Source: a virus. Taken from it: a stretch of DNA of 37,729 bases. The stretch covers positions 1 through 37,729 of the IMG/VR virus record IMGVR_UViG_3300034007_000002. The stretch is one strand, 5' to 3'. Of the stretch, positions 1-37,729 are shown one piece after another. The translations under genes and the position numbers were made by a program. Below the pieces are notes generated by a model. That model saw only the letters and a program-made list of their open reading frames with translations. It had not been told where the DNA came from and did not search any database. How positions within the stretch are numbered: the stretch's first letter is position 1; every line of letters begins with the position of its first letter.

Positions 1-127
1 CTCGCCGCCGCCGCGCGGGTCGGCGCCGGCGGGGCGAGCGGGCAGGAGCCGACCGGACTCAGTTCCGTGCGGCTCAACCCGGACGGGAGCCTCAAGGGTG
101 GGATTAGCGTCGCGGGCGGTGCGCGAG
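1..127. repeat. Terminal overlap: bases 1-127 are identical to 37603-37729
   Basis: Read directly. Both copies run from ctcgccgccgccgcgcgggtcggcgcc to gtcgcgggcggtgcgcgag. The repeat lies inside one continuous reading frame, so the contig closes into a 37602-bp circle. Confidence 0.95.
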
Positions 128-2022
128 CAGGCGGGGGCGGCGGCGGGAAGGGCGGCGGGGGCGGCCGTCATAGTCAGGTCAGGGAGCTTACGAAGGCGCT
201 CGAAGAGGCGAAGATTGACGTAGCTCTCGCGCGTTTCCAGTCCAAAGCCGAGGCCATCAGGGACGAGATAGAGGCGAGCGTGCAGGCCGTGCGCGACGGC
301 CTCGAAGATTCGATTTTATCCATCGGCGAAGCCTTCCGACTTGAGGCCGCGCTCGCCGACAAGTACCTCAAGAGTGAACTCGACCGGATCGGCGCGGAGA
401 GGCGGGCGGCGCGTGAGAGGCACGACCTCGCCGTCAAGAACCTCGACCCGAAGCTCACGGCGGAAGAGCGACGGCTTGCCATCGCCGCCGAGGATAAGAA
501 GTTTGCGAAGGAGATAGTCGAACTCGACAGGGAGCGCGACAAGCTCACCCAGGAGACGGTTGATAAAAAATCGGCGCTCGTTCGCGCGGAGGCTCAGGCG
601 CGGGAAGAGTTGGCGCGGTCAATCGCCGACATCGAAGGTCAGCTCGGCGACCTCACTACCTCGCCGCAGGAGCGCATAGACGCGCTGGCCGCCGGCATCG
701 AAGACCGCTTCAAGGACGTGCGCGAGAAGTTGGAGGCGGAAGTCCGCGCGGGCAGTAAGACGGCCGAGGAGGCGCTGGAAAAACTTAAGAAGCTCATCGG
801 CGGCCTCTCCGACCGCGCGAAGTTCGACGTGCTCGCCGGGGGCGCCAGCGACAAGCTCGACGAACTGCGCGACCTCGAAGAGTTACTGTCAATCGGCGTC
901 TCGCAGGGCACGATTAAGAGCAGGGATGCGGCGAAGCGGCGCCTTGAGTTAGAGCGCGAGTATAAGCGGGCACTCCTTGACACCATCTCGGGGCTGGCGG
1001 AGATCGCGCGCAGGACTGGCGACCCGGCGCTGGCCGCCGAAGTGCGTAAACTTCAAATCGAATGGGCGAAGCTCGGCAACGTCATCGACGAGACCGCGAA
1101 GCGCATCGACGACACGCTCAGGAGCGGCTTAGAGGACACCCTCGTCAGCATTATCACGCGCACCGAGACTGTCGGCGAAGCCTTCCGCAAACTGGCTCAG
1201 ACCATCCTCGCGGAGATTGCGCGCATCGTCGCCGCCAACCTCGTCGAGAAGATTTTCGGCGGCCTGCTGAACACCCAGAGCGGCAACTCAATCGGCGGCA
1301 TCCTGAGCGGCATCCTCGGCGGCGGAGGCTCCAGGACTGCGGGCGCAGGCGCGGGGGCACCCGCCGGCAGAGGGCTAGAGGCAATCCCCCTCATCATCAA
1401 GAATTTTCAGGGGAGCACGACCGGCGGCCTCGGAAACCTCCGCACGTCTACCGAAGGGGTCAGGGACGAGGTTAAGGGCGGCATAGGGCAGGTCAACTCC
1501 AACTTCGGTACTGCGATTGGTCTGCTCGGCAACATCGTCAGCTTTCAAGCAGCCCAGGCGGCGGCGGCAATAACGCAGGTGGTGACCGGCATCGTGAAGA
1601 TGATCGGCGCGGGCGCGGGCGGCGCGAAGGCGGGCGGCGGGTTCATCCGGGGGACGGGGACGGGCACCAGCGACTCGATTCTGGCGCGGGTGTCGAATGG
1701 CGAGTTTGTAATCAGGGAGTGGGCGGCGCGCACGGTCGGGCCGCAGGTGCTTCACTTCCTCAATAACTTCGGGAGACTCCCGACGCCCGACCTGCCGGCC
1801 TTCGCGCTCGGCGGCGCCGTGGGCGGAGACTTACTCAAGAACGTCTCGCCGCTCAACCTGGAAGACCTTGAAGGTGAGATAGGAGGGCTGCGCGTCGAGG
1901 CTCACTTCCACGGCGTTAAAGACATGAAGAGCTTCCAGCAGAACGAGGCGGCGGTCAAGCGCACCCTCGGCCGCGCCGCGCAGGACGGCCTCCGGCGCGC
2001 GAAGTCTCGCCCGAGGTCATAG
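1..2022 (+). CDS. Tail tape measure protein, C-terminal portion (continues from 35965..37729 across the circular junction)
   Basis: Position 1 is in the same codon phase as 37603. The frame is open from the window start to TAG at 2020-2022. The product has long helical Ala/Glu/Arg-rich repeats and Gly tracts, and sits directly upstream of the tail-tip genes. Confidence 0.9.
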   Translation, partial: LAAAARVGAGGASGQEPTGLSSVRLNPDGSLKGGISVAGGARAGGGGGGKGGGGGRHSQVRELTKALEEAKIDVALARFQSKAEAIRDEIEASVQAVRDGLEDSILSIGEAFRLEAALADKYLKSELDRIGAERRAARERHDLAVKNLDPKLTAEERRLAIAAEDKKFAKEIVELDRERDKLTQETVDKKSALVRAEAQAREELARSIADIEGQLGDLTTSPQERIDALAAGIEDRFKDVREKLEAEVRAGSKTAEEALEKLKKLIGGLSDRAKFDVLAGGASDKLDELRDLEELLSIGVSQGTIKSRDAAKRRLELEREYKRALLDTISGLAEIARRTGDPALAAEVRKLQIEWAKLGNVIDETAKRIDDTLRSGLEDTLVSIITRTETVGEAFRKLAQTILAEIARIVAANLVEKIFGGLLNTQSGNSIGGILSGILGGGGSRTAGAGAGAPAGRGLEAIPLIIKNFQGSTTGGLGNLRTSTEGVRDEVKGGIGQVNSNFGTAIGLLGNIVSFQAAQAAAAITQVVTGIVKMIGAGAGGAKAGGGFIRGTGTGTSDSILARVSNGEFVIREWAARTVGPQVLHFLNNFGRLPTPDLPAFALGGAVGGDLLKNVSPLNLEDLEGEIGGLRVEAHFHGVKDMKSFQQNEAAVKRTLGRAAQDGLRRAKSRPRS

Positions 2023-2024
2023 TT

Positions 2025-2687
2025 ATGTTCCACGAAATCGTATTCAGTTTAAGCGTAGACCGCGCCCTCTCTACCCACGAATGGCTGACGACCATCCTGG
2101 AGTTGGGCGACCAGGCCGAGCAGCGCATCCCGCAGGGCACGGACGGGCGGCGGAAGTTCAACGCCTCGCTCGGCGTCCGCTCGCTCAAAGACCTGCAAGA
2201 CCTCCTCAAATTCCACGCGCTGCGCCACGGCGAGACCTACGGCTTCAAGGTGCGCGACCTCGTTGATTACACCGTCGCGCGCGGCACCGAAGGCACGCTC
2301 CAATACACCTACAACGGCGTCACGGCGAGCTTCCAGTTGCAGAAGGTTTACACGGACGCGGCGGCGACGTGGATACGCGAGATTTATAAACCCGAGTCAG
2401 GGAGCGTCAAGGTCTATAAGAACGGCTCGCTTCAGACCGTCACCACTCATTACATCATCAACTATGCGACGGGGATTATTACTTTCGTGACCCCGCCGGC
2501 GGCCGGCTCCGTCATTGAGTGGGAGGGGCGCTTCTACGTGCCCGTCCGGTTCACGGTCAAGGAGATACCGGCGGCCGAGTTCATCGCCACGATGGAAGAG
2601 GCGGCGGACGGCTCGGGCTGGGTGGTGAAGTCGGGCACGTCCGACCTGCCCGAGGTCGGCATGATTGAGATTAAAGACTACATCTGA
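2025..2687 (+). CDS. Distal tail protein, DUF2460-like (RcGTA g12-like)
   Basis: The N-terminus FHEIVFSLSVDR...GDQAEQRIPQ...RRKFNASLGVRSLKDLQDLLKFHALRHGETYGFKVRDLVDY matches my memory of the DUF2460/TIGR02217 pattern. Gene order is TMP then this gene. Confidence 0.8.
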   Translation: MFHEIVFSLSVDRALSTHEWLTTILELGDQAEQRIPQGTDGRRKFNASLGVRSLKDLQDLLKFHALRHGETYGFKVRDLVDYTVARGTEGTLQYTYNGVTASFQLQKVYTDAAATWIREIYKPESGSVKVYKNGSLQTVTTHYIINYATGIITFVTPPAAGSVIEWEGRFYVPVRFTVKEIPAAEFIATMEEAADGSGWVVKSGTSDLPEVGMIEIKDYI

Positions 2688-3613
2688 TGCCCGAGAGTGT
2701 CGTTAATTTTGTCGGCCCCTACACGGCGCAGAGTCTCATTGACCACATCGGGACTCCGACGCCGACGACGGCCGTCTGCTGGAAGCTCAGACCCGACCCG
2801 GCAAGCCCGCTCTACGCCTCGGGTCTGGAAGTGCGCGCCACCTCGCACGACCGGCCGCTCGTCCTTCCCGGCCACGGCTCTGCGTCGTTCCTGCCCGGCG
2901 TGGCGGGTATGCCGACGACGATTGACACCGAGAGCGGCCACGAATCGGCGGGGCTTCAATACGAGACCGTCTTCAACTCGGCGGGAATAACGCGCGAATC
3001 ACTCACGGCCGGGGATTGGGTGAAGGCGCGCGTCGAGATTTACACGGTCAACGTCAAAGCCCTGAACATGGGGCAGCTTATAGAGTTCGCGGGCTTCCTC
3101 GGCCGCGCCGACGAAGAGGGCGAACTGTGGAAGGCCGAGGCGCGACCCCTGACCGCCGTCGCGCAGGCGCAAGTCGGGAGGCTCACCTCTGCCCGCTGCA
3201 CCGTCAAGCGGCTCGGGGATGCGCGCTGCAAGGTCAATCTCAATGCTCCGGCCGTCGGGGACGGGGGCGCCATCCTCGTCAACGGCACTCTGACGCAGGT
3301 CGTGAGCGTGACACGCGTCCGCGCCTCTGCGCTTACGCAGACCGGCAACTATTTCGAGCTTCTTAAATTCACGTCGGGGCCGCTCTCGGGGCGGGAGTAT
3401 GAGGTCAGGGAATACGACCCCGCTAATAAAGAGTTCATCCTCCGCGACCCGATGCACCTGCTGCCGGCGGTCGGTAACACTTTCACCGCGACGCGCAGGT
3501 GTAACCGCGACCCGGCCGACTGCGTGCGCATCTACGCGAACATCATCAACAACCGGGGCTACAGGTTTATTACCAACGTCGAGCAGATCAACAAGATTCA
3601 GAGGGCTTCCTGA
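2687..3613 (+). CDS. Tail hub protein, DUF2163 / BR0599-like (RcGTA g13-like)
   Basis: ATGA start/stop overlap with the upstream gene. Contains RCTVKRLGDARCKVNL and a C-terminal RRCNRDPADCVRIYANIINNRGYRFI Cys motif typical of this family. Confidence 0.8.
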   Translation: MPESVVNFVGPYTAQSLIDHIGTPTPTTAVCWKLRPDPASPLYASGLEVRATSHDRPLVLPGHGSASFLPGVAGMPTTIDTESGHESAGLQYETVFNSAGITRESLTAGDWVKARVEIYTVNVKALNMGQLIEFAGFLGRADEEGELWKAEARPLTAVAQAQVGRLTSARCTVKRLGDARCKVNLNAPAVGDGGAILVNGTLTQVVSVTRVRASALTQTGNYFELLKFTSGPLSGREYEVREYDPANKEFILRDPMHLLPAVGNTFTATRRCNRDPADCVRIYANIINNRGYRFITNVEQINKIQRAS

Positions 3614-4098
3614 TGTCGGAGACAACCGCACTCTACAGGCCGGGACTCGTTACCCGCGACGACATCGTGAGGGTCGCACGCACGCTCAAAGGCGTGCCGT
3701 TCAGGCATCAAGGCTCTTATCCCAAGACCGGCCTCGACTGTCGCGGTGTCATCGAGTACATCGCCTTCGCGCTGTGGGGGCGATCTATCCCCGCACGCGA
3801 GTACCAGCGCAAGCCCGACGGCGCGGAGTTCCTTGAGAAGATGCGCGCCGAGATGACGGAGATTGACCCGGCGGACGCGCGGCACGGCGACGCGGTGCTG
3901 ATTCACTTCCCGCGAGACGCCGAGGCGAGGCACGGCGGCGTGCTCGCCGACGGGCCTGTGTTCGCCGCCGACCCTTCCGAGCGGATGCTGATACACGCCT
4001 GGGAGAGTCGCGGCGAGGGTGAGGTGAGGGAAGAGCCTTTGCGCGGGTGGAAGCGCAAAAACATTGATTACGCCTTCCGCTTCCCCGGCATCAGTTAG
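3613..4098 (+). CDS. NlpC/P60-family cell-wall peptidase (RcGTA g14-like, tail-associated)
   Basis: GVPFRHQGSYPKTGLDCRGVIEY (catalytic Cys context) with downstream His residues (HGDAVLIHF...RHGGV). ATGA overlap with the upstream gene. Confidence 0.8.
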   Translation: MSETTALYRPGLVTRDDIVRVARTLKGVPFRHQGSYPKTGLDCRGVIEYIAFALWGRSIPAREYQRKPDGAEFLEKMRAEMTEIDPADARHGDAVLIHFPRDAEARHGGVLADGPVFAADPSERMLIHAWESRGEGEVREEPLRGWKRKNIDYAFRFPGIS

Positions 4099-4109
4099 GA
4101 GGTAGACGA

Positions 4110-7100
4110 GTGGCCGCAGCAGTTCCCTTACTGATTCAGGTCGGCATCGCCGCCGGTACTTACGTGGCGTCGTCCCTGCTCGCGCCCAAGCCGAAGCTCA
4201 ACGCCGTGGACAAGGGGCGCTTCGACGACATACGCATCACGACGGCGGAGGAGGGCGGCTTCATCCCCCTGTGCTTCGGCCAGCGCGCGCGGCTCGCGGG
4301 TAACATCTTCTGGGGCACGGTCACGCGCGAGTACGTCTCGCACACCGAAGGCCGGACGGGAGGGAAGGGCGGCAGCGCGCAGCAGCCGACCCCGCCGACT
4401 AACACTTACAGTTATAAAAAGTCGTTCGCCATCATGGTCTGCGCGACGCCGGTCAAATCCTACCGGCGCATCTCGGAAAACTTAGAGACGATTTACAACA
4501 CCCTCGGCTCGGAGCTGCGTGAGGACTTCTACGAGGCGGAGAATCACGTCCTGGCCGGGGGCGCTTCCGCAGTCGTTGACGGCTCCTGCTCGGGCGGGCA
4601 GGCGGTGCGTCTCGCGGCCTCGGGGCAGTATGTCGAGATCGAAGTGACGGCGCTCTTCGCCGGGCTTCACACGGTCGTCATCTTCTACAAGGCGTCCGCC
4701 CCCGCGCAGGTCTATCTGAGCACCAACGGCGGCAGCGAAACCCTTGTGAGCCTCCCGGCCTCCGGGGGCGACCCCATAAACGTGACGGCGACCCTGCAAC
4801 TGAGCCGGGGGCTTAACACCATCAAGTTTCGCGGCGGCACGGGCGCGGCCGACCTTGACCGCATCTATGTCTCGGGCACCGGCTCGCCGCCCGAGTTCGA
4901 CCCGCCCGAAGTCACCAACCTGATAGACACCACCGCCAGCTTCCCCGCAGACGCGGATGACCCGACGCCCTTCTACAACACCGTCCAGACCTTCGACGCG
5001 ACCGGCTATTTCGAGGGCTTCACCACGGCGGGCGGTCAGGCGCGGTTTGAACTCTTCGCGGGCAAGGAGACGCAGCCACAGTCCGCCATCATCGTCGCCG
5101 TCGAGGGCGCCTCGGAGACGCCGGCCTTCCGCGACGTGTCTTACTTCGCCACCGAGGACTATCTGCTCAAGGAGGGGCAGCTCGGCAACTTCGTCTTTGA
5201 GATTGAGCCGGAGATTCAAGACCTCGACGCAACGCTCCTGTACCTCTACACGCTCGACGGGAAGGTCACGGCGGCGGATTGCGACTTCTCGCTGCTGGCT
5301 GGGCGAAAGATTTCCGGCCTCGTCATCGACCACCGCGCTCCGCTCTCCGAAACCGTGACCGCGCTTGAGGCGTGGTTTAATTTCGACATCGTTCCGAAGG
5401 GCGGGAAGATAACGGCCATCCCGCGCGGCGGGGCGGTGGCGGCGCGACTCTACGAGCGCGAGCTGCGCGCGCACCTCTTCGGCGAGGAGCGCCCGCTCGC
5501 GGCCGTGAAGGTCGCGCACGAAGACCCCACGGACTTGCCCGGCGAGGTGGATGTCGTCTACCTGGACTCGTCGCCCTCGAAAGACTTCCACAGCGGCAAC
5601 CAGACCGCGCAGAAGATCGTCGGCTTCTCATTCGACAAGGAGACTCTGACCTTCCCCATAGTCGGCGACCCGGACACCGCCCACGCGGTCGGGATGCGCT
5701 ACCTCGACGCCCGACACCTCGCGGCGAAGCCGGCGGAGCTGGTCTGCGGCTTCGGCAAGCGGCACTTTATCCCGACCGATATCCTCGAAGTAGAACTCGA
5801 AGACGGGACGCTCTACACCTACCGCGTCGGCTCGAAGCAGGCCGACCTTCAGGGGATGGTCAAGTTCGGCGCCGTGCCCGAGCGCGCGTCAATCTACGCG
5901 CAGGGCGGCGCGGGCGTCTCGGGCAGGGGCGGCGACGTGCTGCTCATCCGTCCGCCGGCAAACACCCTGCTCGTCGTCGCGGACTGCGTGCCGATTCGTC
6001 AGGAGGATTTGGGGAGGCTTATCGTCTACGGCGCGGCCTGCCCGCGCGGCGTCGGCTACTGGCCGGGCTACCACCTGAACAAGAAAGACCAGAACGGCGA
6101 GGCCGAGCGCGTCGGCGGATTCGAGACGGCGGCGACTATCGGCATCGTCGAGACGGCCTCCCAGAGCGCGGCGAAGTTCGGCTTAGAGGCCGCGCGCTCC
6201 TTCGTGGTGAAGCTCTATAACGGCTCGCTGGAGTCTCGCACCGAGGAGGAGGTCAGAGCCGAGCGCGTCAACCTCGCGCTCTACGGCTCGGGCAACCGTT
6301 GGGAGGTTATCCAATTCCTGACCGCGACGCCGCAGGCGGCCTCGGCGCCCTTCGTCGCTCAGTACCTCGTTACGGGTGTCGTCTCTGGCCTTTACGGCAC
6401 CGAGGTCTTCTCGGCCAACCATCAGGCGGGCGACTACTTCGTCCTCTTCGACGGCGCGGTCGCGTCCTTCCCGATGCGCCCGGCCGACGTAACCCAGACC
6501 TTCGACTTCATCGGTCAGACGGCCGGGCAGGCGCTCGGCGACGCCGAGGTCGCGGGCGTCTCGACGCTCAACTTCCAGGGCAACTCGGCGAAGCCGCTGG
6601 CCGTCTCCCGCGTCGAGTTGGACGACGAGACGCAGCTCGCGCCGAGGGATTCGGCCGGCTCGATCCTCATCGCGCCCGACCCGCGCACCAACCCCGAGAT
6701 TGTCGGCGACGAGTACCTGATCGACTACCTGAGCGACGACCGGAGCACAATCATTCACTCGGACTCCTTCGGCGAGGAGCAGGAAGTCCCGGCGCTCTTC
6801 AAGTCCACGGCGTCGCTCTATTCGGGGGCGGGTGCTAACAAATACGTCAACGTCTCGGGCAACACGCTCTCGGGGACGGGTGACGATTCTGTCATCGGGC
6901 CGAGCGGTTCCGCGCGCGCGCGCTCGCTGCAACGCATCCTGAAGGCGGGGAACTACGTCGAGGCGACGTTGAAAGCCGGCTCGACCTTCGCCTCCGACTC
7001 GGCGCAGGTCGGCCTCATCAGCGAGCAACTGGATTGGACGAACCCCGGCACCGGCGCCGACTACGTGAAGACCGACTATCTCGTCAGGCTTTTCTACTCG

Positions 7101-7496
7101 GGCGGGTACAATCTCGCCGTCTCGGTCGGCGGCACGACCATCTACACGCTCACGACGAACGTCTCCGCCGCCGAACGGGTGCGCGTCGTGGTCGCGGGTT
7201 CCGTCGTCAGGTTCTATCGCTACTTCCTGGGCGCGCTCATCTACCTGTGTGAGACGCCGGTCGCGCCGTCTTTCCCGCTCCGCGTCTGGGCCCGCATCAG
7301 CTTCCTTCAGAGCGGCGTTACCACCGCCGTCGAACAGGTAATGTTGACGACGCGGCCGAAGCCCGTCACTAGCTTCACCGCCGCGCAGCAGCAGCTCTAC
7401 TACGGCGGTCTGAAGGCGCCGGTACAGGTTCGCATTTACCAGCACTCGGGCGTCCGTGAGATCGGCTACGGGTTCGCTTGGGAGGGGGCAATATAA
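4110..7496 (+). CDS. Host-specificity / central tail fibre protein (gpJ-like, RcGTA g15-like)
   Basis: 1128 aa with a GTG start. It has a hydrophobic N-terminus and the RLAGNIFWGT motif seen in g15-like proteins. Size and position follow the g12-g14 homologues. Confidence 0.8.
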   Translation: MAAAVPLLIQVGIAAGTYVASSLLAPKPKLNAVDKGRFDDIRITTAEEGGFIPLCFGQRARLAGNIFWGTVTREYVSHTEGRTGGKGGSAQQPTPPTNTYSYKKSFAIMVCATPVKSYRRISENLETIYNTLGSELREDFYEAENHVLAGGASAVVDGSCSGGQAVRLAASGQYVEIEVTALFAGLHTVVIFYKASAPAQVYLSTNGGSETLVSLPASGGDPINVTATLQLSRGLNTIKFRGGTGAADLDRIYVSGTGSPPEFDPPEVTNLIDTTASFPADADDPTPFYNTVQTFDATGYFEGFTTAGGQARFELFAGKETQPQSAIIVAVEGASETPAFRDVSYFATEDYLLKEGQLGNFVFEIEPEIQDLDATLLYLYTLDGKVTAADCDFSLLAGRKISGLVIDHRAPLSETVTALEAWFNFDIVPKGGKITAIPRGGAVAARLYERELRAHLFGEERPLAAVKVAHEDPTDLPGEVDVVYLDSSPSKDFHSGNQTAQKIVGFSFDKETLTFPIVGDPDTAHAVGMRYLDARHLAAKPAELVCGFGKRHFIPTDILEVELEDGTLYTYRVGSKQADLQGMVKFGAVPERASIYAQGGAGVSGRGGDVLLIRPPANTLLVVADCVPIRQEDLGRLIVYGAACPRGVGYWPGYHLNKKDQNGEAERVGGFETAATIGIVETASQSAAKFGLEAARSFVVKLYNGSLESRTEEEVRAERVNLALYGSGNRWEVIQFLTATPQAASAPFVAQYLVTGVVSGLYGTEVFSANHQAGDYFVLFDGAVASFPMRPADVTQTFDFIGQTAGQALGDAEVAGVSTLNFQGNSAKPLAVSRVELDDETQLAPRDSAGSILIAPDPRTNPEIVGDEYLIDYLSDDRSTIIHSDSFGEEQEVPALFKSTASLYSGAGANKYVNVSGNTLSGTGDDSVIGPSGSARARSLQRILKAGNYVEATLKAGSTFASDSAQVGLISEQLDWTNPGTGADYVKTDYLVRLFYSGGYNLAVSVGGTTIYTLTTNVSAAERVRVVVAGSVVRFYRYFLGALIYLCETPVAPSFPLRVWARISFLQSGVTTAVEQVMLTTRPKPVTSFTAAQQQLYYGGLKAPVQVRIYQHSGVREIGYGFAWEGAI

Positions 7497-7499
7497 GCC

Positions 7500-8594
7500 A
7501 TGAGCAACACGCAATTTCTACAGGAGCCGGAACCGCTCGACAGGGAGCAGAACCTCGAAGGCTTCCTCAAGCTACGGCTGCAAAGCCTTGACCGAGCCGT
7601 CGCGGGTTACGTGTCCGTCTCGCTGCAAGGGCTGACCGGCAACGTAGACCTCTCGCCGCCTCAGGCGAAGTACAGGGTCGTGAAGTTGACGGGGGCGCCT
7701 TCGGGCGCCGTCAGCGTCCGCATCCCCGCCACGACCGGCGCGAACGCGGATATTATCTTCGTCAACACCTGCACCGGCTCTAGTTCCACCGTGACGCTCA
7801 AGAGCACGGGCGCGAACGCCGGCAACTCGTCGGGCGTCTCGCTCGCCACGGGTAAGACGCGGCACGTCAGGCACGACGGGGAGAGCGTCTACCCGGTGGC
7901 GCCCGAGCAGGCGACCACGCCGAGCACGCTGACCTCTAGCCTCGTCGCCTACTACAAACTTGACGAGTGGGCGGGGATGCGACTGGACTCGGTCGGCACC
8001 GGCCACCTGACCGACAACAACACCGTGACGCAGAACCCCGGCAAGCTCGGCGCGGCGGCGCAGTTCACGGCCGCAAATTCCGAATACCTGTCCGTCGCCG
8101 ACAACCCGGCGCTCTCGATGGGTAACATCGAGTTCACCGTCTGCGCGTGGGTGTACCTCGACAGCAAGACGGCGGCGCGCACCGTCTGCGCCAAGCGCGG
8201 CGTCGCCGGCGTGAGCGGCGGCGAGTTCTCACTCGTCTACGACAACTCGGCCGACCGCTTCCTCTTCTCCGTCTTCGACTCGACGACGGGTGCTAACACC
8301 GCGACGGCTAACATCTTCGGCAGCCCCTCGACCGGCACCTGGTACTTCCTCGTCGGCATGGTGGAAGGCGGGAACGTGAAGATCAGCGTCAACGGCGGGG
8401 CGTTCAACACGACCGCGAAGACCGTCACCATCCCCGACTCCGCACACCCCTTCTACATCGGCGCGCAGCAGCCGACGCCGACCTTCTTTTGGGACGGGAG
8501 GATTGATACCGTAGGTATTTGGAAGCGGGCGCTGACGGCCGCCGATCTCACGGAGCTTTACAACGGCGGCGCCGGTAAGGAGTACCCGTTCTAG
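7500..8594 (+). CDS. Tail fibre / receptor-binding protein with C-terminal LamG (concanavalin-A-like lectin) domain
   Basis: The C-terminal 220 aa read LVAYYKLDE...GHLTDNN...AAQFTAANSEYLSV...FTVCAWVYLDS...FSLVYD...WYFLVGM...ISVNG...FYIGAQ...FWDGRIDTVGIWKRALTAADLTELYNGG. This is the Laminin_G_3 pattern. It is the last gene of the tail block. Confidence 0.75.
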   Translation: MSNTQFLQEPEPLDREQNLEGFLKLRLQSLDRAVAGYVSVSLQGLTGNVDLSPPQAKYRVVKLTGAPSGAVSVRIPATTGANADIIFVNTCTGSSSTVTLKSTGANAGNSSGVSLATGKTRHVRHDGESVYPVAPEQATTPSTLTSSLVAYYKLDEWAGMRLDSVGTGHLTDNNTVTQNPGKLGAAAQFTAANSEYLSVADNPALSMGNIEFTVCAWVYLDSKTAARTVCAKRGVAGVSGGEFSLVYDNSADRFLFSVFDSTTGANTATANIFGSPSTGTWYFLVGMVEGGNVKISVNGGAFNTTAKTVTIPDSAHPFYIGAQQPTPTFFWDGRIDTVGIWKRALTAADLTELYNGGAGKEYPF

Positions 8595-8606
8595 GGGCAG
8601 CGCTCG

Positions 8607-8750
8607 GCCACGAAGGAGGTCGAGAAGGTAGACCTGCGGGTGCTGGAGAAGATTTGCCACGCCCTTGAGTGTGAGCCGGGCGAGCTACTCAGAGTGATGA
8701 GTAAGAGCCTGCGTCCTATAATACTCATTATGTTCGAGAATGAATTGTGA
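8607..8750 (+). pseudogene. Remnant of the C-terminal end of an XRE/HTH_26-type regulator, with no N-terminus and no start
   Basis: Immediately after the fibre TAG, in the same frame, the sequence reads ATKEVEKVDLRVLEKICHALECEPGELLRV. This matches the usual ...IDLDTLEKLCRALDCQPGDLLEY ending of these regulators. The helix-turn-helix part is missing. Confidence 0.5.
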
Positions 8751-8931
8751 TTCACCAACTTTTGAGAGCCTGATAACTACATCTTGTGGTCAGGTAGCGG
8801 CTGAAAAGTTCTCTAACCGACCACAGAAGTAGTTAATGGTCTGCCACAAGATATGGTGGTCATAAAGTGGCTGCGAAATCACTCCGGCGCAGCCTAGATA
8901 ACTCCAATACTCCGGTACCGGAGGTATCCCC

Positions 8932-9141
8932 ATGGGTATCCCAGCTATCCCAGCGCACCCTTGGCGCATAGGCACCCGCTGGCGCTGCGCCACCCCCTAC
9001 CGCTCCGGTACCCCATACCTGACAGGTAGCCCCTCCAGCCGGCAAGGGCTAGAGCCTCTAGAGGAGGTGGCAGAACCGAATCCGCTGTGGGGTGAGTGGC
9101 GTGCGTGGGGTAGGAAGAAAGCCGCCGCGGCGGCTCCCTAG
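8932..9141 (+). CDS. Hypothetical 69-aa Pro/Trp/Arg-rich protein (doubtful)
   Basis: GGAGG lies 7 nt upstream of the ATG. There is no recognisable motif, and the composition could also be non-coding. Confidence 0.25.
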   Translation: MGIPAIPAHPWRIGTRWRCATPYRSGTPYLTGSPSSRQGLEPLEEVAEPNPLWGEWRAWGRKKAAAAAP

Positions 9142-9283
9142 CCGTCCGGGTGGCGGCCTAGATCGTGCCATCAAGGGGGGAGAGTTTGTCGAATGAATCG
9201 AGATATTGATTGCTATGTTTAGCAGTTGGAATATAAGCTACGGCTTCTCGCGGTAAACACTCAGCAGAACCTCAGGAGAAACC

Positions 9284-9721
9284 ATGGAAGACCCAGATAA
9301 AGAACTGGAATCGTCGGCATCAACGGATCAGGGCAATCGCGCGCCTGCTGGCGGTGCGGAGGGGAGAATCGACCTTCAGTATACGCAGCCCGGCGGCCGT
9401 GTGCAGAGGACGAGCCTGACACAGTTCGCCCTCGTTAACCAATACGATGCGCATCATCGTATTTGGAGGTCGGAAGGAAGGGCTCGCGATAGACGAACTG
9501 AATATATTATGCAAGTCGCGTGTGACGTATCAAATCGAATCTTGACCGTCACGTTGAACAGTTACGTGTTTACGGCCCCTAGCACGCATATGCACGCTGT
9601 ACTTTTCAATGCAGGAAGAACCCTCGAAATAGGCTTCCTGAGAGACACCGAAGCGCACACCGATACCCCAGGGGACCAGTATCTAATCGGGAGGAATTCT
9701 CGTTTGAAGCTTTCCCTCTGA
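9284..9721 (+). CDS. Hypothetical protein (145 aa), lower-GC gene
   Basis: ORF with AGGAG 6 nt upstream of the ATG. No recognisable family. Confidence 0.55.
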   Translation: MEDPDKELESSASTDQGNRAPAGGAEGRIDLQYTQPGGRVQRTSLTQFALVNQYDAHHRIWRSEGRARDRRTEYIMQVACDVSNRILTVTLNSYVFTAPSTHMHAVLFNAGRTLEIGFLRDTEAHTDTPGDQYLIGRNSRLKLSL

Positions 9722-9832
9722 TCGCCAAGCCGCTTCCTAGAACCGCACCTCGCACGAGTGTTAGATGCTTGACGGATGAACGGCGTAGTAGGTCAGGACG
9801 CCCCCGGCACTGCCGGCCGAGTAGCTGCGCGC

Positions 9833-9874
9833 CGAAAAAAGAAGAGGGGCGAGCCCCCGAAGAGGCCCGCCCCC
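9833..9874 (-). terminator. Rho-independent terminator of the leftward SprB-like gene
   Basis: Minus-strand RNA is GGGGCGGGCC-loop-GGGCUCGCCCC, a 10-bp stem with one G-U pair, followed by UCUUCUUUUUU. Confidence 0.6.
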
Positions 9875-9920
9875 GATGGTGTCAGAGATGCCGACGACGC
9901 GTACCGTGAAGCCCTGTCCC

Positions 9921-10277
9921 TTAATAGGTGCAGGGGGCTGCAAACCCCTCAGCAGTCACCGTGCCGCTGCTATCAGTCACCTTGAAAATGACGAGCGAGG
10001 TTCCCCGATCGGTATTGCAGGGGGCGGTCATGTAGGCTGCCGTGGGGGAAGACCAGCCGCTGGTGGTCGGCACCGGAGTCCATGTAGCAGTGTAACTGCC
10101 CGTGCCCCCGCTCACCACGGCGTGACAGCTAACTTTACCCTGCCCGATGTACCAGCAATCCAGGTAGTCCACCGACAGCGCGGTTCTGGCGGCGGCGGGG
10201 CCCGGCGAGACGCTCAGCAGCGCGACGACCGAGATCATGAGGAGGACGAGGAGTCGAACCCAGCGAGTGTTGAGCAT
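9921..10277 (-). CDS. Secreted single-domain Ig/SprB-repeat-like protein (118 aa)
   Basis: Signal peptide MLNTRWVRLLVLLMISVVALLSVSPGPAAA, then C-x10-C...SGGTGSYTATW...VTDSSG...C. It is a paralog of 19948..20271 and has AGGAG upstream of the start. Confidence 0.8.
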   Translation of the reverse strand: MLNTRWVRLLVLLMISVVALLSVSPGPAAARTALSVDYLDCWYIGQGKVSCHAVVSGGTGSYTATWTPVPTTSGWSSPTAAYMTAPCNTDRGTSLVIFKVTDSSGTVTAEGFAAPCTY

Positions 10278-10344
10278 TGTGTTCTCCTATAGAGATAGAG
10301 GTAGAGGTTAGAGTGGATGCGGAGTGAGGTTAAGGCGCAGGGAA

Positions 10345-10373
10345 ATCTTGCATGACGTGTCCGGGGTTGTCAA
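10345..10373 (-). promoter_or_regulatory. Sigma70-type promoter TTGACA-17-CAAGAT for 9921..10277
   Basis: Reverse complement of 10368-10373 is TTGACA, followed by a 17-bp spacer; reverse complement of 10345-10350 is CAAGAT. Confidence 0.5.
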
Positions 10374-10416
10374 ACCGCCCGGCTCGCCTCCTTTCTCCTG
10401 TGCGGGCAGCGCCCCG

Positions 10417-10445
10417 TTGACACCACGCACCTCCGGTCGTATCGT
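10417..10445 (+). promoter_or_regulatory. Sigma70-type promoter TTGACA-17-TATCGT for the Cys-rich peptide gene
   Basis: TTGACA at 10417-10422, a 17-bp spacer, TATCGT at 10440-10445. The same hexamers and spacing occur at 19394-19422 and 20343-20371. Confidence 0.65.
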
Positions 10446-10505
10446 TCCCCCGTCACGGCCCCTCAACCTCATCGGCTTATGCTACTCACGACGAAGGAGA
10501 ACATC

Positions 10506-10700
10506 ATGCTGAAACGACTCACGCGCAAACTCATCACACTGTCCGTGCTCGTCGTCGCCCTCGCGGCCGTTTCGTCCGCTCCCGCCTCGGCTACGAGCTT
10601 TAACTGGGAATGCTATCAGGCACTCGACCCGAATACGGGGGAGTGCGTTATAATTTGCTGCGATGGTTCATGGTGCGACGGGACCCCCTGCCCAACCTAG
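10506..10700 (+). CDS. Secreted Cys-rich mini-protein (64-aa precursor, 6 Cys in about 35 mature residues)
   Basis: AAGGAG lies 6 nt upstream of ATG 10506. The product is signal peptide MLKRLTRKLITLSVLVVALAAVSSAPASA followed by TSFNWECYQALDPNTGECVIICCDGSWCDGTPCPT. Confidence 0.8.
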   Translation: MLKRLTRKLITLSVLVVALAAVSSAPASATSFNWECYQALDPNTGECVIICCDGSWCDGTPCPT

Positions 10701-10726
10701 AAGGCTTCCGCGAAAGAGCCTAGAGA

Positions 10727-10756
10727 GGGGCGGGGCTTCGGCCTTGCCCTTTTCTC
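10727..10756 (+). terminator. Rho-independent terminator
   Basis: GGGGCGGGGC-UUCG-GCCUUGCCCU, a 10-bp stem including G-U pairs with a UUCG tetraloop, followed by UUUCUC. Confidence 0.7.
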
Positions 10757-10779
10757 ATTCCCGGGCGTACCATTTACGC

Positions 10780-11004
10780 ATGAGCGAAGACCCCACCCAC
10801 AATCTGGAAGAGAAGTACGACACGAGGCCGATGCTCGAGACGATACTCAGGGAAATGCGCGCCGGGTTCGAGCGCATAGACGCCCGGCTCGACCGCATTG
10901 AAGCTCAGCTCGACCGGACGACGAGCGTCGCCCACGAAACGCGCGCCGAGGTGCGCGAACTGAAGGGGCAGCTTAAAGAACACTTCCCGTCGTTGATTAA
11001 GTAA
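10780..11004 (+). CDS. Small coiled-coil protein (74 aa)
   Basis: The internal ATG gives MSEDPTHNLEEKYDTRPMLETILREMRAGFERIDARLDRIEAQLDR..., with a heptad-like pattern. The upstream part of the tracked ORF overlaps the terminator. Confidence 0.55.
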   Translation: MSEDPTHNLEEKYDTRPMLETILREMRAGFERIDARLDRIEAQLDRTTSVAHETRAEVRELKGQLKEHFPSLIK

Positions 11005-11071
11005 GCGCCAAAAACATACCCGACTCCCTCACGTCATAAGATTACGCGAAGCCGGGTGGAGGGAAAGGCGA

Positions 11072-11326
11072 GTGAGTGTGCCTGAACCGACGCGCGACGG
11101 TGTGGAGCTGGCGCGGACCATGCTGGCAGAGGAGGGTGACCCGCTCGCCAATTACTTGGGGCTCATCGTCGGGCGGGTGATGAGTCTGAACTACGACGGG
11201 CTCGCCGCGATCTTCGACGAGCGCCGCGACGAGTTCGAGGCGCGCGGGGCGGGCGACCTGTTGCGGAAGATTCAGGCCGACGTTGACAACCTCTTCTCGG
11301 GATTCATCAACGTCGGCGGGGGGTGA
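11072..11326 (+). CDS. Hypothetical protein (84 aa)
   Basis: GTG start preceded by GGAGGGAAAGG. No recognisable family. Confidence 0.5.
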   Translation: MSVPEPTRDGVELARTMLAEEGDPLANYLGLIVGRVMSLNYDGLAAIFDERRDEFEARGAGDLLRKIQADVDNLFSGFINVGGG

Positions 11327-11354
11327 GAAGTAGCCCCCTATCTGTTTCTTCACC

Positions 11355-11380
11355 GCCCGGTCAGAAATGGCCGGGCTTTT
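11355..11380. terminator. Hairpin between convergent genes (possible bidirectional terminator)
   Basis: GCCCGG (11355-11360) pairs with CCGGGC (11371-11376) and is followed by TTTT. It lies between the + gene ending at 11326 and the - gene ending at 11438. Confidence 0.4.
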
Positions 11381-11437
11381 CTGTAGAGGGGCGGGCGCGT
11401 GCCGGTGACACGTGCCCACCCCGTTCACCGTCTCGCC

Positions 11438-11713
11438 CTACTGAGCGTCCCCTTTTCGCAGCGCCTCAAGCTCGCGCCGCATGGCCTCATACCTGAACTC
11501 GTCAACGCGCGGCAGGGACGAGACGAGCCGGTCTTCGATGGCCGACGAAAAGCTCTCGCGCTCGCCGGCTTCGATGTAGGTGAAGGCGTGGACGAGCAGC
11601 AGGAGCCGCGCGACCTGTTCGGCGTTCCCGGCGCTCGTGATGCTCTCCGCGAGGTCTGCCGCCTCTTCAAACGTGAGCGGGTTGCTCCCGCGCCAGTCGG
11701 GTTGCTTCGGCAT
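11438..11713 (-). CDS. Hypothetical protein (91 aa), last gene of the leftward operon
   Basis: Its ATG shares one base with the TGA of the upstream gene (TGATG). The product starts MPKQPDWRGSNPLTFEEAADL. Confidence 0.6.
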   Translation of the reverse strand: MPKQPDWRGSNPLTFEEAADLAESITSAGNAEQVARLLLLVHAFTYIEAGERESFSSAIEDRLVSSLPRVDEFRYEAMRRELEALRKGDAQ

Positions 11714-12189
11714 CACGCGCCCCCTTTCTCGGCGCGCGCGGCCCGCAACGCGCGCCGCCTGTCCGTCCCGGTCAACGCTTCGACGCGCGCAGCCGAAGGG
11801 ACGAAGGGCGGGGCGCTGAGAACGTCGCACGCCACCGGGAACAGCGCCTTGACCGCCGCCGGGTATTCGATGAAGTGCCGGAGCGCGACGCCGCAGACCT
11901 CTAGGGCGTAGGCGCTAACCGCGTCGTAAACCTCCGGCGGCGTCGCGGGGTCACTCAGCACGGCGGCGATGTTGTGCGCGACGCGGGCGACCTCGCCGCG
12001 CGCCACGTCTCCGCGCGGCCTCCCGCCTCCCATACCTATCTCACTCAGTGTCGCCAGTTCGGCGGCCGTGTATTCCGTCAGCCGATACCCGCCCGCGACC
12101 AACGTGCGGCGGCGGGCGAAGTCGTCTGCCCACTCGCGCGCGGCGGCCTTGCCCTTCGCGCTGCGCCTCTGTACTTTCTTCGTAGTCAT
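11713..12189 (-). CDS. Hypothetical protein (158 aa) with basic N-terminal tag MTTKKVQRRSAKGK
   Basis: The internal ATG at 12189 reproduces the N-terminus of the neighbouring gene. The longer tracked ORF start looks like out-of-context extension. Confidence 0.6.
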   Translation of the reverse strand: MTTKKVQRRSAKGKAAAREWADDFARRRTLVAGGYRLTEYTAAELATLSEIGMGGGRPRGDVARGEVARVAHNIAAVLSDPATPPEVYDAVSAYALEVCGVALRHFIEYPAAVKALFPVACDVLSAPPFVPSAARVEALTGTDRRRALRAARAEKGGA

Positions 12190-12266
12190 TAGTTGCACTT
12201 CCCTTCTAAGTTGTGGACTTTGGCCGAAGGGGCGGGCGGTGTGGAGCACTACCCGCCCCCGCATCT

Positions 12267-12836
12267 CTACACGCCCACGACGGACGCGCGCACCTCTTCG
12301 GCCGTCGCGTCATCGTTCAACGCCTCCCGCAGCGTCTCGAAGATTGAGAGGAACTGTTCCGGTACGCCGTCGCAGTTCTTCGTCATCTCCAGGAGCGTGA
12401 GCGGCAGCATGACGCGCACGACGGCGGGCGTCGTCCACGACACGTTACTGCCGTCGAGAATGTCGTCCGTGAAGACGGCCCCGAACGCGTGCCGGAAGGC
12501 GTCGGAGCAGTTCGGGTGCTCAAGCGTGCGGCAGAGCATTTCCACGGACGCGAGCCACTTGCGGAGGTCGCCGTCCGTGACGGCCCTATCTCGCATCCGG
12601 CCGGGCAGCGTGACGACCATGTGAACGTCTCCGGGTCGCGTCTCGTCGTAGACGACGGCGAGGCGGGAGAGCGCGAACGGGTTGTTGTGGTGGTTCTCGT
12701 AGTGGGCGAGCGCGGCGTCGAAAGCCTTCCGCGCGTATTCGACGGCGTCGGTCTTGAACGCCTCGGCGGCGTCCGGCCTCTCGGCCGGCTTGCCCTTGCG
12801 GCTCGCGCCGCGCTTCTGTACCTTCTTGGTGGTCAT
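12267..12836 (-). CDS. Hypothetical protein (189 aa) with basic N-terminal tag MTTKKVQKRGASRKGK; first gene of the leftward operon
   Basis: AAGGGA SD upstream of the ATG. The N-terminal 15 aa are paralogous to those of 11713..12189. Confidence 0.65.
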   Translation of the reverse strand: MTTKKVQKRGASRKGKPAERPDAAEAFKTDAVEYARKAFDAALAHYENHHNNPFALSRLAVVYDETRPGDVHMVVTLPGRMRDRAVTDGDLRKWLASVEMLCRTLEHPNCSDAFRHAFGAVFTDDILDGSNVSWTTPAVVRVMLPLTLLEMTKNCDGVPEQFLSIFETLREALNDDATAEEVRASVVGV

Positions 12837-12973
12837 CTACTTATCCCTTTCGTTGGTAGGTTGTTGGCCGTGAGCCGTTGGCGTGCCTGTAACACGCTGG
12901 CGGCTCGTTTCCCTTCTGGCCCTGCGTTCGGTCGGAGGTGAATTCGCTCCGCCGAATGGTTAACTTGTGCGTA

Positions 12974-13002
12974 AGTCTAACGCGAGAGAAAGGGAAAGTC
13001 AA
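12974..13002 (-). promoter_or_regulatory. Leftward promoter TTGACT-17-TAGACT
   Basis: The minus strand reads TTGACT ttccctttctctcgcgt TAGACT. The -10 is embedded in CGCGTTAGACTT. Confidence 0.55.
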
Positions 13003-13016
13003 ACTAACAATTACTC

Positions 13017-13046
13017 TTGCGTAAACTTTTCTTTGGCGTTAGACTT
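13017..13046 (+). promoter_or_regulatory. Rightward promoter TTGCGT-17-TAGACT, 8 nt upstream of ATG 13054 (leaderless mRNA predicted)
   Basis: TTGCGT aaacttttctttggcgt TAGACT tcccagcc ATG. The -10 is embedded in GGCGTTAGACTT. No SD can fit in the 8-nt gap. Confidence 0.55.
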
Positions 13047-13053
13047 CCCAGCC

Positions 13054-13272
13054 ATGAGTGCAACACTTACGACCAAAGAAGCAGCCGAGCGCCTCGGAGT
13101 TTCGCCAGCGCGCGTGCGTCAACTTGTACTTTCGGGCGAACTGCCGGCTGAAAAGTTCGGCCGTGACCTGATGATTAAAGAAGGTGATTTGAAGTTGGTC
13201 GCGGATCGCCCGATAGGTCGGCCGCCGAAGGCGCAGACCAAGAACACAGCAAAGAAAGGCAGTAAGAAATGA
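13054..13272 (+). CDS. Excisionase/MerR-like HTH DNA-binding protein (72 aa)
   Basis: LTTKEAAERLGVSPARVRQLVLSGELPAEKFGRDLMIKEGDL fits the HTH_17 / excisionase-family pattern. The C-terminal tail is AKKGSKK. Confidence 0.75.
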   Translation: MSATLTTKEAAERLGVSPARVRQLVLSGELPAEKFGRDLMIKEGDLKLVADRPIGRPPKAQTKNTAKKGSKK

Positions 13273-13514
13273 GCAGACAGCCACTTTCACCACCAGCAGA
13301 GCTAGACCTCGAAGACATAGCGGAAGGAATCACCGCTGTGCTTGATGGCCAAGACGCAATACTGAAGATGCTATGGTCGATACGAAGTGGCGTTAATGCG
13401 TCTTTCTTGGATGACTCCGATTTTCAGGTCATTAATATGCGGCGCAACTTCGCGCGGAACAATTTGAGAGTCAAGTCCGCTGCCGCAAAGGCAAAGAAAG
13501 GCGGGAAGAAGTAA
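13269..13514 (+). CDS. Hypothetical small acidic protein (81 aa), C-terminal tail AKKGGKK
   Basis: ATGA overlap with the upstream gene. No recognisable family. Confidence 0.6.
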   Translation: MSRQPLSPPAELDLEDIAEGITAVLDGQDAILKMLWSIRSGVNASFLDDSDFQVINMRRNFARNNLRVKSAAAKAKKGGKK

Positions 13515-13531
13515 GTTACGACTCCTGTGAA

Positions 13532-13885
13532 GTGAATAGAATGAAAAAGTCAGAACAAAAGTTGCTACGTAAATCCCTGAACAAGATTCTTCCTAGGGAT
13601 AGAGTTTCGCGGGAGGAACTAATTGGTAAAACTCCGCAGGAGCGGACAGATATACTTCTAGACCGCCTTGTGACTCCCGAGCAACAAGAGCGCGCAGGGC
13701 GCTATATGAACCGGACATTAGTGAGAATCTCTCTGCGAGAGGCACCCTCAGACGATGTGCCTCCCATAGATAAGATCAAGCTCTACGCCCGCTCCGGCTA
13801 CCACCTGCACCACATCGGCACGGATGAGGACTTCGAGCAAGTGTGGGAAGAGGCATTCCCTGAAGAGAAAGGCGGGAAGAAGTGA
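13532..13885 (+). CDS. Hypothetical protein (117 aa; alternative ATG at 13541), C-terminal tail EKGGKK
   Basis: ORF in series with its neighbours. No recognisable family. Confidence 0.55.
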   Translation: MNRMKKSEQKLLRKSLNKILPRDRVSREELIGKTPQERTDILLDRLVTPEQQERAGRYMNRTLVRISLREAPSDDVPPIDKIKLYARSGYHLHHIGTDEDFEQVWEEAFPEEKGGKK

Positions 13886-13953
13886 GCGGTGAGGAGATTA
13901 AATTGGCTGATGTGAGATACAAGGCGGCGCGCGAGCTGCGATAGGAAAGACCA

Positions 13954-14334
13954 TTGTTCGAGTCTGAAGAAGAGAAGAGAGTCAAATTTCTCTCCCGCAT
14001 TACCGATGAGGCGTATGAGCTTGCGATTCGGCTCGGCGTTTCAGAGGCTGCGGAGGGGGGAAGCGAGAGCGACCTGTACGCCCTCGAAAAGCTGTACCGC
14101 ATCCGGCTCATGGCTGTGCGGCGGATGATACGTCGCTGGAATGCTTCCACCGAAGCCGATATAGAGTTTAGGAAGACCGACGAGCAGAAGGCCCGGGACG
14201 CGCGCCACGCAGAACTGACCGAAATGTTCATGCGCGAGAAAGGGATGTCGCGGGTCGATGCGATGGTCGCGGCGTCGGGCGCCATGTACATGGAGGTCTA
14301 CAGCAAAGACAAGGACGACGATCTCGCTAACTAA
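13954..14334 (+). CDS. Hypothetical protein (126 aa, TTG start uncertain)
   Basis: ORF in the same operon-like series. No recognisable family. Confidence 0.45.
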   Translation: MFESEEEKRVKFLSRITDEAYELAIRLGVSEAAEGGSESDLYALEKLYRIRLMAVRRMIRRWNASTEADIEFRKTDEQKARDARHAELTEMFMREKGMSRVDAMVAASGAMYMEVYSKDKDDDLAN

Positions 14335-14373
14335 CGTCCCCGAGTACGACGGGCGACGAGGAGGGCAGTTACA

Positions 14374-14562
14374 GTGGAACTAGAGCTTGGAGAGTATGCG
14401 CGGTGGATTCTCGTCGAAAGCCCCGATGACTTCGACTGGGAAGAAGTGAGCTATGACGGGCACGGGTACGTCATCCTGAAGGACAGAAGCAGGCTCGACG
14501 TGAAACCGGATTTGTATCGGGCCGAGCGAGAGGCATGGAACGCAGAGCGGCATAGTAGATAG
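14374..14562 (+). CDS. Hypothetical small acidic protein (62 aa)
   Basis: GTG start preceded by GAGGAGG. No recognisable family. Confidence 0.5.
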   Translation: MELELGEYARWILVESPDDFDWEEVSYDGHGYVILKDRSRLDVKPDLYRAEREAWNAERHSR

Positions 14563-14609
14563 CAGTCTTAATGTCACTAACGTCATACTCGGCGAAGGTT
14601 TAGAGGGTT

Positions 14610-15308
14610 ATGGACGAAATAGCAACTCAGAAGTTCGTAAAGGAAGCAGTCTCACAATTCGTAGAGCTATGGGAAGATATTCCTGAAGCCCAACTAATCA
14701 AGCGCGACTCCAATCACTTCTTAATTGTTAAACCAACCTCTCTAATAAAAGAACTAAATGATGCCATACCATACGCAACGATACACATAAACTTAGAAGA
14801 GTTGTCCAGGCATTTTTTAAAGTCCGGGTCTATCGGGGAGCCAAGTATAGATAAAAGGTACATTGCTAAATTACAGATTCACGACATGCTCCGTACGGCT
14901 GAACTTGCCCCTAGCGTCTTCTCCTATTTCCTTAATTTTCTAGAGATATTGACGCTCCGAGAAGGTTTGGAGTCCCTATTAGGGTCTTTATCTGAAGACT
15001 CAAAGACAAAACTTGCAGAAGTTGCTGAACGCCTATTTCAAGTCATGTTGCAGCACTATAAGCTTCTGAAGGAGACAAAGCCCGGAGCCTCAAGTGTTAT
15101 TACTGATTTTGAAGCGCTTGAGGTCTTCCGCAAATCTAGGAATAGAGTGCTTTCCAAACGCCAATTAGCAAAAGAGATGCAAACAACTCCGGCTACCGTG
15201 CGTAGTTGGCTTCACAGAAAGGGATTCAAATCATCTGAAGAATTGCTGGATGATCTTTTAAAGCGTATTCACACTCTAATAGACAATGCACGGGAGGGTG
15301 AGAAGTAA
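14610..15308 (+). CDS. Low-GC paralog 1: unknown N-terminal domain plus C-terminal HTH
   Basis: Aligns by eye with 15380..16147. The N-termini share MDE..Q...K..V..F...W.D.PEAQ..KRD..HFLIVK and HINLEE. The C-termini share KPGASSVI...LAKE..T.PATVR.WL..KG..S..EL.DD. Confidence 0.75.
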   Translation: MDEIATQKFVKEAVSQFVELWEDIPEAQLIKRDSNHFLIVKPTSLIKELNDAIPYATIHINLEELSRHFLKSGSIGEPSIDKRYIAKLQIHDMLRTAELAPSVFSYFLNFLEILTLREGLESLLGSLSEDSKTKLAEVAERLFQVMLQHYKLLKETKPGASSVITDFEALEVFRKSRNRVLSKRQLAKEMQTTPATVRSWLHRKGFKSSEELLDDLLKRIHTLIDNAREGEK

Positions 15309-15379
15309 GTCGCTTTAGTTAGTGTTAGCCGCAGCCCGGTATGACCAAGAGCACAGTGTTAAGTAGAAGCTGAAAAGTT

Positions 15380-16147
15380 ATGGACGAAGAGGCAATCCAG
15401 AGGCTTGCGAAGAACGTAGTAGTGACGTTTCTAGTGGATTGGAAAGACACGCCCGAGGCGCAGGTGGTTAAGCGAGACGGGGCACATTTCTTGATCGTGA
15501 AGCTAGACTCACCGTTCTCTGCTGCGTTACATATCAATCTGGAAGAGAGATGCGAGCATGAGCTAAAACATCTCTACGAAGTAGTCGGGACGGAAGAAAG
15601 TGCGGACGATACTACTGACCTTATTTATAGTCTCGTCTATCGCCTACCACAGGAACTAACTTACATAACTAGAAGCGTGCCCGGTCTCTTCATCTACAGT
15701 CTTCATCTGCTGGACTTGTTAGCGTACCGTGAGCGCCTACGATCTGTATCAGAGTCTTTAACTCAAGGCAGACGGGAAAGGACTGAACTAGTAGCCAGAA
15801 TATTAACTCAAGGGTTATTACTGGCGCATGGCTTAACAGAGAGAAAGAAGCCGGGAGCATCAAGTGTCATCGATGACGACAAAGTACTTGATATTTTTCT
15901 TAGACTCCAAGGTGACGTGCCTTCAATCCGTAGGTTAGCAAAAGAACTAGAAACCGAACCTGCCACCGTGCGTAACTGGCTTCGCAAGAAGGGCTACAAC
16001 TCGCCTAAAGAATTAGCAGACGACGTAGTAAATTCAAATTCCAACTCAAAAGTAGATTTCTTTCTAAAAGTCAAAAGGTTACTTACTAAAAGTCAAAAGG
16101 GAACAACGGAAAGAAAGCAAAGGGGGAGGGTAGAAATTAAGCCCTAA
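15380..16147 (+). CDS. Low-GC paralog 2: unknown N-terminal domain plus C-terminal HTH
   Basis: Shares the motifs listed for 14610..15308. Its last codons lie inside the left arm of the 33-bp inverted repeat. Confidence 0.75.
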   Translation: MDEEAIQRLAKNVVVTFLVDWKDTPEAQVVKRDGAHFLIVKLDSPFSAALHINLEERCEHELKHLYEVVGTEESADDTTDLIYSLVYRLPQELTYITRSVPGLFIYSLHLLDLLAYRERLRSVSESLTQGRRERTELVARILTQGLLLAHGLTERKKPGASSVIDDDKVLDIFLRLQGDVPSIRRLAKELETEPATVRNWLRKKGYNSPKELADDVVNSNSNSKVDFFLKVKRLLTKSQKGTTERKQRGRVEIKP

Positions 16148-16211
16148 TCCTACCCGGGTAGAATTAACCTCGAATTATTACCTGGGTAGGATTAGGGCTT
16201 AATTTCTACCC
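16128..16211. repeat. 33-bp inverted repeat (one mismatch, G-U compatible) around an 18-nt spacer
   Basis: The left arm GGGTAGAAATTAAGCCCTAATCCTACCCGGGTA (16128-16160) pairs with TACCTGGGTAGGATTAGGGCTTAATTTCTACCC (16179-16211). Confidence 0.9.
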
Positions 16212-16213
16212 AA

Positions 16214-16241
16214 TTGACAGGATTTAGATTGGCGTTAGACT
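16214..16241 (+). promoter_or_regulatory. Promoter TTGACA-16-TAGACT
   Basis: TTGACA at 16214-16219 and TAGACT at 16236-16241. The -10 context TTGGCGTTAGACT is identical to that at 13033-13045. Confidence 0.55.
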
Positions 16242-16247
16242 GCGATT

Positions 16248-16506
16248 ACAGAAGCGGCGGGTGTGGCCCTGGAAAGTCAACACCCGCCGCGAGTCAAACC
16301 AGGACTTTTGACAGCCCCGGCTCGTTTGCGAGTGTAGCGAGAACCGACCCGGGGCGCAACAGCCATGAAGGCCGCCCCGTGATGGCGCTCTCTAGTAGGG
16401 CGTCGGCTGAGCCGTAGGTTTAGGTTTCTCGCGCACCGCTTTGCGTGAGATGGCAGGGCGTTCGTCGTCGGGGGTCACGGCCCGACGGCGGACGCCTTTT
16501 GCTTTT
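16248..16506 (+). ncRNA. Candidate structured RNA or attenuator leader of about 260 nt between promoter and terminator
   Basis: No convincing ORF. There is an 11-bp perfect stem, GCGGCGGGTGT...ACACCCGCCGC, at about 16254-16290. Nested CCCCGG/CCGGGG helices follow, and the region ends in the strong terminator at 16457-16506. Confidence 0.35.
16457..16506 (+). terminator. Strong rho-independent terminator
   Basis: A 16-bp stem pairs 16457-16472 with 16481-16496 (two G-U pairs) around an 8-nt loop, followed by TTTTGCTTTT. Confidence 0.7.
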
Positions 16507-16526
16507 GACGGCGGCCGGTATCACGC

Positions 16527-16859
16527 ATGAAAAACCCCTTTCAGAACGGTTCGCTACGTTACGTCGAGGCGAACGGCGTCCGCTTTACTCGATCCGTCTG
16601 CGGGTACTGCGGTCTTCCCTGTGTCTACCTGGGGGAGGCCATCCGCATCGACTTAGCCGAGGGCGGCTTCCAAATCCTCCACGTCTGCCTCCCCTGCCGA
16701 CGGCACCTGTGTTTAGACCTGCGGGGGTTATCGGACGCCGAAGTAGACCGCCTCGGATATCCCAGCGGGTATCCCAGCGGGTATCCCAACCGCTCGCCGA
16801 GAAACGAGCGCCACCTCGAAGAAGTGCACAGCCGGTGGGAAAGGAGACGTGCAGCGTAA
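16527..16859 (+). CDS. Zinc-ribbon protein (110 aa) with a GYPSGYPSGYP repeat, translationally coupled to the primase gene
   Basis: CGYCG...C...HVCLPC forms a four-Cys motif. Its TAA overlaps the primase ATG (TAATG). The alternative frame, the N-terminal extension of the 774-aa ORF, is Arg-rich and protein-unlike. There is no clear SD before ATG 16527. Confidence 0.55.
   Translation: MKNPFQNGSLRYVEANGVRFTRSVCGYCGLPCVYLGEAIRIDLAEGGFQILHVCLPCRRHLCLDLRGLSDAEVDRLGYPSGYPSGYPNRSPRNERHLEEVHSRWERRRAA
16756..16791. repeat. Tandem 12-bp repeat x3 (GATATCCCAGCG GGTATCCCAGCG GGTATCCCAACC)
   Basis: Read directly. It lies inside the zinc-ribbon ORF, about 70-100 bp upstream of the primase start. Confidence 0.9.
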
Positions 16860-18769
16860 TGGCTCAGCCCGCCACGGCCTTCACGAAGCAGGACGCGAAG
16901 AGGGACCGCCAGACTTACCAGCGGCTCGCCGGCATCGTTGACCGCCTCCTGCACCGTGACATCCAACGCCTCGACGAAGAGACGGCGCGGAAGTTCTTCA
17001 AGTCGTCGGTCTTCGCCACCATCCACAGCCTGCACGGATTCCTGAACGGCCGCGAGGTCTCGCACGACAGGCCGGTGATGAAGGCTCACAAGTTCGTCGT
17101 CGAGCACTTCGGCTACCGCGGCGACCGCGAGAACGACGCGGCCGTCGCGCGCTTCATGGCGCGCCACCTCTCGGGGCTGGCCGACGCGGAGAGGGCCGTC
17201 GGGCACCGGTACGTCACCGTCCGCCGCGCCGACAATCAGACCCAGCTCTTCACCAGCTACGAGGGCACACCGCTGCTCGACGCGGCCGAGTGGGTCTACT
17301 TCACGGCGCGGCAGAAGCCCGACTACTGGAAGAACCCGGCGGCGGCCGTGACGGACGATTTGCTCGACGCCGCGCTCGCCAAACTCCCCGAGGTCAAGAC
17401 GCGGGACGACTCCATGCCGTGCGGTCATGCGCCCGAATCCGGCGAGTGCGACGAGTGCGTGCCTAAGACCTTCTGCGGGCATCCTTCGGGGTCGGGCCAG
17501 TGCGAAGAGTGCGAGAAATGGGAGGCGGGCGACCTGATGAACGATTCAGTCGTCAAGGGCATGTGGACGAAGATAATAAACGCCGCCGAGCGGGCGTTAA
17601 TCAAGGAGTTCGATTCCGGCGCGGACCCGGAGCTGGCCGCCGCCAAACACGCCGCGAAGATTATCGAGATGGGCAAGCATATCAAGGAGAAGCTCGCCCG
17701 CGAGCGGCTTCGGGCGGCGATGATGCCTGCGCGGCGACATGACGAGGAGGACGAGGACACGCAAACGACGCACAGTGGTAAAGAAAGTGTTACCTCAAAC
17801 GCGGGGGGTACCCCTGACAAATTTGTCAGGGTACCCGATGATTATGTAGTTGAACCGGTTGAGGTTACTGAACCGGCCGCAGAGGATTTACCCGAAATTC
17901 AGCGCAACGCGCTCGAATACGCGGCGGCGGGGATCGCCGTCCTCCCGCTGTGGGGGGTCGCGGACGCGATTTGTGATTGCCCCGCGGGTTCGGAGTGCCG
18001 GACGGCCGGGAAGCACCCGCACAGCCAGCTCGCCCGGAACGGCGTCTACTCGGCTACGATCGACGGGCAGGTCATACGCGGCTGGTTCAAGAAAGACCCG
18101 CGGATCAACCTGGGGGTTGCGATGGGCGGCGCCCTCAACCTCATCTGCGTAGACATAGACCCGCGCAACGACGGCGACGCCTCGTATTCAGATTTGATAG
18201 ACGCCCACGGCGAAGACGCCTTTCCCGAGACGTTCACCGTGAAGACCGGCGGGGGCGGCTGGCACCGCTACTACAGGCTCCCCTACACCATCAAAGCCGA
18301 GAAAGGCGAGCTAAAGGGAAAGCTCGGCCCCGGCATCGACATCAAAGGCGCGGGCGGGCAGATAGTCGCGCCCGGCTCAGTTCACTCAAGCGGCGCTTCC
18401 TATCAGGTCGAAACTAACGCCTACATCGTGGAAGCCCCGGAGTGGATGGTAAACGTCCTGCTCAAGTCGGCGTCCGGCGAGAAGCCCGAGGTCGTTGTTG
18501 ACTTTCAGGCGCACAGCGACCGGAAGCGCGCGGGGGTGGGCGGCCCAATCATCGTCGAGGGCGAGCGCAACGAAAGGCTCTTTAAGGTCGGGTGCGCGCT
18601 GTGGGGCAAGGGCGAAGTGGGGAGCCGGGGGGAGTTGTTACAGCGCCTCTCCGAAGTGAACCTCAAAAGGGTGTCACCCCCGCTCGACTCGGATGAGGTT
18701 TGGAAGATTGTTGAGAGCATAGTGAGCCGCTACGCCCTAGGCGTGCCGATTAAGGAAGGTGCCGCATGA
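16859..18769 (+). CDS. Bifunctional primase-polymerase (Prim-Pol domain plus PriCT-like C-terminus) with a roughly 330-aa N-terminal region of unknown type
   Basis: AAGGAG lies upstream of ATG 16859. Prim-Pol motifs are GIAVLPLWG...GKHP...NLICVDIDPRNDG...GGGWHRYY...GIDIKGAGGQIVAPGSVH. The C-terminus GERNERLFKVGCALWGKG...PLDSDEVWKIVESI is PriCT-like. Confidence 0.85.
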   Translation: MAQPATAFTKQDAKRDRQTYQRLAGIVDRLLHRDIQRLDEETARKFFKSSVFATIHSLHGFLNGREVSHDRPVMKAHKFVVEHFGYRGDRENDAAVARFMARHLSGLADAERAVGHRYVTVRRADNQTQLFTSYEGTPLLDAAEWVYFTARQKPDYWKNPAAAVTDDLLDAALAKLPEVKTRDDSMPCGHAPESGECDECVPKTFCGHPSGSGQCEECEKWEAGDLMNDSVVKGMWTKIINAAERALIKEFDSGADPELAAAKHAAKIIEMGKHIKEKLARERLRAAMMPARRHDEEDEDTQTTHSGKESVTSNAGGTPDKFVRVPDDYVVEPVEVTEPAAEDLPEIQRNALEYAAAGIAVLPLWGVADAICDCPAGSECRTAGKHPHSQLARNGVYSATIDGQVIRGWFKKDPRINLGVAMGGALNLICVDIDPRNDGDASYSDLIDAHGEDAFPETFTVKTGGGGWHRYYRLPYTIKAEKGELKGKLGPGIDIKGAGGQIVAPGSVHSSGASYQVETNAYIVEAPEWMVNVLLKSASGEKPEVVVDFQAHSDRKRAGVGGPIIVEGERNERLFKVGCALWGKGEVGSRGELLQRLSEVNLKRVSPPLDSDEVWKIVESIVSRYALGVPIKEGAA

Positions 18770-18903
18770 CCGCCCGCTTCTTCACTTCCTCGATAATCGG
18801 TTGTGCCTAAAAATAGTCCCTTGCCCAACGGAACGGAAGTCTTCCCAACAAAAGGTGAGGCCGCGCACGCCCCTCGCCAAGCTTCCGGCTAAACCAAAGC
18901 TCT

Positions 18904-18942
18904 CCAAAAAAAAGAAAGAAGCGGCGAGGGGTGGCTCGCCGC
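18904..18942 (-). terminator. Rho-independent terminator of the leftward Cys-rich peptide gene
   Basis: Minus-strand stem GCGGCGAG-loop-CUCGCCGC followed by UUCUUUCUUUUUUUU. Confidence 0.7.
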
Positions 18943-18960
18943 TCTCTCGGGGTCTGGATT

Positions 18961-19149
18961 CTACGGTGCTACCTGACTGGCGCAGGGGCCGCCCGTCGTG
19001 TCGTGAACGCACCAGTAGTAACAGGTCTTATCGGCACCGCAATAGTCGGCGCAACATTTGCTGGCCACCATAGCTGGACCGTCGTCGTCAAAGGGAACAA
19101 CGGACAGTAATGCGACGAGCATCGTGAGCAAGACGAGTCTCTTTTTCAT
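18961..19149 (-). CDS. Secreted Cys-rich mini-protein (62-aa precursor, 6 Cys)
   Basis: AAGGAG SD; signal peptide MKKRLVLLTMLVALLSVVPF, then ...KCCADYCGADKTCYYWCVHDTTGGPC.... Confidence 0.75.
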   Translation of the reverse strand: MKKRLVLLTMLVALLSVVPFDDDGPAMVASKCCADYCGADKTCYYWCVHDTTGGPCASQVAP

Positions 19150-19230
19150 TGAGGGCTCCTTTTGAGTGCTGAGGGTTGATGGGAGGCCGACGGAGTTGAG
19201 GCCGTCAACCGTGAATCGCCATACCCGGGC

Positions 19231-19259
19231 AGCTTAATTGTGGTCGCCGCCCCTGTCAA
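19231..19259 (-). promoter_or_regulatory. Promoter TTGACA-17-TAAGCT for 18961..19149
   Basis: Reverse complement of 19254-19259 is TTGACA, followed by a 17-bp spacer; reverse complement of 19231-19236 is TAAGCT. Confidence 0.55.
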
Positions 19260-19393
19260 TCTTTTACGCGAAGGACGATCGGCGTGAGGGTTCTGCCTAG
19301 CGAAACAATTTCCTGCCCAACAGAACGCCGGTCAGCTTGTCCCGTTAGGCAAAGCCGGTCGAGCCGTATCGCCGCCATACAACAGGCTGCCCG

Positions 19394-19422
19394 TTGACAG
19401 CCCTCCCCTCCCGGCGTATCGT
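19394..19422 (+). promoter_or_regulatory. Promoter TTGACA-17-TATCGT for 19497..19754
   Basis: TTGACA at 19394-19399 and TATCGT at 19417-19422. The leader resembles the one at 10417-10505. Confidence 0.65.
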
Positions 19423-19496
19423 TACCGCGTTCCTCGGTTGCGTTACGGTCCCTCAACCTCAACGGCTCCAGGCCACTCACGACGAAGGAGAACACC

Positions 19497-19754
19497 ATGC
19501 TGAAACATCCCGCGGGGCGACTCGCCCGCCGCCTCTCCGCCCTGTTCATGCTCGCCGCCGCCCTCACGACGCTCCTGTCAAATCCCGTTAGCCACCAAGC
19601 CGAGGGTTGGGCGGGCACTCCCGACTGGCCGCCGTGCTGTGGGTATACGTGTTCTCTGTCAATAGACGATGAGACGCAACAGTGCGTTATGACTTGCTGC
19701 CGGTGGCCGTCAGGCTGCATGACGGGCCCTTGCAGTCCAGAAGTGGAACCGTAG
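19497..19754 (+). CDS. Secreted Cys-rich mini-protein (85-aa precursor, 8 Cys), paralog of 10506..10700
   Basis: AAGGAG SD and a hydrophobic signal region. The tail CCGYTCSLSIDDETQQCVMTCCRWPSGCMTGPCSP aligns with ECVIICCDGSWCDGTPCP of the paralog. Confidence 0.8.
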   Translation: MLKHPAGRLARRLSALFMLAAALTTLLSNPVSHQAEGWAGTPDWPPCCGYTCSLSIDDETQQCVMTCCRWPSGCMTGPCSPEVEP

Positions 19755-19889
19755 GGCCCGATGACCCGGCGGCCGCGCTCCACGTGCCGATGCTGGGCGC
19801 GGCCCGACATCACAGAGCCCCACCTCTCATGTCACCGGTGACACCACAGACCTCTGGTCCGTAGTGTCAGGGGCCGGATAGAAGTAAAT

Positions 19890-19925
19890 GGGGGGGGCGG
19901 TACCTTCTGCGGTACCGCCCCCCCC
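19890..19925. terminator. Perfect 15-bp hairpin between convergent genes (likely bidirectional terminator)
   Basis: GGGGGGGGCGGTACC-ttctgc-GGTACCGCCCCCCCC. The flanking U-tracts are weak. Confidence 0.55.
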
Positions 19926-19947
19926 TCACCTTGTGCCGAAGCGGCCC

Positions 19948-20271
19948 CTACTGGCAGTAGAACAGGTCGGAGTAGTAGCCGGTCTCGCCGTTAGCGTCCG
20001 TCACGGTCACGGAGATGGTCCTGCTGATGCCGGAACATCCGATGCGCAGTGACTGCCCGCTCCCAGTAATCGGCGACGGCCCCCACGCATAGGTGTAAGG
20101 GGCCGTGCCCCCGTACACCTCGGTCGTACAGCGCAGTTGATCGTAGGCCAAGCCTATACAGTCTATACTGACGATTGGGCCTGTCCGGGCCTCGACAGGT
20201 TTGACCGGGGCGGCCAGCGGCGCGAGGGCGACGAACGCGAGGGCGAGCGCCAGAATCAGTTTATAACGCAT
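19948..20271 (-). CDS. Secreted single-domain Ig/SprB-repeat-like protein (107 aa), paralog of 9921..10277
   Basis: Signal peptide MRYKLILALALAFVALAPLAAP, then C-x10-C...YGGTAPYTYAW...VTDANGETG...C. Confidence 0.8.
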   Translation of the reverse strand: MRYKLILALALAFVALAPLAAPVKPVEARTGPIVSIDCIGLAYDQLRCTTEVYGGTAPYTYAWGPSPITGSGQSLRIGCSGISRTISVTVTDANGETGYYSDLFYCQ

Positions 20272-20342
20272 TGTGAGTCTCCTTGGTGAAGCGGACGTTA
20301 AACGAATGAGGTTGAGGGCCTCGCTTTAAAGGGAACGCGGGA

Positions 20343-20371
20343 ACGATACGCCCGGCGGTGGCGGGTGTCAA
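20343..20371 (-). promoter_or_regulatory. Promoter TTGACA-17-TATCGT for 19948..20271
   Basis: Reverse complement of 20366-20371 is TTGACA, followed by a 17-bp spacer; reverse complement of 20343-20348 is TATCGT. Confidence 0.65.
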
Positions 20372-20406
20372 CGATTAACCTTCCCCTCCCGAGCCGCCCG
20401 TCTCTC

Positions 20407-20415
20407 TGCTACACT
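20407..20415 (+). promoter_or_regulatory. Extended -10 element TGCTACACT upstream of hicB
   Basis: TGn-TAnnnT pattern with no clear -35. A near-identical TGCTACAAT occurs at 23230. Confidence 0.4.
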
Positions 20416-20471
20416 CCGCACTAAAGGCGACCATAGTACACGGCCGCTTAGTCTCAGGAAGGCAGGAAGCT

Positions 20472-20702
20472 ATGACCAGAACTTTAACGGCGACGATCTG
20501 GCGCGAGACGGACGGCTACGTCTCCCTCTGCCCCGAACTCGACATCGCCTCACAAGGGGATACGGTCGAGGAGGCGCGGGCGAACCTCCAGGAGGCGGTG
20601 GACCTCTTCTTCGAGGCGGCGGACGCCTCCGAGGTGGCCGAGCGTCTGAAGCCCGAGATGTACGTCACTTCGCTGGAGGTCAACGTTGGGGAGGCTGCGT
20701 AG
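20472..20702 (+). CDS. hicB: HicB-family antitoxin
   Basis: LTATIWRETDGYVSLCPELDIASQGDTVEEARANLQEAVDLFFE fits the HicB/UPF0150 N-terminal pattern. It overlaps the downstream toxin gene. Confidence 0.85.
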   Translation: MTRTLTATIWRETDGYVSLCPELDIASQGDTVEEARANLQEAVDLFFEAADASEVAERLKPEMYVTSLEVNVGEAA

Positions 20703-20910
20703 GCTCTCGGGGCGCGAGGTCTGCGCCATCCTCGCCCGCCACGGCTTCGCCGAGGCCCGCCAGCGCGGGAGTCACGTGGTCATGCAGAGGAGGACGGACC
20801 AGGGGACGGTGACCGTGCCGGTACCCCTCCACAACGAGCTGCGCACCGGCACGCTCCACTCCATCATCAGGCAGTCGGGGGTTCCGCGGGCGGAGTTCGA
20901 GACGGAGTAA
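20686..20910 (+). CDS. hicA: HicA-family mRNA interferase toxin (TTG start)
   Basis: LSGREVCAILARHGFAEARQRGSHVVMQR....VTVPVPLHNELRTGTLHSIIRQSGV fits the HicA/YcfA pattern. Confidence 0.85.
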   Translation: MGRLRRLSGREVCAILARHGFAEARQRGSHVVMQRRTDQGTVTVPVPLHNELRTGTLHSIIRQSGVPRAEFETE

Positions 20911-20976
20911 CACCTTCCCCGTCAACGGAGATGTCCCACTTTTGGGCACGCCGGCCTGAAATTCCCTCTCAAATCT

Positions 20977-21194
20977 TCTGACGCGAGTCTCTGACGCGGA
21001 GGCCGTTTTTTGACCTCTCTGACGCGCGTAACCCTCACGCCTAGAATCACTTACAGCCGAAAATTTTCGCGTCAGAGACTCGGGATGTTTTTTATTTCTT
21101 GTAAGTTAAAGCAAATACAAGACTTATGGCGCTAAAAATCCGCGTCAGAGAGCCTCGCTATTTTAGTTGTAATGCGTTAGAAAGTTCTGACGCG
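20977..21194. repeat. Array of six 9-bp repeats TCTGACGCG (extended consensus about TCTCTGACGCGGA)
   Basis: Forward copies at 20977, 20990, 21018 and 21186; reverse copies (CGCGTCAGA) at 21068 and 21141. All lie in a lower-GC stretch of about 620 bp with no convincing ORF. Confidence 0.9.
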
Positions 21195-21537
21195 GAGTGT
21201 TATGTGAAGTTCAGCAGCCGGGGTCGGGGCAGATGCAGGGTTGAAAAGTAGAGATTGTGCCGGAGCCGAGATCAATCGAAAGCCGTAGCAAATGACGGGA
21301 GAGTAATGCGGCTGTGACGTCCGGAATAACGCCCGAGTAACGAAGAAATAATGGCCATGAGGGTTGGTTATAGGAAAAAGCCGAAAAGGTTGACTTGGAT
21401 TCATGAGATTAGTGAGTCGATAATTTGCGTTGAAGCAGAAGTCGAGTGCAGAAGCTGTAGATGGTTGTTCCCGACATCCTACGGCTTCACGATCTAGAAC
21501 TAACCTTCAATTCTTACCCACCCCTCCCCGAATTATC

Positions 21538-21567
21538 TTGACTTCCCTTCCCTCATCAACGTATAAC
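21538..21567 (+). promoter_or_regulatory. Promoter TTGACT-18-TATAAC, 8 nt upstream of ATG 21576 (leaderless mRNA predicted)
   Basis: TTGACT tcccttccctcatcaacg TATAAC cacccgtt ATG. There is no SD. Confidence 0.55.
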
Positions 21568-21575
21568 CACCCGTT

Positions 21576-22433
21576 ATGAAGGCTTACAAGGATTTTGGCC
21601 TTAAAGAGAATCCATTCGTGCCGAGTCCGAACCCCCGGTTCCTCTACCTGACCGACCAGACGAATGCTTGCCTCTTCAAGTGCAAGTTTGTCATCGAGGA
21701 GCGGCAGGGACTCTCCCTCATCGTCGGGAAAATCGGCTACGGCAAGACTTCGGTGCTGCGCGAGCTCCTGAACGGGTACATCGACGACGAGACTTACAAG
21801 ATCGCGATGCTCCCGAACGGCAGCTTCCCTTCCGAGATGCAGCTCGCGAAGGCCATCTCCAGTGAGTTGGGGCTCCCGGGTCGCCGGTCATTACTCGCGC
21901 AAATAAATGAGATACGCGACTACGCTTTCCAGATTTACGGCGGCGGCGGGACCATCATTCTCATCATCGACGAGGCGCAGAATCTTAAGGGCGCTCAGTT
22001 CGATTTCCTCCGGGAATTGCTCAATTTTGAGAGTAACGAGGCGAAGACCATTCAGATCATCATCGCCGGCCAGCCCGAGATTGAAACCAAACTGGCGACC
22101 AAGCCCGCACTCGTCTCCCGCATCATCCTGACGAACTACCTGGATACCTTCACGTTCGAGGACATGGTGGCCGCCCTGGAGCACCGGATACGCCTCGCCG
22201 GGGGTAAGCTCGACATCCTCGGTGAGGACGCGTTGAAGGCTCTCTACGTCGCTTCCAGGGGCGTCCCGCGCGAGATCATGAAGATTGCCAACGCTTCCCT
22301 TCTCCTCGCGGCCGTCAACGAAACCAGACCGATCACCGACGGCATCATCAAGCTAGCGGTCGAGAACATTTTGAGCACGGAACGAAATGGAGAACCGGAA
22401 ACCACTGAACTTCGCGCAGGCGCTTCGCAGTAG
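21576..22433 (+). CDS. ExeA-like AAA+ ATPase (AAA_22 type; relatives include ExeA, TniB and MuB-like proteins)
   Basis: FGLKENPFVPSPNPRFLYLTDQ...LIVGKIGYGKTSVLRELL (Walker A) and IILIIDEAQNL (Walker B). Confidence 0.85.
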   Translation: MKAYKDFGLKENPFVPSPNPRFLYLTDQTNACLFKCKFVIEERQGLSLIVGKIGYGKTSVLRELLNGYIDDETYKIAMLPNGSFPSEMQLAKAISSELGLPGRRSLLAQINEIRDYAFQIYGGGGTIILIIDEAQNLKGAQFDFLRELLNFESNEAKTIQIIIAGQPEIETKLATKPALVSRIILTNYLDTFTFEDMVAALEHRIRLAGGKLDILGEDALKALYVASRGVPREIMKIANASLLLAAVNETRPITDGIIKLAVENILSTERNGEPETTELRAGASQ

Positions 22434-23169
22434 GCCGCGCGAGTCACCCGATAACCAACCGGCAGAACGTCAAGTATCCACCACGGCTGATAGCCAGCTA
22501 TCCACCACGGCGGCTATCCAGCAACCCACCGCGCCGGCAACACAGATTCCACCACCTAGCCTGCTAGCCACCACCCCCTCGGAACCGGCTATCCAGCAAT
22601 CCCCAAAGCGCAGGGTGGATAGCCACCGGAAGAAACGTGTGGATAGCCGAAAAGGCGACCGGCATCGTGGGGACAAGGTGCCCTTCAACAACCGGTTAAG
22701 CTCGGAGACAGTCAGCCGTATCAAACACTTCTGCGTGGATCATGGACTTGAGCAACAGGAATTCGCCGAGCTCGCGGCAATCCACTTTATGGATGCGGTG
22801 GATAGCCAGAAAGCCGAAGCGTCGGATAGCAAGATAGCCTCTGATGATAGAGAATTGATGATACTATTTAGAACGGAGCTTAGTATCATCAATCTCTACC
22901 TTCAGTACAACCCCGAAAACCGGTGGAAACCGGCCGACGACTACGAGGGTCAGCGGTATAACGGGAAGGACATTCGCCTTGTCGAAATCGGCATCATCCA
23001 GACCCAATTCAACGCGAGGTTCAAGAAGGTCAACTCGTTCAAATACTACACGACCGAGATAGACGAGGCGCTGGCCGTGCCCCTCACAGGTGAGACAATC
23101 GACATCATGCTCAGACAGGGCCGCCGCAGGTGGGAACAGGCGACCGGCAAGCTTATAAGCACACCTTAA
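22387..23169 (+). CDS. Ribbon-helix-helix-like DNA-binding protein (260 aa) carrying an intragenic iteron cluster
   Basis: The low-complexity N-terminus (STTADSQLSTTAAIQQ...RRVDSHRKKRVDS) is encoded by the repeats. FNNRLSSETVSRIKHFCVDHGLEQQEFAELAAIHFM then fits a strand-helix-helix pattern. The C-terminal 120 aa are of unknown type. Confidence 0.7.
   Translation: MENRKPLNFAQALRSRPRESPDNQPAERQVSTTADSQLSTTAAIQQPTAPATQIPPPSLLATTPSEPAIQQSPKRRVDSHRKKRVDSRKGDRHRGDKVPFNNRLSSETVSRIKHFCVDHGLEQQEFAELAAIHFMDAVDSQKAEASDSKIASDDRELMILFRTELSIINLYLQYNPENRWKPADDYEGQRYNGKDIRLVEIGIIQTQFNARFKKVNSFKYYTTEIDEALAVPLTGETIDIMLRQGRRRWEQATGKLISTP
22474..22839. repeat. About ten copies of a GGATAGCC / GGCTATCC core in two opposed orientation blocks
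   Basis: GCTATCCA-type copies at 22474, 22497, 22512 and 22587. TGGATAGCC-type copies at 22614, 22638 and 22797, with partial copies at 22488, 22823 and 22832. Several match the DnaA box TTATCCACA at 7-8 of 9 positions. Confidence 0.85.
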
Positions 23170-23229
23170 AAAACCCTTCCTAACTGATAAGAAAATCTTA
23201 ACTTTAACGCCAAAAACAAGGGCGTTTCA

Positions 23230-23238
23230 TGCTACAAT
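23230..23238 (+). promoter_or_regulatory. Extended -10 element TGCTACAAT
   Basis: TGn-TACAAT with no clear -35. It lies at the start of a stretch of about 280 bp with no ORF. Confidence 0.4.
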
Positions 23239-23244
23239 GTTCGC

Positions 23245-23482
23245 ATGTTTTGAACGTGAAAACAGGCGGCGCGTCAGCCCCTTGCCAGAGTCCAAACGCG
23301 ACCGCCTGCCTTATCCGCTGACAGGCAGCGGGGCGGCAATCTTAGCATAAGTTTTGCCTCAAACAACCCCGCCGACCTGTTCCATTCTGGGAGCAGTTAA
23401 AGGCAGTGTCCGGCGGGGCAAGTAAGGATCATCGGCCGCCCGATTCGCGCATGTTTAGCGCGGGGGGTGGCCGTCTCTTTTT
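23245..23482 (+). ncRNA. Candidate structured RNA or leader of about 240 nt
   Basis: No convincing ORF. Helices include CAGGCGGCGCGT...ACGCGACCGCCTG, GGCAA...TTGCC and CCCCGCC...GGCGGGG. The region ends in a terminator-like hairpin. Confidence 0.3.
23433..23482 (+). terminator. Terminator-like compound hairpin followed by TCTCTTTTT
   Basis: CGGCCGCCC (23433-23441) pairs with GGGTGGCCG (23465-23473). An inner CGCGC/GCGCG stem is nested within, and a T-tract follows. Confidence 0.5.
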
Positions 23483-23512
23483 CCCGCCGGCGTCTCCGCC
23501 GAAAGGGGAAAA

Positions 23513-23716
23513 TTGAGACAGACGCCACAGCCCGTCGCCACGCCGGCCGCGAACTTCCACGCCTTTACCAGAGACATCGTCGCTCTACGCGCCGCTCACG
23601 CGGCCCCCTGGGGCATCTTCCCACGCCTGGCGGCCTACCGCGTCGAGCCGGGCGGGAACGGAGCTAAACTCATCTTCGAGCAAGATCGGGGGCGCAGGAA
23701 GGCGGGCAGGCCGTGA
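23513..23716 (+). CDS. Hypothetical protein (67 aa, TTG start)
   Basis: AGGGGA lies upstream of the TTG. Its stop overlaps the next start (GTGA). Confidence 0.4.
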   Translation: MRQTPQPVATPAANFHAFTRDIVALRAAHAAPWGIFPRLAAYRVEPGGNGAKLIFEQDRGRRKAGRP

Positions 23717-24219
23717 CAGCCCCGCGCCGCCCCGTGACGCTCAAGACTGCTCCTAGACGGGCGAAGCCTGACACCTCGCGCGAACTGACGGTCGAGCCCT
23801 CGGGCTTTATCCGTAACGAGTGGCTGGAGACGCTTTCCCGCATCAAGGCCGACCAGCCTAAGAGGTACGCGCGCGAGGTCTCTGCGGGCTTACAGGTGAC
23901 AGTCAGGAACTACGAAGACAGGAGGCGAGCAAAACACGATGAGAGGGAAGGGAATTCCACTGCCCGGCGAACGCCCGAGCGCGCAGCCGGGGACGAGGAT
24001 GCTGCTGATACCTCAGTCACCCGCCGACCCGATGAGGCTGGCCGGGGAAGCCATCGGAGACCTAAAGCGCGAGCGCCCGCCGCGCCCCGTAAAGAGCAGC
24101 AAGAAGAAGCCGAAGCGCAGGGGCGCGATAGGCGCCCCGCGTGGGTCACATTCGCAAGGTACTTCCTGAGCTTTCAAACTGAGGGTGACGCGCAACGCTC
24201 AACCCCCCTCTCGGCGTAG
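23713..24219 (+). CDS. Hypothetical basic protein (168 aa); the frame of the 3' half is uncertain
   Basis: The N-terminal half looks protein-like. From about 23939 an alternative frame (23939..24169) has a higher third-position GC by eye. Confidence 0.4.
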   Translation: MTAPRRPVTLKTAPRRAKPDTSRELTVEPSGFIRNEWLETLSRIKADQPKRYAREVSAGLQVTVRNYEDRRRAKHDEREGNSTARRTPERAAGDEDAADTSVTRRPDEAGRGSHRRPKARAPAAPRKEQQEEAEAQGRDRRPAWVTFARYFLSFQTEGDAQRSTPLSA

Positions 24220-24226
24220 AAAATTT

Positions 24227-24421
24227 ATGAAATTCATCATCAAAGGAATTAAGTCGAGCACGATTCACACCGTCCTGACGCTGACGTGGGCCGTGCTCGT
24301 CCTCCCGACGCTCCTTTGGTGGCGGCAGTCGGTGCTCTGGGTGGCGCTGATGAGTCTGTGGACGAACATCGCCTCACATTGGGCGGCGCGCGAGGCCGCG
24401 AAGGCAAAGGAGAATCAATGA
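24227..24421 (+). CDS. Small two-TM membrane protein (64 aa), holin-like
   Basis: The internal ATG gives MKFIIKGIKSS, two hydrophobic helices, and a charged tail AAREAAKAKENQ. Confidence 0.6.
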   Translation: MKFIIKGIKSSTIHTVLTLTWAVLVLPTLLWWRQSVLWVALMSLWTNIASHWAAREAAKAKENQ

Positions 24422-24615
24422 AAGACGTTTCGATCACGACGATGGTGGGGTGGGCACGTATCGCTGTCATCCTCGGGTGCGCGGCGGCCTTCCTCCTCAA
24501 GCAAATTACTCTGCTCGAAGCCACGGCCGCCGCGACCGGCATCTGCGGGCTGCTCGGCGGGGTGGGCTTCATCAGCGCGCAGGACGCCGAGCAGCCGAAG
24601 CCGCCGGCCGCCTGA
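24418..24615 (+). CDS. Small two-TM membrane protein (65 aa)
   Basis: ATGA overlap with the upstream gene. The hydrophobic helices are GWARIAVILGCAAAFLL and AAATGICGLLGGVGFI. Confidence 0.6.
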   Translation: MKDVSITTMVGWARIAVILGCAAAFLLKQITLLEATAAATGICGLLGGVGFISAQDAEQPKPPAA

Positions 24616-24638
24616 AAGGAGGCTCTGACATCCCTGTG

Positions 24639-25235
24639 ATGGCCTTACAGCCTACCCCTGACCAGAACGCTCCCAACCCGCCGACCTCTAAGAAGTGCAG
24701 CGGGGAGTGTAGGCGCGTGCTGCCCGCCTCCTGCTTTCTTCCCGACCGGAACCGGAAGAGCGGCCGGCGGAGCGACTGCAAAGACTGCTATCGCGCGCGC
24801 CGGGGGAGTCAGGGCAAGGAGGGGAAGCAGGCTCGGGCACTCGCAAAGGAGCTGTGGGTCATTCGGGAAGCCTACGGGGGCATCCCGTCGCTGGCCGACG
24901 TGCTCAACCGAGCCTTAGAGGAAGTCCGGCAGATCGGCGCCATCGGGGCCAAGTTCGACGAGCAGGTGGCGGCCGTGCGGCGGGCGGTCGTGGTGCAGGG
25001 CTGCCGCAGCGCCGAGGAGGTTATCGAAGAGACGGGGCTGTCGCGCTGGGTCGTAGACCGGGCGCTGGAGAAGCTGGTCGGCGACGGCGTGCTCGAAACC
25101 CGTGACCGCTTCTGCCTGAGCGAAGAGGCGGGCGAGCCGGGCCGCCCCGTTACCGAGTACCACCCGACTGACACCCCGCGCGGCGAAATCTTTACTCACC
25201 TCTTACGCCGTGCCGTTGATGACGACCTGCTCTGA
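24639..25235 (+). CDS. Zinc-finger plus winged-helix-like DNA-binding protein (198 aa)
   Basis: AAGGAGG upstream of the start. CSGECRRVLPASCF...CKDCY is a Cys4 motif. The C-terminal EEVIEETGLSRWVVDRALEKLVGDGVLE is wHTH-like. Confidence 0.6.
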   Translation: MALQPTPDQNAPNPPTSKKCSGECRRVLPASCFLPDRNRKSGRRSDCKDCYRARRGSQGKEGKQARALAKELWVIREAYGGIPSLADVLNRALEEVRQIGAIGAKFDEQVAAVRRAVVVQGCRSAEEVIEETGLSRWVVDRALEKLVGDGVLETRDRFCLSEEAGEPGRPVTEYHPTDTPRGEIFTHLLRRAVDDDLL

Positions 25236-25319
25236 GTGCTGCCCGCAAAATAAACGCCGCTCATTGCCTTACTCTTTGACGCGTCGGGAAGAAAGGCGCG
25301 CCGAAGCGGTCTCACCAAA

Positions 25320-25793
25320 ATGCTTATCCTACTTTTTCAAATTGCCGGAGAGTCCGCCGGCCAGCCGTGGGCCGTGGCGCTCGGCGTCCTCGCCTCAATC
25401 CTCGGCGCCATCAACGTCTATCAGCTTTATAAATCGCGCGAGGCCGGTACGTGGAAGGGCGCGGCCAACGCCTACGAAGCCGAGCTTGGGATCGTGCGTG
25501 AGCGCGCGGAGCGTCTGACCACGGAGAATCAGGACTTAACCCGACAGGTAGCCGAGCTAAAGGCCCGCACCGACCTATCGCAACTCGCGCGCGACAGCAG
25601 TGAGCAGCACTCCGGCATCATCGTCGCTCTTAAAGAATTGTCGGAGACGACGGCGCGGCAGCACGCGCAACTAACACAAGCGATGTCAGAACAGACAAAG
25701 ATGTTTTTGGGATTACAGTCCCACACGGCGGGCGTCTTCGAGCAGGTCGCCGAGCAGTTCCGCGGCATCAAGGCCGAACTGGACAGGCGTTGA
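25320..25793 (+). CDS. N-terminally membrane-anchored coiled-coil protein (157 aa)
   Basis: One TM helix (PWAVALGVLASILGAINVYQL) is followed by a long heptad-rich helical region. An i-spanin-like role is possible but unproven. Confidence 0.6.
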   Translation: MLILLFQIAGESAGQPWAVALGVLASILGAINVYQLYKSREAGTWKGAANAYEAELGIVRERAERLTTENQDLTRQVAELKARTDLSQLARDSSEQHSGIIVALKELSETTARQHAQLTQAMSEQTKMFLGLQSHTAGVFEQVAEQFRGIKAELDRR

Positions 25794-25796
25794 ATT

Positions 25797-26387
25797 ATGG
25801 CAAGTGTTGAAGCCTCGGGTGACGTGCGCGGCCTCGTCACCTTCGACGAGCAGCTAACCTACGCGGCCGCGGTCGCGCTGACGCGGACGGCGAAGGACTC
25901 GCAGGCCGCCGCCGTCGAAGCCATCCGGCGCACCTTCACCACCCGGGGGACGTGGTATCTGCCGAGCAGCCGATTCGGCGTCCGCATCAGCCCCGCGACG
26001 AAGGCGCGACTAGAGGCCGCCGTGAGAACCGCCGCCGACTGGCTCATCCCCCATGAGACCGGCGAGGACAAGGTAGCGCAGGGCGGCGGGCTGCTCGCCA
26101 TCCCGATGGTCGGCAGAGGCCGCCCGCGCCCGAGTCACGGCTCGAAGGTCAGGGCGGATTTGAAGCCGCGCGCCCTCGGCGGCAGGGGCGTCGTCATCGA
26201 GACCCGGCGCGGCCCCGTCCTGTTCGCGCGTCAGGACAAGCGGCTCGTCGCCTTCTACGGCCTTGAGCGGCGGGCGCGGATTCGGAAGCGCTCGACGGTC
26301 ATTGAGCCAACCGTTCAGACGTTCGGCAGGAACTTCGGCGCCAACTTGGCGGAGTCCCTCGCGGAGGCGTTAAGGACGGCGAGGTGA
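25797..26387 (+). CDS. Hypothetical protein (196 aa) directly upstream of the terminase genes
   Basis: Well-formed ORF packed tightly with its neighbours. I cannot place the family with confidence. Confidence 0.6.
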   Translation: MASVEASGDVRGLVTFDEQLTYAAAVALTRTAKDSQAAAVEAIRRTFTTRGTWYLPSSRFGVRISPATKARLEAAVRTAADWLIPHETGEDKVAQGGGLLAIPMVGRGRPRPSHGSKVRADLKPRALGGRGVVIETRRGPVLFARQDKRLVAFYGLERRARIRKRSTVIEPTVQTFGRNFGANLAESLAEALRTAR

Positions 26388-26391
26388 GTGC

Positions 26392-26892
26392 ATGGCTAAA
26401 GGTAATAAGAAGGGCGAAGAGGTGAATATATCCGAGCTCGCGCGGCGCGCGGGGCTCAATCGAGCAACCGTCAGGGAGAAGCTCGAAAGTAAGGGCGTCG
26501 AGCCGCGGCAGAAGAAAGCTAAAGAGAAGCTGTACGACCTCGACGAAGCGCTGGGCGCGCTCCAAACCGACGGCGCGACGGGGCTGCGGAAGGCGCAGAC
26601 GATGAAGACGGCGGCCGAGGCCGGCCGCGCAAAGCTCAGGCTCGACAGGGAGCGGGGCGAGCTGGTTCCGATTCACGACGTGCGCGCCGACGTGCAGGCA
26701 ATCATGCAGCAGGTTCTACAGCACTTCTCGGTGACGGCCCCGGCCGCGCTCGCGCCGCAGCTACGCGGAAAGAAGGTCGCGCAGATTGAGGCGTTGCTCG
26801 GGCGCGACGCCGAGCAGTTTTTCAGGGACTTACGAGGCGAAGAGGAGACGTATCTCAGTGAGGCGGCAGCGGAGGACAAGGGTAGTAGCTGA
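26392..26892 (+). CDS. Terminase small subunit, Nu1-like
   Basis: N-terminal HTH VNISELARRAGLNRATVREKLESKGV...KLYDLDEAL, followed by a helical region, as in lambda Nu1. It lies directly upstream of the large subunit. Confidence 0.75.
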   Translation: MAKGNKKGEEVNISELARRAGLNRATVREKLESKGVEPRQKKAKEKLYDLDEALGALQTDGATGLRKAQTMKTAAEAGRAKLRLDRERGELVPIHDVRADVQAIMQQVLQHFSVTAPAALAPQLRGKKVAQIEALLGRDAEQFFRDLRGEEETYLSEAAAEDKGSS

Positions 26893-28849
26893 GGCGATCG
26901 TCGCGGCGATCCCCGACACCGGCCTGACCGCCTCGCAGTGGGCGGCCAAGCACCGGCGCATCTCCGCGCTCTCGCCGATGCCCGGCCCGTGGCGCAACGA
27001 GGTCACGCCCTACCTCGTCGAGCCGATGGACTGCCTCGGCCTGCCCGGCGTCTACGAGATTATCTTCGTGGCCTCGGCGCAGATAGGTAAGACCGAGTTT
27101 TGTAACAACGGCGTGGGGTACTTCATGCACCATGAGCCGAGTTCAATCCTCTACGTCGCCGAGACGGACAAGAAGGCCGAGGCGTGGTCGAAGGAGAAAC
27201 TAACTCCGATGATTCGCGCCACGCCGGTACTTCGGTCTTTGGTCAGGGACAGGCGCGAGCGCGACTCGGGCAACACCATCGAGGGCAAGTCCTTCCCCGG
27301 CGGCTTCCTCGCCATCGGCTACGCGACGAGCGCCGAGACGCTTTCCTCGCGCTCCTCCCGCGTGGCCTTCCTCGACGAGCGCGACGCCTACAAGCGGACG
27401 AAAGAGGGCGACCCGGCGGCGCTGGCCGAGAAGCGCACCATCACCTTCAAGGAGCGGCGGAAGGTCGTCAAAGTGTCGAGCCCGCGCGACCGGCTGGAGC
27501 CTCCGCAGGGTGCTCCACCTGACGCCCCAAAGTTTTCGCCTATCGAGTGGGAGTATGAGCAGAGCGACAAGCGCAAGTATTGGGTTCCGTGTCCCCACTG
27601 CGGCGAGTATCAGGTCTTGACCTGGAAGAACGAGGCGGGCGACTACTGTATCAAGTGGGACGGCGACGACGTAGAAAACGCCTTCTACGCCTGTCAGGTC
27701 TCGGGCTGCGTCATCGAGCACGAACACAAGGCCGACATGCTTGCGGCGGGTGAATGGCGCGCGGAGAACCCTTTCAACGGCCGCGCCGGCTTCTGGATTT
27801 GGGAGGCTTACTCTCCCTTCGTTACCTGGGGACAGATCGCCGCCAACTTCCTGCGAGCCAAGAATGACGCCGAGCAGTTGAAGGTCTTCGTCAACACGAC
27901 TCTCGCGCAGGGGTGGGAAGAGTTTCAGGGCGGTATCGAAGTGACAGACCTCGAAGAGAGGCGCGAGCCTTACATCGAGTTCCTGCCCGACGGCGTGCTC
28001 ATCATCACCGCCGCGACCGACGTGCAGCACAACCGCTTAGAGTATGAAGTCGTCGGCTGGGGTCAGGACTTCGAGAGCTGGTCACTCGATTACGGCGTCA
28101 TCCCCGGCGACCCGTCGCAGGCTGAAGTCTGGGAAAAGCTAAAGGTCGCGCTGACCCGCGGCTTTGAATACGAGGCGGGTCTCGGCGGCGTCGAGCTGGC
28201 GGACGACGAGAGCGGCGCCAGCGCCGTGCTTCAGATGCGTGTCATGGCGGCGTGCATAGACTCGGGCGGGCATCACTCGGAAGACGTGTATCGCTTCTGC
28301 CGCGCGAACGCCGCACGCCGCTTCTACGCCGTGAAGGGCGCGAACGTGCCCGGTAAGCCGCTCGTCTCCCAGCCTTCTTTACTCAGGAAGGCCGGCGGGT
28401 TCGTGCGCCTCTACACCGTGGGAACTGAGACGGCGAAAGACACTTTCGTCAACCGGCTCGCGGTCAAAGAGGCGGGGCCGGGCTTCTGTCACTTCCCCGA
28501 CGAGTTCGAGCGCGACGGCCGCATTTACTACGGTGAGGACTACTTTAAACAGTTGCGCTCCGAGCACGCGGTTATGAAGCGCACGAAGCGCGGGACGGCG
28601 CGCGTGTGGGAGAAGATAAAAGCGAGCTGGCGTAACGAAGCTCTCGACCTGCGGGTCTACAACATGGCCGCGCTCGCCATCCTCGGCATTGACCGGGAAG
28701 CCCTCGACAGACTCGCCGAGCGCCGCGCCGAGGGTAAGCCCCTGCCGCAGCCCCCGGCCGAAGGCCAGAAGAGGAAATCAATAATCCGCAGCACTGGTAA
28801 GGGCTTCGTCCCGCCCTTCTCGCGCGGCGGGTTCGGAAGGAGATTCTAG
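26858..28849 (+). CDS. Terminase large subunit, GpA family
   Basis: GAGGAG lies 10 nt upstream of GTG 26858 (alternative ATG at 26786). VASAQIGKTEF is the Walker A motif typical of lambda gpA relatives. Length is about 660 aa. Confidence 0.9.
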   Translation: MRRQRRTRVVAEAIVAAIPDTGLTASQWAAKHRRISALSPMPGPWRNEVTPYLVEPMDCLGLPGVYEIIFVASAQIGKTEFCNNGVGYFMHHEPSSILYVAETDKKAEAWSKEKLTPMIRATPVLRSLVRDRRERDSGNTIEGKSFPGGFLAIGYATSAETLSSRSSRVAFLDERDAYKRTKEGDPAALAEKRTITFKERRKVVKVSSPRDRLEPPQGAPPDAPKFSPIEWEYEQSDKRKYWVPCPHCGEYQVLTWKNEAGDYCIKWDGDDVENAFYACQVSGCVIEHEHKADMLAAGEWRAENPFNGRAGFWIWEAYSPFVTWGQIAANFLRAKNDAEQLKVFVNTTLAQGWEEFQGGIEVTDLEERREPYIEFLPDGVLIITAATDVQHNRLEYEVVGWGQDFESWSLDYGVIPGDPSQAEVWEKLKVALTRGFEYEAGLGGVELADDESGASAVLQMRVMAACIDSGGHHSEDVYRFCRANAARRFYAVKGANVPGKPLVSQPSLLRKAGGFVRLYTVGTETAKDTFVNRLAVKEAGPGFCHFPDEFERDGRIYYGEDYFKQLRSEHAVMKRTKRGTARVWEKIKASWRNEALDLRVYNMAALAILGIDREALDRLAERRAEGKPLPQPPAEGQKRKSIIRSTGKGFVPPFSRGGFGRRF

Positions 28850-29407
28850 GTGAACAGCTACGAACCGACAGAGATAACGCCCGGTGAGACCATCGAATGG
28901 TCAAAGGCTCTCGCCGCCTACAGCCCGGCCGAGGGTTGGGCGCTCACCTACTACTTCCGCAACGCCTCGGGGACGGGCTTCGACGCTACGGCTACGGCCG
29001 GCGTCAATTCGTGGGAGGTGTCCGTAGTCGTGCCCGCGAACGTCGGCGCGGGGCGGATAGATTGGGAGGCGTGGGTTAAGAAGGGGAGCGACGAACGCCT
29101 CGCCGACAAGGGTACGGCGACCGTCACGGCGAGCCTTAAGGCGACCGCCGCCAACGCTCAGGTAGATAACCGCTCGCAGGCCGAGAAAGACCTCGACGCG
29201 GTGCGGGCGGCGCTCTTCCCCGCGACCTCCGCCTCGGTGCAGGAGTATGAGATCGGCGGGGTCAATTCAAGCCGCCGCATACGCCACTTCGAGAAGTCCG
29301 AACTGCTCGCGCTCGAAACGAGTCTCGCGCAGCGGGTGAACGCCGAGAGGCGAGCCTCCGCCCGCGGGAACGGCGCACCCTACTTTAAGAACATCTACCC
29401 GAGGTGA
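28850..29407 (+). CDS. gpW-like head-tail joining domain with an N-terminal extension of about 110 aa
   Basis: The C-terminal EKDLDAVRAALFP...VQEYEIGGVNSSRRIRHFEKSELLALETSLAQRV...GAPYF parallels lambda gpW (AAARAALHDL...[26 protein letters not shown]...GPAGFY). It sits between the terminase and portal genes. Confidence 0.7.
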   Translation: MNSYEPTEITPGETIEWSKALAAYSPAEGWALTYYFRNASGTGFDATATAGVNSWEVSVVVPANVGAGRIDWEAWVKKGSDERLADKGTATVTASLKATAANAQVDNRSQAEKDLDAVRAALFPATSASVQEYEIGGVNSSRRIRHFEKSELLALETSLAQRVNAERRASARGNGAPYFKNIYPR

Positions 29408-29411
29408 AGCC

Positions 29412-30980
29412 ATGGGCCTGAATCCTTTAAACCTAGACCTTCCCCCGATGTCGGCCGTTGTGGCGGAGCGCAGACGCACAGCCGCCGCGGTTCAGTTAGA
29501 GCGGCGGATTGAGGAAGGTAAGCGCGAGATGGCACGCGTCCGCCAGATGGCGCGCGCCTACGGCGCCGCCCGCCAGTACGCCGCCGCCACGGTTGACCGC
29601 TTCTCGTCCGACTGGTCGGTGGCGTCTACGACCTACCAGACCGAGATTTACCGGCACCTCCGCTCCTTGCGCGCGCGCAGCCGGGATATGGCGCGGAACA
29701 ATCCCCACATGAAGCGGTTTCTGGGGATGGTGCGCCGTAACGTCGTCGGCCCCGCCGGCATCAAGCTACAGGTGCGCGCGAAGCGTGGGAACGAACTGGA
29801 CGAACTGCTCAACAACGAGGTGGAGGAAAAGTTCAAGGAGTGGGCTTTGCCGGAGAACTCCTCGGCCTCGGGTAAATACTCTTGGGTGGACTGTCAGGGA
29901 ATGGCGATACAGACGATGGCGCGTGACGGGGAGTTTCTGTGTCGCTTCATCGAAGATGATAACCCGTTCGGCTTCTCTCTTCAGTTCTACGATGCCGCCT
30001 ATCTGGACGAGACTTTTAACGAAGTCCTCAAGAACGGCAACCGCGTCGTGACGTCCGTCGAGGTGAATAGAAGGAACCGCCCCGTCGCCTACTACTTCAC
30101 CACGCCGAAGTATGACGTGGCGCCTTACGTCACCGAGAGCATGGAGCGGGTGAGAGTCCCGGCCGAGGAGGTCGTCCATTGCTTCCTGCCCTTCGAGGAC
30201 GACGGCCAGATCAGGGGCGTGCCGTGGGCGCACGCCGCCATGTGGAACCTGCGCAAGCTCGGCCAGTTCGAGGAGGCCGCGCTCATCAACGCCCACATCG
30301 CCGCGTGCAGCATGGGCTTTATGATTCCGCCCGCCAACGCCGAAGGTGCGGGCATACCCGAGGAAGAGGGGCGCGCGCCGATAGAGGCCGAGTACGTGCC
30401 GGGCGTTCTGCGAGAGCTACCGCCCGGCTACGACGTGAAGACGATTGACGCGGCGCACCCCAACAACGACTTCGACCCGTTCACCTCGACGGTGCTGCGC
30501 GGCGCCGCCTGCGGCCTCGACGTGTCTTACTTCGCCCTCGCGGGAGACTTAGAGGCGGTCAACTACTCGTCGGCGCGCGTCGGCCTGCTCGACGACCGCG
30601 ACACCTACCGCACCCTTCAAATCTTCCTCATTAACCACTTCTGCCGGCGCGTCTATCAGCGATTCCTCACGCGCGGAGTTCTGACGGGGGCGCTTAACAT
30701 CCTGCCCTCGGATATTGGGCGCGTAAAGATGCCGGACTTCCAGCCGAGGGGCTGGGATTGGGTAGACCCACTCAAGGACGTGGCGGCCAACGTCGAGGCC
30801 ATCAACAACGGCTTAGACACCCGCTCGCGCGTCATCGCGGAGCGCGGCGGCGACTTCGAGGAGGTCGTGCGCAGGCTCGCCGAAGAGCAGGAGTTTTTGC
30901 AGAAGCACGGCGTCGTGACGAAGAGCGGGGAGCTTGCCGTGCTCGCTTCTATCGCCGCCGCTACCGATGGCAAGGGGTAA
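29412..30980 (+). CDS. Portal protein, lambda family
   Basis: 522 aa in the expected position, with RSRDMARNNPHMKRFLGMVRRNVVGPAGIKLQ typical of Phage_portal_2. Confidence 0.9.
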   Translation: MGLNPLNLDLPPMSAVVAERRRTAAAVQLERRIEEGKREMARVRQMARAYGAARQYAAATVDRFSSDWSVASTTYQTEIYRHLRSLRARSRDMARNNPHMKRFLGMVRRNVVGPAGIKLQVRAKRGNELDELLNNEVEEKFKEWALPENSSASGKYSWVDCQGMAIQTMARDGEFLCRFIEDDNPFGFSLQFYDAAYLDETFNEVLKNGNRVVTSVEVNRRNRPVAYYFTTPKYDVAPYVTESMERVRVPAEEVVHCFLPFEDDGQIRGVPWAHAAMWNLRKLGQFEEAALINAHIAACSMGFMIPPANAEGAGIPEEEGRAPIEAEYVPGVLRELPPGYDVKTIDAAHPNNDFDPFTSTVLRGAACGLDVSYFALAGDLEAVNYSSARVGLLDDRDTYRTLQIFLINHFCRRVYQRFLTRGVLTGALNILPSDIGRVKMPDFQPRGWDWVDPLKDVAANVEAINNGLDTRSRVIAERGGDFEEVVRRLAEEQEFLQKHGVVTKSGELAVLASIAAATDGKG

Positions 30981-31013
30981 GTGAGTGCTGCGTACAAAAT
31001 AATTGTTTGAGGC

Positions 31014-31061
31014 CGTGCCATAGTGCCGTCCGGGGAGCCACCCCGACGAAGCTATGGCACG
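31014..31061 (+). promoter_or_regulatory. 10-bp hairpin that sequesters the start codon of the protease-capsid ORF
   Basis: CGTGCCATAG (31014-31023) is the exact reverse complement of CTATGGCACG (31052-31061). The latter contains ATG 31054. Confidence 0.5.
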
Positions 31062-32988
31062 CACCTCAGAAGACATTAAAAAGTTACTCGGCCAGCCGCT
31101 CAAGCACTCGTTCCCGTTGGACGACGGCGAGAGTCGCGCAGCCGCCGTCGGAGCTGCCGCGCTTGATGAAGAGACGCGCAGCGTCTCTCTCATCCTCACG
31201 ACCGACCGGCCTATCTTCCACGGCTTCGCCTACATCAAGCTCGACCACTCGCCCGAGTGCATCAAGCTCGACCGCCTGAGAACTGCCGCGCCCTTCCTCG
31301 AAAACCACGACCCCGACCGCCGCCTCGGCCGCCTGCGCGACCCGGAGACAGACGGGCAGGTCTTACGCGTGCGCGCCCGCTTCTCAAACCGCCCCCTCGC
31401 CAACGAAATTTTCGAGGAAGTCAAAGACGACCTCGCCGCCGGCGACTACACGCCGACCTCTTCCGTCTTCATCGTCCACAAGTTCGCGCCGAAGTCGGAG
31501 GGCGAGATTGACGGCTATCCGGTTTACCGCGCCGTCCTGTGGGAGCCGATAGAGGGGTCTGTCGTCTCTGCCGCCGCCGACATCGCGGCGGGCATCGGGC
31601 GCGCGATGGCCGACGAGGAGGACAGGGCGCACGACTCTGAGAGTTGCACTATTGAAGGTTGCCCCGAGTGTGCGGCCGCCGCCGCAGAAGATGGAGGGCG
31701 ACAAGCCCCGATAGAACCGGCGACCGCCGCAGCGCGCGCCGCGAGTATCACACCGAAGGAGAACGTCATGGAAGCGAGAGACGAGATTTTGAAGCTCGGC
31801 GAGATGCTCGGGCAGGTGGACTTGGCGCGGAACTACATCGCCAACGACAAGACGCTGGACGAGTTCAAGGAGGCCGCGCGCGCCGTCCTCAACAAAAACC
31901 AGCCCGTCGTCGAGCCGGGGCAGCAGCCCGTAGACCTGACGCCCGACGAGAAGAAACGCTACTCGATGGCGCGCGCCATTCTCTCGGCGCTCGACGGCGA
32001 GAAGTCTTTCGAGCGCGAGGTCTCGGACGAGATCAGCCAGAGGATAGGCAAGAGGCCGCGTAACGACCGCTCCATCTTCGTGCCGACGGGCGTCACGCTC
32101 TACGGCGGCCCCGAGTTCAAGCGCACGCCGCTGACTACGGCCGGCGCGTCCACGGGCGCGGACATCCTCTTCGTCGAGCCGGGTTCGTTTATCGAGATGC
32201 TGCGCGCCCGCGCGAAGGTCTTCCAGTTGGGCGCAACCCTGCTTCCGGGGCTGACGGGTAACGTCGCCTTCCCGAAGCAGACCGGCGCGGGCACGCTCTA
32301 CTGGCTCGGGGAGAACCCCGGCGCGGACGTTACCGAATCGAACATCAGCCTCGATCAAGTGGTGCTCGCGCCCAACACGGCGATGGCGCAGCAGGGCTAC
32401 TCGCGCCAGCTCCTCCGCCAGTCCGGCGGCGTCGTTGACCAGCTCGTCACCAACGACCTGCGCCGCACGGCCGCCCTCGGCATAGATCGCGCCGTCGTCC
32501 ACGGCGCGGGCGGCGACGAGCCGACCGGCATCTACATTGCCTCGGGCGTCAACCCCGTGCCGTCCGGCGGCGCTATCACCTACCCGAAGGTCGTCCAGAT
32601 GGAGACCGAGGTGGCGATGGACGACGCCGACATCGGGGAGATGGCCTACCTGACGACGCCTGGCGTGCGCGGCGCGGCGAAGACCACCCAGAAGTTCACC
32701 GGCACGAACGGCCAGCCTATCTGGGAAGGTAACGAGATGAACGGCTACCGCGCCGAGGCTTCGACGCAGGTGCGCTCCAACATGGGCGCGGGCACGAACG
32801 AGCACGGCATCGTCTTCGGCGTGTGGCCGCAGGTCATCGTCGGCGAGTGGGGCGCGATGGAAATCCTGACCGACCCCTACACGCTCGCCGGCCGCGGCCT
32901 CGTCCGCCTGGTGCTCTTCCTGATGGCCGACGTGGCGCTGCGCTACCCCGAGGCGTTCAGCAAGGGCACGGGTCTGACCGCTGCGTAA
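31054..32988 (+). CDS. In-frame fusion of an S78-type prohead protease and an HK97-fold major capsid protein (644 aa)
   Basis: The N-terminal 190 aa are protease-like (SLILTTDRPIFHGF...LENHD...LGRL...VFIVHKF...WEPIEGSVVSAAAD). The C-terminal 400 aa are HK97-capsid-like (FVEPGSFIEMLRARAKVFQLGATLLPGLTGNVAFPKQTG...ILTDPYT). No stop codon separates them. Confidence 0.85.
   Translation: MARTSEDIKKLLGQPLKHSFPLDDGESRAAAVGAAALDEETRSVSLILTTDRPIFHGFAYIKLDHSPECIKLDRLRTAAPFLENHDPDRRLGRLRDPETDGQVLRVRARFSNRPLANEIFEEVKDDLAAGDYTPTSSVFIVHKFAPKSEGEIDGYPVYRAVLWEPIEGSVVSAAADIAAGIGRAMADEEDRAHDSESCTIEGCPECAAAAAEDGGRQAPIEPATAAARAASITPKENVMEARDEILKLGEMLGQVDLARNYIANDKTLDEFKEAARAVLNKNQPVVEPGQQPVDLTPDEKKRYSMARAILSALDGEKSFEREVSDEISQRIGKRPRNDRSIFVPTGVTLYGGPEFKRTPLTTAGASTGADILFVEPGSFIEMLRARAKVFQLGATLLPGLTGNVAFPKQTGAGTLYWLGENPGADVTESNISLDQVVLAPNTAMAQQGYSRQLLRQSGGVVDQLVTNDLRRTAALGIDRAVVHGAGGDEPTGIYIASGVNPVPSGGAITYPKVVQMETEVAMDDADIGEMAYLTTPGVRGAAKTTQKFTGTNGQPIWEGNEMNGYRAEASTQVRSNMGAGTNEHGIVFGVWPQVIVGEWGAMEILTDPYTLAGRGLVRLVLFLMADVALRYPEAFSKGTGLTAA
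31768..32988 (+). CDS. Probable internally initiated major capsid protein (406 aa), nested in frame in 31054..32988
   Basis: AAGGAG (31756-31761) lies 6 nt upstream of in-frame ATG 31768. The product starts MEARDEILKLGEMLGQ, a typical capsid delta/scaffold-like N-terminus. Confidence 0.5.
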   Translation: MEARDEILKLGEMLGQVDLARNYIANDKTLDEFKEAARAVLNKNQPVVEPGQQPVDLTPDEKKRYSMARAILSALDGEKSFEREVSDEISQRIGKRPRNDRSIFVPTGVTLYGGPEFKRTPLTTAGASTGADILFVEPGSFIEMLRARAKVFQLGATLLPGLTGNVAFPKQTGAGTLYWLGENPGADVTESNISLDQVVLAPNTAMAQQGYSRQLLRQSGGVVDQLVTNDLRRTAALGIDRAVVHGAGGDEPTGIYIASGVNPVPSGGAITYPKVVQMETEVAMDDADIGEMAYLTTPGVRGAAKTTQKFTGTNGQPIWEGNEMNGYRAEASTQVRSNMGAGTNEHGIVFGVWPQVIVGEWGAMEILTDPYTLAGRGLVRLVLFLMADVALRYPEAFSKGTGLTAA

Positions 32989-32995
32989 GGCCGAG

Positions 32996-33325
32996 ATGGG
33001 ATTTCTCGAAACAAGAGTTGAAGAGTTGTTGAGCGCCGCGGGTGCGGCGCGAGGGGAGAGCGAGATGGCTTTGAGCACGAAAGATAACGACGACCCGAAG
33101 CGCCGGCTGGTCAAGGTTAGGTTCCTCCGCAACACCGCCGACGACGGCGTGGACTACGGCCCCGACTACCCCAAGAAGGTGGCGACCGTCCCCTTCAACC
33201 GCGCGCAGGGCTACATCACGACGGGGCGCGCCGAGGCGGCCGGCGATGACGACGAGTTGAAGGAGATCGAGGAGGCCGCGCGCGCAGCCGGCAATCTCCC
33301 CGACGACAAGAAGGCAAAGAAGTAA
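32996..33325 (+). CDS. Hypothetical head-associated protein (109 aa; alternative start 33065)
   Basis: Position follows the capsid gene. GGGGAGAG precedes ATG 33065. No recognisable family. Confidence 0.5.
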   Translation: MGFLETRVEELLSAAGAARGESEMALSTKDNDDPKRRLVKVRFLRNTADDGVDYGPDYPKKVATVPFNRAQGYITTGRAEAAGDDDELKEIEEAARAAGNLPDDKKAKK

Positions 33326-33328
33326 GCC

Positions 33329-33643
33329 GTGGGACTCGCCGACGACCTGACGCCTTTCTTCAACCTCGACGAGCACGCCGTCGAGGCGGCCATCCAGACG
33401 CCGCAGGGCGCGGCCCTGAGGACGATAAAGGTCATCCTCTCGCTTCCGGTCGGAGAGGTTCAGGTCGGGGCAGGTGAGGTCGCACACCTTCAGCCGTCTT
33501 TTCAATGCGCGACCTCAGACCTTCAGGGCGTCATCAAGAACTATCTCGCCGTCATCGGCGGTGCCACTTACAAGGTCGTCAGGCGCGAGAACGACGGGAC
33601 GGGACTCTCGACAGTGTGGCTGATGAAAGTAAATGCCGGGTAA
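33329..33643 (+). CDS. Head-tail joining / adaptor protein (104 aa)
   Basis: Assigned from position, size and the pattern ...FQCATSDL...IGGATYKVVRRENDGTGLSTVWL, which resembles head-tail joining families. Confidence 0.6.
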   Translation: MGLADDLTPFFNLDEHAVEAAIQTPQGAALRTIKVILSLPVGEVQVGAGEVAHLQPSFQCATSDLQGVIKNYLAVIGGATYKVVRRENDGTGLSTVWLMKVNAG

Positions 33644-34091
33644 GCGCCAGCAGATAGTTGACAAGGTTAAGGAGCGGTTCGCGGGCATCACGATTGCGAA
33701 CGGCTACCAGACCGACATCGGTTTGAAGCAGACCGAATGGAACCCCGGCCCGAAGGGCGCAGACCCCGAGGCCGACGAGCTGCCCGGCCACGACATCCGA
33801 GACGAGGTCGAGACGGCCGTCGTTAAGGATAAGAACTCGGGGACGTTTGACAGGGAGCTTGAAATCGTCGTCACCGCTGAACTGATAGAGCCGGGGGCGG
33901 GCGTGGCGCTCGGCAGGAAGGCTCTTGAAGACCTGATTAAAGCGGTGGCGGTTGACCCTACTTGGGGAGGCTTGGCACGCCGCACGTTGCCGGTTGACGA
34001 CGTTGTAGACGTGGACCCGCTCGGGCAGCAGATAAGCGCAGCCCAACTCAGGTTTAAGGTTGAATACAGCCGCCGCCCGTGGGAGGCATGA
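33633..34091 (+). CDS. Neck / tail-terminator-like protein (152 aa)
   Basis: Assigned from position and the N-terminal pattern IVDKVKERFAGITIANGYQTDIG. Confidence 0.55.
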   Translation: MPGKRQQIVDKVKERFAGITIANGYQTDIGLKQTEWNPGPKGADPEADELPGHDIRDEVETAVVKDKNSGTFDRELEIVVTAELIEPGAGVALGRKALEDLIKAVAVDPTWGGLARRTLPVDDVVDVDPLGQQISAAQLRFKVEYSRRPWEA

Positions 34092-34107
34092 AGTTTGAGG
34101 TGACGAG

Positions 34108-34905
34108 ATGATTCAGGACAGCCTTAACGCTAATTTCTTCTCGGGGCAGGGGCAGGTGCTCATCGCCAAGCGCAGCGCCGCGGGCATCGCCGGCGCGTTC
34201 TGGTTCGTCGGCAACGCCCCGAAGTTTGAGCTTAAGCCCACGATGGAACGGCGCGAGCACAGGGAGTCTCAATCCGGCTCGCGCCTCATCGACAAGGTAC
34301 AGACGACGACGAAGGGCGGCACGCTCGACCTCACGCTCGAAGACATCCGAAAGGATAACGTCGCGCTACTGCTCTCGGGCAAGAAAGTGACGCTGGCCTC
34401 GGGCAGTTACACGTCGGGCACCCCTGACACCTTCCCCTCGGGGTTGGTCGTCGGCTCGCTCGTCAAGCTGTCACGCCCGAACGCCACCTCAATCGTCGTG
34501 AAGGACTCGGCCGGCACGCCGGCCACGCTCACGGCCGGCACGCACTACGTCGTGCGCGACGCAAAGCACGGCATCATCGAGATTCTGAGCCTCGGCGCGT
34601 TCGTGCAGCCCTTCAAGGGTGAATACAGCTACGCGCAGACGGAAATCGTTACGACCTTCGAGGCGAACGATGACGACGAGTATTGGGTGTATTTTCTCGG
34701 CGTCAACACCGAGGGCGTCCCCGACCAGCAGATCGGCATGGACATCTACCGCGTCGTCTTCAACGCCGCCGAACTTATCGCGCTCATCAACGAAGAGCAG
34801 GGGACGTTCGACATCTCGGCGCGTGTGCTGCGCGACAACGTGCGCGCCTCGGACGCCAACTTCGGCGGCTTCGCCCGCTGGCTCTACATCGACGCCAACG
34901 CCTAA
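34108..34905 (+). CDS. Major tail (tube) protein
   Basis: 265 aa with a GAGGTGA SD, positioned immediately upstream of the chaperone and tape measure genes. Confidence 0.7.
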   Translation: MIQDSLNANFFSGQGQVLIAKRSAAGIAGAFWFVGNAPKFELKPTMERREHRESQSGSRLIDKVQTTTKGGTLDLTLEDIRKDNVALLLSGKKVTLASGSYTSGTPDTFPSGLVVGSLVKLSRPNATSIVVKDSAGTPATLTAGTHYVVRDAKHGIIEILSLGAFVQPFKGEYSYAQTEIVTTFEANDDDEYWVYFLGVNTEGVPDQQIGMDIYRVVFNAAELIALINEEQGTFDISARVLRDNVRASDANFGGFARWLYIDANA

Positions 34906-34918
34906 CAGGGAGTGAGTA

Positions 34919-35230
34919 ATGACGAAGAAAGCCAGTAAGAGGGCGGCGGGTGACGCCGCCGACGCGCCCGAGGCCGAAGCGCCACCCGCCCGCGTCGTCA
35001 AGTATGTGGTCAACCGACCGTACAGCGCGGGCGAGGCTCCCGACATCGTTGACGCGGAGGTCACGCACGAATACGAGGACGGGGAAGACCTGCTCCGCCT
35101 GCGCCTCGTTAACCCGCCGCGCGGCGTCGAGGACGACGTTAAGCGTGTGCGTCGCGACGACGCCCGCGCGCTGGGCACATGGTTTGACCCGGCCGCGCCC
35201 GCGGAGTCGGCCGAGGAGGTGACGGAGTAA
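34919..35230 (+). CDS. Hypothetical acidic protein (103 aa)
   Basis: GGGAG SD and tight packing with its neighbours. No recognisable family. Confidence 0.5.
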   Translation: MTKKASKRAAGDAADAPEAEAPPARVVKYVVNRPYSAGEAPDIVDAEVTHEYEDGEDLLRLRLVNPPRGVEDDVKRVRRDDARALGTWFDPAAPAESAEEVTE

Positions 35231-35766
35231 TGGCGACAGTCGTAGCACCGGACGCCGCTGACGAACTCGCGCAAGCTCTCGGGCAGGTGAGCGAGACCGT
35301 CACCGTCAAGGTGAGCGGAAAGCCCCGCGAGGTGACGGTGACGCCGCTCCGCCTCCGCCAGTTCGCCCGCGCCCTGAAGTGCGTTCAACGTCTCCGCGAC
35401 GCCGGCCTCGTCGAGACCGGCACACTCAAAGACATCGCCGAGGGCGACGACGCCGAAGAGGCAATCAAGCGCCTCGACTTCCTCAAGATGTTTCTTAACG
35501 GCGGGGAGGAAATCGTCAACGTCCTCACCATCGCCGTCGAGGGGAAGATGCGCGCCGAGCACGTTGACGCCCTCGACCTCGCCGACGGCGCGCGGCTCGC
35601 CTCGGCGGTCTTCGCGGTGAACCTGGATTTTTTTTACCTGAATCGGGAGACGATTCAGGCGGCGCTCGCGCCGGCGGTCAAGGCCGTCGAAAAGGTAGTG
35701 GACGAAGGCGTGGAAGCTCTTGGGCTGCCGCCATCGACAGACTCGCCGGAGCAGGATACCCCCTAG
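35230..35766 (+). CDS. Tail assembly chaperone (gpG analogue)
   Basis: TAATG coupling to the upstream gene. Its position directly upstream of the tape measure gene, and the open -1 frame overlapping its 3' end, support the call. Confidence 0.7.
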   Translation: MATVVAPDAADELAQALGQVSETVTVKVSGKPREVTVTPLRLRQFARALKCVQRLRDAGLVETGTLKDIAEGDDAEEAIKRLDFLKMFLNGGEEIVNVLTIAVEGKMRAEHVDALDLADGARLASAVFAVNLDFFYLNRETIQAALAPAVKAVEKVVDEGVEALGLPPSTDSPEQDTP

Positions 35767-35927
35767 CCGAAATTCAGGAGTTCACCCTCGCCCAGATACG
35801 GCTCTTCTCGGTGTCCGCGTCACGCCGCTACAGGGAAGACGCCGCATTTCTGCTGTACCTCGTCAGGGTCGGCGCGTGGGGCAAGCATGAAGACGTAGAG
35901 AAGTTCACGCGGGCGCTCACCTCCTGA
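35628..35927 (+). other. -1 frame extension of the chaperone (gpGT analogue) with candidate slippery sites
   Basis: The -1 frame is open from 35568 to TGA at 35925-35927. A T8 run (35628-35635) fits the T_TTT_TTT heptamer in the zero frame GAT TTT TTT TAC. A C5 run (35759-63) abuts the TAG. The extension ends ...EIQEFTLAQIRLFSVSASRRYREDAAFLLYLVRVGAWGKHEDVEKFTRALTS. Confidence 0.6.
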
Positions 35928-35964
35928 GCCGCCCGCGTTATCTTCAAAGGCTCTTTTCCTTCCA

Positions 35965-37729
35965 ATGGCACGCACCCAACAAGACATTCTCGTCAAGATT
36001 AAAGTCCTTCTCGAAGGACTCGGGAATGTGCGTGCGCTCGCCGGCCACGTTAAAGAGTTGAACGGCGGGAGCGGGCAGACGGCGGCGCTGGCCGGAAACA
36101 TTGACCGGCTCGCGGGAGCCGTCGATCGACTCGCCAACGCGTCGGGGAAGACCGCGAAGTCCAGCGGCGGCTTCGTGCGCTTCCTCGTCGGCGTCTCGGC
36201 GGTCGTCTCTACCCTCGCCACCATCCCCCAAGCCTTCCAGGGCATCAACAAGCTGCTCGACCTCGCCGAGCGTCTGGGGGGCGGTCTCGGCGGCCTCTTC
36301 GGGAAGCTCACAGGGCTATTCCAGCGCGCGGGGGCGGCAGCGTCGAGCGCCCTGTCGTCGGTCGGCTCTTCGCTCTCAGGACTCGTCAGCGGGGCGGGGG
36401 CGGGCGCTGGCGGGGCGCTGGCTGGCATAGGCGGGGCGCTGGCCGCCCTCGCCCCCTTCGCGCTCGCTGCGGCCGCCGCGCTCGTCGTCGTCGTCGGGGT
36501 GGTGGCGGCGGCGGCGGCCGGCTTCCTCTCGCTCGCCGCTTCGGTCGGGGTCGGTGCCGTCGCGCTTACCTTCATCGCGCAGCGCGGGCTTGAGGTTCAA
36601 CGCTCGCTTGAGCAGGTGCGGCTCGGCATCGCCGCAATCATCACCTCTCTGGCCGACGTGAAGGTGGACGGCCTGCCCGTCGAGGGCGCGGAGAAGTTCC
36701 GCGCCGCGATGGCCGTCTCCGCCGACCAGTTAAAGAAGCTCCAGGTGGACGCCGTCAACACGGTGGCGACCTTCGAGCAGATTGCCCCCGCGTTTCAGAC
36801 CGCCATCGGGCCGGGGCTGGCCGCCAAGCTCACGCTCGACGAAATACGGGGCATCACGGTCAAGGTCGTGCAGGCGGCCTCCGCCATCGGCCTGCCGCTC
36901 AATCAGGTCAGTCAGGAAGTCCGCGCCATCCTCGAAGGCACCATCAACGAGGACGCGCGCCTCGCCAAAGTGCTCGGCATCTCTAACGAGATGGTCAAGT
37001 CGTGGAAGGCGCAGGGGAAGCTCGCCGAAGAGTTGAACAAGCGCCTCGCGGGCTTCGCGGTCGCGGGCGTCGAGGCCGCCGAGACGATGGACGGCCTGAC
37101 CTCGAATCTTGAAGAGGCTTTGAACGTCTTCTCGGCCGAGGCGACGGGGCGAGCCTTCGACGCTCTCAAAGGCGAGTTCAAGCGGCTCCTCCCGCAGCTC
37201 TTCGACTTCAAGAGCGCAGGGATAGCCGCGCAGTTTAAGGGACTCACGACGCTGGCCGACGAGGTGCTGGTCAGGGTCGTGCGCATCGGGGGCGGGATAG
37301 CGCAGAGCATCGTCTCGGGTCTGCGGCAGGCTTCGGCGTTCGTCCAACAGAACCGCAGCCAGATCGACGCCGTGCTGAATCAGATAGAGCTAATGGTGCG
37401 CCTGCTGCTGCGCGCCGTGGGCGTCGTCGCGCAGATCGCCACCTCTTCCGCGACGTGGGGCAGCACGCTCTCGGCGGTGCAGACCATCCTCGGGTTAATT
37501 AACGTCATCCTCGCGCTCGTCCTCGACCAGTTCCGGCAGATGGCCCCTTACCTTCAGCTCGCCATCCTCGCCGCAAACCTGCTCATCGCTTCACAGCCCG
37601 CCCTCGCCGCCGCCGCGCGGGTCGGCGCCGGCGGGGCGAGCGGGCAGGAGCCGACCGGACTCAGTTCCGTGCGGCTCAACCCGGACGGGAGCCTCAAGGG
37701 TGGGATTAGCGTCGCGGGCGGTGCGCGAG
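35965..37729 (+). CDS. Tail tape measure protein, N-terminal portion (continues at 128..2022 through the overlap; about 1219 aa in total)
   Basis: ATG 35965 is the only start after the in-frame TAG at 35896. The frame stays open to the window end and matches the phase of 1..2022. It contains the hydrophobic segment ALAPFALAAAAALVVVVGVVAAAAAGFL and long helical repeats. Confidence 0.9.
   Translation, partial: MARTQQDILVKIKVLLEGLGNVRALAGHVKELNGGSGQTAALAGNIDRLAGAVDRLANASGKTAKSSGGFVRFLVGVSAVVSTLATIPQAFQGINKLLDLAERLGGGLGGLFGKLTGLFQRAGAAASSALSSVGSSLSGLVSGAGAGAGGALAGIGGALAALAPFALAAAAALVVVVGVVAAAAAGFLSLAASVGVGAVALTFIAQRGLEVQRSLEQVRLGIAAIITSLADVKVDGLPVEGAEKFRAAMAVSADQLKKLQVDAVNTVATFEQIAPAFQTAIGPGLAAKLTLDEIRGITVKVVQAASAIGLPLNQVSQEVRAILEGTINEDARLAKVLGISNEMVKSWKAQGKLAEELNKRLAGFAVAGVEAAETMDGLTSNLEEALNVFSAEATGRAFDALKGEFKRLLPQLFDFKSAGIAAQFKGLTTLADEVLVRVVRIGGGIAQSIVSGLRQASAFVQQNRSQIDAVLNQIELMVRLLLRAVGVVAQIATSSATWGSTLSAVQTILGLINVILALVLDQFRQMAPYLQLAILAANLLIASQPALAAAARVGAGGASGQEPTGLSSVRLNPDGSLKGGISVAGGAR
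37603..37729. repeat. Second copy of the 127-bp terminal overlap
   Basis: Identical to 1-127 by direct comparison. Confidence 0.95.

Follow-up and report, generated by a model that had tools for sequence, protein, structure and literature searches.

A stretch of viral DNA of 37,729 nucleotides (IMG/VR record IMGVR_UViG_3300034007_000002; "the window" below, at its full length) carries near 10 kb two small genes that lie back to back and appear to encode secreted proteins. From the letters alone, the initial annotation held that the same pairing of two protein families recurs near 20 kb, that the two families work together, and that the module has been duplicated or is diversifying. This raises the question of what these genes encode, whether the two loci are copies of one another, and how their products come to vary. 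Below, the genes of locus 1 are called pep1 and Ig1, and those of locus 2 (18.9–20.4 kb) pep2, pep3 and Ig2.

The phage and its probable host

Bases 1–127 of the window are identical to bases 37603–37729, and because of this 127-nt overlap of its ends the genome was read as a complete circle of 37,602 bp. Genes for terminase, portal, capsid, tape-measure and tail proteins are present and, judged from its sequence, the window is a complete circular tailed phage. The same phage was found in at least four samples. A blastn search of the phage collection with positions 9000–12000 gave no match, and the relatives of the tail protein are all distant (<34% identity). Neither an integrase nor a repressor was identified among the window ORFs scanned, which were a part of the total. 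Exact matches to the signal-coding DNA occur in one Pyrinomonadaceae MAG and one Blastocatellia MAG, so the host is most likely a soil member of the Blastocatellia (Acidobacteriota). An exact scan of metagenome collections with a 26-mer of this DNA returned a single locus, which was already known, and the same scan of viral collections returned zero matches.

Gene organisation of the two loci

Both ORFs of locus 1 proved to be real genes, and their products, precursors of 118 and 64 aa, are proteins of secreted type as judged by their Sec-type signals (Table 1). The proposed transcription signals also hold up: the two −35 boxes stand back to back, and each gene ends in a hairpin of its own. 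The −10 element of Ig1 is weak (CAAGAT or TGc-AAGATT), and this promoter was read from the sequence, being unreported by the promoter scanner. It is of a type unlike the cassette of pep1, pep2 and Ig2, and alignments show it to be conserved in the homologous locus L010. The mechanical ORF of pep1 begins at 10479; family alignments, together with the Shine–Dalgarno (SD) sequence AAGGAG, led us to take 10506 as the start.

Locus 2 turned out not to be a second divergent pair. Instead, pep2 and Ig2 converge on the hairpin between them, which is likely to be a bidirectional terminator, and it is pep3, a third ORF rich in Cys, that diverges from pep2. Attempts to place pep3 in the peptide family failed, and its match to Myticin-prepro fell below the cutoff and can be put down to signal peptide or Cys composition. 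The protein P0093 is near-identical to pep2. On a sister contig, automated annotation had picked an ORF antisense to pep2.

Table 1. Features of loci 1 and 2 in the window (positions and strands as predicted from the sequence).
Feature	Position	Strand	Details
Ig1 terminator, intrinsic	9833–9874	−	13-bp G+C hairpin at 9845–9874, then U-run CUUCUUUUUU; −28.7 kcal/mol, z = −3.0
Ig1	9921–10277	−	118-aa precursor; putative Sec-type signal of ~31 aa ending in AAA before R, then SprB/PKD-type Ig-like domain with 4 Cys
Ig1 promoter	10345–10373	−	−35 TTGACA at 10373→10368, weak −10
pep1 promoter	10417–10445	+	TTGACA (10417–10422), 17-nt spacer, TATCGT
pep1 leader	10446–10505	+	Conserved, G-poor; CCCTCAACCTCA at 10460–10471; SD AAGGAG at 10494–10499
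pep1	10506–10700	+	64-aa precursor; putative signal encoded by 10506–10592 (MLKRLTRKLITLSVLVVALAAVSSAPASA)
pep1 terminator-like hairpin	10722–10755	+	15 pairs; −33.5 kcal/mol, z = −2.2; U-run partly within stem
pep3 terminator	18919–18944	−	z = −5.7
pep3	18961–19149	−	62-aa small secreted Cys-rich ORF; 6 Cys; no clear membership of the peptide family
pep2 promoter	19394–19422	+	TTGACA-N17-TATCGT; leader CCCTCAACCTCA follows at 19450–19461
pep2	19497–19754	+	85-aa precursor; 8 Cys; family and Cys sub-framework as pep1
Hairpin	19890–19925	both	15-bp G+C hairpin between convergent pep2 and Ig2; z = −3.4 (+), −6.9 (−)
Ig2	19948–20271	−	107-aa precursor; Ig1 paralog
Ig2 promoter-leader cassette	20278–20371	−	TTGACA-N17-TATCGT at 20371→20343; CCCTCAACCTCA at 20318→20307

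Relationship between the two loci

Each product of locus 1 has a significant paralog at 19.5–20.3 kb by BLASTP, in agreement with the initial annotation. Ig1 matches Ig2 at E = 5e-7 (37% identity over 51 aa) and pep1 matches pep2 at E = 9e-8; with the composition correction off, the latter value becomes 1.3e-8, and the alignment takes in the signal and the entire Cys framework. A recent duplication of the loci did not find support. Between locus 1 and locus 2, the signals share 37–48% amino acid identity, with pS of 0.32–0.54 in the signals and 0.53–0.60 in the mature parts; because the signals are as diverged as the mature parts, the two loci are not a recent duplication. The promoters of Ig1 and Ig2 also differ from one another.

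Two families of secreted proteins

The family of pep1 comprises about 96 protein clusters, none of which has a name or a Pfam domain. A near-invariant Sec-type signal (MLKRLTRKLITLSVLV.ALAAVSS.PAS) unites its members and is followed by a mature part of about 27 aa counted from the first Cys. The Cys framework is C-C-CC-C-C in 65 of the 96 members and C-C-CC-CC-C-C in 19, and 98% have anionic mature parts; classical cationic, membrane-active antimicrobial peptides are an unlikely description of them. For pep1, the mature peptide is predicted to follow a cut between ASA and T and to be 35 aa long, with six Cys in the order C-C-CC-C-C (gaps of 10, 3, 0, 4 and 4) and a net charge of −5. An AF2 model of pep1 (pLDDT 76) predicts a signal helix and three short strands at residues 35–40, 47–53 and 56–61, with pLDDT of 74–87 in the mature part.

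Neither the whole peptides nor their mature parts alone had a significant match in sequence searches of Pfam, NCBIfam and PDB. With a profile of the mature part, the best PDB match was a hydrophobin (E = 3.4, not significant), and no relevant Pfam match appeared even at E ≤ 10. Matches of pep1 to SitA6 and of P0007 to a fimbrial chaperone also missed the cutoff; the signal peptide or the Cys composition accounts for them. The motifs CPSGxxCC and CCSGYW had suggested a likeness to hevein or chitin-binding proteins; it was dropped, as it was unsupported by any profile search.

The Ig-like call for the partner protein was confirmed by profile and by model. A profile built from four Ig-like proteins gave 5641 matches at E ≤ 1e-3, the top ones being giant multi-repeat proteins with 10–60 matched stretches, which carry the Pfam domains SprB, PKD and PKD_4. 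The direct Pfam SprB match of Ig2 is sub-threshold (13.9 bits vs. a cutoff of 28). An AF2 model (pLDDT 79.6) predicts a seven-stranded beta-sandwich, for which the best Foldseek match had E = 3.9e-3, with none at E ≤ 0.001; the folds matched were Ig-like, PKD and phage-decoration domains. On these profile and model grounds, the 118-aa Ig1 is read as a stand-alone SprB/PKD-type Ig-like domain. The Ig-like proteins share with the SprB/PKD adhesin repeats (PF13573, PF18911, PF00801) the motifs GGTxxYTxxW and TVTDxxG as well as the predicted beta-sandwich. Unlike those adhesins, which hold 10–60 tandem repeats in proteins of thousands of residues, Ig1 and Ig2 are single domains of 107–118 aa that lack the tandem arrangement and have their own Sec signal, and Ig1 has 4 Cys. 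The family is rare, with three clusters among 5.8 billion proteins searched, and a scan of the viral collection with the Ig profile found no relative.

A shared 5′ module and probable exchange of mature parts

The genes pep1, pep2 and Ig2 have one promoter-leader cassette in common with L003 and L016, two syntenic copies on host chromosomes; its layout is TTGACA-N17-TATCGT ... CCCTCAACCTCA ... AAGGAGA. The promoter motif TTGACA-N17-TATCGT has three matches in the window vs. 0.06 expected, and these lie at pep1, pep2 and Ig2 only; the assignment of the Ig2 cassette to the pep1/pep2 type is further supported by the inverted repeats I1, I2 and I4. Judged by its motifs, the promoter is sigma70-like and not sigma54-like. 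In the phage L021, the same cassette precedes four secreted-protein genes. In an Rfam search over 8.5–21 kb the conserved leader matched no family, and the search gave only sub-threshold miRNA look-alikes on a palindrome at 16.13–16.21 kb.

Between genomes, identity is 85–100% across promoter, leader and signal, and it collapses at the junction of signal and mature part. For Ig1 vs. L010, pS and pN are 0.00 and 0.02 in the signal, and 0.57 and 0.30 in the mature part. The comparison of Ig2 with L021 gives a pS of 0.23 in the signal, and a pS of 0.55 and pN of 0.49 in the mature part. Among the peptides, the signal has a nucleotide identity of 0.76 and a pS of 0.39, as against 0.51 and 0.69 in the mature part. 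The sample behind these comparisons is small, with about 11 peptide loci and 6 Ig-like genes that are distinct from one another. Across genomes, the mature parts of homologs are thus far more diverged than the signals, and the proposed diversification stands in this respect; its mode appears to be replacement of a cassette and not simply faster point substitution. Because identity collapses at the junction, with a synonymous divergence of 0.00 vs. 0.57, the pattern indicates that the mature-coding segment has been replaced behind a conserved 5′ module, and not altered by local point mutation. The low synonymous divergence of the signals could partly reflect selection on the 5′ end of the mRNA instead of recombination.

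Hot spots, mobility and adjacency

The phage L021 is syntenic with 27.3→20.5 kb of the window. The corresponding place in L021 holds an Ig-like gene with a different mature part, a peptide gene that belongs to another subfamily and runs the other way, a thioredoxin/DsbE-like gene and further Cys-rich ORFs. In the phage contig L022, a peptide cassette adjoins a homolog of the window gene at 11072–11326. The accessory units at the same genome position therefore differ among these related phages. Elsewhere, peptide genes adjoin DDE transposases, integrases and IS elements.

The proposed pairing of the two families was borne out in part. The adjacency of Ig-like and peptide genes recurs outside this genome, in L021 and L005, and the gaps between them are 229 nt at locus 1, 194 nt at locus 2, 159 nt in L021 and about 96 nt in L005. 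However, it was found at only 4 of about 11 distinct peptide loci. At about seven others, the phage L022 included, no Ig-like gene lies within flanks of up to 10 kb. Two Ig genes stand on short contigs without a peptide gene. Since most peptide genes have no Ig partner, the link is real yet facultative.

Interpretation and alternatives

With a probability of roughly two in three (about 0.65), which covers architecture and evolutionary mode, we read loci 1 and 2 as hot spots of accessory genes in which "moron" units encoding secreted disulfide-rich proteins are diversified by swapping. Each gene would be a separate transcription unit, expressed independently of the phage programme: a strong promoter of the sigma70 type is followed by a G-poor leader that bears a strong SD, the coding part joins a Sec-type signal to a small, disulfide-rich mature domain, and a hairpin would terminate the transcript. 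After export through Sec, signal peptidase I would cleave the products behind an AxA site, and they would be oxidised in the periplasm, yielding in the case of pep1 an acidic knottin-like peptide of ~3.5 kDa with a C-C-CC-C-C disulfide knot, and in that of the partner a stand-alone SprB/PKD-type Ig-like beta-sandwich of ~9 kDa. Both kinds of gene may come from a pool of accessory genes in the host lineage, since the same promoter-leader-signal module precedes chromosomal copies and copies linked to IS elements and integrases. Recombination would then swap the mature-coding segment behind the conserved 5′ module, with the Ig-like gene as a frequent, facultative neighbour of the peptide gene. 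As for role, we tentatively suggest, while holding it to be a minority possibility, that the products are extracellular or periplasmic recognition and blocking factors against competitors or other phages, for example by receptor masking.

A closer bond, in which the Ig-like protein and the peptide bind one another and co-diversify as cognate pairs of an obligate two-component module (a toxin with a periplasmic immunity or carrier protein, or a ligand with its receptor), seems rather unlikely to us. Every Ig-like gene with a flank of at least 1.5 kb does have a peptide-family gene nearby, in all three possible orientations (divergent, convergent and tandem), as if the adjacency outlasts re-arrangement, and the two partners resemble each other in their conserved signals and swapped mature parts and, for Ig2, in the promoter-leader cassette. 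Yet besides the peptide loci that lack an Ig-like gene, there are 3 Ig clusters against 96 peptide clusters, and three of the four adjacencies come from two related phages, in which both genes may simply gather in shared moron hot spots. The regulators beside some chromosomal copies would suit a secreted, pherotype-like signalling peptide that these neighbours sense, the phage copies mimicking or jamming host signalling. In the syntenic L003 and L016, where the locus is occupied by different peptide subfamilies, the peptide gene adjoins an XRE-type HTH gene, a CheY-like response regulator and a 1030-aa TPR-sigma54 activator, and sigma54 activators and a response regulator lie near the peptide gene in L018. 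We consider signalling very unlikely: this neighbourhood is absent at L001, L020, L023 and L025/26, the sigma class of the promoter does not fit, no receptor kinase or peptide importer adjoins the genes, and the synteny may be hitch-hiking, because the block also moves with a DDE transposase.

Two further accounts address the variable 3′ part itself. Conserved N-terminal and hypervariable C-terminal parts are a hallmark of RiPP precursor families (PMC12426817), in which case the N-terminus would be a leader for a modifying enzyme and the Cys-rich part the core peptide. The N-terminus here, however, is divided into n-, h- and c-regions like a Sec signal, carries an AxA site and forms a single hydrophobic helix in the model; none of 12 neighbourhoods holds radical-SAM, LanM, YcaO or peptidase-transporter genes, and NCBIfam gave no RiPP-precursor match, which leaves this account with very little likelihood. 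Hypermutation targeted by a diversity-generating retroelement or similar device would likewise fit the variability seen here, which is limited to the 3′ part of short phage genes for secreted proteins. It is disfavoured to the point of near-dismissal by the lack of a reverse transcriptase in the part of the window ORFs scanned and of a template/variable repeat pair in the window, and by the variants themselves, which differ by indels, changes of Cys framework and synonymous sites of all base types.

Comparison with known systems

The preferred reading, that of swap-diversified accessory units, has counterparts in phage morons. Morons and lysogenic-conversion genes include lom and bor of lambda and the receptor-blocking llp (T5) and cor (phi80). 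Like these, the units described here appear to be autonomous promoter-gene-terminator units; they encode envelope or secreted proteins, and they change from one related phage to the next. Their place is between functional modules, behind the tail genes and next to the replication module. What sets them apart is that their product families are new and their promoter-leader-signal module is common with host chromosomal copies. In Mycoplasma Vlp/Vsp proteins, a conserved 5′ UTR and signal peptide are followed by a variable part. With these and with polymorphic toxins, the present genes share a conserved 5′ region, a variable part and what appears to be the exchange of variants by recombination in a constant region, but they lack repeats, a phase-variable promoter and a large N-terminal delivery domain. 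In a comparison with class II bacteriocins, which combine a double-glycine or Sec leader, a cationic mature peptide and an immunity gene next to it, a Sec-type signal was present; the mature peptides are predominantly anionic, the Ig-like neighbour is limited to the four loci above, and no constant adjacent small membrane protein was found at the peptide loci.

The order C-C-CC-C-C is that of conotoxin framework VI/VII. Six Cys in this order within about 25–40 residues serve as a criterion for knottins, and pep1 has them. Knottins are further marked by disulfide bonds I–IV, II–V and III–VI, the third of which threads the ring, and by a small antiparallel beta-sheet of three strands. The Cys spacing is knottin-like, and so is the size, with ~27 aa between the first Cys and the end; the three short strands of the AF2 model may correspond to the sheet. 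Pfam and PDB gave no sequence match. Mussel CRP-type superfamilies such as MgCRP-I are animal secreted Cys-rich peptides (PMC4558851). As in these and in conotoxins, the precursors are short and secreted, a highly conserved signal is joined to a hypervariable mature peptide on an invariant six-Cys framework, many paralogs and alleles exist, and synonymous change is reduced in the signal-coding part. Unlike them, the phage and bacterial genes have no introns and no evident pro-region, the peptides are anionic and without detectable sequence similarity to the animal families, and diversification looks recombinational, with an abrupt break of identity at the junction. Our searches of the literature brought up neither a knottin family from bacteria or phages nor a description, in either, of a nearly constant promoter and signal with a swapped secreted Cys-rich part. 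The papers on "cysteine-rich repeats" that these searches turned up concern eukaryotic HGT markers and are unrelated.

A bolder extension, which we regard as doubtful, is that Blastocatellia and their phages possess a counterpart of venom superfamilies. Knottin-like "warheads" and single Ig-like binder domains would be exchanged behind a fixed promoter, leader and Sec signal, the mobile module would act as recombination anchor, and cognate peptide-Ig pairs would form a polymorphic recognition system, acting as toxin and immunity or as receptor mask and anti-mask in conflicts between bacteria or between phages.

If the swap-diversified accessory units are as we read them, they would add prokaryotes and phages to a pattern, known until now chiefly from the venoms of animals and the immune peptides of invertebrates, in which a constant signal precedes a disulfide scaffold that is hypervariable. 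Two protein families that lack annotation would be defined, one of about 96 clusters and the other of a handful, and the Acidobacteria, which are difficult to work with, would supply a compact and portable cassette for expression and secretion. The peptides, small, disulfide-rich and probably very stable, would make up a library of natural origin that could be screened directly for targets, which may be competitors, phages or predators. For phage biology, the two loci would mark hot spots at which host-derived secreted effectors are exchanged.

Genes for predicted secreted proteins at the two loci

The features ascribed to locus 1 by the initial annotation, namely both ORFs, the back-to-back TTGACA boxes and the hairpins, are all present in the sequence (see table). 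Alignment of the family, together with an AAGGAG (10494-10499), places the start of the peptide gene pep1 at the ATG at 10506; the mechanical ORF opens at 10479. Paralogy of this pair with genes at locus 2 had also been claimed, and it is weak but significant for both the Ig-like genes Ig1 and Ig2 (E = 5e-7) and the peptide genes pep1 and pep2 (E = 9e-8, or 1.3e-8 across signal and Cys framework with composition correction off). Downstream of pep1, a small coiled-coil gene (10780-11004) and an 84-aa gene (11072-11326) have counterparts flanking the peptide cassette of another phage contig, L022, so locus 1 is a conserved neighbourhood for insertion. The counterpart of the 84-aa gene is 60% identical, while that of the coiled-coil gene is alike in kind only (no BLAST hit).

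At locus 2, pep2 and Ig2 are convergent with a single hairpin (19890-19925) between them, and the gene divergent from pep2 is pep3, not Ig2. The third small secreted Cys-rich ORF of the window, pep3 has no clear kinship with the peptide family, and its Myticin-prepro match is weak and sub-threshold. A 185-aa antisense ORF (19256-19813, minus strand) overlaps pep2, and automated annotation of a sister contig called this antisense ORF (184 aa) in place of pep2. The near-identical called homolog P0093 and the promoter cassette upstream of pep2 show that pep2, and not the antisense ORF, is the real gene; the call is probably an annotation error of a kind typical in high-GC DNA. A HicB/HicA toxin-antitoxin pair (20472-20910), sharing 95-98% amino acid identity with that of the related phage L021, directly adjoins locus 2.

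Features of the two loci and adjacencies of Ig-like and peptide genes
Feature	Position	Strand or orientation	Details
Ig1 ORF	9921-10277	-	118 aa
Ig1 promoter	10373->10368	-	TTGACA, weaker -10; conserved in one homologous locus
Ig1 terminator	9845-9874		13-bp G+C hairpin with U-run
pep1 ORF	10506-10700	+	64 aa
pep1 promoter	10417-10422	+	Perfect TTGACA, then 17-nt spacer and TATCGT
Hairpin 3' of pep1	10722-10755		15-bp
pep3 ORF	18961-19149	-	6 Cys; own TTGACA promoter near 19250; terminator 18919-18944
pep2 ORF	19497-19754	+	
Ig2 ORF	19948-20271	-	
Ig-peptide pair, locus 1		divergent	229 nt apart
Ig-peptide pair, locus 2		convergent	194 nt apart
Ig-peptide pair, L021		tandem	159 nt apart
Ig-peptide pair, L005		tandem	~96 nt apart; peptide neighbour a distant family member

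The phage and its host

Judging by PHROG and Pfam matches to head and packaging proteins (small and large terminase, portal, head-tail joining protein, capsid/protease fusion) and tail proteins (tape measure, GTA-like tail proteins, Laminin_G tail fibre), the window is a tailed phage. Positions 1-127 are identical to 37603-37729, and this 127-nt terminal repeat implies a circular genome of 37,602 bp; the tape-measure gene spans the window ends. Assemblies of this phage come from at least four samples, one of them a 37,743-nt contig. No close relative was found among deposited phages, and no integrase among the window ORFs scanned. Signal-coding DNA has an exact 26-nt match in one Pyrinomonadaceae MAG and one Blastocatellia MAG, both Acidobacteriota, from which we infer a host lineage within the Acidobacteriota (Pyrinomonadaceae/Blastocatellia).

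A low-GC island (13000-16200; 46-51% against 62-66% elsewhere in the window) contains a pair of paralogs (genes 14610-15308 and 15380-16147), with repeats 770 nt apart. Neither has a Pfam or PHROG match, and the latter has a 63%-identical homolog in L021. Between the latter and the Prim-Pol gene sits a near-perfect inverted repeat (16128-16211; 33-nt arms, 97% complementary, 18-nt loop), possibly an origin of replication or else a strong terminator; Rfam returned only sub-threshold miRNA look-alikes.

The peptide and Ig-like families

Relatives numbered 16 by single-sequence search and 96 clusters by profile search, all of the latter unnamed and without Pfam domains. They are 51-82 aa long, with four exceptions of 94-141 aa that have N-terminal extensions in the called ORF. 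The near-invariant N-terminus (MLKRLTRKLITLSVLV.ALAAVSS.PAS), one helix in the AF2 model, is laid out like a Sec signal, with a charged region, a hydrophobic region and an AxA site. The mature peptide, ~27 aa counted from the first Cys, is anionic in 98% of members and cationic in none, and carries the framework C-C-CC-C-C (65/96 members) or C-C-CC-CC-C-C (19/96). The sub-framework C-x10-C-x3-CC-x4/5-C-x4-C is common to pep1 and pep2, and recurs in the chromosomal homologs P0084 and P0090-92, where its first loop has 8 residues. From a 91-sequence alignment, AF2 predicted that the mature part forms three short strands (pLDDT 74-87). The family has no significant match in Pfam, NCBIfam or PDB sequences.

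Word-indexed search retrieved only three Ig-like clusters, and a profile of Ig1, Ig2 and the homologs P0002 and P0003 matched 5641 representatives. The top matches are proteins thousands of residues long, each with 10-60 matched stretches that are SprB repeat or PKD according to Pfam. The AF2 model is a 7-strand sandwich (pLDDT 79.6), whose Foldseek matches, modest in E-value, are Ig-like, PKD and phage decoration domains. Given these profile matches and the predicted sandwich, Ig1 and Ig2 are therefore single copies, with a signal peptide, of a domain normally tandem-repeated in adhesins. The Ig-like gene of L005 is split between two frames (8151-8369, 8038-8526), reflecting either an assembly error or a frameshift that made it a pseudogene.

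A shared cassette and its diversification

The window has three copies of the promoter TTGACA-N17-TATCGT (0.06 expected), lying exactly upstream of pep1, pep2 and Ig2 and each followed by CCCTCAACCTCA and then AAGGAGA-N5-ATG; Ig1 has a different promoter type. In the chromosomal loci L003 and L016, syntenic with each other, the full cassette likewise lies upstream of the peptide gene. The upstream region in L001, L018 and L020 is related to it but variant, and the leader precedes four different secreted-protein genes in L021.

Whether mature regions diverge further than signals had been raised as a check, and across genomes they do. Over eight peptide loci, nucleotide identity is 76% in the signal-coding part (pS 0.39, pN 0.17) and 51% in the mature part (pS 0.69, pN 0.44). 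The Ig genes show this contrast more sharply. Ig1 and its L010 homolog are ~86% identical over 110 nt upstream, with pS 0.00 across 31 signal codons and, past the cleavage site, pS 0.57 and pN 0.30; for Ig2 and its positional ortholog in L021, upstream identity is ~87%, signal pS 0.23, and mature pS 0.55 and pN 0.49. Because synonymous divergence shifts abruptly at one point, the pattern is the mark of recombination joining segments that differ in age, not of faster point substitution. The promoter-leader-signal module would serve as the homologous anchor. A DGR as the source of variants was rejected: an RT was not detected among the ORFs scanned, there is no template repeat, and variants include indels and framework changes. 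Nor has the module been recently duplicated inside the window, since the signals of the two loci are only 37-48% identical, making them old paralogs. Peptide genes adjoin DDE transposases, integrases and IS elements. At the level of sequence, the cassettes prove to be autonomous, host-derived, mobile and recombinationally diversified.

Association of the two families

Every fetched locus was scanned with the Ig-like and peptide profiles. The proposed pairing of the two families stands in so far as adjacency recurs at four loci, but it is not constant: ~7 distinct peptide loci (L001, the syntenic L003/L016, L018, L020 with two copies, phage L022, L023 and L025/26) have no Ig-like gene in flanks of up to 10 kb. 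The Ig genes on the short contigs L010 and L011 have no peptide gene. Adjacency occurs in all three orientations, which favours selection over operon structure as the cause of the linkage. Three of the four adjacencies belong to a pair of related phages in which such cassettes build up at hot spots. One of these, L021, is syntenic with the window from 27.3 to 20.5 kb. Between its HicB and replication genes lie an Ig gene, a peptide gene, immediately after it a membrane-anchored thioredoxin/DsbE/ResA-like gene (7285-7812), and three more small Cys-rich secreted ORFs (7932-9477), at least two of which stand, with the Ig and peptide genes, behind the same TCAACCTCA...AAGGAGA leader. We conclude from these neighbourhoods that the association is real, though facultative.

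Possible roles and known analogues

The products would be exported via Sec, cleaved after AxA and oxidised in the periplasm, which fits the thioredoxin-like neighbour in L021. The fixed disulfide scaffold with variable loops, the Ig-like binder, the high pN/pS and the phage-borne position beside tail genes point to a role in antagonistic interactions, as recognition or blocking factors. Classical cationic pore-forming peptides are disfavoured by the uniformly negative charge of the mature parts, and a RiPP precursor by the lack of maturases in every neighbourhood examined. A signalling peptide is a minority alternative, suggested by XRE, CheY-like and TPR-sigma54 neighbours at two syntenic chromosomal loci, a neighbourhood absent from other loci. 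There (L003 6408-10855 and L016 6623-11411, one syntenic locus), the peptide genes, of different subfamilies, share a block with genes for an XRE-type HTH protein and a CheY-like response regulator; next to the block are a DDE transposase and a TPR-sigma54 activator of 1030 aa. In L026 (5898-10517), a peptide gene adjoins an integrase and lies ~5 kb from ABC-toxin (Tc-toxin-like) genes, a link that may be coincidental.

The closest analogues by architecture are the conotoxin and mussel CRP superfamilies, in which, according to PMC4558851, the pre-region is conserved and the six-Cys mature peptide hypervariable. By fold hypothesis they would be knottins, of which the peptides are at most candidate members, with no sequence match; by domain they are SprB/PKD repeats, and by genomic logic phage morons. 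No description of such a peptide family in bacteria or phages was found in open-access literature. We rate as new the two families and the setting, a new one for a known evolutionary pattern.

Follow-up and report, generated by a model that had tools for sequence, protein, structure and literature searches.

Five small genes (g1-g5), which encode proteins with Sec-type N-termini (judged by eye), are placed between the tail and replication modules of a phage genome, and a short C/U-rich sequence recurs in their leaders. Here, we ask whether this box is a constrained element, whether it is better read as RNA or as DNA, and whether it ties the five genes into one regulon. The window, meaning the whole stretch of 37,729 nucleotides that was analysed (IMG/VR record IMGVR_UViG_3300034007_000002), is an essentially complete tailed-phage genome of ~37.7 kb and ~63% G+C, with genes for a lambda-type gpA terminase (26786-28849), portal, major head protein, tape measure and GTA-like tail proteins, and a prim-pol gene at 16445-18769. 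Comparison with phage databases found no near relative among deposited or known phages, and no tRNA or tmRNA was found in the window. No integrase was detected among the scanned ORFs of the window, which yielded only an HTH_17 Xis-like ORF.

Five promoter-leader cassettes

The pattern TTGACA-N17-NANNNT has exactly 5 matches on both strands of the genome, with 0.31 expected from shuffles, and 5/5 sit 5' of g1-g5; four of these five promoters also fit the stricter TTGACA-N17-TANNNT (0.02 expected). The promoters listed by the initial annotation, with TTGACA, 17 bp and a -10 of TATCGT (three genes), TAAGCT or CAAGAT, are thus the only ones of their kind in the genome, and in all five the -35 and -10 hexamers have the 17 +/- 1 bp separation of sigma-70-type promoters. 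Relative to their neighbours the cassettes are divergent or convergent. A terminator-like hairpin closes every one of them, and g1-g5 are therefore five independent transcription units. Their features are:

10345..10373, minus strand: g1 promoter (TTGACA, 17 nt, CAAGAT)
10290..10335, minus strand: g1 leader, with box variant CCTTAACCTCA and a CCTCTA hexamer tandem (10313-10290, 3.8 copies)
10277-9921, minus strand: g1 CDS, 118 aa, distant paralogue of g5
9874-9845, minus strand: g1 terminator
10417..10445, plus strand: g2 promoter (-35 TTGACA 10417-10422; 17-nt spacer ending CCGGTCG; -10 TATCGT 10440-10445)
10460..10471, plus strand: g2 leader box CCCTCAACCTCA, 34 nt 5' of the ATG
10494-10499, plus strand: g2 Shine-Dalgarno AAGGAG
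10506-10700, plus strand: g2 CDS, 64 aa, signal peptide and Cys-rich peptide
10722..10755, plus strand: g2 intrinsic-terminator-like hairpin, 3' arm entering a U-rich tract (CCCUUUUCUCAUU); -29.5 kcal/mol, z -2.4
19231..19259, minus strand: g3 promoter (TTGACA, 17 nt, TAAGCT)
19170..19210, minus strand: g3 leader, with hairpin GGUUGACGG/CCGUCGGCC (19210-19185) whose loop presents CCUCAACU; further box AACCCTCA at 19177-19170
19161-19156, minus strand: g3 Shine-Dalgarno
19149-18961, minus strand: g3 CDS, 62-aa Cys-rich peptide
18944-18919, minus strand: g3 terminator
19394..19422, plus strand: g4 promoter (TTGACA, 17 nt, TATCGT)
19450..19461, plus strand: g4 leader box CCCTCAACCTCA, 35 nt 5' of the ATG
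19485-19490, plus strand: g4 Shine-Dalgarno
19497-19754, plus strand: g4 CDS, 85-aa secreted Cys-rich peptide, paralogue of g2
19890..19925, no strand assigned: G+C-rich palindromic hairpin between convergent g4 and g5 (15 pairs, 13 G-C), scored as the g5 (minus-strand) terminator
20343..20371, minus strand: g5 promoter (TTGACA 20371-20366; 17 nt; TATCGT 20348-20343)
20307..20318, minus strand: g5 leader box CCCTCAACCTCA, 35 nt 5' of the ATG
20284-20279, minus strand: g5 Shine-Dalgarno
20271-19948, minus strand: g5 CDS, 107-aa secreted protein with a single SprB-like Ig domain

By its position, the hairpin at 19890..19925 probably also terminates g4.

The box CCCTCAACCTCA of g2, g4 and g5 lies ~35 nt 5' of the start codon and ends ~22 nt 5' of a strong AAGGAG Shine-Dalgarno. 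Its 11-mer core, CCTCAACCTCA, occurs in 4 exact copies in the phage genome (0.02 expected), of which three are in leaders at 10461(+), 19451(+) and 20307(-), as annotated initially; the fourth, which had been missed, is at 18133(+) within the prim-pol CDS. This last copy is an exact 14-mer match, so the box sequence by itself does not define a leader. The two variants reported for the other genes are real: CCTTAACCTCA in g1 (10335-10325, minus strand) has 1 mismatch and lies 47 nt from the ATG, and CCTCAACTCCG in g3 (19191-19201, minus strand) lies 41 nt from it. Measured distances from the -10 to the motif (9, 15, 25, 28 and 29 nt) likewise agree with the range first given, as do the 34, 35 and 35 nt to the ATG in g2, g4 and g5, and the CCTCTA reiteration in the g1 leader (10290-10313) is a period-6 tandem. 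AACCTCA was also considered at 9268 and 36591, near ORF starts, and set aside, as those ORFs are not secreted-protein cassettes. The g2-g5 leaders are C-rich and G-poor, with 16-20% G versus 31% for the genome, a depletion that ranks only in the 4th to 11th percentile; the g1 leader has 2% G in the 45 nt preceding its Shine-Dalgarno.

A promoter-leader module of the host lineage

Genes g2, g4 and g5 share one homologous promoter-leader of ~110 bp (alignment and profile HMM, E about 1e-25 to 1e-29), which bears out the alignability proposed for the regions upstream of g2 and g4. The 5' part of this module comprises CGTTGACAC, ~8 variable nt, CCGGGCG-TATYGT, TCCCGCGTTCCCC and a variable segment; the 3' part comprises GCCC-YY-AACCTCA, then ~35 nt with CTCAC and AAGGAGA, and the ATG. 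Against the module profile g1 reaches no better than E 0.26 and g3 gives no match. What these two have in common with the others is therefore limited to a strong promoter of generic type and a short sequence like the box, and their leaders are diverged or independent types that still contain the box. The proposal of one leader common to all five genes therefore holds for the generic promoter and the short box, and not for the ~110-bp module, which is confined to g2, g4 and g5.

A motif search of relatives, suggested with the initial annotation, found more than 20 cassettes preceded by the module, some on four related phage contigs and others in MAGs of Pyrinomonadaceae or on metagenome contigs. 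Profile matches were obtained on phage contigs L001 (two copies), L019 and L192, with L195 found by a DNA pattern scan, and at MAG or metagenome loci L031-L036, L102, L104, L106-L108, L111 and L113. In IMG/VR, the pattern AAGGAGAA-N4-ATGCTGAAA gave at least 80 matches, among which one (L192) was a new significant profile score; L019, previously found, is also among the profile-scoring loci of this search. A metagenome scan with the g5 family added one further usable leader, L071, a duplicate of L036. The module is absent from the Thermoanaerobaculia relatives L072-L074.

Promoter architecture follows the same distribution. That of g2 is kept in 20 or more cassettes, orthologous g5 promoters are present on host chromosomal copies, and the g3 promoter, including its spacer, is conserved in the MAG copy L109/L110. 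Across orthologous cassettes the hexamers are kept and most of the spacer and upstream DNA has diverged. An ECF-sigma reading of the promoter (GAC..CGTA) was dropped, as TAT(C/T)GT is better conserved than the preceding CG. In TATCGT-type cassettes a conserved G lies 7 nt after the hexamer (6 nt in L106c), and the chromosomal TATTGT-type orthologues have no G at that position; as a mark of the transcription start this G is only suggestive. Promoter geometry would place transcription starts upstream of the box.

Behind the module, cargo varies. At least three unrelated families are found there: the SprB-like 107-aa protein, the Cys-rich peptides, and L001a, a 141-aa secreted protein with no Pfam match. 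Phage contig L001, whose prim-pol is 86% identical to that of the window, keeps g5 with the same promoter, box and spacing, and carries a second module copy with an 18-bp spacer that drives L001a. This copy is the sole module found upstream of the L001 prim-pol, the site of g1 and g2 in the window, and the L001 stretch from prim-pol to g5 has no g3 or g4. At the locus divergent from a hicB-like gene, the same promoter precedes g5-type cargo in the window, L001 and L113 and g2-type cargo in L019, which shows modular exchange. The g5 family consists of ~110-aa single-domain proteins resembling the SprB repeat, with sub-threshold PF13573 matches in 29/32 members. In the g2/g4 family the signal peptide (MLKRLTRKLITLSVLVVALAAVSS) is nearly invariant and the mature parts are hypervariable and Cys-rich (30-35 aa with 4-8 Cys in g2-type peptides); many members have the module, namely L104, L106c, L107 and L108, together with a degenerate one at L102.

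Genomic copies of the g5 family lie in Pyrinomonadaceae or Acidobacteriota MAGs, among them the L031/L034 copy, flanked by ruvC/yebC and yggT/ligA on a 5.17-Mb Acidobacteriota chromosome. In these chromosomal orthologues, CGTTGACAC...CCGGGYG-TATTGT is present together with an aligned box variant, whose distance to the ATG is mostly 35-37 nt, with 30 nt in L032. The phage host is therefore likely a Pyrinomonadaceae (Acidobacteriota) bacterium. The module belongs to the host lineage and sits on chromosomal genes; it is neither a phage invention nor a phage-specific regulon signal, and phages re-use this promoter-leader(-signal peptide) module with exchangeable cargo. Of the single regulon first proposed, a regulon-like sharing stands; g1 and g3 lie outside the module.

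Constraint on the leader box

The box is placed relative to the start codon and not to the promoter. As read off the cassette sequences, the box-to-ATG distance is 34-37 nt in 18/19 alignable (class-A) cassettes, and the -10-to-box distance ranges over 13-29 nt in the same class; L105-type leaders have a box-like sequence only ~21 nt from the ATG. Box-like sequences thus occur in four leader contexts, namely class A, g1, g3 with L109, and L105-type. Among the eight alignable viral cassettes (window and IMG/VR contigs), CCTCAACCTCA is identical in all except L195, which has CACTCAACCTCA, and g5 orthologues carry CCCTTAACCTCA, CCCTTCACCTCA or CCCCTAAATCTCA, the chromosomal form being Y-rich followed by AA(C/T)CTCA or CACCTCA.

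Conservation was scored in an 18-sequence alignment, counting identity only across two cargo/leader types (9 x 9 pairs). Between-type identity is about 0.7-0.9 at CGTTGACA (the -35), CCGG.CGTATYGTT, GCCC..AACCTCA, the ATG and the Shine-Dalgarno (the figure for the last allowing for a 1-column offset in the alignment there), and drops to 0.0-0.3 on both flanks of the box. The box is the sole conserved block within the transcribed leader between two otherwise different leader types. In g5 orthologues the 105 nt upstream are 72% identical, compared with 73% at codon positions 1+2 and 67% at third positions, and between W_g5 and L113 the upstream region is 84% identical with third codon positions at 61% and protein identity at 56%. 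This conserved island, together with the upstream conservation, the spacing, the recurrence in several leader contexts and the exchange of cargo, argues for a separate element that is under constraint and takes its position from the ribosome-binding site. The cassettes share ancestry, and recombination between them may have inflated these identities.

The box has neither a stable nor a conserved structure. In most predicted single-sequence folds the box is unpaired or in a hairpin loop; that of g2 is mostly unpaired, with one predicted 2-bp stem, and fold z-scores of the leaders range from -1.1 to +0.6. RNAalifold consensus folds of g5-type and g2-type leaders (9 and 8 sequences) reach -1.9 and -2.7 kcal/mol with 0 compensated pairs, and recover only an invariant weak CUUC/GGAG or CUC/GAG pairing next to the Shine-Dalgarno. 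The leaders accordingly lack the conserved helices, and the stability beyond shuffles, of a riboswitch, attenuator or thermometer. Short stems picked by eye between post--10 and pre-box bases (CUUCGU/ACGAAG in L001g5, ACGUG/CACGU in L108, UUCGC/GCGAA in L031) were discounted, being absent from several cassettes (L019, L106c) and unrecovered by RNAalifold, with a 5' arm that overlaps the predicted transcription start. In g3 the predicted fold places the box in the loop of a 9-bp hairpin, and L109, a Pyrinomonadaceae MAG copy, keeps this g3-type hairpin with a better box, CCTCAACCTCC, in its loop. Rfam gave 0 matches when the full window was scanned at gathering thresholds; in the leader regions, relaxing the cut-off to E <= 1 added no more than sub-threshold chance hits, most of them on the terminator hairpin. 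Sequestration of the Shine-Dalgarno by the box was rejected on sequence, because CCUC requires GAGG and the Shine-Dalgarno is AAGGAGA. For the RNA-level element proposed at the outset, the positioning by the start codon is therefore borne out, while conserved structure, covariation and an Rfam family were not found; a DNA-level site would yield equal conservation.

Interpretation and known systems

Positioning by the start codon and the conserved island between leader types favour a sequence-specific mRNA element with shared regulatory logic. The explanation that we put forward, with about even confidence, is one of moron-like units on a host-lineage expression module, in which the box is a single-stranded mRNA element at translation initiation or factor binding. 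Each of g1-g5 has a terminator to itself, along with a strong promoter of the host sigma-70 type, a short leader and a coding sequence for a small Sec-type secreted protein, and g2, g4 and g5 are built upon the one ~110-bp expression module. Bordering the ribosome-binding region on its 5' side, the box would act on the RNA, as a single-stranded, pyrimidine/A-rich and G-poor mRNA element, and promote or regulate translation: it would either be a standby or enhancer site (S1-type) for the ribosome or offer a landing site to a host RNA-binding factor. The outcome would be high or co-ordinated translation of secreted mini-proteins from a strong host-RNAP promoter. A narrower proposal, which we regard as tentative and somewhat doubtful, is that CCCUCAACCUCA is recognised in trans by a dedicated factor (either the ribosome, through a non-SD contact, or an RNA-binding protein) that co-ordinates a lineage-wide mini-protein regulon, and that phages captured the module to plug in cargo. 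The regulon in that case would be one of fast-diversifying Sec-secreted Pyrinomonadaceae mini-proteins (conotoxin-like Cys-rich peptides and single Ig-domain proteins).

Alternatively, the box, possibly with the CCGG spacer block, could be a DNA operator that serves a transcription factor as roadblock or pause site and brings the cassettes under its common control as a regulon; one candidate would be the ~90-100-aa XRE-family HTH protein encoded beside cassettes in host loci. Such a conserved XRE-type gene adjoins the cassettes in four host loci (L104, L107, L109/L110 and L111), CCGG(G)CG is conserved just 5' of the -10, which is unusual in a plain sigma-70 promoter, and CAACCT in the box, a weak -10-like (NANNNT) hexamer, could make the polymerase pause in a sigma-dependent manner. 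We nevertheless consider an operator unlikely, as it is the ATG distance that is constrained and the promoter distance that varies (13-29 nt), dyad symmetry is lacking in the box, whose two half-repeats stand 6 bp apart, the XRE homologue is absent from the window and related phage loci, and the g3 box is displayed in a conserved hairpin loop, which suits recognition as RNA better. We also judge it improbable, to a similar degree, that the box has no specific function and is conserved through recent duplication or recombination. In that case cargo exchange and gene conversion would use the promoter-leader as a homology handle, and the leader would be merely G-poor and unstructured, as in many well-translated mRNAs. 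The cargo swap behind the same promoter at the hicB locus fits this account, as does the identity of the 11-mer in the alignable viral cassettes other than L195 when chromosomal copies vary; g2-type genes show high conservation over the first 30 nt of signal-peptide coding DNA and a near-identical signal-peptide protein, which is compatible with concerted evolution of the 5' part. Homogenisation by recombination would, however, have brought the flanks too, and these differ between leader types on both sides of a box that is ~80% identical; the box or near-copies of it recur in all four leader contexts, and chromosomal orthologues with 55-63% protein identity to phage g5 keep an aligned variant at the same ATG distance.

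Pairing with a trans-acting antisense or small RNA of phage or host, which would bind CCUCAACCUC to control the cassettes, is very unlikely in our view. A single-stranded box, presented in a loop in g3, is typical of seed-pairing targets, but every strong complement (GAGGUUGAGG) in the phage is simply the other strand of a box copy, in a leader or in prim-pol, and no Rfam sRNA was found in the window. The two candidate RNAs suggested initially as partners, 16248-16506 and 23245-23482, show no special complementarity to the box: their pairing energies of -9 to -12.5 kcal/mol fall at the 22nd-75th percentile of all 260-nt windows.

Among known leader elements, those that the box would most resemble in its action are translational enhancer and standby sites, such as the T7 gene 10 epsilon, the pyrimidine or A/U-rich tracts bound by S1, and the standby sites of the de Smit and van Duin model, although it belongs to no described family. 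Like these it is short, predicted to be single-stranded, and G-poor, and lies at a fixed short distance 5' of a strong Shine-Dalgarno, an arrangement for which no structure is needed; unlike these U/A-rich sites, it is C/A-rich (CCCUCAACCUCA). The mRNA stabilisers in 5'-UTRs (the ompA and aprE 5' stem-loops, the cryIIIA STAB-SD) are also conserved leader elements of highly expressed genes for secreted or envelope proteins. They need a 5'-terminal hairpin or an SD-like sequence, whereas the phage leaders have no conserved hairpin and the box resembles the anti-SD (ACCUC) rather than the SD. The 12-nt ops/JUMPstart element of RfaH, found in leaders of surface and secretion operons, shares with the box its length, the variable promoter distance and the position before genes for exported products. 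The box bears no resemblance to ops (GGCGGTAGnnTG), and the cassettes are single short ORFs instead of long operons; ops itself is matched in the window only twice, with 1 mismatch each (3390 and 16231), both times outside the cassette leaders and less often than expected by chance.

Phage morons are autonomous promoter-gene-terminator units, for example lambda bor/lom and the HK97 morons (PMC3594210). The phage cassettes are like them in having a sigma-70-type promoter and an intrinsic terminator each, in lying between conserved modules (tail and replication genes) and encoding small envelope or secreted proteins, and in differing in presence and cargo among close phages (the window versus L001, L019 and L192). 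They fit the structural definition of a moron (own promoter, own terminator, variable presence and cargo). They differ in that several cassettes share one homologous promoter-leader, also found on chromosomal host genes, behind which cargo is exchanged. For the g2-type cargo, and not for the leader box, there is a likeness to the eukaryotic conotoxins and mussel MgCRP-I, which join a conserved pre-region to hypervariable Cys-rich mature peptides (PMC4558851): here a near-identical signal peptide (with its 5' UTR) is joined to a hypervariable mature peptide. A literature search found no bacterial or phage counterpart of such families. What is unusual here is that a single promoter-leader(-signal peptide) module of the host lineage serves several morons, with cargo that can be exchanged and is in part hypervariable.

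Acidobacteriota are among the most abundant soil phyla and, to our knowledge, their gene-expression signals appear little studied. If the box had no effect, the finding would shrink to ordinary moron promoters of shared ancestry. As it stands, a 5'-UTR control element specific to this lineage has a concrete candidate, open to testing, in the box, which is part of a compact ~110-bp module (strong promoter, leader box, Shine-Dalgarno and signal peptide) that is conserved across chromosomes and phages and has been repeatedly recombined with secreted cargo. For bacteria of this group, which are difficult to manipulate, the module offers a ready-made cassette for expression and secretion, and the hypervariable family of secreted Cys-rich peptides, common to phage and host, may mediate competition or phage-host interplay.

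Cysteine-rich peptides and SprB-like proteins

Four of the small secreted-protein genes of the phage are described here:

9921-10277, minus strand: g1, distant paralogue of g5
10506-10700, plus strand: g2, Cys-rich peptide
19497-19754, plus strand: g4, Cys-rich peptide
19948-20271, minus strand: g5, SprB-like protein

The g2/g4 family (proteins P0032-P0056) comprises about 25 variants across metagenomes and Pyrinomonadaceae metagenome-assembled genomes, in which a signal peptide (MLKRLTRKLITLSVLVVALAAVSS..) that is near-identical among members precedes hypervariable mature peptides, each 30-35 aa long and containing 4-8 Cys residues. This architecture of a near-constant signal peptide and a hypervariable, Cys-rich mature part is like that of conotoxins and MgCRP, and a literature search found no bacterial counterpart. 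The products of g5 and g1 are secreted proteins of about 110 aa with one domain resembling the SprB repeat. Chromosomal orthologues of this type are single-copy and flanked by housekeeping genes in Acidobacteriota genomes (e.g. locus L031, 6001-6345).

Genes and repeats neighbouring the cassettes

A HicB-like antitoxin gene (20472-20702; Pfam matches weak) is divergent from a class-A cassette, one of the alignable promoter-leader-gene-terminator units, in the window, in related phage contigs L001 and L019, and in host/metagenome locus L113. It is followed in the window, at about 20700-20950, by an ORF whose product appears HicA-like by eye (..LSGREVCAILARHGFAEAR..). In four host or metagenome loci, the cassettes are adjoined by a gene for a conserved XRE-family HTH protein (RLAEKLLQIR..LGLSQ.E...LPAKLP), a homologue of which is absent from the phage window; a DDE_Tnp_1 transposase is also close by in L104 and L109. 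Several loci, both phage and metagenome, share a repeated palindromic element, GGTGACACC(A/G)CAGACC...GTGTCACC, on the downstream side of their cassettes. It may represent a REP/MITE-like repeat, serve as an operator or be related to an att site.

Positions of the XRE-family HTH gene and of palindromic element copies
L104, 4398-4676: XRE-family HTH gene
L107, 3623-3898: XRE-family HTH gene
L109, 3258-3533: XRE-family HTH gene
L111, 4078-4389: XRE-family HTH gene
Window, 19830-19875: palindromic element
L001, 12745-12790: palindromic element
L019, 2930-2965 and 5300-5350: palindromic element
L106, 3195-3225: palindromic element

The prim-pol gene and lifestyle-related genes

The prim-pol coding sequence contains, at 18131-18144, an exact copy of a 14-mer from the g2 leader (CCCTCAACCTCATC), which here codes for ..ALNLI.. 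immediately ahead of a V-D-I-D stretch; the 11-mer within this copy, the conserved leader box, is also kept in L001, at 11619. Chance, coding constraint or a recombination footprint may account for the copy. Upstream of the gene, at 16214-16241, is a sixth promoter-like site (perfect TTGACA, 16-bp spacer, TAGACT), conserved in phage contig L192, and the extreme start of the annotated ORF holds a hairpin (16455-16498) of 18 pairs followed by a T-rich tail. Among the window ORFs scanned, no integrase was detected; an HTH_17 (Xis/AlpA-like) ORF at 12967-13272 is the sole lysogeny-type signal seen, and a TniB/MuB-like AAA ATPase is encoded at 21576-22433.

Variant cassettes

Metagenome locus L106 carries a cluster (1251-3095) of three Cys-rich peptide cassettes and a thioredoxin-like gene (PF13098 match weak). 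Two of the three have a different promoter (TACACT) and a related leader with CCCCTCGGCCTCA, and in one clustered cassette the Shine-Dalgarno-proximal segment is duplicated. In L192 (4637-4900), the ORF behind the promoter-leader module is shrunk to the signal peptide and a few residues (32 aa), and a second signal-peptide protein gene follows directly. This looks like decay or replacement of the cargo, with the module itself intact.

Follow-up and report, generated by a model that had tools for sequence, protein, structure and literature searches.

An array of three 28-bp dyad units beside a promoter in an Acidobacteriota phage, a candidate operator for the adjacent HTH proteins

The long inverted repeat at 16128-16211 of the window (the whole 37,729-nt stretch of viral DNA analysed here) is built from three tandem 28-bp dyad units that end next to a sigma-70-type promoter. 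We give roughly an even chance to the reading of this 84-bp element, which has no assigned strand, as a three-site operator array for that promoter. On sequence grounds, the array is probably bound by the HTH protein or proteins encoded directly upstream (family X below). Among the functions proposed in the original prediction, a binding site for the HTH paralogs is the best supported, by a motif recurring with a 28-bp period, a register of 0-2 bp to the promoter and the co-occurrence of array and X at 11 loci. Operator arrays next to promoters are phage switches of an ordinary type, to which the loci described here would add new members. Acidobacteriota are a dominant, poorly cultured soil phylum and, to our knowledge, gene regulation in their phages is essentially uncharacterised. 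The locus is a compact module that combines a rare, unannotated HTH family, probable 28-bp operators, a well-defined promoter and a structured leader with its terminator, behind which the replication modules are interchangeable.

The phage genome is circular and about 37.6 kb in size. The arms of the repeat (16128-16160 and 16179-16211) are 33 nt each, complementary at 32 of 33 positions and separated by 18 nt, confirming the near-perfect repeat that had been noticed at the outset. It is the longest and best inverted repeat in the window, the real runner-up having 15-nt arms, and is far above chance expectation: the best arm reached 12-17 nt in 60 block shuffles that preserved local composition. 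The sole mismatch, G16156 against T16183, gives G·U in RNA of the + strand and C·A in that of the - strand, so the G-U compatibility claimed for it holds on the + strand only. Folded as RNA the repeat reaches -63.3 kcal/mol (z about -10 to -12) and as DNA -36.9 kcal/mol (z -10.8). Its position at the boundary of a low-GC island was also borne out, with GC at about 46-47% over 14.25-16.0 kb versus about 65% past 16.5 kb; the array itself is AT-rich compared with 64% GC for the genome. The 84-bp array is single-copy, being unique in the window and also in about 190 kb of related loci, and one site per genome fits a dedicated switch. An assembly artefact was ruled out by the presence of the same palindromes in independent JGI, NCBI, ENA and Logan assemblies.

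The 33-nt repeat reflects the fact that unit 3 is the exact reverse complement of unit 1. Unit 1 (16128-16155, GGGTAGAAATTAAGCCCTAATCCTACCC) holds the final codons and the TAA stop (16145-16147) of the upstream gene; the stop does lie in the left arm as described, although the arm opens with two bases of the R250 codon followed by VEIKP rather than with six whole codons. Unit 2 (16156-16183, GGGTAGAATTAACCTCGAATTATTACCT) is degenerate and resembles the second unit of the related locus L001. Its core is the 18-nt stretch that had been taken for a spacer; the length was right, but the stretch is not neutral, being part of a third 28-bp unit with pairing that extends inside it. Unit 3 (16184-16211, GGGTAGGATTAGGGCTTAATTTCTACCC) is proximal to the promoter and ends 2 bp (AA) before the -35 box, which starts at 16214, and not 3 bp before it as originally counted. 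The unit consensus is GGGTAG-N16-CTACCC with AT-rich inner flanks. The two hexamers recur with a strict 28-bp period, the half-sites being conserved in inverted orientation, and in a profile of 23 units from nine loci A5 is present in 23/23, A8 in 22/23 and T21 in 21/23, while the central 6 nt are variable. The stop codon of the upstream gene in relatives is either the TAG of GGGTAG or the TAA; the coding overlap with unit 1 is therefore incidental, and coding constraint on the left arm was rejected. A period of 28 bp corresponds to 2.7 helical turns, so that neighbouring units face different sides of the helix, which is a counterpoint to the operator reading.

The promoter (16214-16241, + strand) reads TTGACA-16 nt-TAGACT and matches the consensus at 10 of 12 positions. 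Nine relatives retain its -35 box and the 16-nt spacing as well as a -10 box of the form TAnnnT, with TAGACT, TATCGT, TAACCT and TAAAAT among the -10 sequences. Irrespective of whether an array has one, two or three units, 1-2 bp separate its proximal unit from TTGAC(A/G) at ten loci (the window, L001, L002, L008, L010, L018, L019, L021, L011 and, presumably, L009, where the contig breaks off within the array). This box stands beside the array in all loci but the most distant one, L022, where the unit directly abuts ATGACA; the gap is thus 0-2 bp wherever the array is complete. Such a tight register with the -35 box is a transcriptional feature. Since a consensus -35 box is already present, the promoter may need no activator. 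A simple steric repressor would not usually have its site wholly upstream of the -35 box, as here.

At the eleven related loci, one to three units come after the gene of a rare protein that is unannotated and has an HTH at its C-terminus, and the X family and the array co-occur in 11/11, the array always following the last X gene. In the window this gene is X2 (15380-16147, + strand; 255 aa), the last of the upstream operon and the putative array binder. X2 is an orphan whose N-terminal domain is alpha/beta and whose helical middle part is followed by the C-terminal HTH. Its paralog X1 (14610-15308, + strand; 232 aa, 39% identity) has the same HTH segment, with no array after it. Proteins of the family range from 232 to 264 aa. 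The HTH is modelled as three helices at pLDDT of about 85, with columns invariant family-wide, within an AlphaFold2 model that is mediocre overall (pLDDT 65, pTM 0.40). Many HTH families of Pfam match this C-terminal segment weakly and below threshold. Full-length X gave no Pfam match at E <= 0.01 and nothing in NCBIfam, PHROGs or PDB sequence/profile searches, and its model gave no Foldseek match in PDB or BFVD at E <= 0.001; that X is without a characterised homolog is a further counterpoint to the operator reading. The family is rare, forming nine clusters at 90% identity and accounting for 28 matches among 1.84 billion representatives. Five metagenome loci were matched by the X alignment. 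Three of these match in the HTH segment only, at 28-29% identity, in apparently unrelated coding sequence with no array, and the other two are cut at a contig end.

Three X lineages, only about 40% identical overall, have all kept the HTH segment together with the GGGTAG half-site. In the distant locus L011, where X has 38% identity, the half-site is GGGAAG, and in L022 a different C-terminal-HTH gene is followed by a different palindromic array (CCGGAAGTAATT) beside the promoter. This joint change of site and protein, seen in these two distant loci, would fit an operator of the protein. X, array and promoter form one variable module that moves jointly between phages otherwise 95% identical. 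The original suggestion that the repeat marks a recombination or module-exchange junction was not upheld, as the points where similarity between relatives breaks off are at about 14.58, 16.25-16.3 and 16.525 kb, none of them at the repeat, which travels inside the module. Searches beyond these loci added little. INPHARED gave no match by blastn of 14.5-18.8 kb or tblastn of X, an exact 18-mer of the arm was unmatched in IMG/VR, and a degenerate arm pattern recovered just two related contigs. A generic array skeleton found nothing else in the viral collection, the conserved 27-mer of the leader terminator found nothing in metagenomes, and a genome-collection scan returned only the Pyrinomonadaceae MAG prophage, which is among the loci already known here.

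On the operator reading, dimers of X2, and possibly also of X1, would each occupy one 28-bp unit, and X on the promoter-proximal unit would modulate RNA polymerase at the adjoining promoter. This would link expression of the early operon, which ends with X2, to the phase of the phage programme that follows, the promoter driving the structured leader RNA with its terminator and then the replication genes. We infer that X is the binder; its effect could be activation, repression or antitermination. The 33-nt repeat would be a secondary property, the complementarity of units 1 and 3 being kept or lost by lineage, and the perfection of the arms could come from homogenisation by replication template switching or from an extra role as a hairpin.

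Conservation of the sites and conservation of the pairing part company among the relatives. Complementarity of the outer units spans 28/28 to 20/28: it is 21/28 in L008 and L010, and in L018 pairing, at 20/28, does not exceed direct identity, at 22/28. L021 has three in-register units with hairpin potential absent (z -0.6), and in L021, L011 and L022 together the hairpin is lost (z -0.6 to -1.6) while array and promoter register are retained. Unit ends, 28-bp period and promoter register thus outlast the complementarity of the arms. These losses weigh against the possibility, which we regard as unlikely, that the element acts as RNA. In early-operon transcripts (about 13.05-16.15 kb) the 84 nt would then form a very stable stem of roughly 38 bp. 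This stem might stabilise the 3' end, be processed by RNase III, or serve without a U-tract as a pause or insulator that keeps early transcription apart from the downstream promoter. Besides the stability of the fold and the + strand G·U pair given above, such a role is favoured by the fact that in all relatives the element begins where the last early gene has its stop codon, and by hairpin potential that is significant in 7/7 close-clade members (z -3 to -13.5). The long-range pairs also co-vary beyond both shuffles and slid controls, with eight pairs changed on both sides, a number reached in 0/500 shuffles, and a covariation score of 0.195 against 0.106; no co-variation was found for the local dyads within units. 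The arms are therefore kept complementary by something that simple independent dimer sites do not predict, calling for template-switch homogenisation or a real structural role, and this co-variation is another counterpoint to the operator reading. For the cruciform or RNA-hairpin insulator of the original prediction, the co-variation speaks in favour, and the loss of hairpin potential in distant relatives that keep the array speaks against. A pure hairpin gives no reason for the repetition of the same hexamers in every unit, which argues against it, and it leaves the fixed 2-bp gap to the -35 box unexplained. Template switching can also yield arm co-variation (PMC8604942, PMC8794818), and read-through would in any case be halted 250 nt downstream by the strong terminator of the leader. 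Moreover, as the original prediction had it, no U-tract follows the repeat, the next bases being AATTGACAGGATTT, yet canonical terminators are used by this phage. An intrinsic terminator was rejected as an identity for the repeat: its stem of 33-38 bp, about 39% GC and enclosing the 28-nt inner unit, differs from the GC-rich 5-15 bp and small loop of such terminators, the bases that follow (AAUUGACAGGAUUUAG) and those in relatives include no U-tract, and a terminator scan called nothing there. The prediction that this is not an ordinary terminator thus stands, the hairpin-plus-U structure at 16455-16507 being an example of the canonical kind.

The possibility of a replication origin, at which the units would be initiator iterons or an extruded cruciform and adjacent transcription would activate or prime replication, is considered very unlikely. 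The element is always just upstream of replication genes, its tandem units are AT-rich in a GC-rich genome, the DNA hairpin is stable, and L001 has a perfect 56-bp palindrome made from two 28-bp halves. Furthermore, L002 carries seven exact TGTGGAAA motifs between the array promoter and the leader RNA, three of them matching the DnaA box TTWTNCACA exactly. This DnaA-box-like cluster beside the array is confined to L002, however; DnaA boxes are absent from the window, there is no turning point of GC skew at 16.2 kb, and the -35 register points to transcription. The downstream replication proteins are non-homologous among relatives that share the array (a Prim-Pol; a DUF3854 protein with a 342-aa protein; a 355-aa with a 250-aa protein), making a common interaction between initiator and replisome unlikely, and no cognate initiator or replicase is conserved along with the units. 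The same non-homology counts against the single-strand-origin hairpin proposed earlier, for which no positive evidence was found. Extremely improbable, and largely refuted already, is a recombination or resolution site or mosaic junction in the form of an attP core, a protelomerase target like telRL or the abutted ends of a mobile element. The telRL site of phage N15 is 56 bp, the size of the L001 palindrome, and the repeat does lie at a GC-content boundary. Against this, the palindrome is intact and about 3 kb inside an integrated prophage (L004-L006, L012), with the integrase and the junction to host genes elsewhere, as is not expected of attP. No protelomerase was found in Pfam, PHROG or NCBIfam matches of the scanned ORFs and no integrase among those of the window. 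The centre is palindromic in L001 only, those of the window (AACC|TCGA) and of L002 being non-palindromic. Ends of a MITE or IS were rejected on the single copy per genome, and a target-site duplication is absent.

Downstream of the promoter lies a structured, conserved non-coding leader RNA of about 260 nt (16248-16507, + strand; start inferred from the -10 box). Phages with about 50% identity in the flanking proteins have about 93% in this RNA. Its fold has a z of -4.8, and 24 of its 70 pairs show compensatory changes. The leader matches no Rfam family, Rfam gave no matches at gathering thresholds, and at relaxed E-values the palindrome hit only generic long-hairpin miRNA models (<=48 bits, compared with gathering thresholds of 50-100). 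The leader ends in the strongest intrinsic terminator of the genome (16455-16507, + strand), an 18-pair stem followed by the tract TTTTGCTTTTG, located 20 nt ahead of the next start codon and with compensatory changes in L011 and L022. The + strand genes that come after this promoter and terminator begin with a Cys-rich 110-aa ORF (16527-16859), conserved in L002, and a Prim-Pol/PriCT_1 replication protein (16886-18769). The likely true start of the latter is ATG 16886, and the 774-aa ORF listed from 16445 is likely over-extended.

It is quite unlikely that X, array, promoter, leader and terminator make up a processive-antitermination switch, analogous and not homologous to lambda Q/qut. The lambda system comprises the Q gene, PR', a short terminated '6S' transcript, tR' and the late operon. 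In both phages the regulator gene is the last of the upstream operon, a single binding site (here predicted) is found at a strong promoter, and a short transcript (about 260 nt here) ends at a strong intrinsic terminator before a long operon. X would then be loaded onto RNA polymerase at the array and allow read-through past the leader terminator into replication and later genes, and the leader would represent a new class of cis-acting regulatory RNA in Acidobacteriota phages. In a variant of this reading, X would bind the array in the form of an extruded cruciform, which could account for the upkeep of motif and long-range pairing alike. Unlike Q, X matches no Pfam Q family, and the array lies upstream of the -35 box instead of within the promoter. 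Over the first 20 transcribed bases there is no evident conserved -10-like pause element; inspection of the aligned relatives, by eye only, showed no conserved TAnnnT from the -10 box as far as the conserved AGAAGCGG. The leader is also long, highly structured and itself conserved, unlike 6S, and the operon past the terminator opens with replication genes.

The sites of protein p4 in phage phi29 are comparable. This protein recognises dyads of the form CTTTTT-15 bp-AAAATG, with two in each region, adjacent to the promoters under its control (PMC3100819, PMC1904284). As in our array, the p4 sites (1-4, at the A2c, A2b and A3 promoters of the early-to-late switch) are imperfect inverted repeats with 6-bp ends about 15-16 bp apart and AT-rich interiors; each is an independent dimer site, as may be the case here, and two or three stand side by side next to regulated promoters. 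The regulator in phi29 is likewise an early protein (PMC3100819, PMC1904284). In contrast, p4 is small and binds through an N-hook without an HTH, whereas X has 232-264 aa, a C-terminal HTH and nothing characterised that is similar; phi29 also requires the nucleoid-like protein p6, and its sites do not form one long perfect palindrome. Repressor operators of the lambda OR1-OR3 type resemble the array in having two or three adjacent dyads beside a promoter with the regulator gene neighbouring, and as with the immunity region of temperate phages, regulator, operator and promoter are the most variable segment. They differ in that the present units are 28 bp instead of about 17 bp, abut without spacers and lie wholly upstream of the -35 box, not overlapping the promoter, with one operator region per genome and no divergent promoter pair.

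Template switching at quasipalindromes has two described signatures, arm homogenisation and spacer inversion (PMC8604942; also PMC8794818). As a mutational mechanism it accounts for the perfection of the arms but is no function, and it leaves the periodicity of the motif and the promoter register unexplained. The locus offers a natural case in which conservation of site sequence can be separated from arm-to-arm co-variation in a long palindrome, which bears on the part that template switching plays in shaping regulatory inverted repeats. Both signatures have likenesses here: in lineages with near-perfect arms every difference is mirrored in both arms, and the top of a leader-RNA hairpin near the array is inverted between phages (18/21 inverted vs 10/21 direct identity).

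The inverted repeat in the window has arms of 33 nt (16128-16160 and 16179-16211) that lie 18 nt apart, just where the original prediction had placed them, and are complementary at 32 of 33 positions; the sole mismatch, G16156 against T16183, corresponds to a G·U pair in the + strand transcript, in agreement with the claim that it is compatible with pairing in RNA. No other inverted repeat in the window comes near it. With it masked, the next-best real one has 15-nt arms, and the best arms in shuffles preserving local composition (n = 60) were 12-17 nt. On its own, the repeat folds at -63.3 kcal/mol (RNA) or -36.9 kcal/mol (DNA), z being near -10. The 84-bp element splits exactly into three 28-bp units, GGGTAGAAATTAAGCCCTAATCCTACCC (16128-16155), GGGTAGAATTAACCTCGAATTATTACCT (16156-16183) and GGGTAGGATTAGGGCTTAATTTCTACCC (16184-16211), each an imperfect GGGTAG-N16-CTACCC dyad with AT-rich inner flanks. 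Unit 3 is the exact reverse complement of unit 1 (28/28, with a direct identity of just 18/28), which accounts for the long inverted repeat, and the 18 nt formerly described as a spacer belong to this unit structure. No further copy of the 28-bp unit was found in the window genome. Two bp past unit 3, rather than the three originally counted, lies a TTGACA-16 nt-TAGACT promoter (16214-16241), among the few 10/12 promoter matches in the window genome. The left arm does contain the stop codon of the upstream ORF (15380-16147), together with five full codons and not six.

That ORF encodes X2, one of two window copies of X, a very small protein family with 9 clusters at 90% identity and 28 matches among 1.84 billion representatives in protein searches, none of them annotated. 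Eleven distinct related loci were recovered, and in all 11 an array of the same kind follows the last X gene. Two units form a perfect 56-bp palindrome (outer complementarity 28/28) in L001, also recovered as L003-L007 and L012 from independent assemblies, and two are present in L010 (21/28); L002 (27/28), L019 (25/28), L008 (21/28) and L018 (20/28, with a direct identity of 22/28) have three. A TTGACA promoter follows in each of these except L002, where the -35 box is TTGACG. The three diverged units of L021 (GGGGAAG, GGGTAG and GGGGAG) have no outer complementarity and are followed, after a 2-bp gap, by TTGACG-16-TAAAAT. Single units occur in L011, as one dyad with the half-site GGGAAG and TTGACA after 1 bp, and in L022/L023, where GGGTA-N23-TACCC is directly adjoined by ATGACA and the promoter is uncertain; the L009 array is incomplete, the contig stopping inside it. 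Among 23 units, the GGGTAG/CTACCC ends, A5, A8 and T21 are nearly invariant and the six central bases vary. In the relatives' promoters the -35 box, the spacer length of 16 nt and the TAnnnT form of the -10 box are retained even as the -10 bases change, and this comparison is good evidence for a real promoter. Translation of X stops either at the TAG of the first GGGTAG or at the TAA of CCCTAAT, and since the position of the stop varies in this way, the overlap of array and coding sequence is incidental.

X2 (255 aa) and X1 (232 aa) share 39% identity, and the only X protein in L002 matches each of them at about 40% identity. The whole protein gave no match in Pfam, NCBIfam, PHROGs, a PDB sequence search or Foldseek. 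Its invariant columns cluster towards the C-terminus (S-x-R-x-LAKE-x-x-T-x-P-x-x-x-R-x-WL-x-x-KG), in a segment modelled as three short helices (pLDDT ~85) which, searched alone, matched many HTH families weakly, only CENP-B_N in P0009 exceeding the curated cut-off. A predicted HTH without assignment to a named family is therefore a reasonable description of this segment.

The best reading of the element is an operator array that serves the promoter abutting it and to which X most likely binds; we put the chances of this reading at about even. X2 closes a + strand operon whose apparent start is a promoter-like site at ~13017-13045, and binding of X to the array would link this early operon to the next transcription unit. 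Arrays of dyad sites beside phage promoters are elements of a known type; what is new here is the sequence, along with the protein family and the host group. In the way its sites are built, the array comes closest to a described system, phi29 p4, whose sites have 6-bp inverted ends 15 bp apart, with two sites per region beside promoters (PMC3100819, PMC1904284). In L022, a different palindromic array with half-sites CCGGAAGTAATT (2089-2161) lies directly upstream of the promoter of the leader homologue and is preceded by a second gene, for a 280-aa protein whose C-terminal segment has the HTH layout of X. This is suggestive of a cognate protein and site pair parallel to X, although the protein similarity is not significant.

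Alternatively, the stem could act as a hairpin in RNA at the early operon's 3' end; we consider this unlikely, and here the two formal tests, fold energies and pair counts, point in different directions. The window, L002, L019 and L001 show a very strong potential to form the hairpin (z -8 to -13.5), L008 and L018 still a clear one (z -6.2) and L010 a weak one (z -3.0), whereas L021, L011 and L022 show none (fold z -0.6 to -1.6). Even so, these last three keep the 28-bp layout in its promoter register. What the whole family conserves, then, is a recurring motif held in register with the promoter rather than the long stem. The pair counts cover six three-unit arrays that are related sequences, so that the statistics are to be read with this kinship in mind: pairing of unit 1 with unit 3 gave 82.5% of cells paired and eight pairs changed on both sides, a number reached in none of 500 shuffles, and a covariation score of 0.195 against 0.106 in shuffles, well above all slid controls. 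Covariation under a model of three local dyads did not rise above shuffles in the same six arrays (234, 174 and 42 of 500 for its measures), and the local dyads are conserved in sequence rather than compensated. Each of the six substitutions that unit 1 shows among the window, L001 and L002 has its mirror image in the partner unit. Covariation and mirrored substitutions together indicate that complementarity between the outer arms is maintained in some members of the family, possibly by selection for a hairpin or cruciform, or possibly by template switching during replication, which has a documented tendency to homogenise inverted-repeat arms and invert spacers (PMC8604942; PMC8794818). At a distance of 100 nt, the window has the 21-nt top of the leader's first hairpin (16254-16290) in the opposite orientation to that in L001, L008, L010 and L019 (inverted identity 18/21, direct 10/21); a small inversion of this kind between stem arms is the mark of template switching.

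The location of the repeat would suit an origin or cruciform element, and L002 carries an inserted DnaA-box-like cluster between the array's promoter and the leader: seven exact TGTGGAAA motifs in 244 bp of AT-rich non-coding DNA (3446-3689), with no other copy in the 11.6-kb locus and three of the seven exactly matching TTWTNCACA. This cluster looks like an origin or DnaA-binding region, but it is absent from the window and the downstream replicases are non-homologous, leaving such a role rather improbable for the repeat. A recombination or resolution site is very improbable, as the palindrome is intact and internal in an integrated prophage. Nor does the repeat mark a module-exchange junction, as had been proposed. 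Sliding identity between the window and L002 is ~95% outside 14.58-16.28 kb, with divergence inside, and the window resembles L001 or L008 from X2 to 16525 and is unrelated beyond; the breakpoints thus fall at the X-gene start, inside the leader's first hairpin and in the first codons of the next ORF, with the repeat inside the module.

Between the array and the next start codon (16212-16526), the window and L001 are ~93% identical, compared with ~50% for the proteins upstream and no relationship for those downstream. Relatives differ here by indels of a single base, so that no conserved ORF can be present. The + strand fold of 16246-16510 reaches -136.8 kcal/mol (z -4.8), and 24 of the 70 pairs in the consensus structure have compensatory changes, two distant homologues included. 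No intrinsic terminator in the genome is stronger than the one at its 3' end (16455-16498, 18 pairs, then TTTTGCTTTTG), which is bracketed by a UGCGUGA/UCACGCA helix (16447-16453 with 16520-16526) that adjoins ATG 16527, an arrangement suggesting a regulated leader. The region, which matches no Rfam family, is predicted to give a non-coding RNA or leader of ~260 nt that is conserved and highly structured, has a promoter of its own and finishes in a strong terminator. Because the leader carries a terminator, an antitermination design is possible. The promoter-leader-terminator layout is analogous to lambda Q/PR'/tR', although X falls outside the Q family and no pause element is apparent by eye. 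The co-variation of the arms and this unannotated leader add somewhat to the interest of the locus.

Beyond the leader, the window and L002 encode a Cys-rich 110-aa ORF and then Prim-Pol, L001 encodes DUF3854, a 342-aa protein, an excisionase and an integrase, and L008 two unannotated proteins; the cassette of array, promoter and leader therefore precedes interchangeable replication modules. The 774-aa window ORF at 16445-18769 is an over-extension through the terminator and the separate Cys-rich ORF (16527-16859), and Prim-Pol most likely starts at ATG 16886, matching its 637-aa L002 homologue. L002 and L011 have additional non-coding DNA between the array's promoter and the leader, and the leader there has a promoter of its own. 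Two distant relatives share a second conserved non-coding element of ~225 nt in this interval (L011 2215-2440 and L021 2135-2351, ~88% identity), without an Rfam match and absent from the window, which may be another structured RNA.

The ends of the window (1-127 and 37603-37729) are identical over exactly 127 nt, indicating a circular assembly or terminally redundant genome of ~37,602 bp. Genes for large terminase, portal, major head, tape-measure and tail proteins, alongside a Prim-Pol/PriCT replication protein, identify a tailed phage; neither DNA nor protein searches found anything similar in INPHARED. The gene adjacent to the repeat has a close relative in a prophage that is integrated on a 100-kb Pyrinomonadaceae MAG contig, which places the host group in the Acidobacteriota. 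The genome has ~64% GC, with an island of 46-55% at ~12.8-16.2 kb. In the corresponding island upstream of X, several relatives carry a 598-aa AIPR (abortive-infection) gene on the opposite strand (L004 3523-5319; L008 4644-6440; L010 183-1979), in place of which the window has its second X paralogue. Divergent promoter-like sites occur at 12974-13045 and share a mirrored GCGTTAGACT -10 region, a 19-nt inverted repeat (12973-12991 and 13028-13046); they are flanked by two minus-strand paralogues (11713-12836, both starting MTTKKVQ) and the + strand early operon, whose first gene encodes an HTH_17 protein; this is probably the early control region. Further downstream, an overlapping gene pair (20472-20910) encodes a HicB-like antitoxin and a HicA-like toxin, the L008 homologue of the latter being annotated as HicA_toxin, and is followed by an AAA_22/TniB-like ATPase at 21576-22433.

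Follow-up and report, generated by a model that had tools for sequence, protein, structure and literature searches.

In phage lambda the replication genes O and P are preceded by the arrangement PR-nutR-tR1 and the late genes by PR'-qut-6S RNA-tR', where PR' is a constitutive promoter giving rise to a short terminated RNA of 194 nt and the Q gene is found immediately upstream. An untranslated leader is also found ahead of the primase and replication operon of P4 where, as summarized in a published account, it gives a small RNA, and where premature termination silences the replication genes (PMC4825925). Furthermore, one promoter in Gifsy-1 produces both the short terminated sRNA IsrK and, when the Rho-independent terminator of the latter is passed, a polycistronic mRNA, the first ORF of which is translationally controlled by the leader (PMC4825925). 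The locus analysed here resembles lambda in that a terminator lies ahead of a phage gene block and must be read through, and it resembles P4 CI and the c4-type systems of N15 and P1 in having an untranslated leader, expected to yield a small RNA, ahead of a primase and replication operon. We conclude that the RNA of this cassette represents a small RNA family that is new but follows a principle of regulation already known, and that is closest in function to lambda-type operons and P4 control, and that the cassette as a whole, consisting of a promoter, a folded RNA of ~250 nt and a terminator, most likely controls transcription of the replication genes.

The window, by which we mean the whole stretch of 37,729 nt that was analysed, represents a siphovirus-like temperate phage of ~38 kb and 62-65% GC that encodes a lambda-type large terminase, a portal, a capsid and GTA-like tail proteins. 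Its early region at 13.0-16.2 kb is low in GC (46-51%) and holds seven genes that are small or of unknown function. Relatives of the phage come from desert and soil metagenomes and from MAGs of Pyrinomonadaceae (Acidobacteriota), one of them being an integrated prophage in the Pyrinomonadaceae MAG GCA_036387455.1. To our knowledge no regulatory RNA has been described in any virus of the Acidobacteriota. The viruses of this dominant soil phylum are indeed almost unstudied (PMC11924767). The features of the locus are, in order of position:

15380-16147, + strand: gene of a 255-aa protein whose C-terminal segment is helix-turn-helix-like; syntenic partner of the cassette, with 14610-15308 as its tandem paralog
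16054-16097, no strand assigned: pair of 22-nt direct repeats (..CTAAAAGTCAAA) within the 3' end of the gene for the 255-aa protein
16128-16211, no strand assigned: inverted repeat with 33-bp arms, 97% complementary, made up of five GGGTAGRATTA copies; putative operator
16214-16241, + strand: predicted sigma-70-type promoter TTGACA-16-TAGACT, score 10/12 with a perfect -35 hexamer, predicted start near 16248
16254-16290, + strand: 5' hairpin H1, an 11-bp GC stem (arms 16254-16264 and 16280-16290) with a 3-bp extension, a bulged A and the loop CCUGGAAA
16299-16320, + strand: linker motif CCAGGACTTTTGACAGCCCCGG, the mosaic joint of the 5' and 3' modules, predicted to pair with 16413-16425
16313-16455, + strand: conserved RNA core, with junction hairpins at 16318-16346, 16350-16379 (H3) and 16384-16404 (H4), followed by H5 at 16427-16450
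16456-16507, + strand: intrinsic terminator, a 17-bp stem (RNAfold, 16456-16497) with an 8-nt loop, then UUUUGCUUUUG
16513-16530, + strand: invariant segment GGCCGGTATCACGC-ATG-A, spanning the start codon and devoid of a Shine-Dalgarno sequence
16527-16859, + strand: 110-aa Cys4 ORF (zinc-ribbon-like, CxxC...CxxC), the first gene past the terminator
16859-18769, + strand: gene of a 636-aa protein in which 350 N-terminal aa of unknown function precede a Prim-Pol domain (aa 351-529) and PriCT_1

An earlier note on this DNA had proposed a promoter, some 260 nt devoid of a credible ORF, an 11-bp stem and a 16-bp-stem terminator about 20 nt ahead of a zinc-ribbon ORF coupled to Prim-Pol, and all of these elements are present at the coordinates given. 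The promoter is one of five sites scoring 10/12 in the window and is well supported as a predicted sigma-70 promoter by its hexamers, by a spacing within 16-18 nt and by conservation in relatives, the -35 and -10 hexamers being invariant in four copies of the cassette (the window and the relatives L254, L308 and L311) in spite of variation in the spacer and in the 12 nt past the -10 hexamer; in L001, L163 and L245 promoter-like sites of their own are found at the equivalent place. The stem of H1 is perfect, with an energy of -27.2 kcal/mol (z = -5.0). The terminator arms at 16457-16472 and 16481-16496 form the 16 bp described, which RNAfold extends to 17 bp and which are followed by TTTTGCTTTTG at 16497-16507, and the ATG at 16527 is found 19-20 nt past the U-tract. 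As for the ORF that begins there, the Cys motif of a zinc ribbon is present but a Pfam match is not; homologs are found in L001, L245, L311 and L012. The start of the Prim-Pol gene overlaps the stop codon of this ORF (TAATG), in agreement with the coupling that had been proposed.

Four more copies of the cassette (L254, L308, L311 and L001) occur in Pyrinomonadaceae phages and prophages. L254 was located in IMG/VR with a 23-mer from the RNA core, the sole productive pattern scan, those with the linker motif, the GGUUU tract and the H1 stem giving only chance matches or unrelated P2-like hairpins, and L308 and L311 were reached via homologs of the upstream 255-aa protein. A BLASTN search against GenBank phages and PLSDB plasmids gave no matches, an nhmmer search with the region against 241 loci matched L001 only, and a covariance model of the core (CM R1) retrieved just the five distinct copies, at 139-171 bits, from the 66 loci scanned.

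From promoter to ATG three independent relatives are 85-90% identical to the window, whereas both flanks are only 51-73% identical (56-73% over 600 nt upstream and 53-62% over 230 nt downstream). In the case of L254 the two phages can be aligned at 16156-16544 only, with 89% identity, and this stretch includes the palindrome, the promoter, the entire RNA and the terminator and reaches into the first codons of the ORF behind them. The genes that follow the cassette are of two kinds, a Prim-Pol module in the window, L001 and L311 and, in L254 and L309, a DUF3854 (Toprim-like) module with an excisionase-like HTH gene and an integrase gene after it; what the cassette accompanies is thus the place where the replication block begins, whichever the replicase. 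The more distant Prim-Pol phages L245, L163, L003, L303 and L027 have non-homologous leaders in the same layout, that is a promoter, a 5' hairpin, several GC hairpins, a terminator, a small ORF and Prim-Pol. The leader is furthermore a mosaic, since L001, whose Prim-Pol is 92% identical to that of the window, has the 3' 200 nt in common with it and a different 5' hairpin, and since L245, with a Prim-Pol 94% identical, has the 5' hairpin and linker in common with it and an unrelated 3' module. The joint falls at the conserved linker, CCAGRACTTTTGA.AGCCCC, a motif common to the window, L254, L245, L001, L308, L311 and L027. What we are dealing with is in other words a small and sharply bounded cassette, more conserved than the genes beside it and swapped between phages with different replication machineries.

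Folding of the leader, which the earlier note had recommended, gave a minimum free energy of -136.8 kcal/mol for the RNA at 16248-16510 (263 nt), more stable than shuffled sequences (z = -5.66, none of 200 dinucleotide shuffles folding as well) and stronger than that of the - strand of the same region (-121.7 kcal/mol). In a scan of 752 windows of 263 nt across the phage, corrected by regressing the energy on GC content, the leader is found in the top 1%. The five copies of the RNA core are 85-95% identical, and the variable columns fall preferentially in loops (15 of 36) as compared to stems (7 of 82; Fisher p = 5.7e-5). With one exception, the stem changes in the four best local helices are one-sided switches between G-U and G-C or A-U, all four variable stem columns of the terminator switch in the same manner, and the purine transitions in the linker are in three of three cases opposite a U in the predicted P1 helix. 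The stem switches, including the four in the terminator, would be A-C mismatches on the - strand, and since they preserve pairing only in a + strand RNA, the functional strand is the + strand. The RNA is moreover non-coding, since indels among the copies break the reading frames: 1-nt, 2-nt and 6-nt indels occur, the loops of H4 and H5 carry indels of 1-2 nt, and L311 is devoid of one AGGTTT unit. The sole + strand ORF, of 67 aa at 16214-16417, starts from a TTG inside the -35 hexamer, and no reading frame is preserved among the copies.

The covariation that the earlier note had also suggested looking for is not significant with five close sequences, the observed score being reached by 389 of 500 shuffles (93.5% of cells are paired, with 13 one-sided changes and 1 compensatory pair). 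This may suggest that there is no regulatory RNA at all, and that the terminator simply insulates the early operon, the promoter match is fortuitous or weak and the hairpins are by-products of GC palindromes, a notion also in agreement with the fact that hairpin-plus-T-run sites are common on both strands in the intergenic regions of relatives. Indeed strong sites of this kind upstream of Prim-Pol number 19 on the + strand and 20 on the - strand of the relatives, a control that makes any argument from a conserved terminator across the wider family a weak one. The explanation is nonetheless very improbable, since it accounts neither for a cassette so much better conserved than its flanks, nor for the invariant promoter hexamers, nor for the bias of variation towards loops, and since mere insulation would leave the replicase without any promoter.

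No other terminator-like site on either strand of the window matches the strength of the terminator at 16456-16507, whose hairpin (-38.7 kcal/mol, z = -6.4) is GC-rich and followed by a U-tract on the transcribed strand, as is characteristic of intrinsic terminators. The site is unidirectional, no terminator-like site being found on the - strand at this locus of the window. Apart from the promoter at 16214-16241 there is no promoter-like site to serve the downstream genes, none being found between the terminator and the ATG, and the replicase genes would thus depend on read-through. The earlier note had left two readings side by side, a discrete non-coding RNA and a termination or antitermination leader, and it is the latter that is favoured, because no other promoter-like site lies between the terminator and the ATG, because conservation runs past the terminator through the start codon, because the position before the replication module is fixed even where the modules differ, and because the terminator substitutions keep pairing only in the + strand sense. 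That the terminator-gated leader constitutes a regulated entry to the replication operon, passed by factor-dependent read-through, is an explanation to which we give slightly better than even chances.

The discrete RNA does not disappear with this choice, since a terminated RNA of ~250 nt is the expected default product of such a leader and could have a dual function like that of IsrK. It is however rather unlikely that this RNA primarily acts as a stand-alone or dual-function sRNA, in trans or on its own read-through isoform. The notion stems from the observations that its own promoter and a very strong terminator bound a discrete, stable and highly conserved RNA, that the cassette moves as a unit between phages, and that UGCGUGA (16442-16448) is complementary to the region before the AUG, and it has a precedent in IsrK, a prophage sRNA that regulates the mRNA arising as its own read-through form (PMC4825925). 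IsrK is however without sequence or Rfam similarity to the present RNA and has an antirepressor downstream instead of replication genes, and the two isoforms are predicted in the present case. In addition, targets were not found, a 17-nt sequence complementary to the conserved GGUUU tract being absent elsewhere in the window, and an RNAduplex scan for trans targets is uninformative, since the mean is -54 kcal/mol everywhere in this GC-rich genome. Furthermore, conservation past the terminator into the start codon would be superfluous for a free-standing sRNA gene, and such a gene would leave the downstream operon without a promoter of its own.

According to the favoured explanation, that of a terminator-gated leader, RNA polymerase would start at the 16214-16241 promoter, flanked by the operator-like palindrome, and transcribe a leader of ~250 nt comprising the 5' hairpin, the multi-hairpin junction and H5 before it meets the terminator 20 nt ahead of the first replication gene. 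By default most transcripts would end at the terminator and release the ~250-nt RNA, and the zinc-ribbon and Prim-Pol genes would be expressed only upon read-through by the polymerase. Read-through would most likely be brought about by a processive antitermination factor, either a phage early protein or host factors acting on the leader, in a mode that may be likened to lambda tR1/nut or PR'-tR'/Q. We infer the start site, the efficiency of termination and the read-through alike from the sequence. If the cassette does gate replication in this manner, it would be a decision point between quiescence and replication in temperate phages, and its RNA would represent a new structured family whose output is the read-through of one terminator.

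That read-through should depend on a factor is suggested by the finding that there is no convincing antiterminator helix, leader peptide or antisense promoter. The attenuation mentioned in the earlier note can in its classical form be dismissed, since there is no leader peptide and since, in stepwise co-transcriptional folds, the best competitor for the 17-bp terminator stem has only 5 bp (CCCCG/CGGGG). Control intrinsic to the RNA or exerted by a small molecule, be it by a riboswitch-like junction, an HK022 put-like RNA or countertranscript attenuation as in pT181 and pIP501, likewise appears improbable. In its favour, a multi-helix junction closed by P1 is followed by a hairpin and the terminator, the unpaired GGUUU tract (GGUUU-AGGUUU at 16412-16428 within the core) is invariant, and alternative pairings do exist, namely 16314-27/16342-55 versus 16335-56/16373-94 and H5 versus a long-range helix. 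The weakness of the 5-bp competitor speaks against this as well however, as does the AGGTTT unit deleted in L311, and no Rfam family was matched even at E <= 10. The Rfam search, likewise proposed by the earlier note, gave with Rfam 15 at gathering thresholds no matches in the whole window and none in 12 related loci, and with cmscan at E <= 10 over 15900-16900 only miRNA-type matches to the 33-bp inverted repeat and a match of ctRNA_p42d (E = 9.5) to the terminator. The C4-type fold was without a match at E <= 10 too, which sets the RNA apart from P4 CI.

The likeness to pT181, pIP501 and pAMbeta1 consists in a structured leader of the rep mRNA with a terminator just before the rep start codon and an adjoining origin region, and the 5' hairpin of the present leader could double as the terminator of a countertranscript. 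An antisense promoter was however not found here, no - strand site in 16248-16526 having at least 9/12 matches, and the ctRNA_p42d match mentioned above is the only one to a countertranscript RNA. As regards HK022 put, which consists of two adjacent stem-loops of the nascent RNA that influence RNA polymerase with no need of a protein factor, the leader does start with H1, and neither L245 nor L001 has retained the next predicted hairpin (16293-16312). A type III toxin-antitoxin system (ToxIN-like), in which direct repeats of ~36 nt in tandem separate promoter and terminator and the gene of an endoribonuclease toxin comes next, can be discarded, since the only tandem repeat in the RNA is AGGTTT x2 and since the downstream Cys4 ORF is without a match to a toxin family. 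A tRNA or tmRNA and CRISPR-like repeats are likewise excluded, no tRNA match having been obtained.

In comparison with lambda PR' the gene of the 255-aa HTH protein occupies the position equivalent to that of Q, and as with Q and qut a short terminated transcript close to the promoter precedes the operon, in our case as predicted from sequence only. The leader of the cassette is however much more structured than that of lambda, and its operator-like palindrome is found upstream of the -35 hexamer and not between the hexamers. Homologs of N or Q were not found with Pfam or PHROG, or with Foldseek on the 255-aa protein, and neither a boxA core nor a boxB-like pentaloop hairpin was found in the window. 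The boxA core (U/G)GCUC(U/C)UU is bound by NusB-NusE (PMC3177189), and a boxA/nut site can be set aside for the window, since the linker sequence GGACUUUUGA (GGACUUUU) has 4/7 core bases of GCUCUUU (PMC3177189). A good boxA core, AGCUCUUU, is found at the aligned position in the relative L303 only, where it may be due to chance.

The conservation at the start of the zinc-ribbon gene may reflect a second layer of control. Positions 16513-16530 are invariant in all five copies, following 5-6 variable bases past the U-tract, and the proteins diverge ~3 codons past the conserved start. UCACGCA (16520-16526) in this segment is complementary to UGCGUGA (16442-16448) in the 3' strand of H5, and RNAalifold proposes that the two form a helix clamping the terminator, every base of which is invariant. 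The invariant start would be accounted for by such a helix, which suggests control at the level of translation, as in IsrK: the start without a Shine-Dalgarno sequence could pair with the 3' strand of H5, a more speculative addition to the transcriptional gate. The same bases provide the only seqA/seqC-like candidate of the kind known from P4, in that UGCGUGAGA (16442-50) could pair with both UCUCGCGCA (16427-35) and UCACGCA (16520-26); all three are invariant, and the third is found past the terminator.

Upstream of the promoter, the inverted repeat stops 2 nt short of the -35 hexamer, and its left arm at the same time codes for the C-terminus (VEIKP) of the 255-aa protein. The five GGGTAGRATTA copies are clustered here, and exact copies are found nowhere else in the window. 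As RNA the repeat would form a 38-bp hairpin of -63.3 kcal/mol (z = -12). The palindrome is retained in L254, L308 and L311 with changes compensated on both arms, and L001 and L245, which have different upstream regions, have other repeats, as do those relatives whose HTH proteins are more distant. It is therefore with the HTH protein that the repeat goes, and not with the replicase; this protein is its likely ligand, and the inverted repeat at 16128-16211 is probably an operator for it. Homologs of the protein with 42-65% identity are found directly 5' of the cassette in L254, L308, L311 and L001. Neither the 255-aa protein nor the early ORFs gave any Pfam or PHROG match; AF2 modelled the 255-aa protein with low confidence (pLDDT 63.6), and a Foldseek search of the PDB gave nothing at E < 0.1.

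The AT-rich stretch at 16040-16215 (38% GC), which contains the 22-nt direct repeats, could alternatively be part of a replication origin, with H1 as an ssi-like hairpin for the primase and the transcript activating or priming the origin. In RSF1010 the oriV hairpins ssiA and ssiB are recognised by the AEP-type primase RepB', and H1, though not the remainder of the cassette, is reminiscent of these in having a conserved apical or basal part, in occurring on either strand, and in being found beside iterons and an AT-rich region together with a primase of the archaeo-eukaryotic type. It differs from them in that it does not strictly co-occur with Prim-Pol, and the cassette otherwise behaves like a + strand RNA. 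The adjacency of the AT-rich stretch, the direct repeats and the five GGGTAGRATTA copies to the replicase genes speaks for an origin, and a conserved apical loop with covarying stems on either strand is better suited to a single-stranded DNA element than to a loop of a + strand RNA. We nonetheless find it doubtful that the cassette as a whole is an origin element, since L254 shares the repeats and H1 with the window yet is devoid of Prim-Pol, since L001, in spite of its closely similar Prim-Pol, has other repeats and another H1 loop, and since the other 200 nt bear the marks of a + strand RNA and have a terminator at their end. The unrelated 3' module of L245, again beside a closely similar Prim-Pol, points in the same direction, and together with L254, which has the same RNA without Prim-Pol, it speaks against the primer-like RNA that the earlier note had considered.

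Across relatives the H1 module consists of a GC stem of 7-12 bp, the 3-bp extension and the loop CCUGGAAA(A), the apical part being conserved and the basal stems wholly different (the window, L027, L303, L163 and L020); in L001 the loop is different altogether. The orientation is that of the window in L303 and L027, and the module is reverse-complemented in L254, L308, L311, L245, L163 and L020. A function of the loop in the + strand RNA can therefore not explain the pattern, and the inversion of H1 in most copies fits poorly with a nut-like RNA site. Pairing of the H1 loop with the linker as a P4-like target is likewise rejected, since the linker stays unchanged in L254, L308 and L311, where the loop is inverted. 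H1 could instead be an element of single-stranded DNA that works on either strand, or it could be a purely structural hairpin that flips by palindrome-mediated inversion, and the inverted hairpin with its conserved loop could reveal how Prim-Pol phages choose their origin.

A more far-reaching but unlikely possibility is that the cassette is a self-contained and horizontally exchangeable RNA switch, of a new aptamer or put-like class, combined with an orientation-switchable single-stranded H1 displaying the loop CCTGGAAA. H1 would in that case be read on whichever strand displays CCTGGAAA, for example as a loading site for the primase or an initiator, and a single module of 300 bp would couple origin firing to transcription of the replicase. 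The two orientations are well illustrated by L254, where the hairpin on the - strand equals the + strand hairpin of the window in shape and energy (-27.2 kcal/mol), its own + strand form being at only -22.6 kcal/mol.

H1, the 5' hairpin of the cassette RNA, recurs among related phages in both orientations; its apical loop, CCTGGAAA(A), is conserved, and its stems covary. Its positions in the window and in related phage, prophage or viral loci (L numbers) are as follows, and at L254 it is the minus strand that gives the better hairpin.

Window 16254-16290, H1 hairpin
L254 9886-9924, H1 hairpin
L308 5894-5934, H1 hairpin
L311 about 4360-4397, H1 hairpin
L163 4309-4338, H1 hairpin
L020 about 484-520, H1 hairpin
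L303 3375-3407, H1 hairpin
L027 3279-3317, H1 hairpin

A bidirectional hairpin with the stem GCGGCGGGTGT...ACACCCGCCGC and 10-nt loops was furthermore observed in about 40 unrelated viral contigs (L263-L302, IMG/VR), in some of which it lies immediately 3' of a TTGACA promoter, and the identity of this stem to that of H1 in the window appears to be coincidental.

Many relatives also share the motif (A)CACACGA, together with a second hairpin devoid of a U-tract, situated between the terminator and the ribosome-binding site, an element that is missing from the window itself.

L003 about 2595-2630, (A)CACACGA and second hairpin
L303 about 3650-3680, (A)CACACGA and second hairpin
L306 about 3183-3210, (A)CACACGA and second hairpin
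L242 about 4552-4592, (A)CACACGA and second hairpin
L307 about 3712-3750, (A)CACACGA and second hairpin

In another related locus (L305, 232-3545) the operon of small ORF and Prim-Pol directly adjoins host-like genes, namely a glycoside hydrolase 3 and a GDSL lipase, and the replication module is therefore located at one end of an integrated element. Three features concern the proteins encoded in or downstream of the replication block of the window.

16754-16789, three tandem copies of the 12-nt repeat GGGTATCCCAGC, inside the zinc-ribbon ORF
16859-17908, N-terminal region of the Prim-Pol protein, aa 1-350
21576-22433, 285-aa AAA_22/TniB-like ATPase, downstream of the replication block

The tandem repeats encode YPSGYPSGYP and are not found in the L001 homolog of the zinc-ribbon ORF, and they are therefore a recent in-frame expansion. 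Residues 1-350 of the Prim-Pol protein have no match in Pfam or PHROG and are kept in about 40 full-length homologs at identities down to 35%; what is fused to Prim-Pol here is a domain that is uncharacterised. The ATPase may be a helicase-loader-like or a MuB/TnsC-like protein.

The window also holds two tandem pairs of paralogs, of which the HTH-type proteins are 39% identical to each other and the leftward proteins both begin MTTKKVQ(K/R)R.

14610-15308 and 15380-16147, HTH-type proteins, 232 and 255 aa long, encoded upstream of the cassette
11713-12264 and 12267-12836, minus strand, leftward genes

A further promoter-like site has GCGTTAGACT as its -10 context, just as the promoter at 16214 does, and since it faces the rightward early genes this is probably the phage's divergent control region.

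13002-12974, minus strand, leftward promoter-like site TTGACT-17-TAGACT

By excess of structure, the minus strand of 19700-19960 ranks second in the genome (MFE -155 kcal/mol over 263 nt, residual z = -4.3), and within it a terminator-like 15-bp hairpin with G8/C8 is found at 19925-19890.

Finally, one promoter-plus-leader unit is present three times in the window.

10417-10560, plus strand, copy 1
19394-19540, plus strand, copy 2
20371-20230, minus strand, copy 3

All three copies have the architecture CGTTGACA-N17-CGTATCGTT ... CCCTCAACCTCA ... AAGGAGA, and each is followed by a small ORF whose start resembles a signal peptide (MLKRLTRKLITLSVL.., MLKHPAGRLARRL.. and MRYKLILALALAFV..). The unit has the look of a moron-type expression cassette that is repeated.

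Follow-up and report, generated by a model that had tools for sequence, protein, structure and literature searches.

Three short genes stand between the primase gene and hicBA of a soil phage, and they raise the question of where such units come from, what they have in common and what their products may do outside the cytoplasm. The window, the whole stretch of 37,729 nucleotides that was analysed, is a complete ~37.6-kb tailed phage of a soil bacterium (Pyrinomonadaceae, Acidobacteriota host) with an RcGTA-like tail module that includes an NlpC/P60 hydrolase, Prim-Pol, HicA, a gpA-type terminase, portal and capsid; its ends are redundant over at least 100 nt, as expected of a circular assembly. 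Neither an integrase nor a repressor turned up in the window, and lysogeny, with it the "lysogenic conversion" suggested originally, is not established for this phage. The three ORFs of locus 2 were recovered as predicted:

16445-18769, Prim-Pol/PriCT primase, flanking locus 2
18961-19149, minus strand, gene for a 62-aa pre-peptide with a Sec-type signal, an acidic linker and a CC-3-C-5-C-3-C-8-C core
19497-19754, plus strand, gene for an 85-aa pre-peptide with a conserved MLK…-type signal and an 8-Cys core
19948-20271, minus strand, gene for a 107-aa predicted secreted PKD/Ig-like protein with four conserved Cys and the motifs GGTAPYTYAW and VTVTDANG
20472-20910, hicB/hicA, the other flank of locus 2

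The cysteine patterns originally given for the 62-aa peptide and for the 85-aa peptide (CC-3-C-10-C-3-CC-5-C-4-C) are exact, and the C-x10-C stated for the Ig-like protein has to be corrected to C38-x9-C48. N-terminal signal peptides were detected heuristically in all three products, in agreement with the original prediction, with an n-region charge of +2 to +4, a hydrophobic 12-mer core of mean KD 2.3-3.3 and (-3,-1) cleavage candidates. The same heuristic rates VEA↓R, AAA↓R and ASA↓T as canonical cleavage sites; the Ig-like protein is probably cleaved at VEA↓RTG, and the candidates in the 62-aa and 85-aa products are weaker and not canonical AxA. The AlphaFold2 models (Ig-like protein, peptide) contain an N-terminal helix. 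Judged by these sequence features, Sec export of the cassette products is plausible; in a diderm, Sec alone leads only to the periplasm, and release to the medium is assumed.

Each of the three genes has its own putative control elements, i.e. an exact TTGACA box with a 17-nt spacer, as predicted, together with a -10 hexamer, and an AAGGAG Shine-Dalgarno sequence 6-7 nt upstream of the ATG:

18909-18944, minus strand, terminator-like hairpin and T-run of the 62-aa gene (hairpin 18944-18919; 10-bp stem, 7 GC pairs, CTTTCTTTTT tail)
19156-19161, minus strand, AAGGAG Shine-Dalgarno of the 62-aa gene, read from the sequence
19192-19201, minus strand, leader motif CCTCAACTCC of the 62-aa gene, a variant of the invariant CCTCAACCTC
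19231-19259, minus strand, putative promoter of the 62-aa gene, TTGACA-17-TAAGCT, with the same architecture as its host counterpart in L004
19394-19422, plus strand, putative promoter of the 85-aa gene, TTGACA-17-TATCGT, from the promoter scan and leader comparison
19423-19496, plus strand, 5' leader of the 85-aa gene, with GTTCC near its 5' end, CCCTCAACCTCA at 19450-19461 and AAGGAG at 19485-19490
19890-19925, unstranded, G+C-rich 15-bp hairpin between the convergent genes, putative terminator of the Ig-like gene with the T-run on the minus strand
20272-20342, minus strand, 5' leader of the Ig-like gene, with AAGGAG at 20279-20284 and CCTCAACCTC at 20308-20317
20343-20371, minus strand, putative promoter of the Ig-like gene, TTGACA-17-TATCGT, divergent from hicB

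The promoter and terminator calls rest on consensus and conservation. Between 8.5 and 21.5 kb the promoter scan detected 13 promoter-like sites where 3.5 were expected. A hairpin terminator had been claimed for every gene, which holds for the two minus-strand genes, and the hairpin of the 62-aa gene marks where the homology to host locus L004 stops on the 3' side. The plus-strand 85-aa gene lacks a hairpin with a T-run that belongs to it alone; its sole candidate is the convergent hairpin, ~135 nt downstream and without a plus-strand T-run. The leaders of the 85-aa and Ig-like genes were recognised by nhmmer (E = 2e-23 and 4e-23, respectively). The leader motif CCTYAACYYC occurs seven times in the window against 0.35 expected, five of the seven within the five cassette leaders of the phage, and TTGACA followed by this motif at leader spacing gave four matches against 0.00 expected. 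RNAalifold on 25 leaders returned zero consensus pairs, i.e. no conserved structure, occlusion of the Shine-Dalgarno sequence was equal to shuffled controls, and Rfam gave no match at gathering thresholds within the window.

The remaining two cassettes are in locus 1:

9845-10373, minus strand, Ig-like cassette (terminator 9874-9845, gene 9921-10277, CCTTAACCTC 10326-10335, TTGACA 10373-10368)
10417-10700, plus strand, peptide cassette (promoter 10417-10445, leader CCTCAACCTC 10461-10470, 64-aa gene 10506-10700)

Locus-1 paralogs had been proposed for all three genes. They exist for the 85-aa peptide (the 64-aa pre-peptide, C-10-C-3-CC-4-C-4-C, 41% identical) and for the Ig-like protein (118 aa, 34% identical to the 107-aa protein), and none was found in locus 1 for the 62-aa peptide. 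All five phage cassettes are intact with conserved cysteines. One slot follows the tail-fibre genes of the phage and the other lies beside the toxin-antitoxin pair.

Comparison with bacterial genomes demonstrated the host origin of these units. Window positions 18909-19269, which reach from ~10 bp ahead of the -35 box to the end of the terminator, share 79% identity with L004, a Pyrinomonadaceae MAG; for the Ig-like unit (19960-20377) the identity is 71%, to a unit located between yggT and a PF1765-like gene in a 5.17-Mb Acidobacteriota chromosome. Aligned in this way, the cassettes are host-derived transcription units, and the phages sample a Pyrinomonadaceae multigene family, most members of which are chromosomal, multi-copy and outside prophages. 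What the units share is a recurrent ~100-bp promoter-leader module, TTGACA-17-TATCGT…GTTCCC…CCCTCAACCTCA…AAGGAG, found in Pyrinomonadaceae/Acidobacteriota genomes. The probe TTGACA-N17-TAWBST…CTYAACCTC…AAGGAG gave matches in 18 stretches from genomes, 13 belonging to Pyrinomonadaceae/Acidobacteriota, and in 11 from metagenomes, and downstream of every acidobacterial or metagenome match there is a 59-145-aa Cys-rich ORF with a signal peptide. This set holds 27 unique leaders and at least seven cargo types; the shared module carries two C-C-CC-C-C frameworks, CC-C-C-C-C, helical 8-Cys peptides, the PKD/Ig-like domain and others.

The original prediction described a repeated pairing of peptide and Ig-like genes. 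The two are adjacent twice in the phage and likewise in L009 and L016, and the pairing as a functional module does not stand: the Ig-like gene is solitary among housekeeping genes in hosts (L001, L002) and alone in locus 2 of a sister phage, and peptide genes occur alone at many host loci. The common denominator of these genes is the conserved promoter/leader module, i.e. a common regulon, not a two-component module.

The moron-like architecture proposed originally was confirmed, since the units are autonomous and close relatives of the phage either carry them, lack them or have other units instead. The sister phage L010/L040 keeps the Ig-like gene (~91% DNA identity); both peptide cassettes are absent from L010, with flanks 90-92% identical, and its locus-1 slot holds a gene for a ~140-aa secreted protein behind the same leader. 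In L128 a hicB-adjacent peptide takes the place of the Ig-like gene, with the junction between promoter and hicB preserved, and in L134 a truncated peptide precedes a further secreted protein. At least one cassette was thus found at the two fixed slots in all four phage genomes (the window and three related contigs), and because the three related contigs carry different cargo in the same two slots, the cassettes are exchangeable morons. They have their own putative promoters and, in two of the three genes of locus 2, terminator-like hairpins, the 85-aa gene sharing the convergent hairpin, and lie between conserved genes.

Phage morons or lysogenic-conversion cassettes, e.g. lambda bor and lom, were reportedly defined by Hendrix and colleagues. 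Like them, the present cassettes are autonomous promoter-gene-terminator units between conserved phage modules, with a layout that implies transcription separate from, and in part opposite to, that of their neighbours, variably present in close relatives, and they encode predicted envelope or exported proteins. They differ from morons in that all five use one host promoter/leader module and one protein superfamily logic, and in that their donors are identifiable as a host chromosomal multigene family. The statement that this is not a described phage module agrees with our searches: no family in Pfam, NCBIfam, Rfam, PHROG or PADLOC covers the cassettes, and neither these databases nor any paper in the literature searched gives a description.

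The peptide superfamily comprises 73 representatives at E<=1e-3, 24 of them at E<=1e-10, in at least 73 clusters. The signal peptide is near-invariant, and the mature domains are unalignable, with 6, 8 or 10 Cys; the Cys count is always even across the 66 members scanned, and the net charge is zero or below in 97% of members (mean -2.5). DNA identity falls from 78% in the leader and 74% in the signal region to 60% in the mature region (shuffled baseline 55%), and dS rises from 0.30 for the signal to 0.66 for the mature part. A mosaic was seen in L016, whose signal shows 90% identity and whose mature domain shows 38%. Alignable pairs are under purifying selection (omega <1), and no positive selection was detected in them; we infer an arms race from the diversity, not from omega above 1. 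For the 62-aa gene, omega is 0.28 against L004, all six Cys are kept in four homologs, and its family shows a weak, sub-threshold match to mussel myticin prepropeptides (E = 4e-4, 20.9 bits vs the 28.5 cut-off). The cysteines are conserved in homologs and the frames are maintained across dozens of them with omega below 1, which answers the doubts on coding and on cysteine conservation voiced with the original prediction.

Families with a conserved signal and a hypervariable mature peptide have been described as mussel MgCRP-I (PMC4558851) and conotoxins (PMC11860864). Conotoxin and other animal or plant Cys-rich superfamilies likewise combine a near-invariant signal, a hypervariable mature region, fixed Cys frameworks and multigene organisation, with synonymous divergence lower in the signal than in the mature region. 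Unlike them, the present system is bacterial and intron-free, its conservation reaches upstream through the 5' UTR and promoter, propeptide-processing sites are not evident, the mature parts are anionic and alignable pairs lack positive selection.

The classical ICK loop consensus is CX3-7CX3-6CX0-5CX1-4CX4-13C. The name knottin, used in the original prediction, holds for two features, the C-C-CC-C-C order of six Cys in a ~30-residue core and a predicted small three-stranded antiparallel sheet; it does not hold for the loop lengths, and Foldseek found no knottin. The C-C-CC-C-C order occurs in the 85-aa core (modelled by AlphaFold2 as three beta-strands, pLDDT ~82) and in the 64-aa peptide and is the commonest arrangement among the 66 members, whereas the framework of the 62-aa peptide is different (CC-C-C-C-C). 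In the phage peptides loop 1 has 10 residues and loop 4 has 4-5; the other main framework (C-1-C), with loop 1 usually of 8 (range 5-9) and loop 5 of 1, is also outside the ICK consensus. Searches with the peptide core against the PDB gave no knottin match (best E 1.5 by Foldseek, which is weak for ~30-residue domains, so that a knottin fold is not excluded by this result; best E 1.2 by sequence profile), and Pfam assigned none of the 66 members to a toxin or knottin family. The KNOTTIN database lists predicted "bacterial knottins" without experimental structures (PMC5753296).

The third protein was predicted to have an Ig-type fold, and AlphaFold2 with a structure search points to a PKD-like beta-sandwich. 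Residues 31-107 are modelled as all beta with pLDDT 92-97 (about 95 over the mature domain), and the best PDB matches in Foldseek are the PKD domains of ColG, PrtV and Epp (TM 0.69-0.76, E ~2e-3). The gene has omega 0.58-0.80. The predicted ~78-residue sandwich and the GGTxPYTYxW and VTVTDxxG motifs are shared with PKD domains and SprB repeats, respectively. The SprB-like description stands at the motif level and not as full membership, because the protein scores below the Pfam PF13573 threshold (13.9 bits vs 28, residues 52-63 only); two homologs, P0018 and P0027, carry a precomputed PF13573 assignment. The family profile also matches PDB "decoration protein" entries (5lxk, 8zvi; E ~1e-4). 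The known systems named for this protein are the ColG and PrtV PKD domains, 5lxk, 8zvi and a Hoc-like PHROG. In contrast to PKD/SprB and phage-displayed Ig-like domains, the present protein consists of one domain, carries a signal peptide of its own and probably has two disulfides, and it is neither a giant-adhesin repeat nor an appendage of a virion or an enzyme.

Polymorphic toxin systems and prochlorosin-type combinatorial peptide families join a conserved N-terminal module to many C-terminal modules. The cassettes likewise recombine a conserved N-terminal trafficking or leader module with unrelated C-terminal modules in multiple copies per genome, but they come without immunity genes and without dedicated secretion or modification machinery, and their N-terminal module is an ordinary Sec signal whose conserved unit includes the promoter and 5' UTR. 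A class II bacteriocin or RiPP precursor was considered and rejected: the N-terminus is a hydrophobic Sec signal, and partner genes are lacking in the phage and host neighbourhoods examined.

The 62-aa cassette is bracketed by a short direct repeat:

18811-18835, plus strand, left copy of the 25-nt direct repeat (…TTGCCCAACGGAACG), with the host REP-like TGCCCAACRG motif, 76% identical to the right copy
19303-19327, plus strand, right copy of the 25-nt direct repeat (…CTGCCCAACAGAACG), its motif also found just upstream of the L007 host cassette

Around host cassettes the TGCCYMAWAAG / TGCCCAACRG motifs are over-represented, with 20 of 34 hits falling in 14.8% of the sequence (p ~4e-9), leader remnants and degraded cassettes occur in host loci, and a DDE transposase adjoins cassettes in L004, L007 and L016. 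An integron gene cassette was rejected as a candidate, as the units have their own promoters, no integrase was found in the window or host loci, and the repeats are short, direct and not attC-like.

Taken together, we suggest that locus 2 is an accessory slot holding three autonomous host-derived morons whose products act as extracytoplasmic antagonistic binders. This reading as a whole is reasonably probable; its structural and evolutionary part is highly likely, and the antagonistic binder function is put forward tentatively. Each unit has a putative promoter of the sigma-70 type, a leader of ~70-80 nt that bears an invariant CCUCAACCUC-type motif, a strong Shine-Dalgarno sequence, a predicted Sec signal and a small disulfide-rich mature domain, and two of the three also have a terminator-like hairpin. 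The cassettes would be transcribed by host RNA polymerase and regulated just as the copies of the host are; the products would be exported by Sec, cleaved by signal peptidase I and given 2-4 disulfides by periplasmic thiol oxidases. Stable and mostly anionic, these mini-proteins may act as binders or inhibitors outside the cytoplasm against competitors, grazers or other phages, and the phage would thereby change the extracellular repertoire of the infected or lysogenic cell.

Other readings of the same data have to be weighed. Periplasmic or outer-membrane mini-proteins could serve superinfection exclusion or envelope protection by blocking phages or neutralising periplasm-acting toxins, for instance by inhibiting tail-associated peptidoglycan hydrolases or masking receptors. 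The phage-borne, apparently autonomous expression in classical moron positions is consistent with this, a Sec signal without a further secretion system implies a periplasmic location, and an anionic, compact, disulfide-locked scaffold suits an inhibitor; such hydrolases are relevant targets in this host because the phage's own tail carries one. This role is nevertheless rather unlikely: the family is mostly chromosomal and multi-copy and not in prophages, neither PADLOC nor a PHROG with a known role in exclusion matches it, and nothing links the cassettes to a target. Bacteriocin-like or antimicrobial toxins, aimed at rival bacteria or fungi and joined by the PKD/Ig-like protein in the role of partner, carrier or immunity factor, are unlikely. 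The bacteriocin reading of the original prediction is weakened by the anionic charge of the peptides and by the neighbourhoods examined, where a PCAT/ABC exporter, modification enzyme and immunity gene are absent; a double-glycine leader is also lacking, and either of the two, the Ig-like gene or a peptide gene, is often found without the other. The conserved export region with a variable C-terminal core, resembling bacteriocin and polymorphic-toxin logic, the cases of peptide/Ig-like adjacency and the weak myticin similarity would fit such toxins.

The repeats, remnants and transposase described above would also be expected of selfish or neutral hitch-hikers, REP/MITE-like-embedded mobile units that recombine via the 5' module or the repeats without benefit to the phage. 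Such hitch-hiking is quite unlikely given five intact phage copies with conserved cysteines, at least one cassette kept at the same two slots in four phage genomes, and the packaging-size constraint on phage genomes. Secreted signalling peptides, cell-cell or phage-phage, with a receptor encoded elsewhere are very improbable. The peptides are small, predicted to be Sec-exported and under dedicated promoters, and an XRE-type regulator and a TPR/sigma-54 activator adjoin peptide genes in L004 and L007, but the phage cassettes have neither a receptor gene nor a processing gene linked to them, the extreme diversity and multi-copy clusters per genome are hard to square with a signal-receptor pair, and the mature parts are 30-50-residue disulfide-rich domains, not short linear signals.

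Beyond the reading of host-derived morons with antagonistic products, a wider hypothesis is offered as a possibility that we hold with some doubt: Pyrinomonadaceae would own a bacterial counterpart of the venom and plant Cys-rich superfamilies, phages would use its module as a homology handle, and CCCUCAACCUCA would be a regulator site. The portable module, i.e. the promoter, the leader with an invariant single-stranded CCCUCAACCUCA and the Sec signal, would be recombined with a library of disulfide-rich domains; phages would load, swap and spread effectors at fixed slots through homology in the 5' module, and a putative regulator (protein or sRNA) binding CCCUCAACCUCA would control the whole secreted repertoire.

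Acidobacteriota are abundant in soils, and their extracellular biology is almost unknown. If the proposed explanation is true, they would have a lineage-wide repertoire of stable disulfide-rich mini-proteins, a class sought after as inhibitor and binder scaffolds, in at least 73 clusters with several Cys frameworks and several copies per genome, and the ~100-bp promoter/leader would be a simple DNA signature for finding new members whatever the cargo sequence. It would also show clearly how phages draw on an effector family of their host via a shared regulatory module, with which the acquisition of morons and their effects for phage and host would become testable questions.

Exactly as predicted in coordinates, strand and length, three short genes lie between the primase gene and hicBA (locus 2), and two related cassettes lie in locus 1, after the tail-fibre genes. 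The features are:

9921-10277, minus strand: 118-aa Ig-like paralog, locus 1
10506-10700, plus strand: 64-aa peptide paralog, locus 1
16445-18769: Prim-Pol/PriCT_1 primase, flanking locus 2
18961-19149, minus strand: 62-aa ORF, locus 2
19497-19754, plus strand: 85-aa ORF, locus 2
19890-19925: convergent 15-bp hairpin, the sole hairpin 3' of the plus-strand 85-aa gene
19948-20271, minus strand: 107-aa Ig-like (PKD/Ig-like) ORF, locus 2
20472-20910: hicB-like/HicA pair (HicA, E = 6e-18), flanking locus 2

Each locus-2 gene has an exact TTGACA box, a 17-nt spacer and AAGGAG 6-7 nt 5' of the ATG, as proposed; the -10 hexamers are TATCGT (two promoters) and TAAGCT (one). All three products and the two locus-1 paralogs have predicted signal peptides, in which a charged n-region precedes a strongly hydrophobic core and candidate (-3,-1) cleavage sites, and signal-peptide inspection detected no lipobox in these five. 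Together with the cysteine spacings of the 62-aa and 85-aa peptides, which are exact, this supports the proposed secreted Cys-rich cargo. The original prediction holds in essence, apart from three small errors. The cysteine spacing of the Ig-like protein is C-x9-C, not C-x10-C; paralogs in locus 1, claimed for all three genes, exist for the Ig-like and 85-aa genes but not for the 62-aa gene, locus 1 holding only the 118-aa and 64-aa genes; and the claimed terminator for every gene is present (terminator-like hairpin with T-run) for the two minus-strand genes, but the plus-strand gene has only the convergent hairpin. That reading missed a host-wide family defined by a common promoter/leader/signal module.

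Alignment of the five upstream regions detected one conserved series, CGTTGACA – N17 – TATCGT – TCCCGCGTTCCC – variable – CCCTCAACCTCA – about 23 nt – AAGGAGA – ATG, shared by cassettes 19497(+), 10506(+) and 20271(-) despite unrelated cargo; the remaining two retain TTGACA, the CCTYAACYYC motif and the SD. CCTYAACYYC occurs 7 times in the window (0.35 expected), five times in cassette leaders. The 5' module is also found ahead of a gene for a 107-aa protein homolog on a 5.17-Mb Acidobacteriota chromosome, where that gene stands alone amid ruvC, yebC, yggT, yggS-like and ligA genes. A DNA probe for the module (TTGACA-N17-TAWBST-N12-40-CTYAACCTC-N18-40-AAGGAG) matched 18 stretches of species-representative genomes, with MAGs of Pyrinomonadaceae or other Acidobacteriota accounting for 13; the remaining five, from Planctomycetota, Clostridia, Gammaproteobacteria, Thermoanaerobaculia and Microbacteriaceae, lie 5' of genes such as groES, dnaK and lemA and appear to be chance matches. 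Metagenomes gave 11 more stretches, and all acidobacterial and metagenomic matches are followed by a 59-145-aa ORF with a predicted signal peptide and multiple cysteines (27 unique leaders, at least seven cargo types). The leader profile search detected additional copies, leader remnants and degraded genes. Cassettes cluster, with three each in the retrieved loci L016 and L022, two each in L024 and L033, and at least five intact copies over four contigs of MAG JBEVKV01. The 5' module is lineage-specific and regulon-like.

The leader also drives larger cargo (L038 6190-6627; L033 11250-10957, minus strand; L016 3432-3737), so the regulon reaches beyond mini-proteins. One such product is a 145-aa protein beginning CSGSGCNGLNP, which presumably resembles actinobacterial DUF2690, and another belongs to a family of proteins, about 100 aa long, that have VACV…Y-rich cores. 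In a relaxed leader scan of viral contigs, those matches that lack a TTGACA 5' of them, most of which are in low-GC contigs, look like chance. L033 (37,727 bp) was considered as a twin phage but carries miaA, holB and the like and is a piece of a chromosome.

A conserved RNA structure or riboswitch in the leader is not favoured, as Rfam gave no match, RNAalifold gave zero consensus pairs, and overall SD accessibility is the same (0.26) in leaders and shuffled controls. When leaders are folded singly, the invariant CCCUCAACCUCA stays unpaired (P = 0.89) and the conserved 5' GUUCCC pairs with the SD region in 21 of 25 leaders (5.2 expected pairs vs 1.1 in shuffled controls), both partners of this pairing being nearly invariant. 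The CCCTCAACCTCA motif could be a regulator site, a site for an sRNA with UGAGGUUGAGGG, or a translation element.

DNA identity across family members falls from 78% in promoter and leader to 74% in the signal-coding part and 60% in the mature part (shuffled baseline 55%), and third-codon positions of the signal region are 76% conserved vs 82% for positions 1 and 2. For alignable pairs, dS in the signal and mature regions is 0.30 and 0.66, with omega of 0.45 and 0.28, respectively. The L016 Ig-like gene is a mosaic relative to that of the window, with a signal peptide 90% identical and a mature domain 38% identical. The identity gradient, the dS contrast and this mosaic indicate a 5' module that is homogenised or recombining, attached to cargo modules that are older and diverse, not simple positive selection. 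Positive selection on the mature peptides is also countered by the pooled omega of 0.28 in alignable pairs, and module exchange explains their diversity better. DGR-type diversification is unlikely, as the large ORFs scanned yielded no reverse-transcriptase domain and variation extends beyond a template/variable repeat pair.

The 107-aa protein has 36 homologs, all stand-alone and about 110 aa long, that conserve the signal peptide, four cysteines, GGTxPYTYxW and VTVTDxxG. Residues 31-107 are all beta in the AlphaFold2 model (pLDDT about 95), with the PKD domains of ColG, PrtV and Epp as best PDB matches (TM 0.69-0.76, on target); the protein scores below threshold for Pfam SprB. Omega against homologs is 0.58-0.80, a fast yet constrained rate. 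The family profile weakly matches PDB 'Decoration protein' entries 5lxk and 8zvi (E about 1e-4), and this weak likeness to decoration protein/Hoc-like Ig domains raised a virion decoration role, which is countered by the signal peptide, host promoter, opposite orientation and chromosomal homologs outside prophages. L042 and 71 similar IMG/VR contigs, a large set of prophages unrelated to the window phage, match the protein over about 50 residues at 45% identity, so this Ig-domain subtype is widely used by phages; in L042, the one inspected, the matching segment (GGTAPYTYAW…VVTDADG) is an Ig-like domain at the C-terminus of a 238-aa protein (9473-10189), a candidate major tail protein. In L009, another retrieved locus, an Ig-like member (8038-8526) is split over two frames, with the signal and first Cys pair in one and GGVAPYTYNW…VTDSYG in the other, being either a frameshifted pseudogene or a sequencing error; it clusters with two MLK-type peptides and a 131-aa Cys-rich protein.

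For the 85-aa/64-aa family, a word-indexed search found few relatives, in which a near-invariant signal peptide (MLKRLTRKLITLSVLVVALAAVSSAPAS) precedes Cys-rich cores that are quite unlike one another. With an exhaustive profile search the count rose to 73 cluster representatives at E<=1e-3, 24 of them at E<=1e-10. Two frameworks dominate, C-8-C-4/6-CC-4/6-C-1-C and C-9/10-C-3-CC-4/5-C-4-C, the latter in both phage peptides, alongside helical 8-Cys types and others. Cysteines number 6, 8 or 10 in every member, and net charge is zero or negative in 97% (mean -2.5). In the AlphaFold2 model, the core of the 85-aa peptide (residues 50-80) forms a three-stranded sheet (pLDDT about 82); Foldseek, PDB sequence search, Pfam and NCBIfam gave nothing for the family. 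Hevein/Ac-AMP-like chitin binding, prompted by a recurrent 'CPSGxxCC', was dismissed since Pfam detected no Chitin_bind_1 or related family in 66 members. The 62-aa family keeps all six cysteines in 4/4 homologs (omega 0.28), and its myticin match is sub-threshold.

The phage 62-aa unit (18909-19269) is 79% identical to a chromosomal unit of the Pyrinomonadaceae MAG L004 from about 10 bp 5' of the -35 box through the terminator, and is bracketed by a 25-nt direct repeat; for the other cassettes, homology to host loci starts within about 5 bp of the -35 box. TGCCYMAWAAG / TGCCCAACRG motifs, which are related to this repeat, are over-represented close to host cassettes, where 20 of 34 matches fall in 14.8% of the sequence; the p-value exaggerates this enrichment because the matches cluster and are probably confined to intergenic DNA. 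Clustered TGCCYMAWAAG(TG) / TGCCCAACRG repeats occur in intergenic DNA of host loci (L001 9771-9824, 10441-10460; L007 6067-6203, 6263-6292; L004 2849-2896, 7334-7441), in L007 with an inverted repeat of 64-nt arms, and resemble REP/MITE elements. L004 (5085-6998) and L007 (3595-7083) contain two unrelated peptide families at chromosomal sites of one type: each lies 3' of a SWIM/DDE_Tnp_1 transposase gene, converges with an XRE-type HTH gene and is near a TPR/sigma-54 activator; these neighbours are candidate regulators or mobilisers of the cassettes. Cassette neighbours include housekeeping genes, transposases and XRE regulators; the neighbourhoods examined had no transporter, modification enzyme or immunity-like gene.

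Genuine cassettes were detected in three other viral contigs related to the window phage; one profile-based locus search gave no viral relatives. The sister phage (L010/L040/L132) keeps the Ig-like gene and lacks both peptides, and its locus-1 leader drives a predicted secreted protein of about 140 aa. In L128 a framework-B peptide adjoins hicB, and homology to the window spans hicB through the promoter to 20331 and then switches, while L134 carries the 5' module ahead of a truncated ORF of 32 codons, after which comes another signal-peptide gene. Two slots, one after the tail-fibre genes and one between primase and hicB, thus carry exchangeable host-family members. Slot 1 has a further accessory gene, a 145-aa ORF at 9284-9721 (plus strand) with no signal peptide and no database match; it lies in DNA of lower G+C (0.57), flanked by the tail-fibre gene and the locus-1 cassettes.

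The window is the genome of a tailed phage and a complete circular assembly, since its first 100 nt recur at its end. It encodes a gpA-type large terminase, lambda-type portal and HK97-type capsid, and an RcGTA-like tail module (DUF2460, phiJL001 gp84-like hub, NlpC/P60 at 3613-4098, Rcc01698-like, LamG fibre). GenBank contains no phage close to this one: identity of the large terminase stays <40% throughout, and nothing there matches the locus at the DNA level. Neither integrase nor repressor was recognised in the window, just an HTH_17 excisionase-type protein and a MuB-like AAA+ protein. The latter, an AAA_22/TniB-like ATPase (21576-22433, plus strand), matches PHROG 296 'DNA transposition protein' (E = 3.5e-22), coexists with the Prim-Pol primase and gpA-type terminase, and is 87-88% identical in L010/L040 and L128; no transposase was recognised near it. 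Among the window phage, L010 and L128, hicA (20686-20910) is found only in the first, its position holding a 100-aa ORF of unknown function in L010 (compared 7550-8110) and a 167-aa glycine/arginine-rich ORF in L128 (1679-2182); hicB is conserved in all three, so within the TA pair it is the toxin partner that varies. The 13000-16000 stretch has G+C of 0.46-0.51 vs about 0.64 elsewhere and may be recently acquired; its ORFs 14610-15308 and 15380-16147 have no match in Pfam or PHROG.

The moron-like architecture proposed in the original prediction is borne out by cassettes that are autonomous, host-derived and exchanged as cargo among related phages. The repeated peptide/Ig-like pairing was over-read as a module, and an obligate pair is unlikely since either is found without the other. 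A classical bacteriocin is likewise unlikely, given the anionic peptides and the lack of linked genes for immunity, transport or modification. A periplasmic role against phages or toxins is a serious rival to a binder or inhibitor function; PADLOC gave no matches to an anti-phage defence system.

Morons as a kind of element are already known, whereas the cargo system and portable 5' module appear undescribed; the literature searched held no description of the peptide/Ig-like cassette family, and the KNOTTIN database paper lists 'bacterial knottins' as predicted only, without structures (PMC5753296). Taken together, the cassettes are part of a large superfamily of exported mini-proteins rich in Cys, accompanied by a PKD-like protein, whose products would be exported by Sec, would form disulfides in the periplasm and may act extracytoplasmically as stable binders or inhibitors in biotic interactions.

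Follow-up and report, generated by a model that had tools for sequence, protein, structure and literature searches.

The locus analysed here raises the question of what a gene pair for an AAA+ ATPase and an RHH protein does in the genome of a phage of soil bacteria, where it is accompanied by two sets of short repeats. The initial annotation regarded the phage as a possible episomal phage-plasmid and saw in the pair either a replication initiator with its loader or a non-canonical partition system. Which parts of the locus belong together was examined by comparison with related loci (termed L001 etc. in the following).

Lifestyle of the phage and accessory elements beside the locus

The window, i.e. 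the whole stretch of 37,729 nucleotides that was analysed, has an identical 127-bp overlap at both ends and thus represents a closed circle with a unit of 37,602 bp. A second circular assembly of the same phage has 37,743 bp (37,602 + 141), and the genome is therefore indeed closed, as had been claimed. It had also been claimed that no recombinase is encoded, and in agreement with this, HMM searches of all plausible ORFs of at least 150 aa (Pfam, PHROGs, NCBIfam) detected neither tyrosine nor serine recombinases, and likewise no DDE transposase and no protelomerase, and tblastn of the genome with two acidobacterial integrases gave 0 matches. The same three collections revealed no genes for ParA, ParB, ParM or a protelomerase in the window, and no gene for a phage-encoded helicase was recognised in the genome. 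The Prim-Pol that had been postulated is present, as Pfam identifies Prim-Pol and PriCT_1 at aa 489-762 of the ORF at 16445-18769, and the packaging terminase is of the lambda-type gpA.

The missing integrase, the closure of the same circle in two assemblies, and the finding that all close relatives (TerL identity of at least 76%) are on contigs of at most 41.6 kb could be taken as signs of an episome that needs to be partitioned. However, a missing integrase is equally well compatible with a purely lytic phage, circular closure fits virion or replicative DNA as well as an episome and therefore does not distinguish between them, and unit-length circular contigs are just as expected for a lytic phage. 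One relative with 72% TerL identity adjoins host genes, relatives with 54-63% TerL identity are found on contigs that reach 2.2 Mb, and one of the latter (62%) carries a tyrosine integrase. An episomal phage-plasmid lifestyle thus has no positive support here, and the sequence does not allow a decision between a lytic, an episomal and an integrating phage.

The addiction-type hicBA module that had been noticed upstream of the gene pair could be recognised, with different degrees of support for its two genes. The hicA toxin gene (20686..20910, plus strand, 74 aa) is clearly assigned by Pfam (HicA_toxin, E 5.7e-18, 65 bits vs a cutoff of 27), whereas the hicB-like antitoxin gene (20472..20702, plus strand, 76 aa), which is directly upstream and overlaps hicA by 17 nt, remains below the Pfam threshold (HicB_lk_antitox E 0.0024, UPF0150 E 0.015; 18.5 bits vs 27). 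The hicB product is 96% identical in the sister phage L008, while the sister phages L009 and L010 keep only aa 1-58. hicA, which L008 carries and which L009 and L010 lack, is thus an accessory gene, and its absence from sister phages counts against the reading as an episomal phage-plasmid.

Between hicA and the ATPase gene, there is an AT-rich island (20965..21220, 46% GC) with six exact copies of TCTGACGCG, four on the plus strand (20977, 20990, 21018, 21186) and two on the minus strand (21068, 21141). All copies of the window lie within 20977-21194, and as chance would account for 0.81 copies and none of 100 shuffles reached six, the array itself is real. Its proposed membership in one operon with the gene pair is another matter, as it is located 380-600 bp 5' of the ATPase gene and is absent 5' of the corresponding genes in L002, L004, L007, L008 and L010. 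The absence from the sister phages L008 and L010 shows that the array is not part of the module. The island is about 90% conserved with L009, although the flanks diverge, and in IMG/VR the paired-repeat pattern of TCTGACGCG was found only in the contig of L009. The island thus lies outside the conserved cassette described below, and hicBA and island are separate, lineage-specific accessories.

A conserved cassette of an ATPase gene and an exchangeable partner gene

The conserved unit that is shared by unrelated elements of Acidobacteriota is only the region 21498-23169, comprising a promoter, the ATPase gene and a partner gene that overlaps it. With six unrelated genomic contexts, homology is confined to about 21503-23149. 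The left edge (21498..21575, plus strand) is conserved, and homology starts at 21497-21507 in L001-L003 and L007-L010, and it contains a putative promoter that can be read from the sequence, with TTGACT at 21538-21543, an 18-nt spacer and TATAAC at 21562-21567. The promoter scan did not list it because the -10 hexamer ends in C. Since the ATG of the ATPase gene is at 21576, a near-leaderless mRNA is implied. In L008, hicA is joined straight to the cassette promoter, and in L012/L013 the cassette is surrounded by metabolic genes, and the nearest 10 kb contain no further gene of a mobile element. In the window, the cassette is placed just 5' of the late-gene region. The non-coding stretch that follows (23170..23512) has no Rfam family and is conserved in L007-L010, even though L010 has a partner gene of another type (see below); it is not assigned to the cassette, and the next (late) transcription unit probably begins here. 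Within the Acidobacteriota, the cassette has travelled among phages and other elements.

The ATPase (21576..22433, plus strand, 285 aa) is of the AAA_22/ExeA/TniB type, as the initial annotation had recognised (Pfam AAA_22, E 3.8e-21). Its Walker A (GKIGYGKTS) and Walker B (LIIDEAQ) motifs are intact, and the SR and GVPR motifs, which are invariant, are interpreted as the arginine finger and as sensor 2. There are 383 homologues, many of them 75-96% identical. With the AF2 model (pLDDT 89), the best Foldseek matches in the PDB are Orc2/Cdc6 (1w5t, 7e-11), VchTnsC (1e-10), ShCAST TnsC and ORC1, with TM values of 0.67-0.69 for 1fnn and 2qby, 0.69 for VchTnsC, and about 0.7 for the TnsC matches in general. 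Profile comparisons with PDB sequences gave the same families (ORC1 2e-5, TnsC 4e-4, and also Cdc6). Archaeal Orc1/Cdc6 is therefore the best structural match, but the model stops after the lid helices at aa 272 and the C-terminal winged-helix domain of Orc1/Cdc6 is absent; recognition of DNA would have to come in trans from the partner. The closest named sequence family is that of ExeA/GspA and the exopolysaccharide-associated XrtA/PEP-CTERM ATPases (TIGR03015), with 28-35% identity over the entire AAA+ domain and E 8e-40, but with 136.9 bits far under the NCBIfam cutoff of 324.5. Unlike the cassette ATPase, members of this family are neighboured by chain-length determinants, tyrosine kinases or GspB-like genes, and none has the partner gene. 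Neither TIGR03015 nor the other close family, PHROG 296, is a known helicase loader. The proposed role, an AAA+ protein that acts with an origin-binding initiator and loads DnaB, would be that of the DnaC/DnaI/IstB-type helicase loaders of phages and bacteria, but the fold matches Orc/Cdc6 and TnsC instead, and no IstB_IS21 or DnaC family match was obtained for the ATPase.

The partner gene (22387..23169, plus strand, 260 aa) overlaps the ATPase gene by 47 nt. According to alignments and the AF2 model, its product begins with the conserved N-terminal peptide MENRKPLNFAQALRS, followed by a disordered, repeat-encoded region (aa 15-97), an RHH domain (aa 98-141) and an all-helical domain (aa 155-253). 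The latter has no fold match in PDB or BFVD and is, as modelled, a novel domain. The assignment as RHH protein has moderate support: the strand-helix-helix topology is seen in the AF2 model, and the family profile over this segment matches 2KEL (E 7e-4), 6NOY_G (E 3e-3) and 9KKD (E 0.27), whereas Pfam gives no match to the window's partner, neither to RHH nor to Phage_rep_O families. In a library of 1.84 billion proteins, the partner family forms at least 240 clusters (50% identity) and carries no annotation.

In the same slot, other loci encode a different kind of protein. In L014/L015, ATPases that are about 90-96% identical to that of the window are followed by a 253-aa protein that exceeds the Pfam gathering cutoffs of Phage_rep_O (32.8 vs 28.7 bits) and HTH_36. 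The partner of L010, whose ATPase is likewise about 90-96% identical, is of this same type (3.7e-5, sub-threshold), and Phage_rep_O is also the best, sub-threshold match for four more distant partners (L018, L020, L021, L028). All of them have the N-terminal peptide and a repeat region. Winged-helix families cross-hit one another, and of seven winged-helix partners that were scanned, a single one scored above the curated cutoff of Phage_rep_O.

In-gene repeats and a replication-initiation proposal

A second repeat set had been reported, and this set, unlike the TCTGACGCG array, is tied to the gene pair. Seven copies of GTGGATAGCC with at most one mismatch are found in 22496-22807 and none elsewhere in the window, and they are located within the RHH partner gene, not beside it. 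Repeat scans resolve two clusters of iterons in both orientations. Cluster 1 (22486..22648) consists of about seven copies of (G/C)TGGATAGCC, which start at 22486+, 22496-, 22512-, 22562-, 22587-, 22615+ and 22639+. Cluster 2 (22776..22840), with starts at 22776-, 22798+ and 22822+ and GATAGCC at 22834, lies just 3' of the RHH-coding segment. Two clusters around the segment that encodes the DNA-binding domain were seen in every partner variant examined, and the winged-helix variants have their own periodic repeats of 15-18 bp.

Could these repeats simply reflect a repetitive protein sequence? They are found in either orientation and fall into several reading frames, and the window motif uses the rare Asp codon GAT (40/280). 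The 7-mer GGATAGC occurs seven times in the partner gene, with an expectation of 0.19 from genome codon usage and of 0.95 from within-gene synonymous permutation, and none of 5000 synonymous control trials reached seven. Counts far above such controls were also obtained for L002, L004, L007, L009, L010 and L103. Because the counts exceed the synonymous-codon controls, they show that the repeat motif is selected at the DNA level. Moreover, the motif co-varies with the DNA-binding domain: the beta-strand VPFNNRLS is accompanied by GGATAGCC, VAFNNRLN by GGCTAGCC, and VRQHFRIP by GGACGCC.

Directly after cluster 2, there is an AT-rich stretch (22831..22905, 36% GC, lowest 40-nt window 30%) with a 13-nt perfect inverted repeat (22854-22866/22881-22893). 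Its GC3 is 0.29 vs 0.69 in the remainder of the partner gene. In 12 of 13 cassettes, the 40-nt window of lowest GC (20-35%) is at or near this position, and in L012 this position ranks second; local GC3 falls to 0.07-0.43 across cassettes. When the minimum is taken over the entire gene, the dip is significantly deep in L010, L014, L022, L024 and L028, and not in the RHH variants, including the window (389/2000). The stretch is a candidate DNA-unwinding element.

We consider it reasonably probable that 21498-23169 is a self-contained cassette for replication initiation, which is exchanged horizontally and follows the logic of lambda O/P, with the origin inside the partner gene. The data show the cassette anatomy, the selection of the repeats at the DNA level, the way in which they vary with the DNA-binding domain, the replacement by Phage_rep_O-type partners and the ATPase fold; the mechanistic steps beyond these we infer as follows. 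The promoter would drive two translationally coupled genes. The partner protein would be the origin-binding initiator, whose RHH dimers bind the two clusters of GTGGATAGCC iterons inside its own gene, and its N-terminal peptide and/or its C-terminal helical domain would recruit the Orc1/Cdc6- and TnsC-like ATPase. The ATPase would oligomerise on the DNA, the adjoining AT-rich stretch 22831-22905 would open, and host DnaB helicase would then be loaded, with priming by the phage Prim-Pol or host primase. The combination of iterons with an AT-rich element for unwinding and with the loading of a helicase corresponds to general origin logic (review PMC4980987). Of the two readings in the initial annotation, that of an initiator with its loader is therefore supported by the Phage_rep_O-type partners, the variant-specific in-gene iterons, the AT-rich stretch and the Orc1/Cdc6-TnsC fold.

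In the lambda O/P module, ori-lambda lies inside gene O. The similarity is that the initiator gene carries its own iterons (by position; binding by its own product is predicted) followed by an AT-rich stretch, that the specificity segment of iterons and DNA-binding domain is swapped among relatives while the remainder is conserved, that the second gene is expected to bring in the host helicase, that the module lies just 5' of late genes, and that sister cassettes encode a Phage_rep_O-type N-terminal domain. In contrast to lambda, the genes overlap and stand in the opposite order, an AAA_22-type AAA+ ATPase takes the place of lambda P, the window's initiator has an RHH and not a winged helix as well as a C-terminal domain that matches no known fold, and two iteron clusters flank the segment encoding the DNA-binding domain.

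Several observations count against the cassette proposal. RHH domains typically occur in partition proteins and repressors and not in initiators, only one of seven winged-helix partners exceeds the Phage_rep_O cutoff, the AT dip is not significant gene-wide in the RHH variants, the nearest families of the ATPase are not helicase loaders, and the cassette of L012/L013 is surrounded by metabolic genes. Furthermore, the phage encodes a Prim-Pol and has a second AT-rich repeat island at 20965-21220, which could be the real origin instead. A more far-reaching version of the proposal, which we regard as possible though doubtful, is that the ATPase does more than load a helicase and is itself the origin-melting initiator, a “split Orc1/Cdc6” whose winged helix is supplied in trans by the exchangeable RHH or winged-helix subunit. 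The binding sites of this subunit would be written into its own gene, and such a two-component, ORC-like bacterial initiation, for which we see the same limited chance, would be independent of DnaA- and Rep-type initiators.

If the cassette proposal is true, one slot accommodates two kinds of initiators, RHH or winged helix, and an Orc1/Cdc6- and TnsC-like AAA+ protein joins the short list of bacterial initiator-partner proteins. To our knowledge, there are almost no genetic tools for the Acidobacteriota, which are abundant soil bacteria, and a compact 1.7-kb cassette that brings along an origin and two replication proteins would be an immediate candidate from which to build shuttle vectors.

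Alternative functions of the gene pair

What alternatives exist for a replication cassette? In a TnsC/TniB/MuB-like system, a DNA binder would recruit the ATPase to mark a site for a transposase, recombinase or nuclease, without any role in replication. The fold class is the same, and the concept of an ATPase that is recruited by a site-specific DNA binder is similar; the ATPase matches the PHROG 296 “DNA transposition protein” (3.5e-22) and marginally Pfam TniB (22.5 bits vs a cutoff of 22.4), VchTnsC and ShCAST TnsC are among its structural matches, and tyrosine integrases are encoded 1.3-2 kb 3' of the cassette in L001 and L014/L015. However, no DDE transposase of TnsB/TniA/MuA type and no TniQ or TnsD was found in the window or beside the cassette in L002-L015 and L103. 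The binding sites are inside the cassette itself and not at a target, the same slot is held by Phage_rep_O-type partners, and the lambda-type gpA terminase together with circular closure speaks against a Mu-like transposable phage. Such an adaptor function is therefore quite unlikely.

Still less likely is a non-canonical partition system, in which the RHH protein would bind centromere-like repeats and the ATPase would position genome copies. An NTPase gene followed by a gene for a small RHH protein with arrays of short sites does mirror ParF/ParG, delta/omega and ParM/ParR, and 6NOY_G, one of the matches of the RHH profile, was deposited as a carboxysome-positioning “B” protein. The analogy to type Ib/II partition loci nevertheless fails in two parts of the locus: the ATPase comes from a different superfamily branch, being an initiator-clade AAA+ protein and not of ParA, ParM or TubZ type, and the TCTGACGCG array that had been proposed as centromere is not retained together with the gene pair. 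The repeats that are linked to the genes are in-gene and next to an AT-rich, GC3-depressed stretch, which is a feature of origins and not of centromeres, and the RHH protein is replaceable by Phage_rep_O-type winged-helix proteins. Moreover, separate genes of the ParA and ParB_N families are present in L001 at a distance of 6-9 kb from the cassette. An ATPase, an RHH protein and repeats should thus not be annotated as partition locus until the co-conserved parts have been checked.

Least probable is that the pair serves transcription regulation or some other task, e.g. defence or the activation of late genes, that the in-gene repeats are for autoregulation only, and that the Prim-Pol uses the TCTGACGCG island as the true origin. 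In favour of this, autorepression is a classic role of RHH proteins, the cassette precedes the late genes, and the AT-rich island with repeats in both orientations is conserved in L009, where it again occurs together with Prim-Pol, while both are absent from the 10 kb 5' of the L010 cassette. Against it, PADLOC gave 0 matches for a defence function, the promoter region 21498-21575, where an operator would be expected, has no GTGGATAGCC copy, and simple repression does not need an AAA+ protein with an Orc1/Cdc6-TnsC fold. As L010-type phages have the cassette and neither Prim-Pol nor island nearby, it is the cassette that is the common element.

Cassette limits, spread and the two encoded proteins

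When the DNA around the ATPase and partner genes was taken from many contigs and compared, the window and unrelated contexts proved homologous at the nucleotide level only over approximately positions 21503-23149, which comprise about 70 bp of promoter sequence, the ATPase gene (21576-22433) and the partner gene (22387-23169) that overlaps it by 47 nt. We consider it reasonably probable that this cassette (21498-23169) is a portable replicon module with a lambda O/P logic. In such a module, the partner would bind repeats (iterons) in its own gene and recruit the AAA+ ATPase by a protein-protein contact, the adjoining AT-rich stretch would open, and the host helicase would then be loaded. Ori-lambda is located within gene O, and the origin logic, a lambda-type initiator with an in-gene origin, is already known. 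A general scheme combines iterons with an AT-rich unwinding element and the loading of a helicase, and many bacteria may have unidentified loaders (PMC4980987).

The AAA_22 assignment of the initial annotation is borne out for ORF 21576-22433. Its predicted model is confident (pLDDT 89), and the best solved matches are archaeal Orc2/Cdc6, the TnsC proteins of Vibrio and Scytonema, and eukaryotic ORC1 (TM ~0.6-0.7), with which the sequence profile agrees. Walker A and B are intact, the SR and GVPR motifs are invariant, and the model contains no winged-helix domain. The protein matches a phage "DNA transposition protein" family and, far below the cutoff, a PEP-CTERM-associated ATPase family. A role of the pair as TnsC-like adaptor for another DNA transaction would fit the fold and the PHROG match, but such an adaptor would have to do without any transposase or target selector, and we regard it as unlikely.

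The partner model is disordered at aa 1-97, forms a strand-helix-helix at aa 98-141, and has a confident all-helical domain at aa 155-253. Foldseek found nothing significant for it in PDB or BFVD, and this includes the helical domain. An RHH-only profile of 59 residues likewise retrieved nothing from PDB sequences; the broader partner-family profile matched 2KEL (E 7e-4), 6NOY_G (E 3e-3) and 9KKD (E 0.27), all exactly over aa 98-141. As 9KKD is a CopG-family RHH protein and 2KEL is presumably SvtR, an RHH regulator of an archaeal virus, these matches lend moderate support to the RHH call.

The large protein collection contains 383 homologues of the ATPase, many of them 75-96% identical, and 155 of the partner, and the partner profile retrieved 240 clusters at 50% identity from 1.84 billion representatives, none of them annotated. 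Homologues come from soil metagenomes and from genome bins of Pyrinomonadaceae and Blastocatellia (Acidobacteriota). By tblastn, the ATPase had no match in 50,697 GenBank phages and the partner none in the PLSDB plasmids; the ATPase matches in PLSDB (28-33%) were rejected as cassettes, being exopolysaccharide-cluster ATPases or unannotated. The genome-contig search yielded mainly distant ExeA/PEP-CTERM paralogues of Geobacteraceae and Acidobacteriaceae, which at 30-35% identity lie in exopolysaccharide-type neighbourhoods without a partner, and found the cassette only in Pyrinomonadaceae loci (L018-L024 and L028). A metagenome scan with a degenerate partner-motif pattern gave four loci, and PHROG scans of the neighbour genes in loci L002 and L004 gave no matches. 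In L012/L013 (10001-11564, on a 94-kb contig), the cassette has metabolic genes for neighbours (AMP-binding, TPP enzyme, Fe-ADH, PEP mutase, condensation domain), and nothing else within 10 kb is recognisable as a mobile-element gene; this copy may be a sign of a large plasmid or may have been left stranded.

Iterons, AT-rich stretch and the partner slot

Two distinct repeat sets had been proposed initially, and both exist, but the second lies within the partner gene. Its motif GTGGATAGCC (at most one mismatch) occurs in seven copies, all within 22496-22807 and nowhere else in the genome, with one cluster before and one directly after the segment that codes for the DNA-binding domain; the copies point in both directions and fall into more than one reading frame. 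As a control, the protein sequence was held fixed and synonymous codons were reshuffled in 5000 trials. The 7-mer GGATAGC, which depends on the rare Asp codon GAT, was observed seven times in the partner gene, as compared to 0.19 expected from genome codon usage and 0.95 from within-gene permutation, and not one of the 5000 trials reached seven. The synonymous-codon excess recurs in L007, L002 and L004, which have the same motif as the window, and with other motifs in further cassettes: GGACGCC in the sister phage L009 (nine copies in three frames; L009-type motif GTGGACGCC), CGATAGC in the sister phage L010, and GCTAGC in L103 (8 observed, 1.6 expected). The codon statistics thus argue that the second repeat set acts at the DNA level. 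The iterons were rejected as a DnaA-box cluster, as just one site (22638-22646) lies within one mismatch of the box. Of the 9 bases of the DnaA box TGTGGATAA, the iteron core GTGGATAG (22476-22807) matches 7.

In 12 of 13 cassettes, the 40 nt of the partner gene with the lowest GC content (20-35%) are found at or near the position directly after cluster 2; in L012 this site ranks second. GC3 at the low-GC site is 0.07-0.43, compared with 0.49-0.74 in the remainder of the gene. In a stricter test, with the minimum sought over the whole gene, five winged-helix variants show a significant dip and the RHH variants, including that of the window, do not, and for the window the AT-rich argument therefore rests on the conserved position and not on the depth of the dip.

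A comparison of three RHH variants shows that motif and DNA-binding domain change together: the beta-strand KVPFNNRLS occurs with GGATAGCC, the near-identical RVAFNNRLN with GGCTAGCC, and the different strand LVRQHFRIP with GGACGCC(CAC). The ATPases of the window and L009 are 96% identical; from just past the ATPase stop to RHH helix B the sequence has been exchanged, and in cluster 2 point changes (VDS to VDA) distinguish the copies.

The partner slot itself can apparently also hold an initiator of the lambda O type. L014/L015 have an ATPase of about 90% identity and, overlapping it downstream, a gene for a 253-aa protein that scores above the Pfam gathering cutoffs of both Phage_rep_O and HTH_36; in L010 (ATPase 96%) the partner is of this type too, at sub-threshold scores, and in distant Pyrinomonadaceae cassettes (ATPase 34-40%) Phage_rep_O is the top match for four of seven partners. 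These partners retain a related N-terminal peptide (LNFAQALR, GFAALYDL), and their genes have their own 15-18-bp periodic repeats in two clusters around the winged-helix coding segment. The winged-helix partners end with CPDCxGTGxxYPxGxxxGVxxCxH, which contains a CxxCxGxG zinc-finger-like motif (L010 10812-11627, L014 10812-11573, and the partner genes of L018, L020, L021, L022, L024 and L028), whereas the RHH-type partner of the window has a different, all-helical C-terminal domain.

A partition function of the ATPase/partner pair is weakened by the ATPase class, by the lack of conservation of the upstream array, by the Phage_rep_O replacements in the partner slot, and by L001, in which separate ParA and ParB_N-family genes lie near the cassette; we regard it as quite unlikely. 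For the replicon module, a description was not found in the literature. Its unusual parts are the AAA_22 ATPase with an Orc/TnsC-like fold, RHH and winged-helix initiators that are interchangeable, iterons in two clusters, and a partner C-terminal domain without fold match in PDB or BFVD.

The repeat island upstream of the cassette

The upstream repeat TCTGACGCG is present in six copies, all within 20977-21194 (0.81 expected by chance). The surrounding island (20965-21220) contains a perfect inverted-repeat pair (20984-20998/21068-21082) and a second pair (21133-21149/21186-21202), and its fold z-score as RNA is -2.6. Conservation relative to L009 is about 90%, with diverged flanks, and among the sister phages the island is common to the window and L009 only. 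The region between hicA and the promoter differs between these phages: in L008, hicA is joined directly to the promoter, and L010 has other genes there, one product of which reads by eye as an RNA-recognition-motif type protein. As the array is absent in L008 and L010, and as an IMG/VR scan for the paired repeat found only the contig of L009, it is lineage-specific and does not serve the ATPase/partner module as its cis site, and the initial grouping of array, NTPase and RHH protein into one operon fails. That the pair is a regulator and the island the true origin would agree with the joint occurrence of island and Prim-Pol gene in the window and L009 and with the lack of both near the L010 cassette. 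The same pattern leaves the cassette as the shared element, and we regard this reading as quite unlikely.

Genome features and lifestyle of the phage

An identical stretch of 127 bp, in which the two ends of the window overlap, gives a closed unit of 37,602 bp, and another public assembly of this phage has 37,743 bp, i.e. 37,602 + 141; two assemblers thus closed the same circle, with overlaps that equal k-mer sizes. The genome (GC ~63%) is that of a tailed phage with a lambda-type gpA large terminase, a lambda-type portal, an HK97-type capsid and a tail module similar to those of gene-transfer agents; its tape-measure gene spans the arbitrary ends of the window. Cumulative GC skew turns near 8-9 kb, tracks transcription direction and is uninformative on the origin. 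Rfam found no family in the whole window, and a tRNA search found none.

All plausible ORFs of at least 150 aa were compared with Pfam, and the unknown ones additionally with PHROGs, NCBIfam and PADLOC. Among them, no tyrosine or serine recombinase, DDE transposase, protelomerase or partition protein was found, tblastn of two acidobacterial integrases against the window gave nothing, and the initial failure to recognise a recombinase or transposase is hence upheld. No helicase gene was recognised across the whole genome. The predicted Prim-Pol is confirmed by Prim-Pol and PriCT_1 matches, which cover only aa 489-762, the C-terminal third of a 774-aa ORF (16445-18769); the N-terminal 488 aa have no match in Pfam, PHROGs, NCBIfam or PADLOC. 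As to the proposed hicBA module, HicA is a solid call (E 5.7e-18), and the HicB match is weak but consistent in position; in L009 and L010, hicA is absent and hicB truncated.

As to lifestyle, the phage may be lytic, episomal or integrating. The wider lineage does integrate: relatives with 54-63% TerL identity lie on contigs of up to 2.2 Mb, L098 (TerL 62%) has a tyrosine integrase and lacks the cassette, and L097 (TerL 72%; 1-21980 of the 65.5-kb contig Ga0643806_0000020) abuts the host genes FUR, AhpC and M17 peptidase, its collinear homology to the window starting near 23,945, a short way downstream of where the cassette is situated. The lack of a detected recombinase and the fact that all relatives with at least 76% TerL identity are on contigs of at most 41.6 kb speak for a non-integrating state. 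Against a plasmid-like reading, the searches detected no partition genes, only some relatives have the TA module, and a lytic phage would be expected to give a closed circle just as well.

Several further regions were noted. A low-GC island (13000-16400, GC 46-51%, in comparison to ~63% for the genome) contains the tandem paralogous ORFs 14610-15308 and 15380-16147, which are each 40-41% identical to the same single L009 ORF and gave no family match, only weak helix-turn-helix signals. Between the Prim-Pol gene and hicBA, three small ORFs (18961-19149, minus strand; 19497-19754, plus strand; 19948-20271, minus strand) code for products whose N-termini are hydrophobic and signal-peptide-like; two of the products are cysteine-rich, and the ORFs are possibly moron genes. 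Directly 3' of the cassette, 343 non-coding bp (23170-23512) without Rfam match are conserved in all four sister phages, even in L010 with its other type of partner gene, and are possibly the start of a late transcription unit. ORF 24450-25235 (261 aa), which has an endonuclease VII/Lar-like zinc-finger region (PHROG 1035, 5.6e-8) and a weak winged-helix signal, is kept in all sister phages and in L097.
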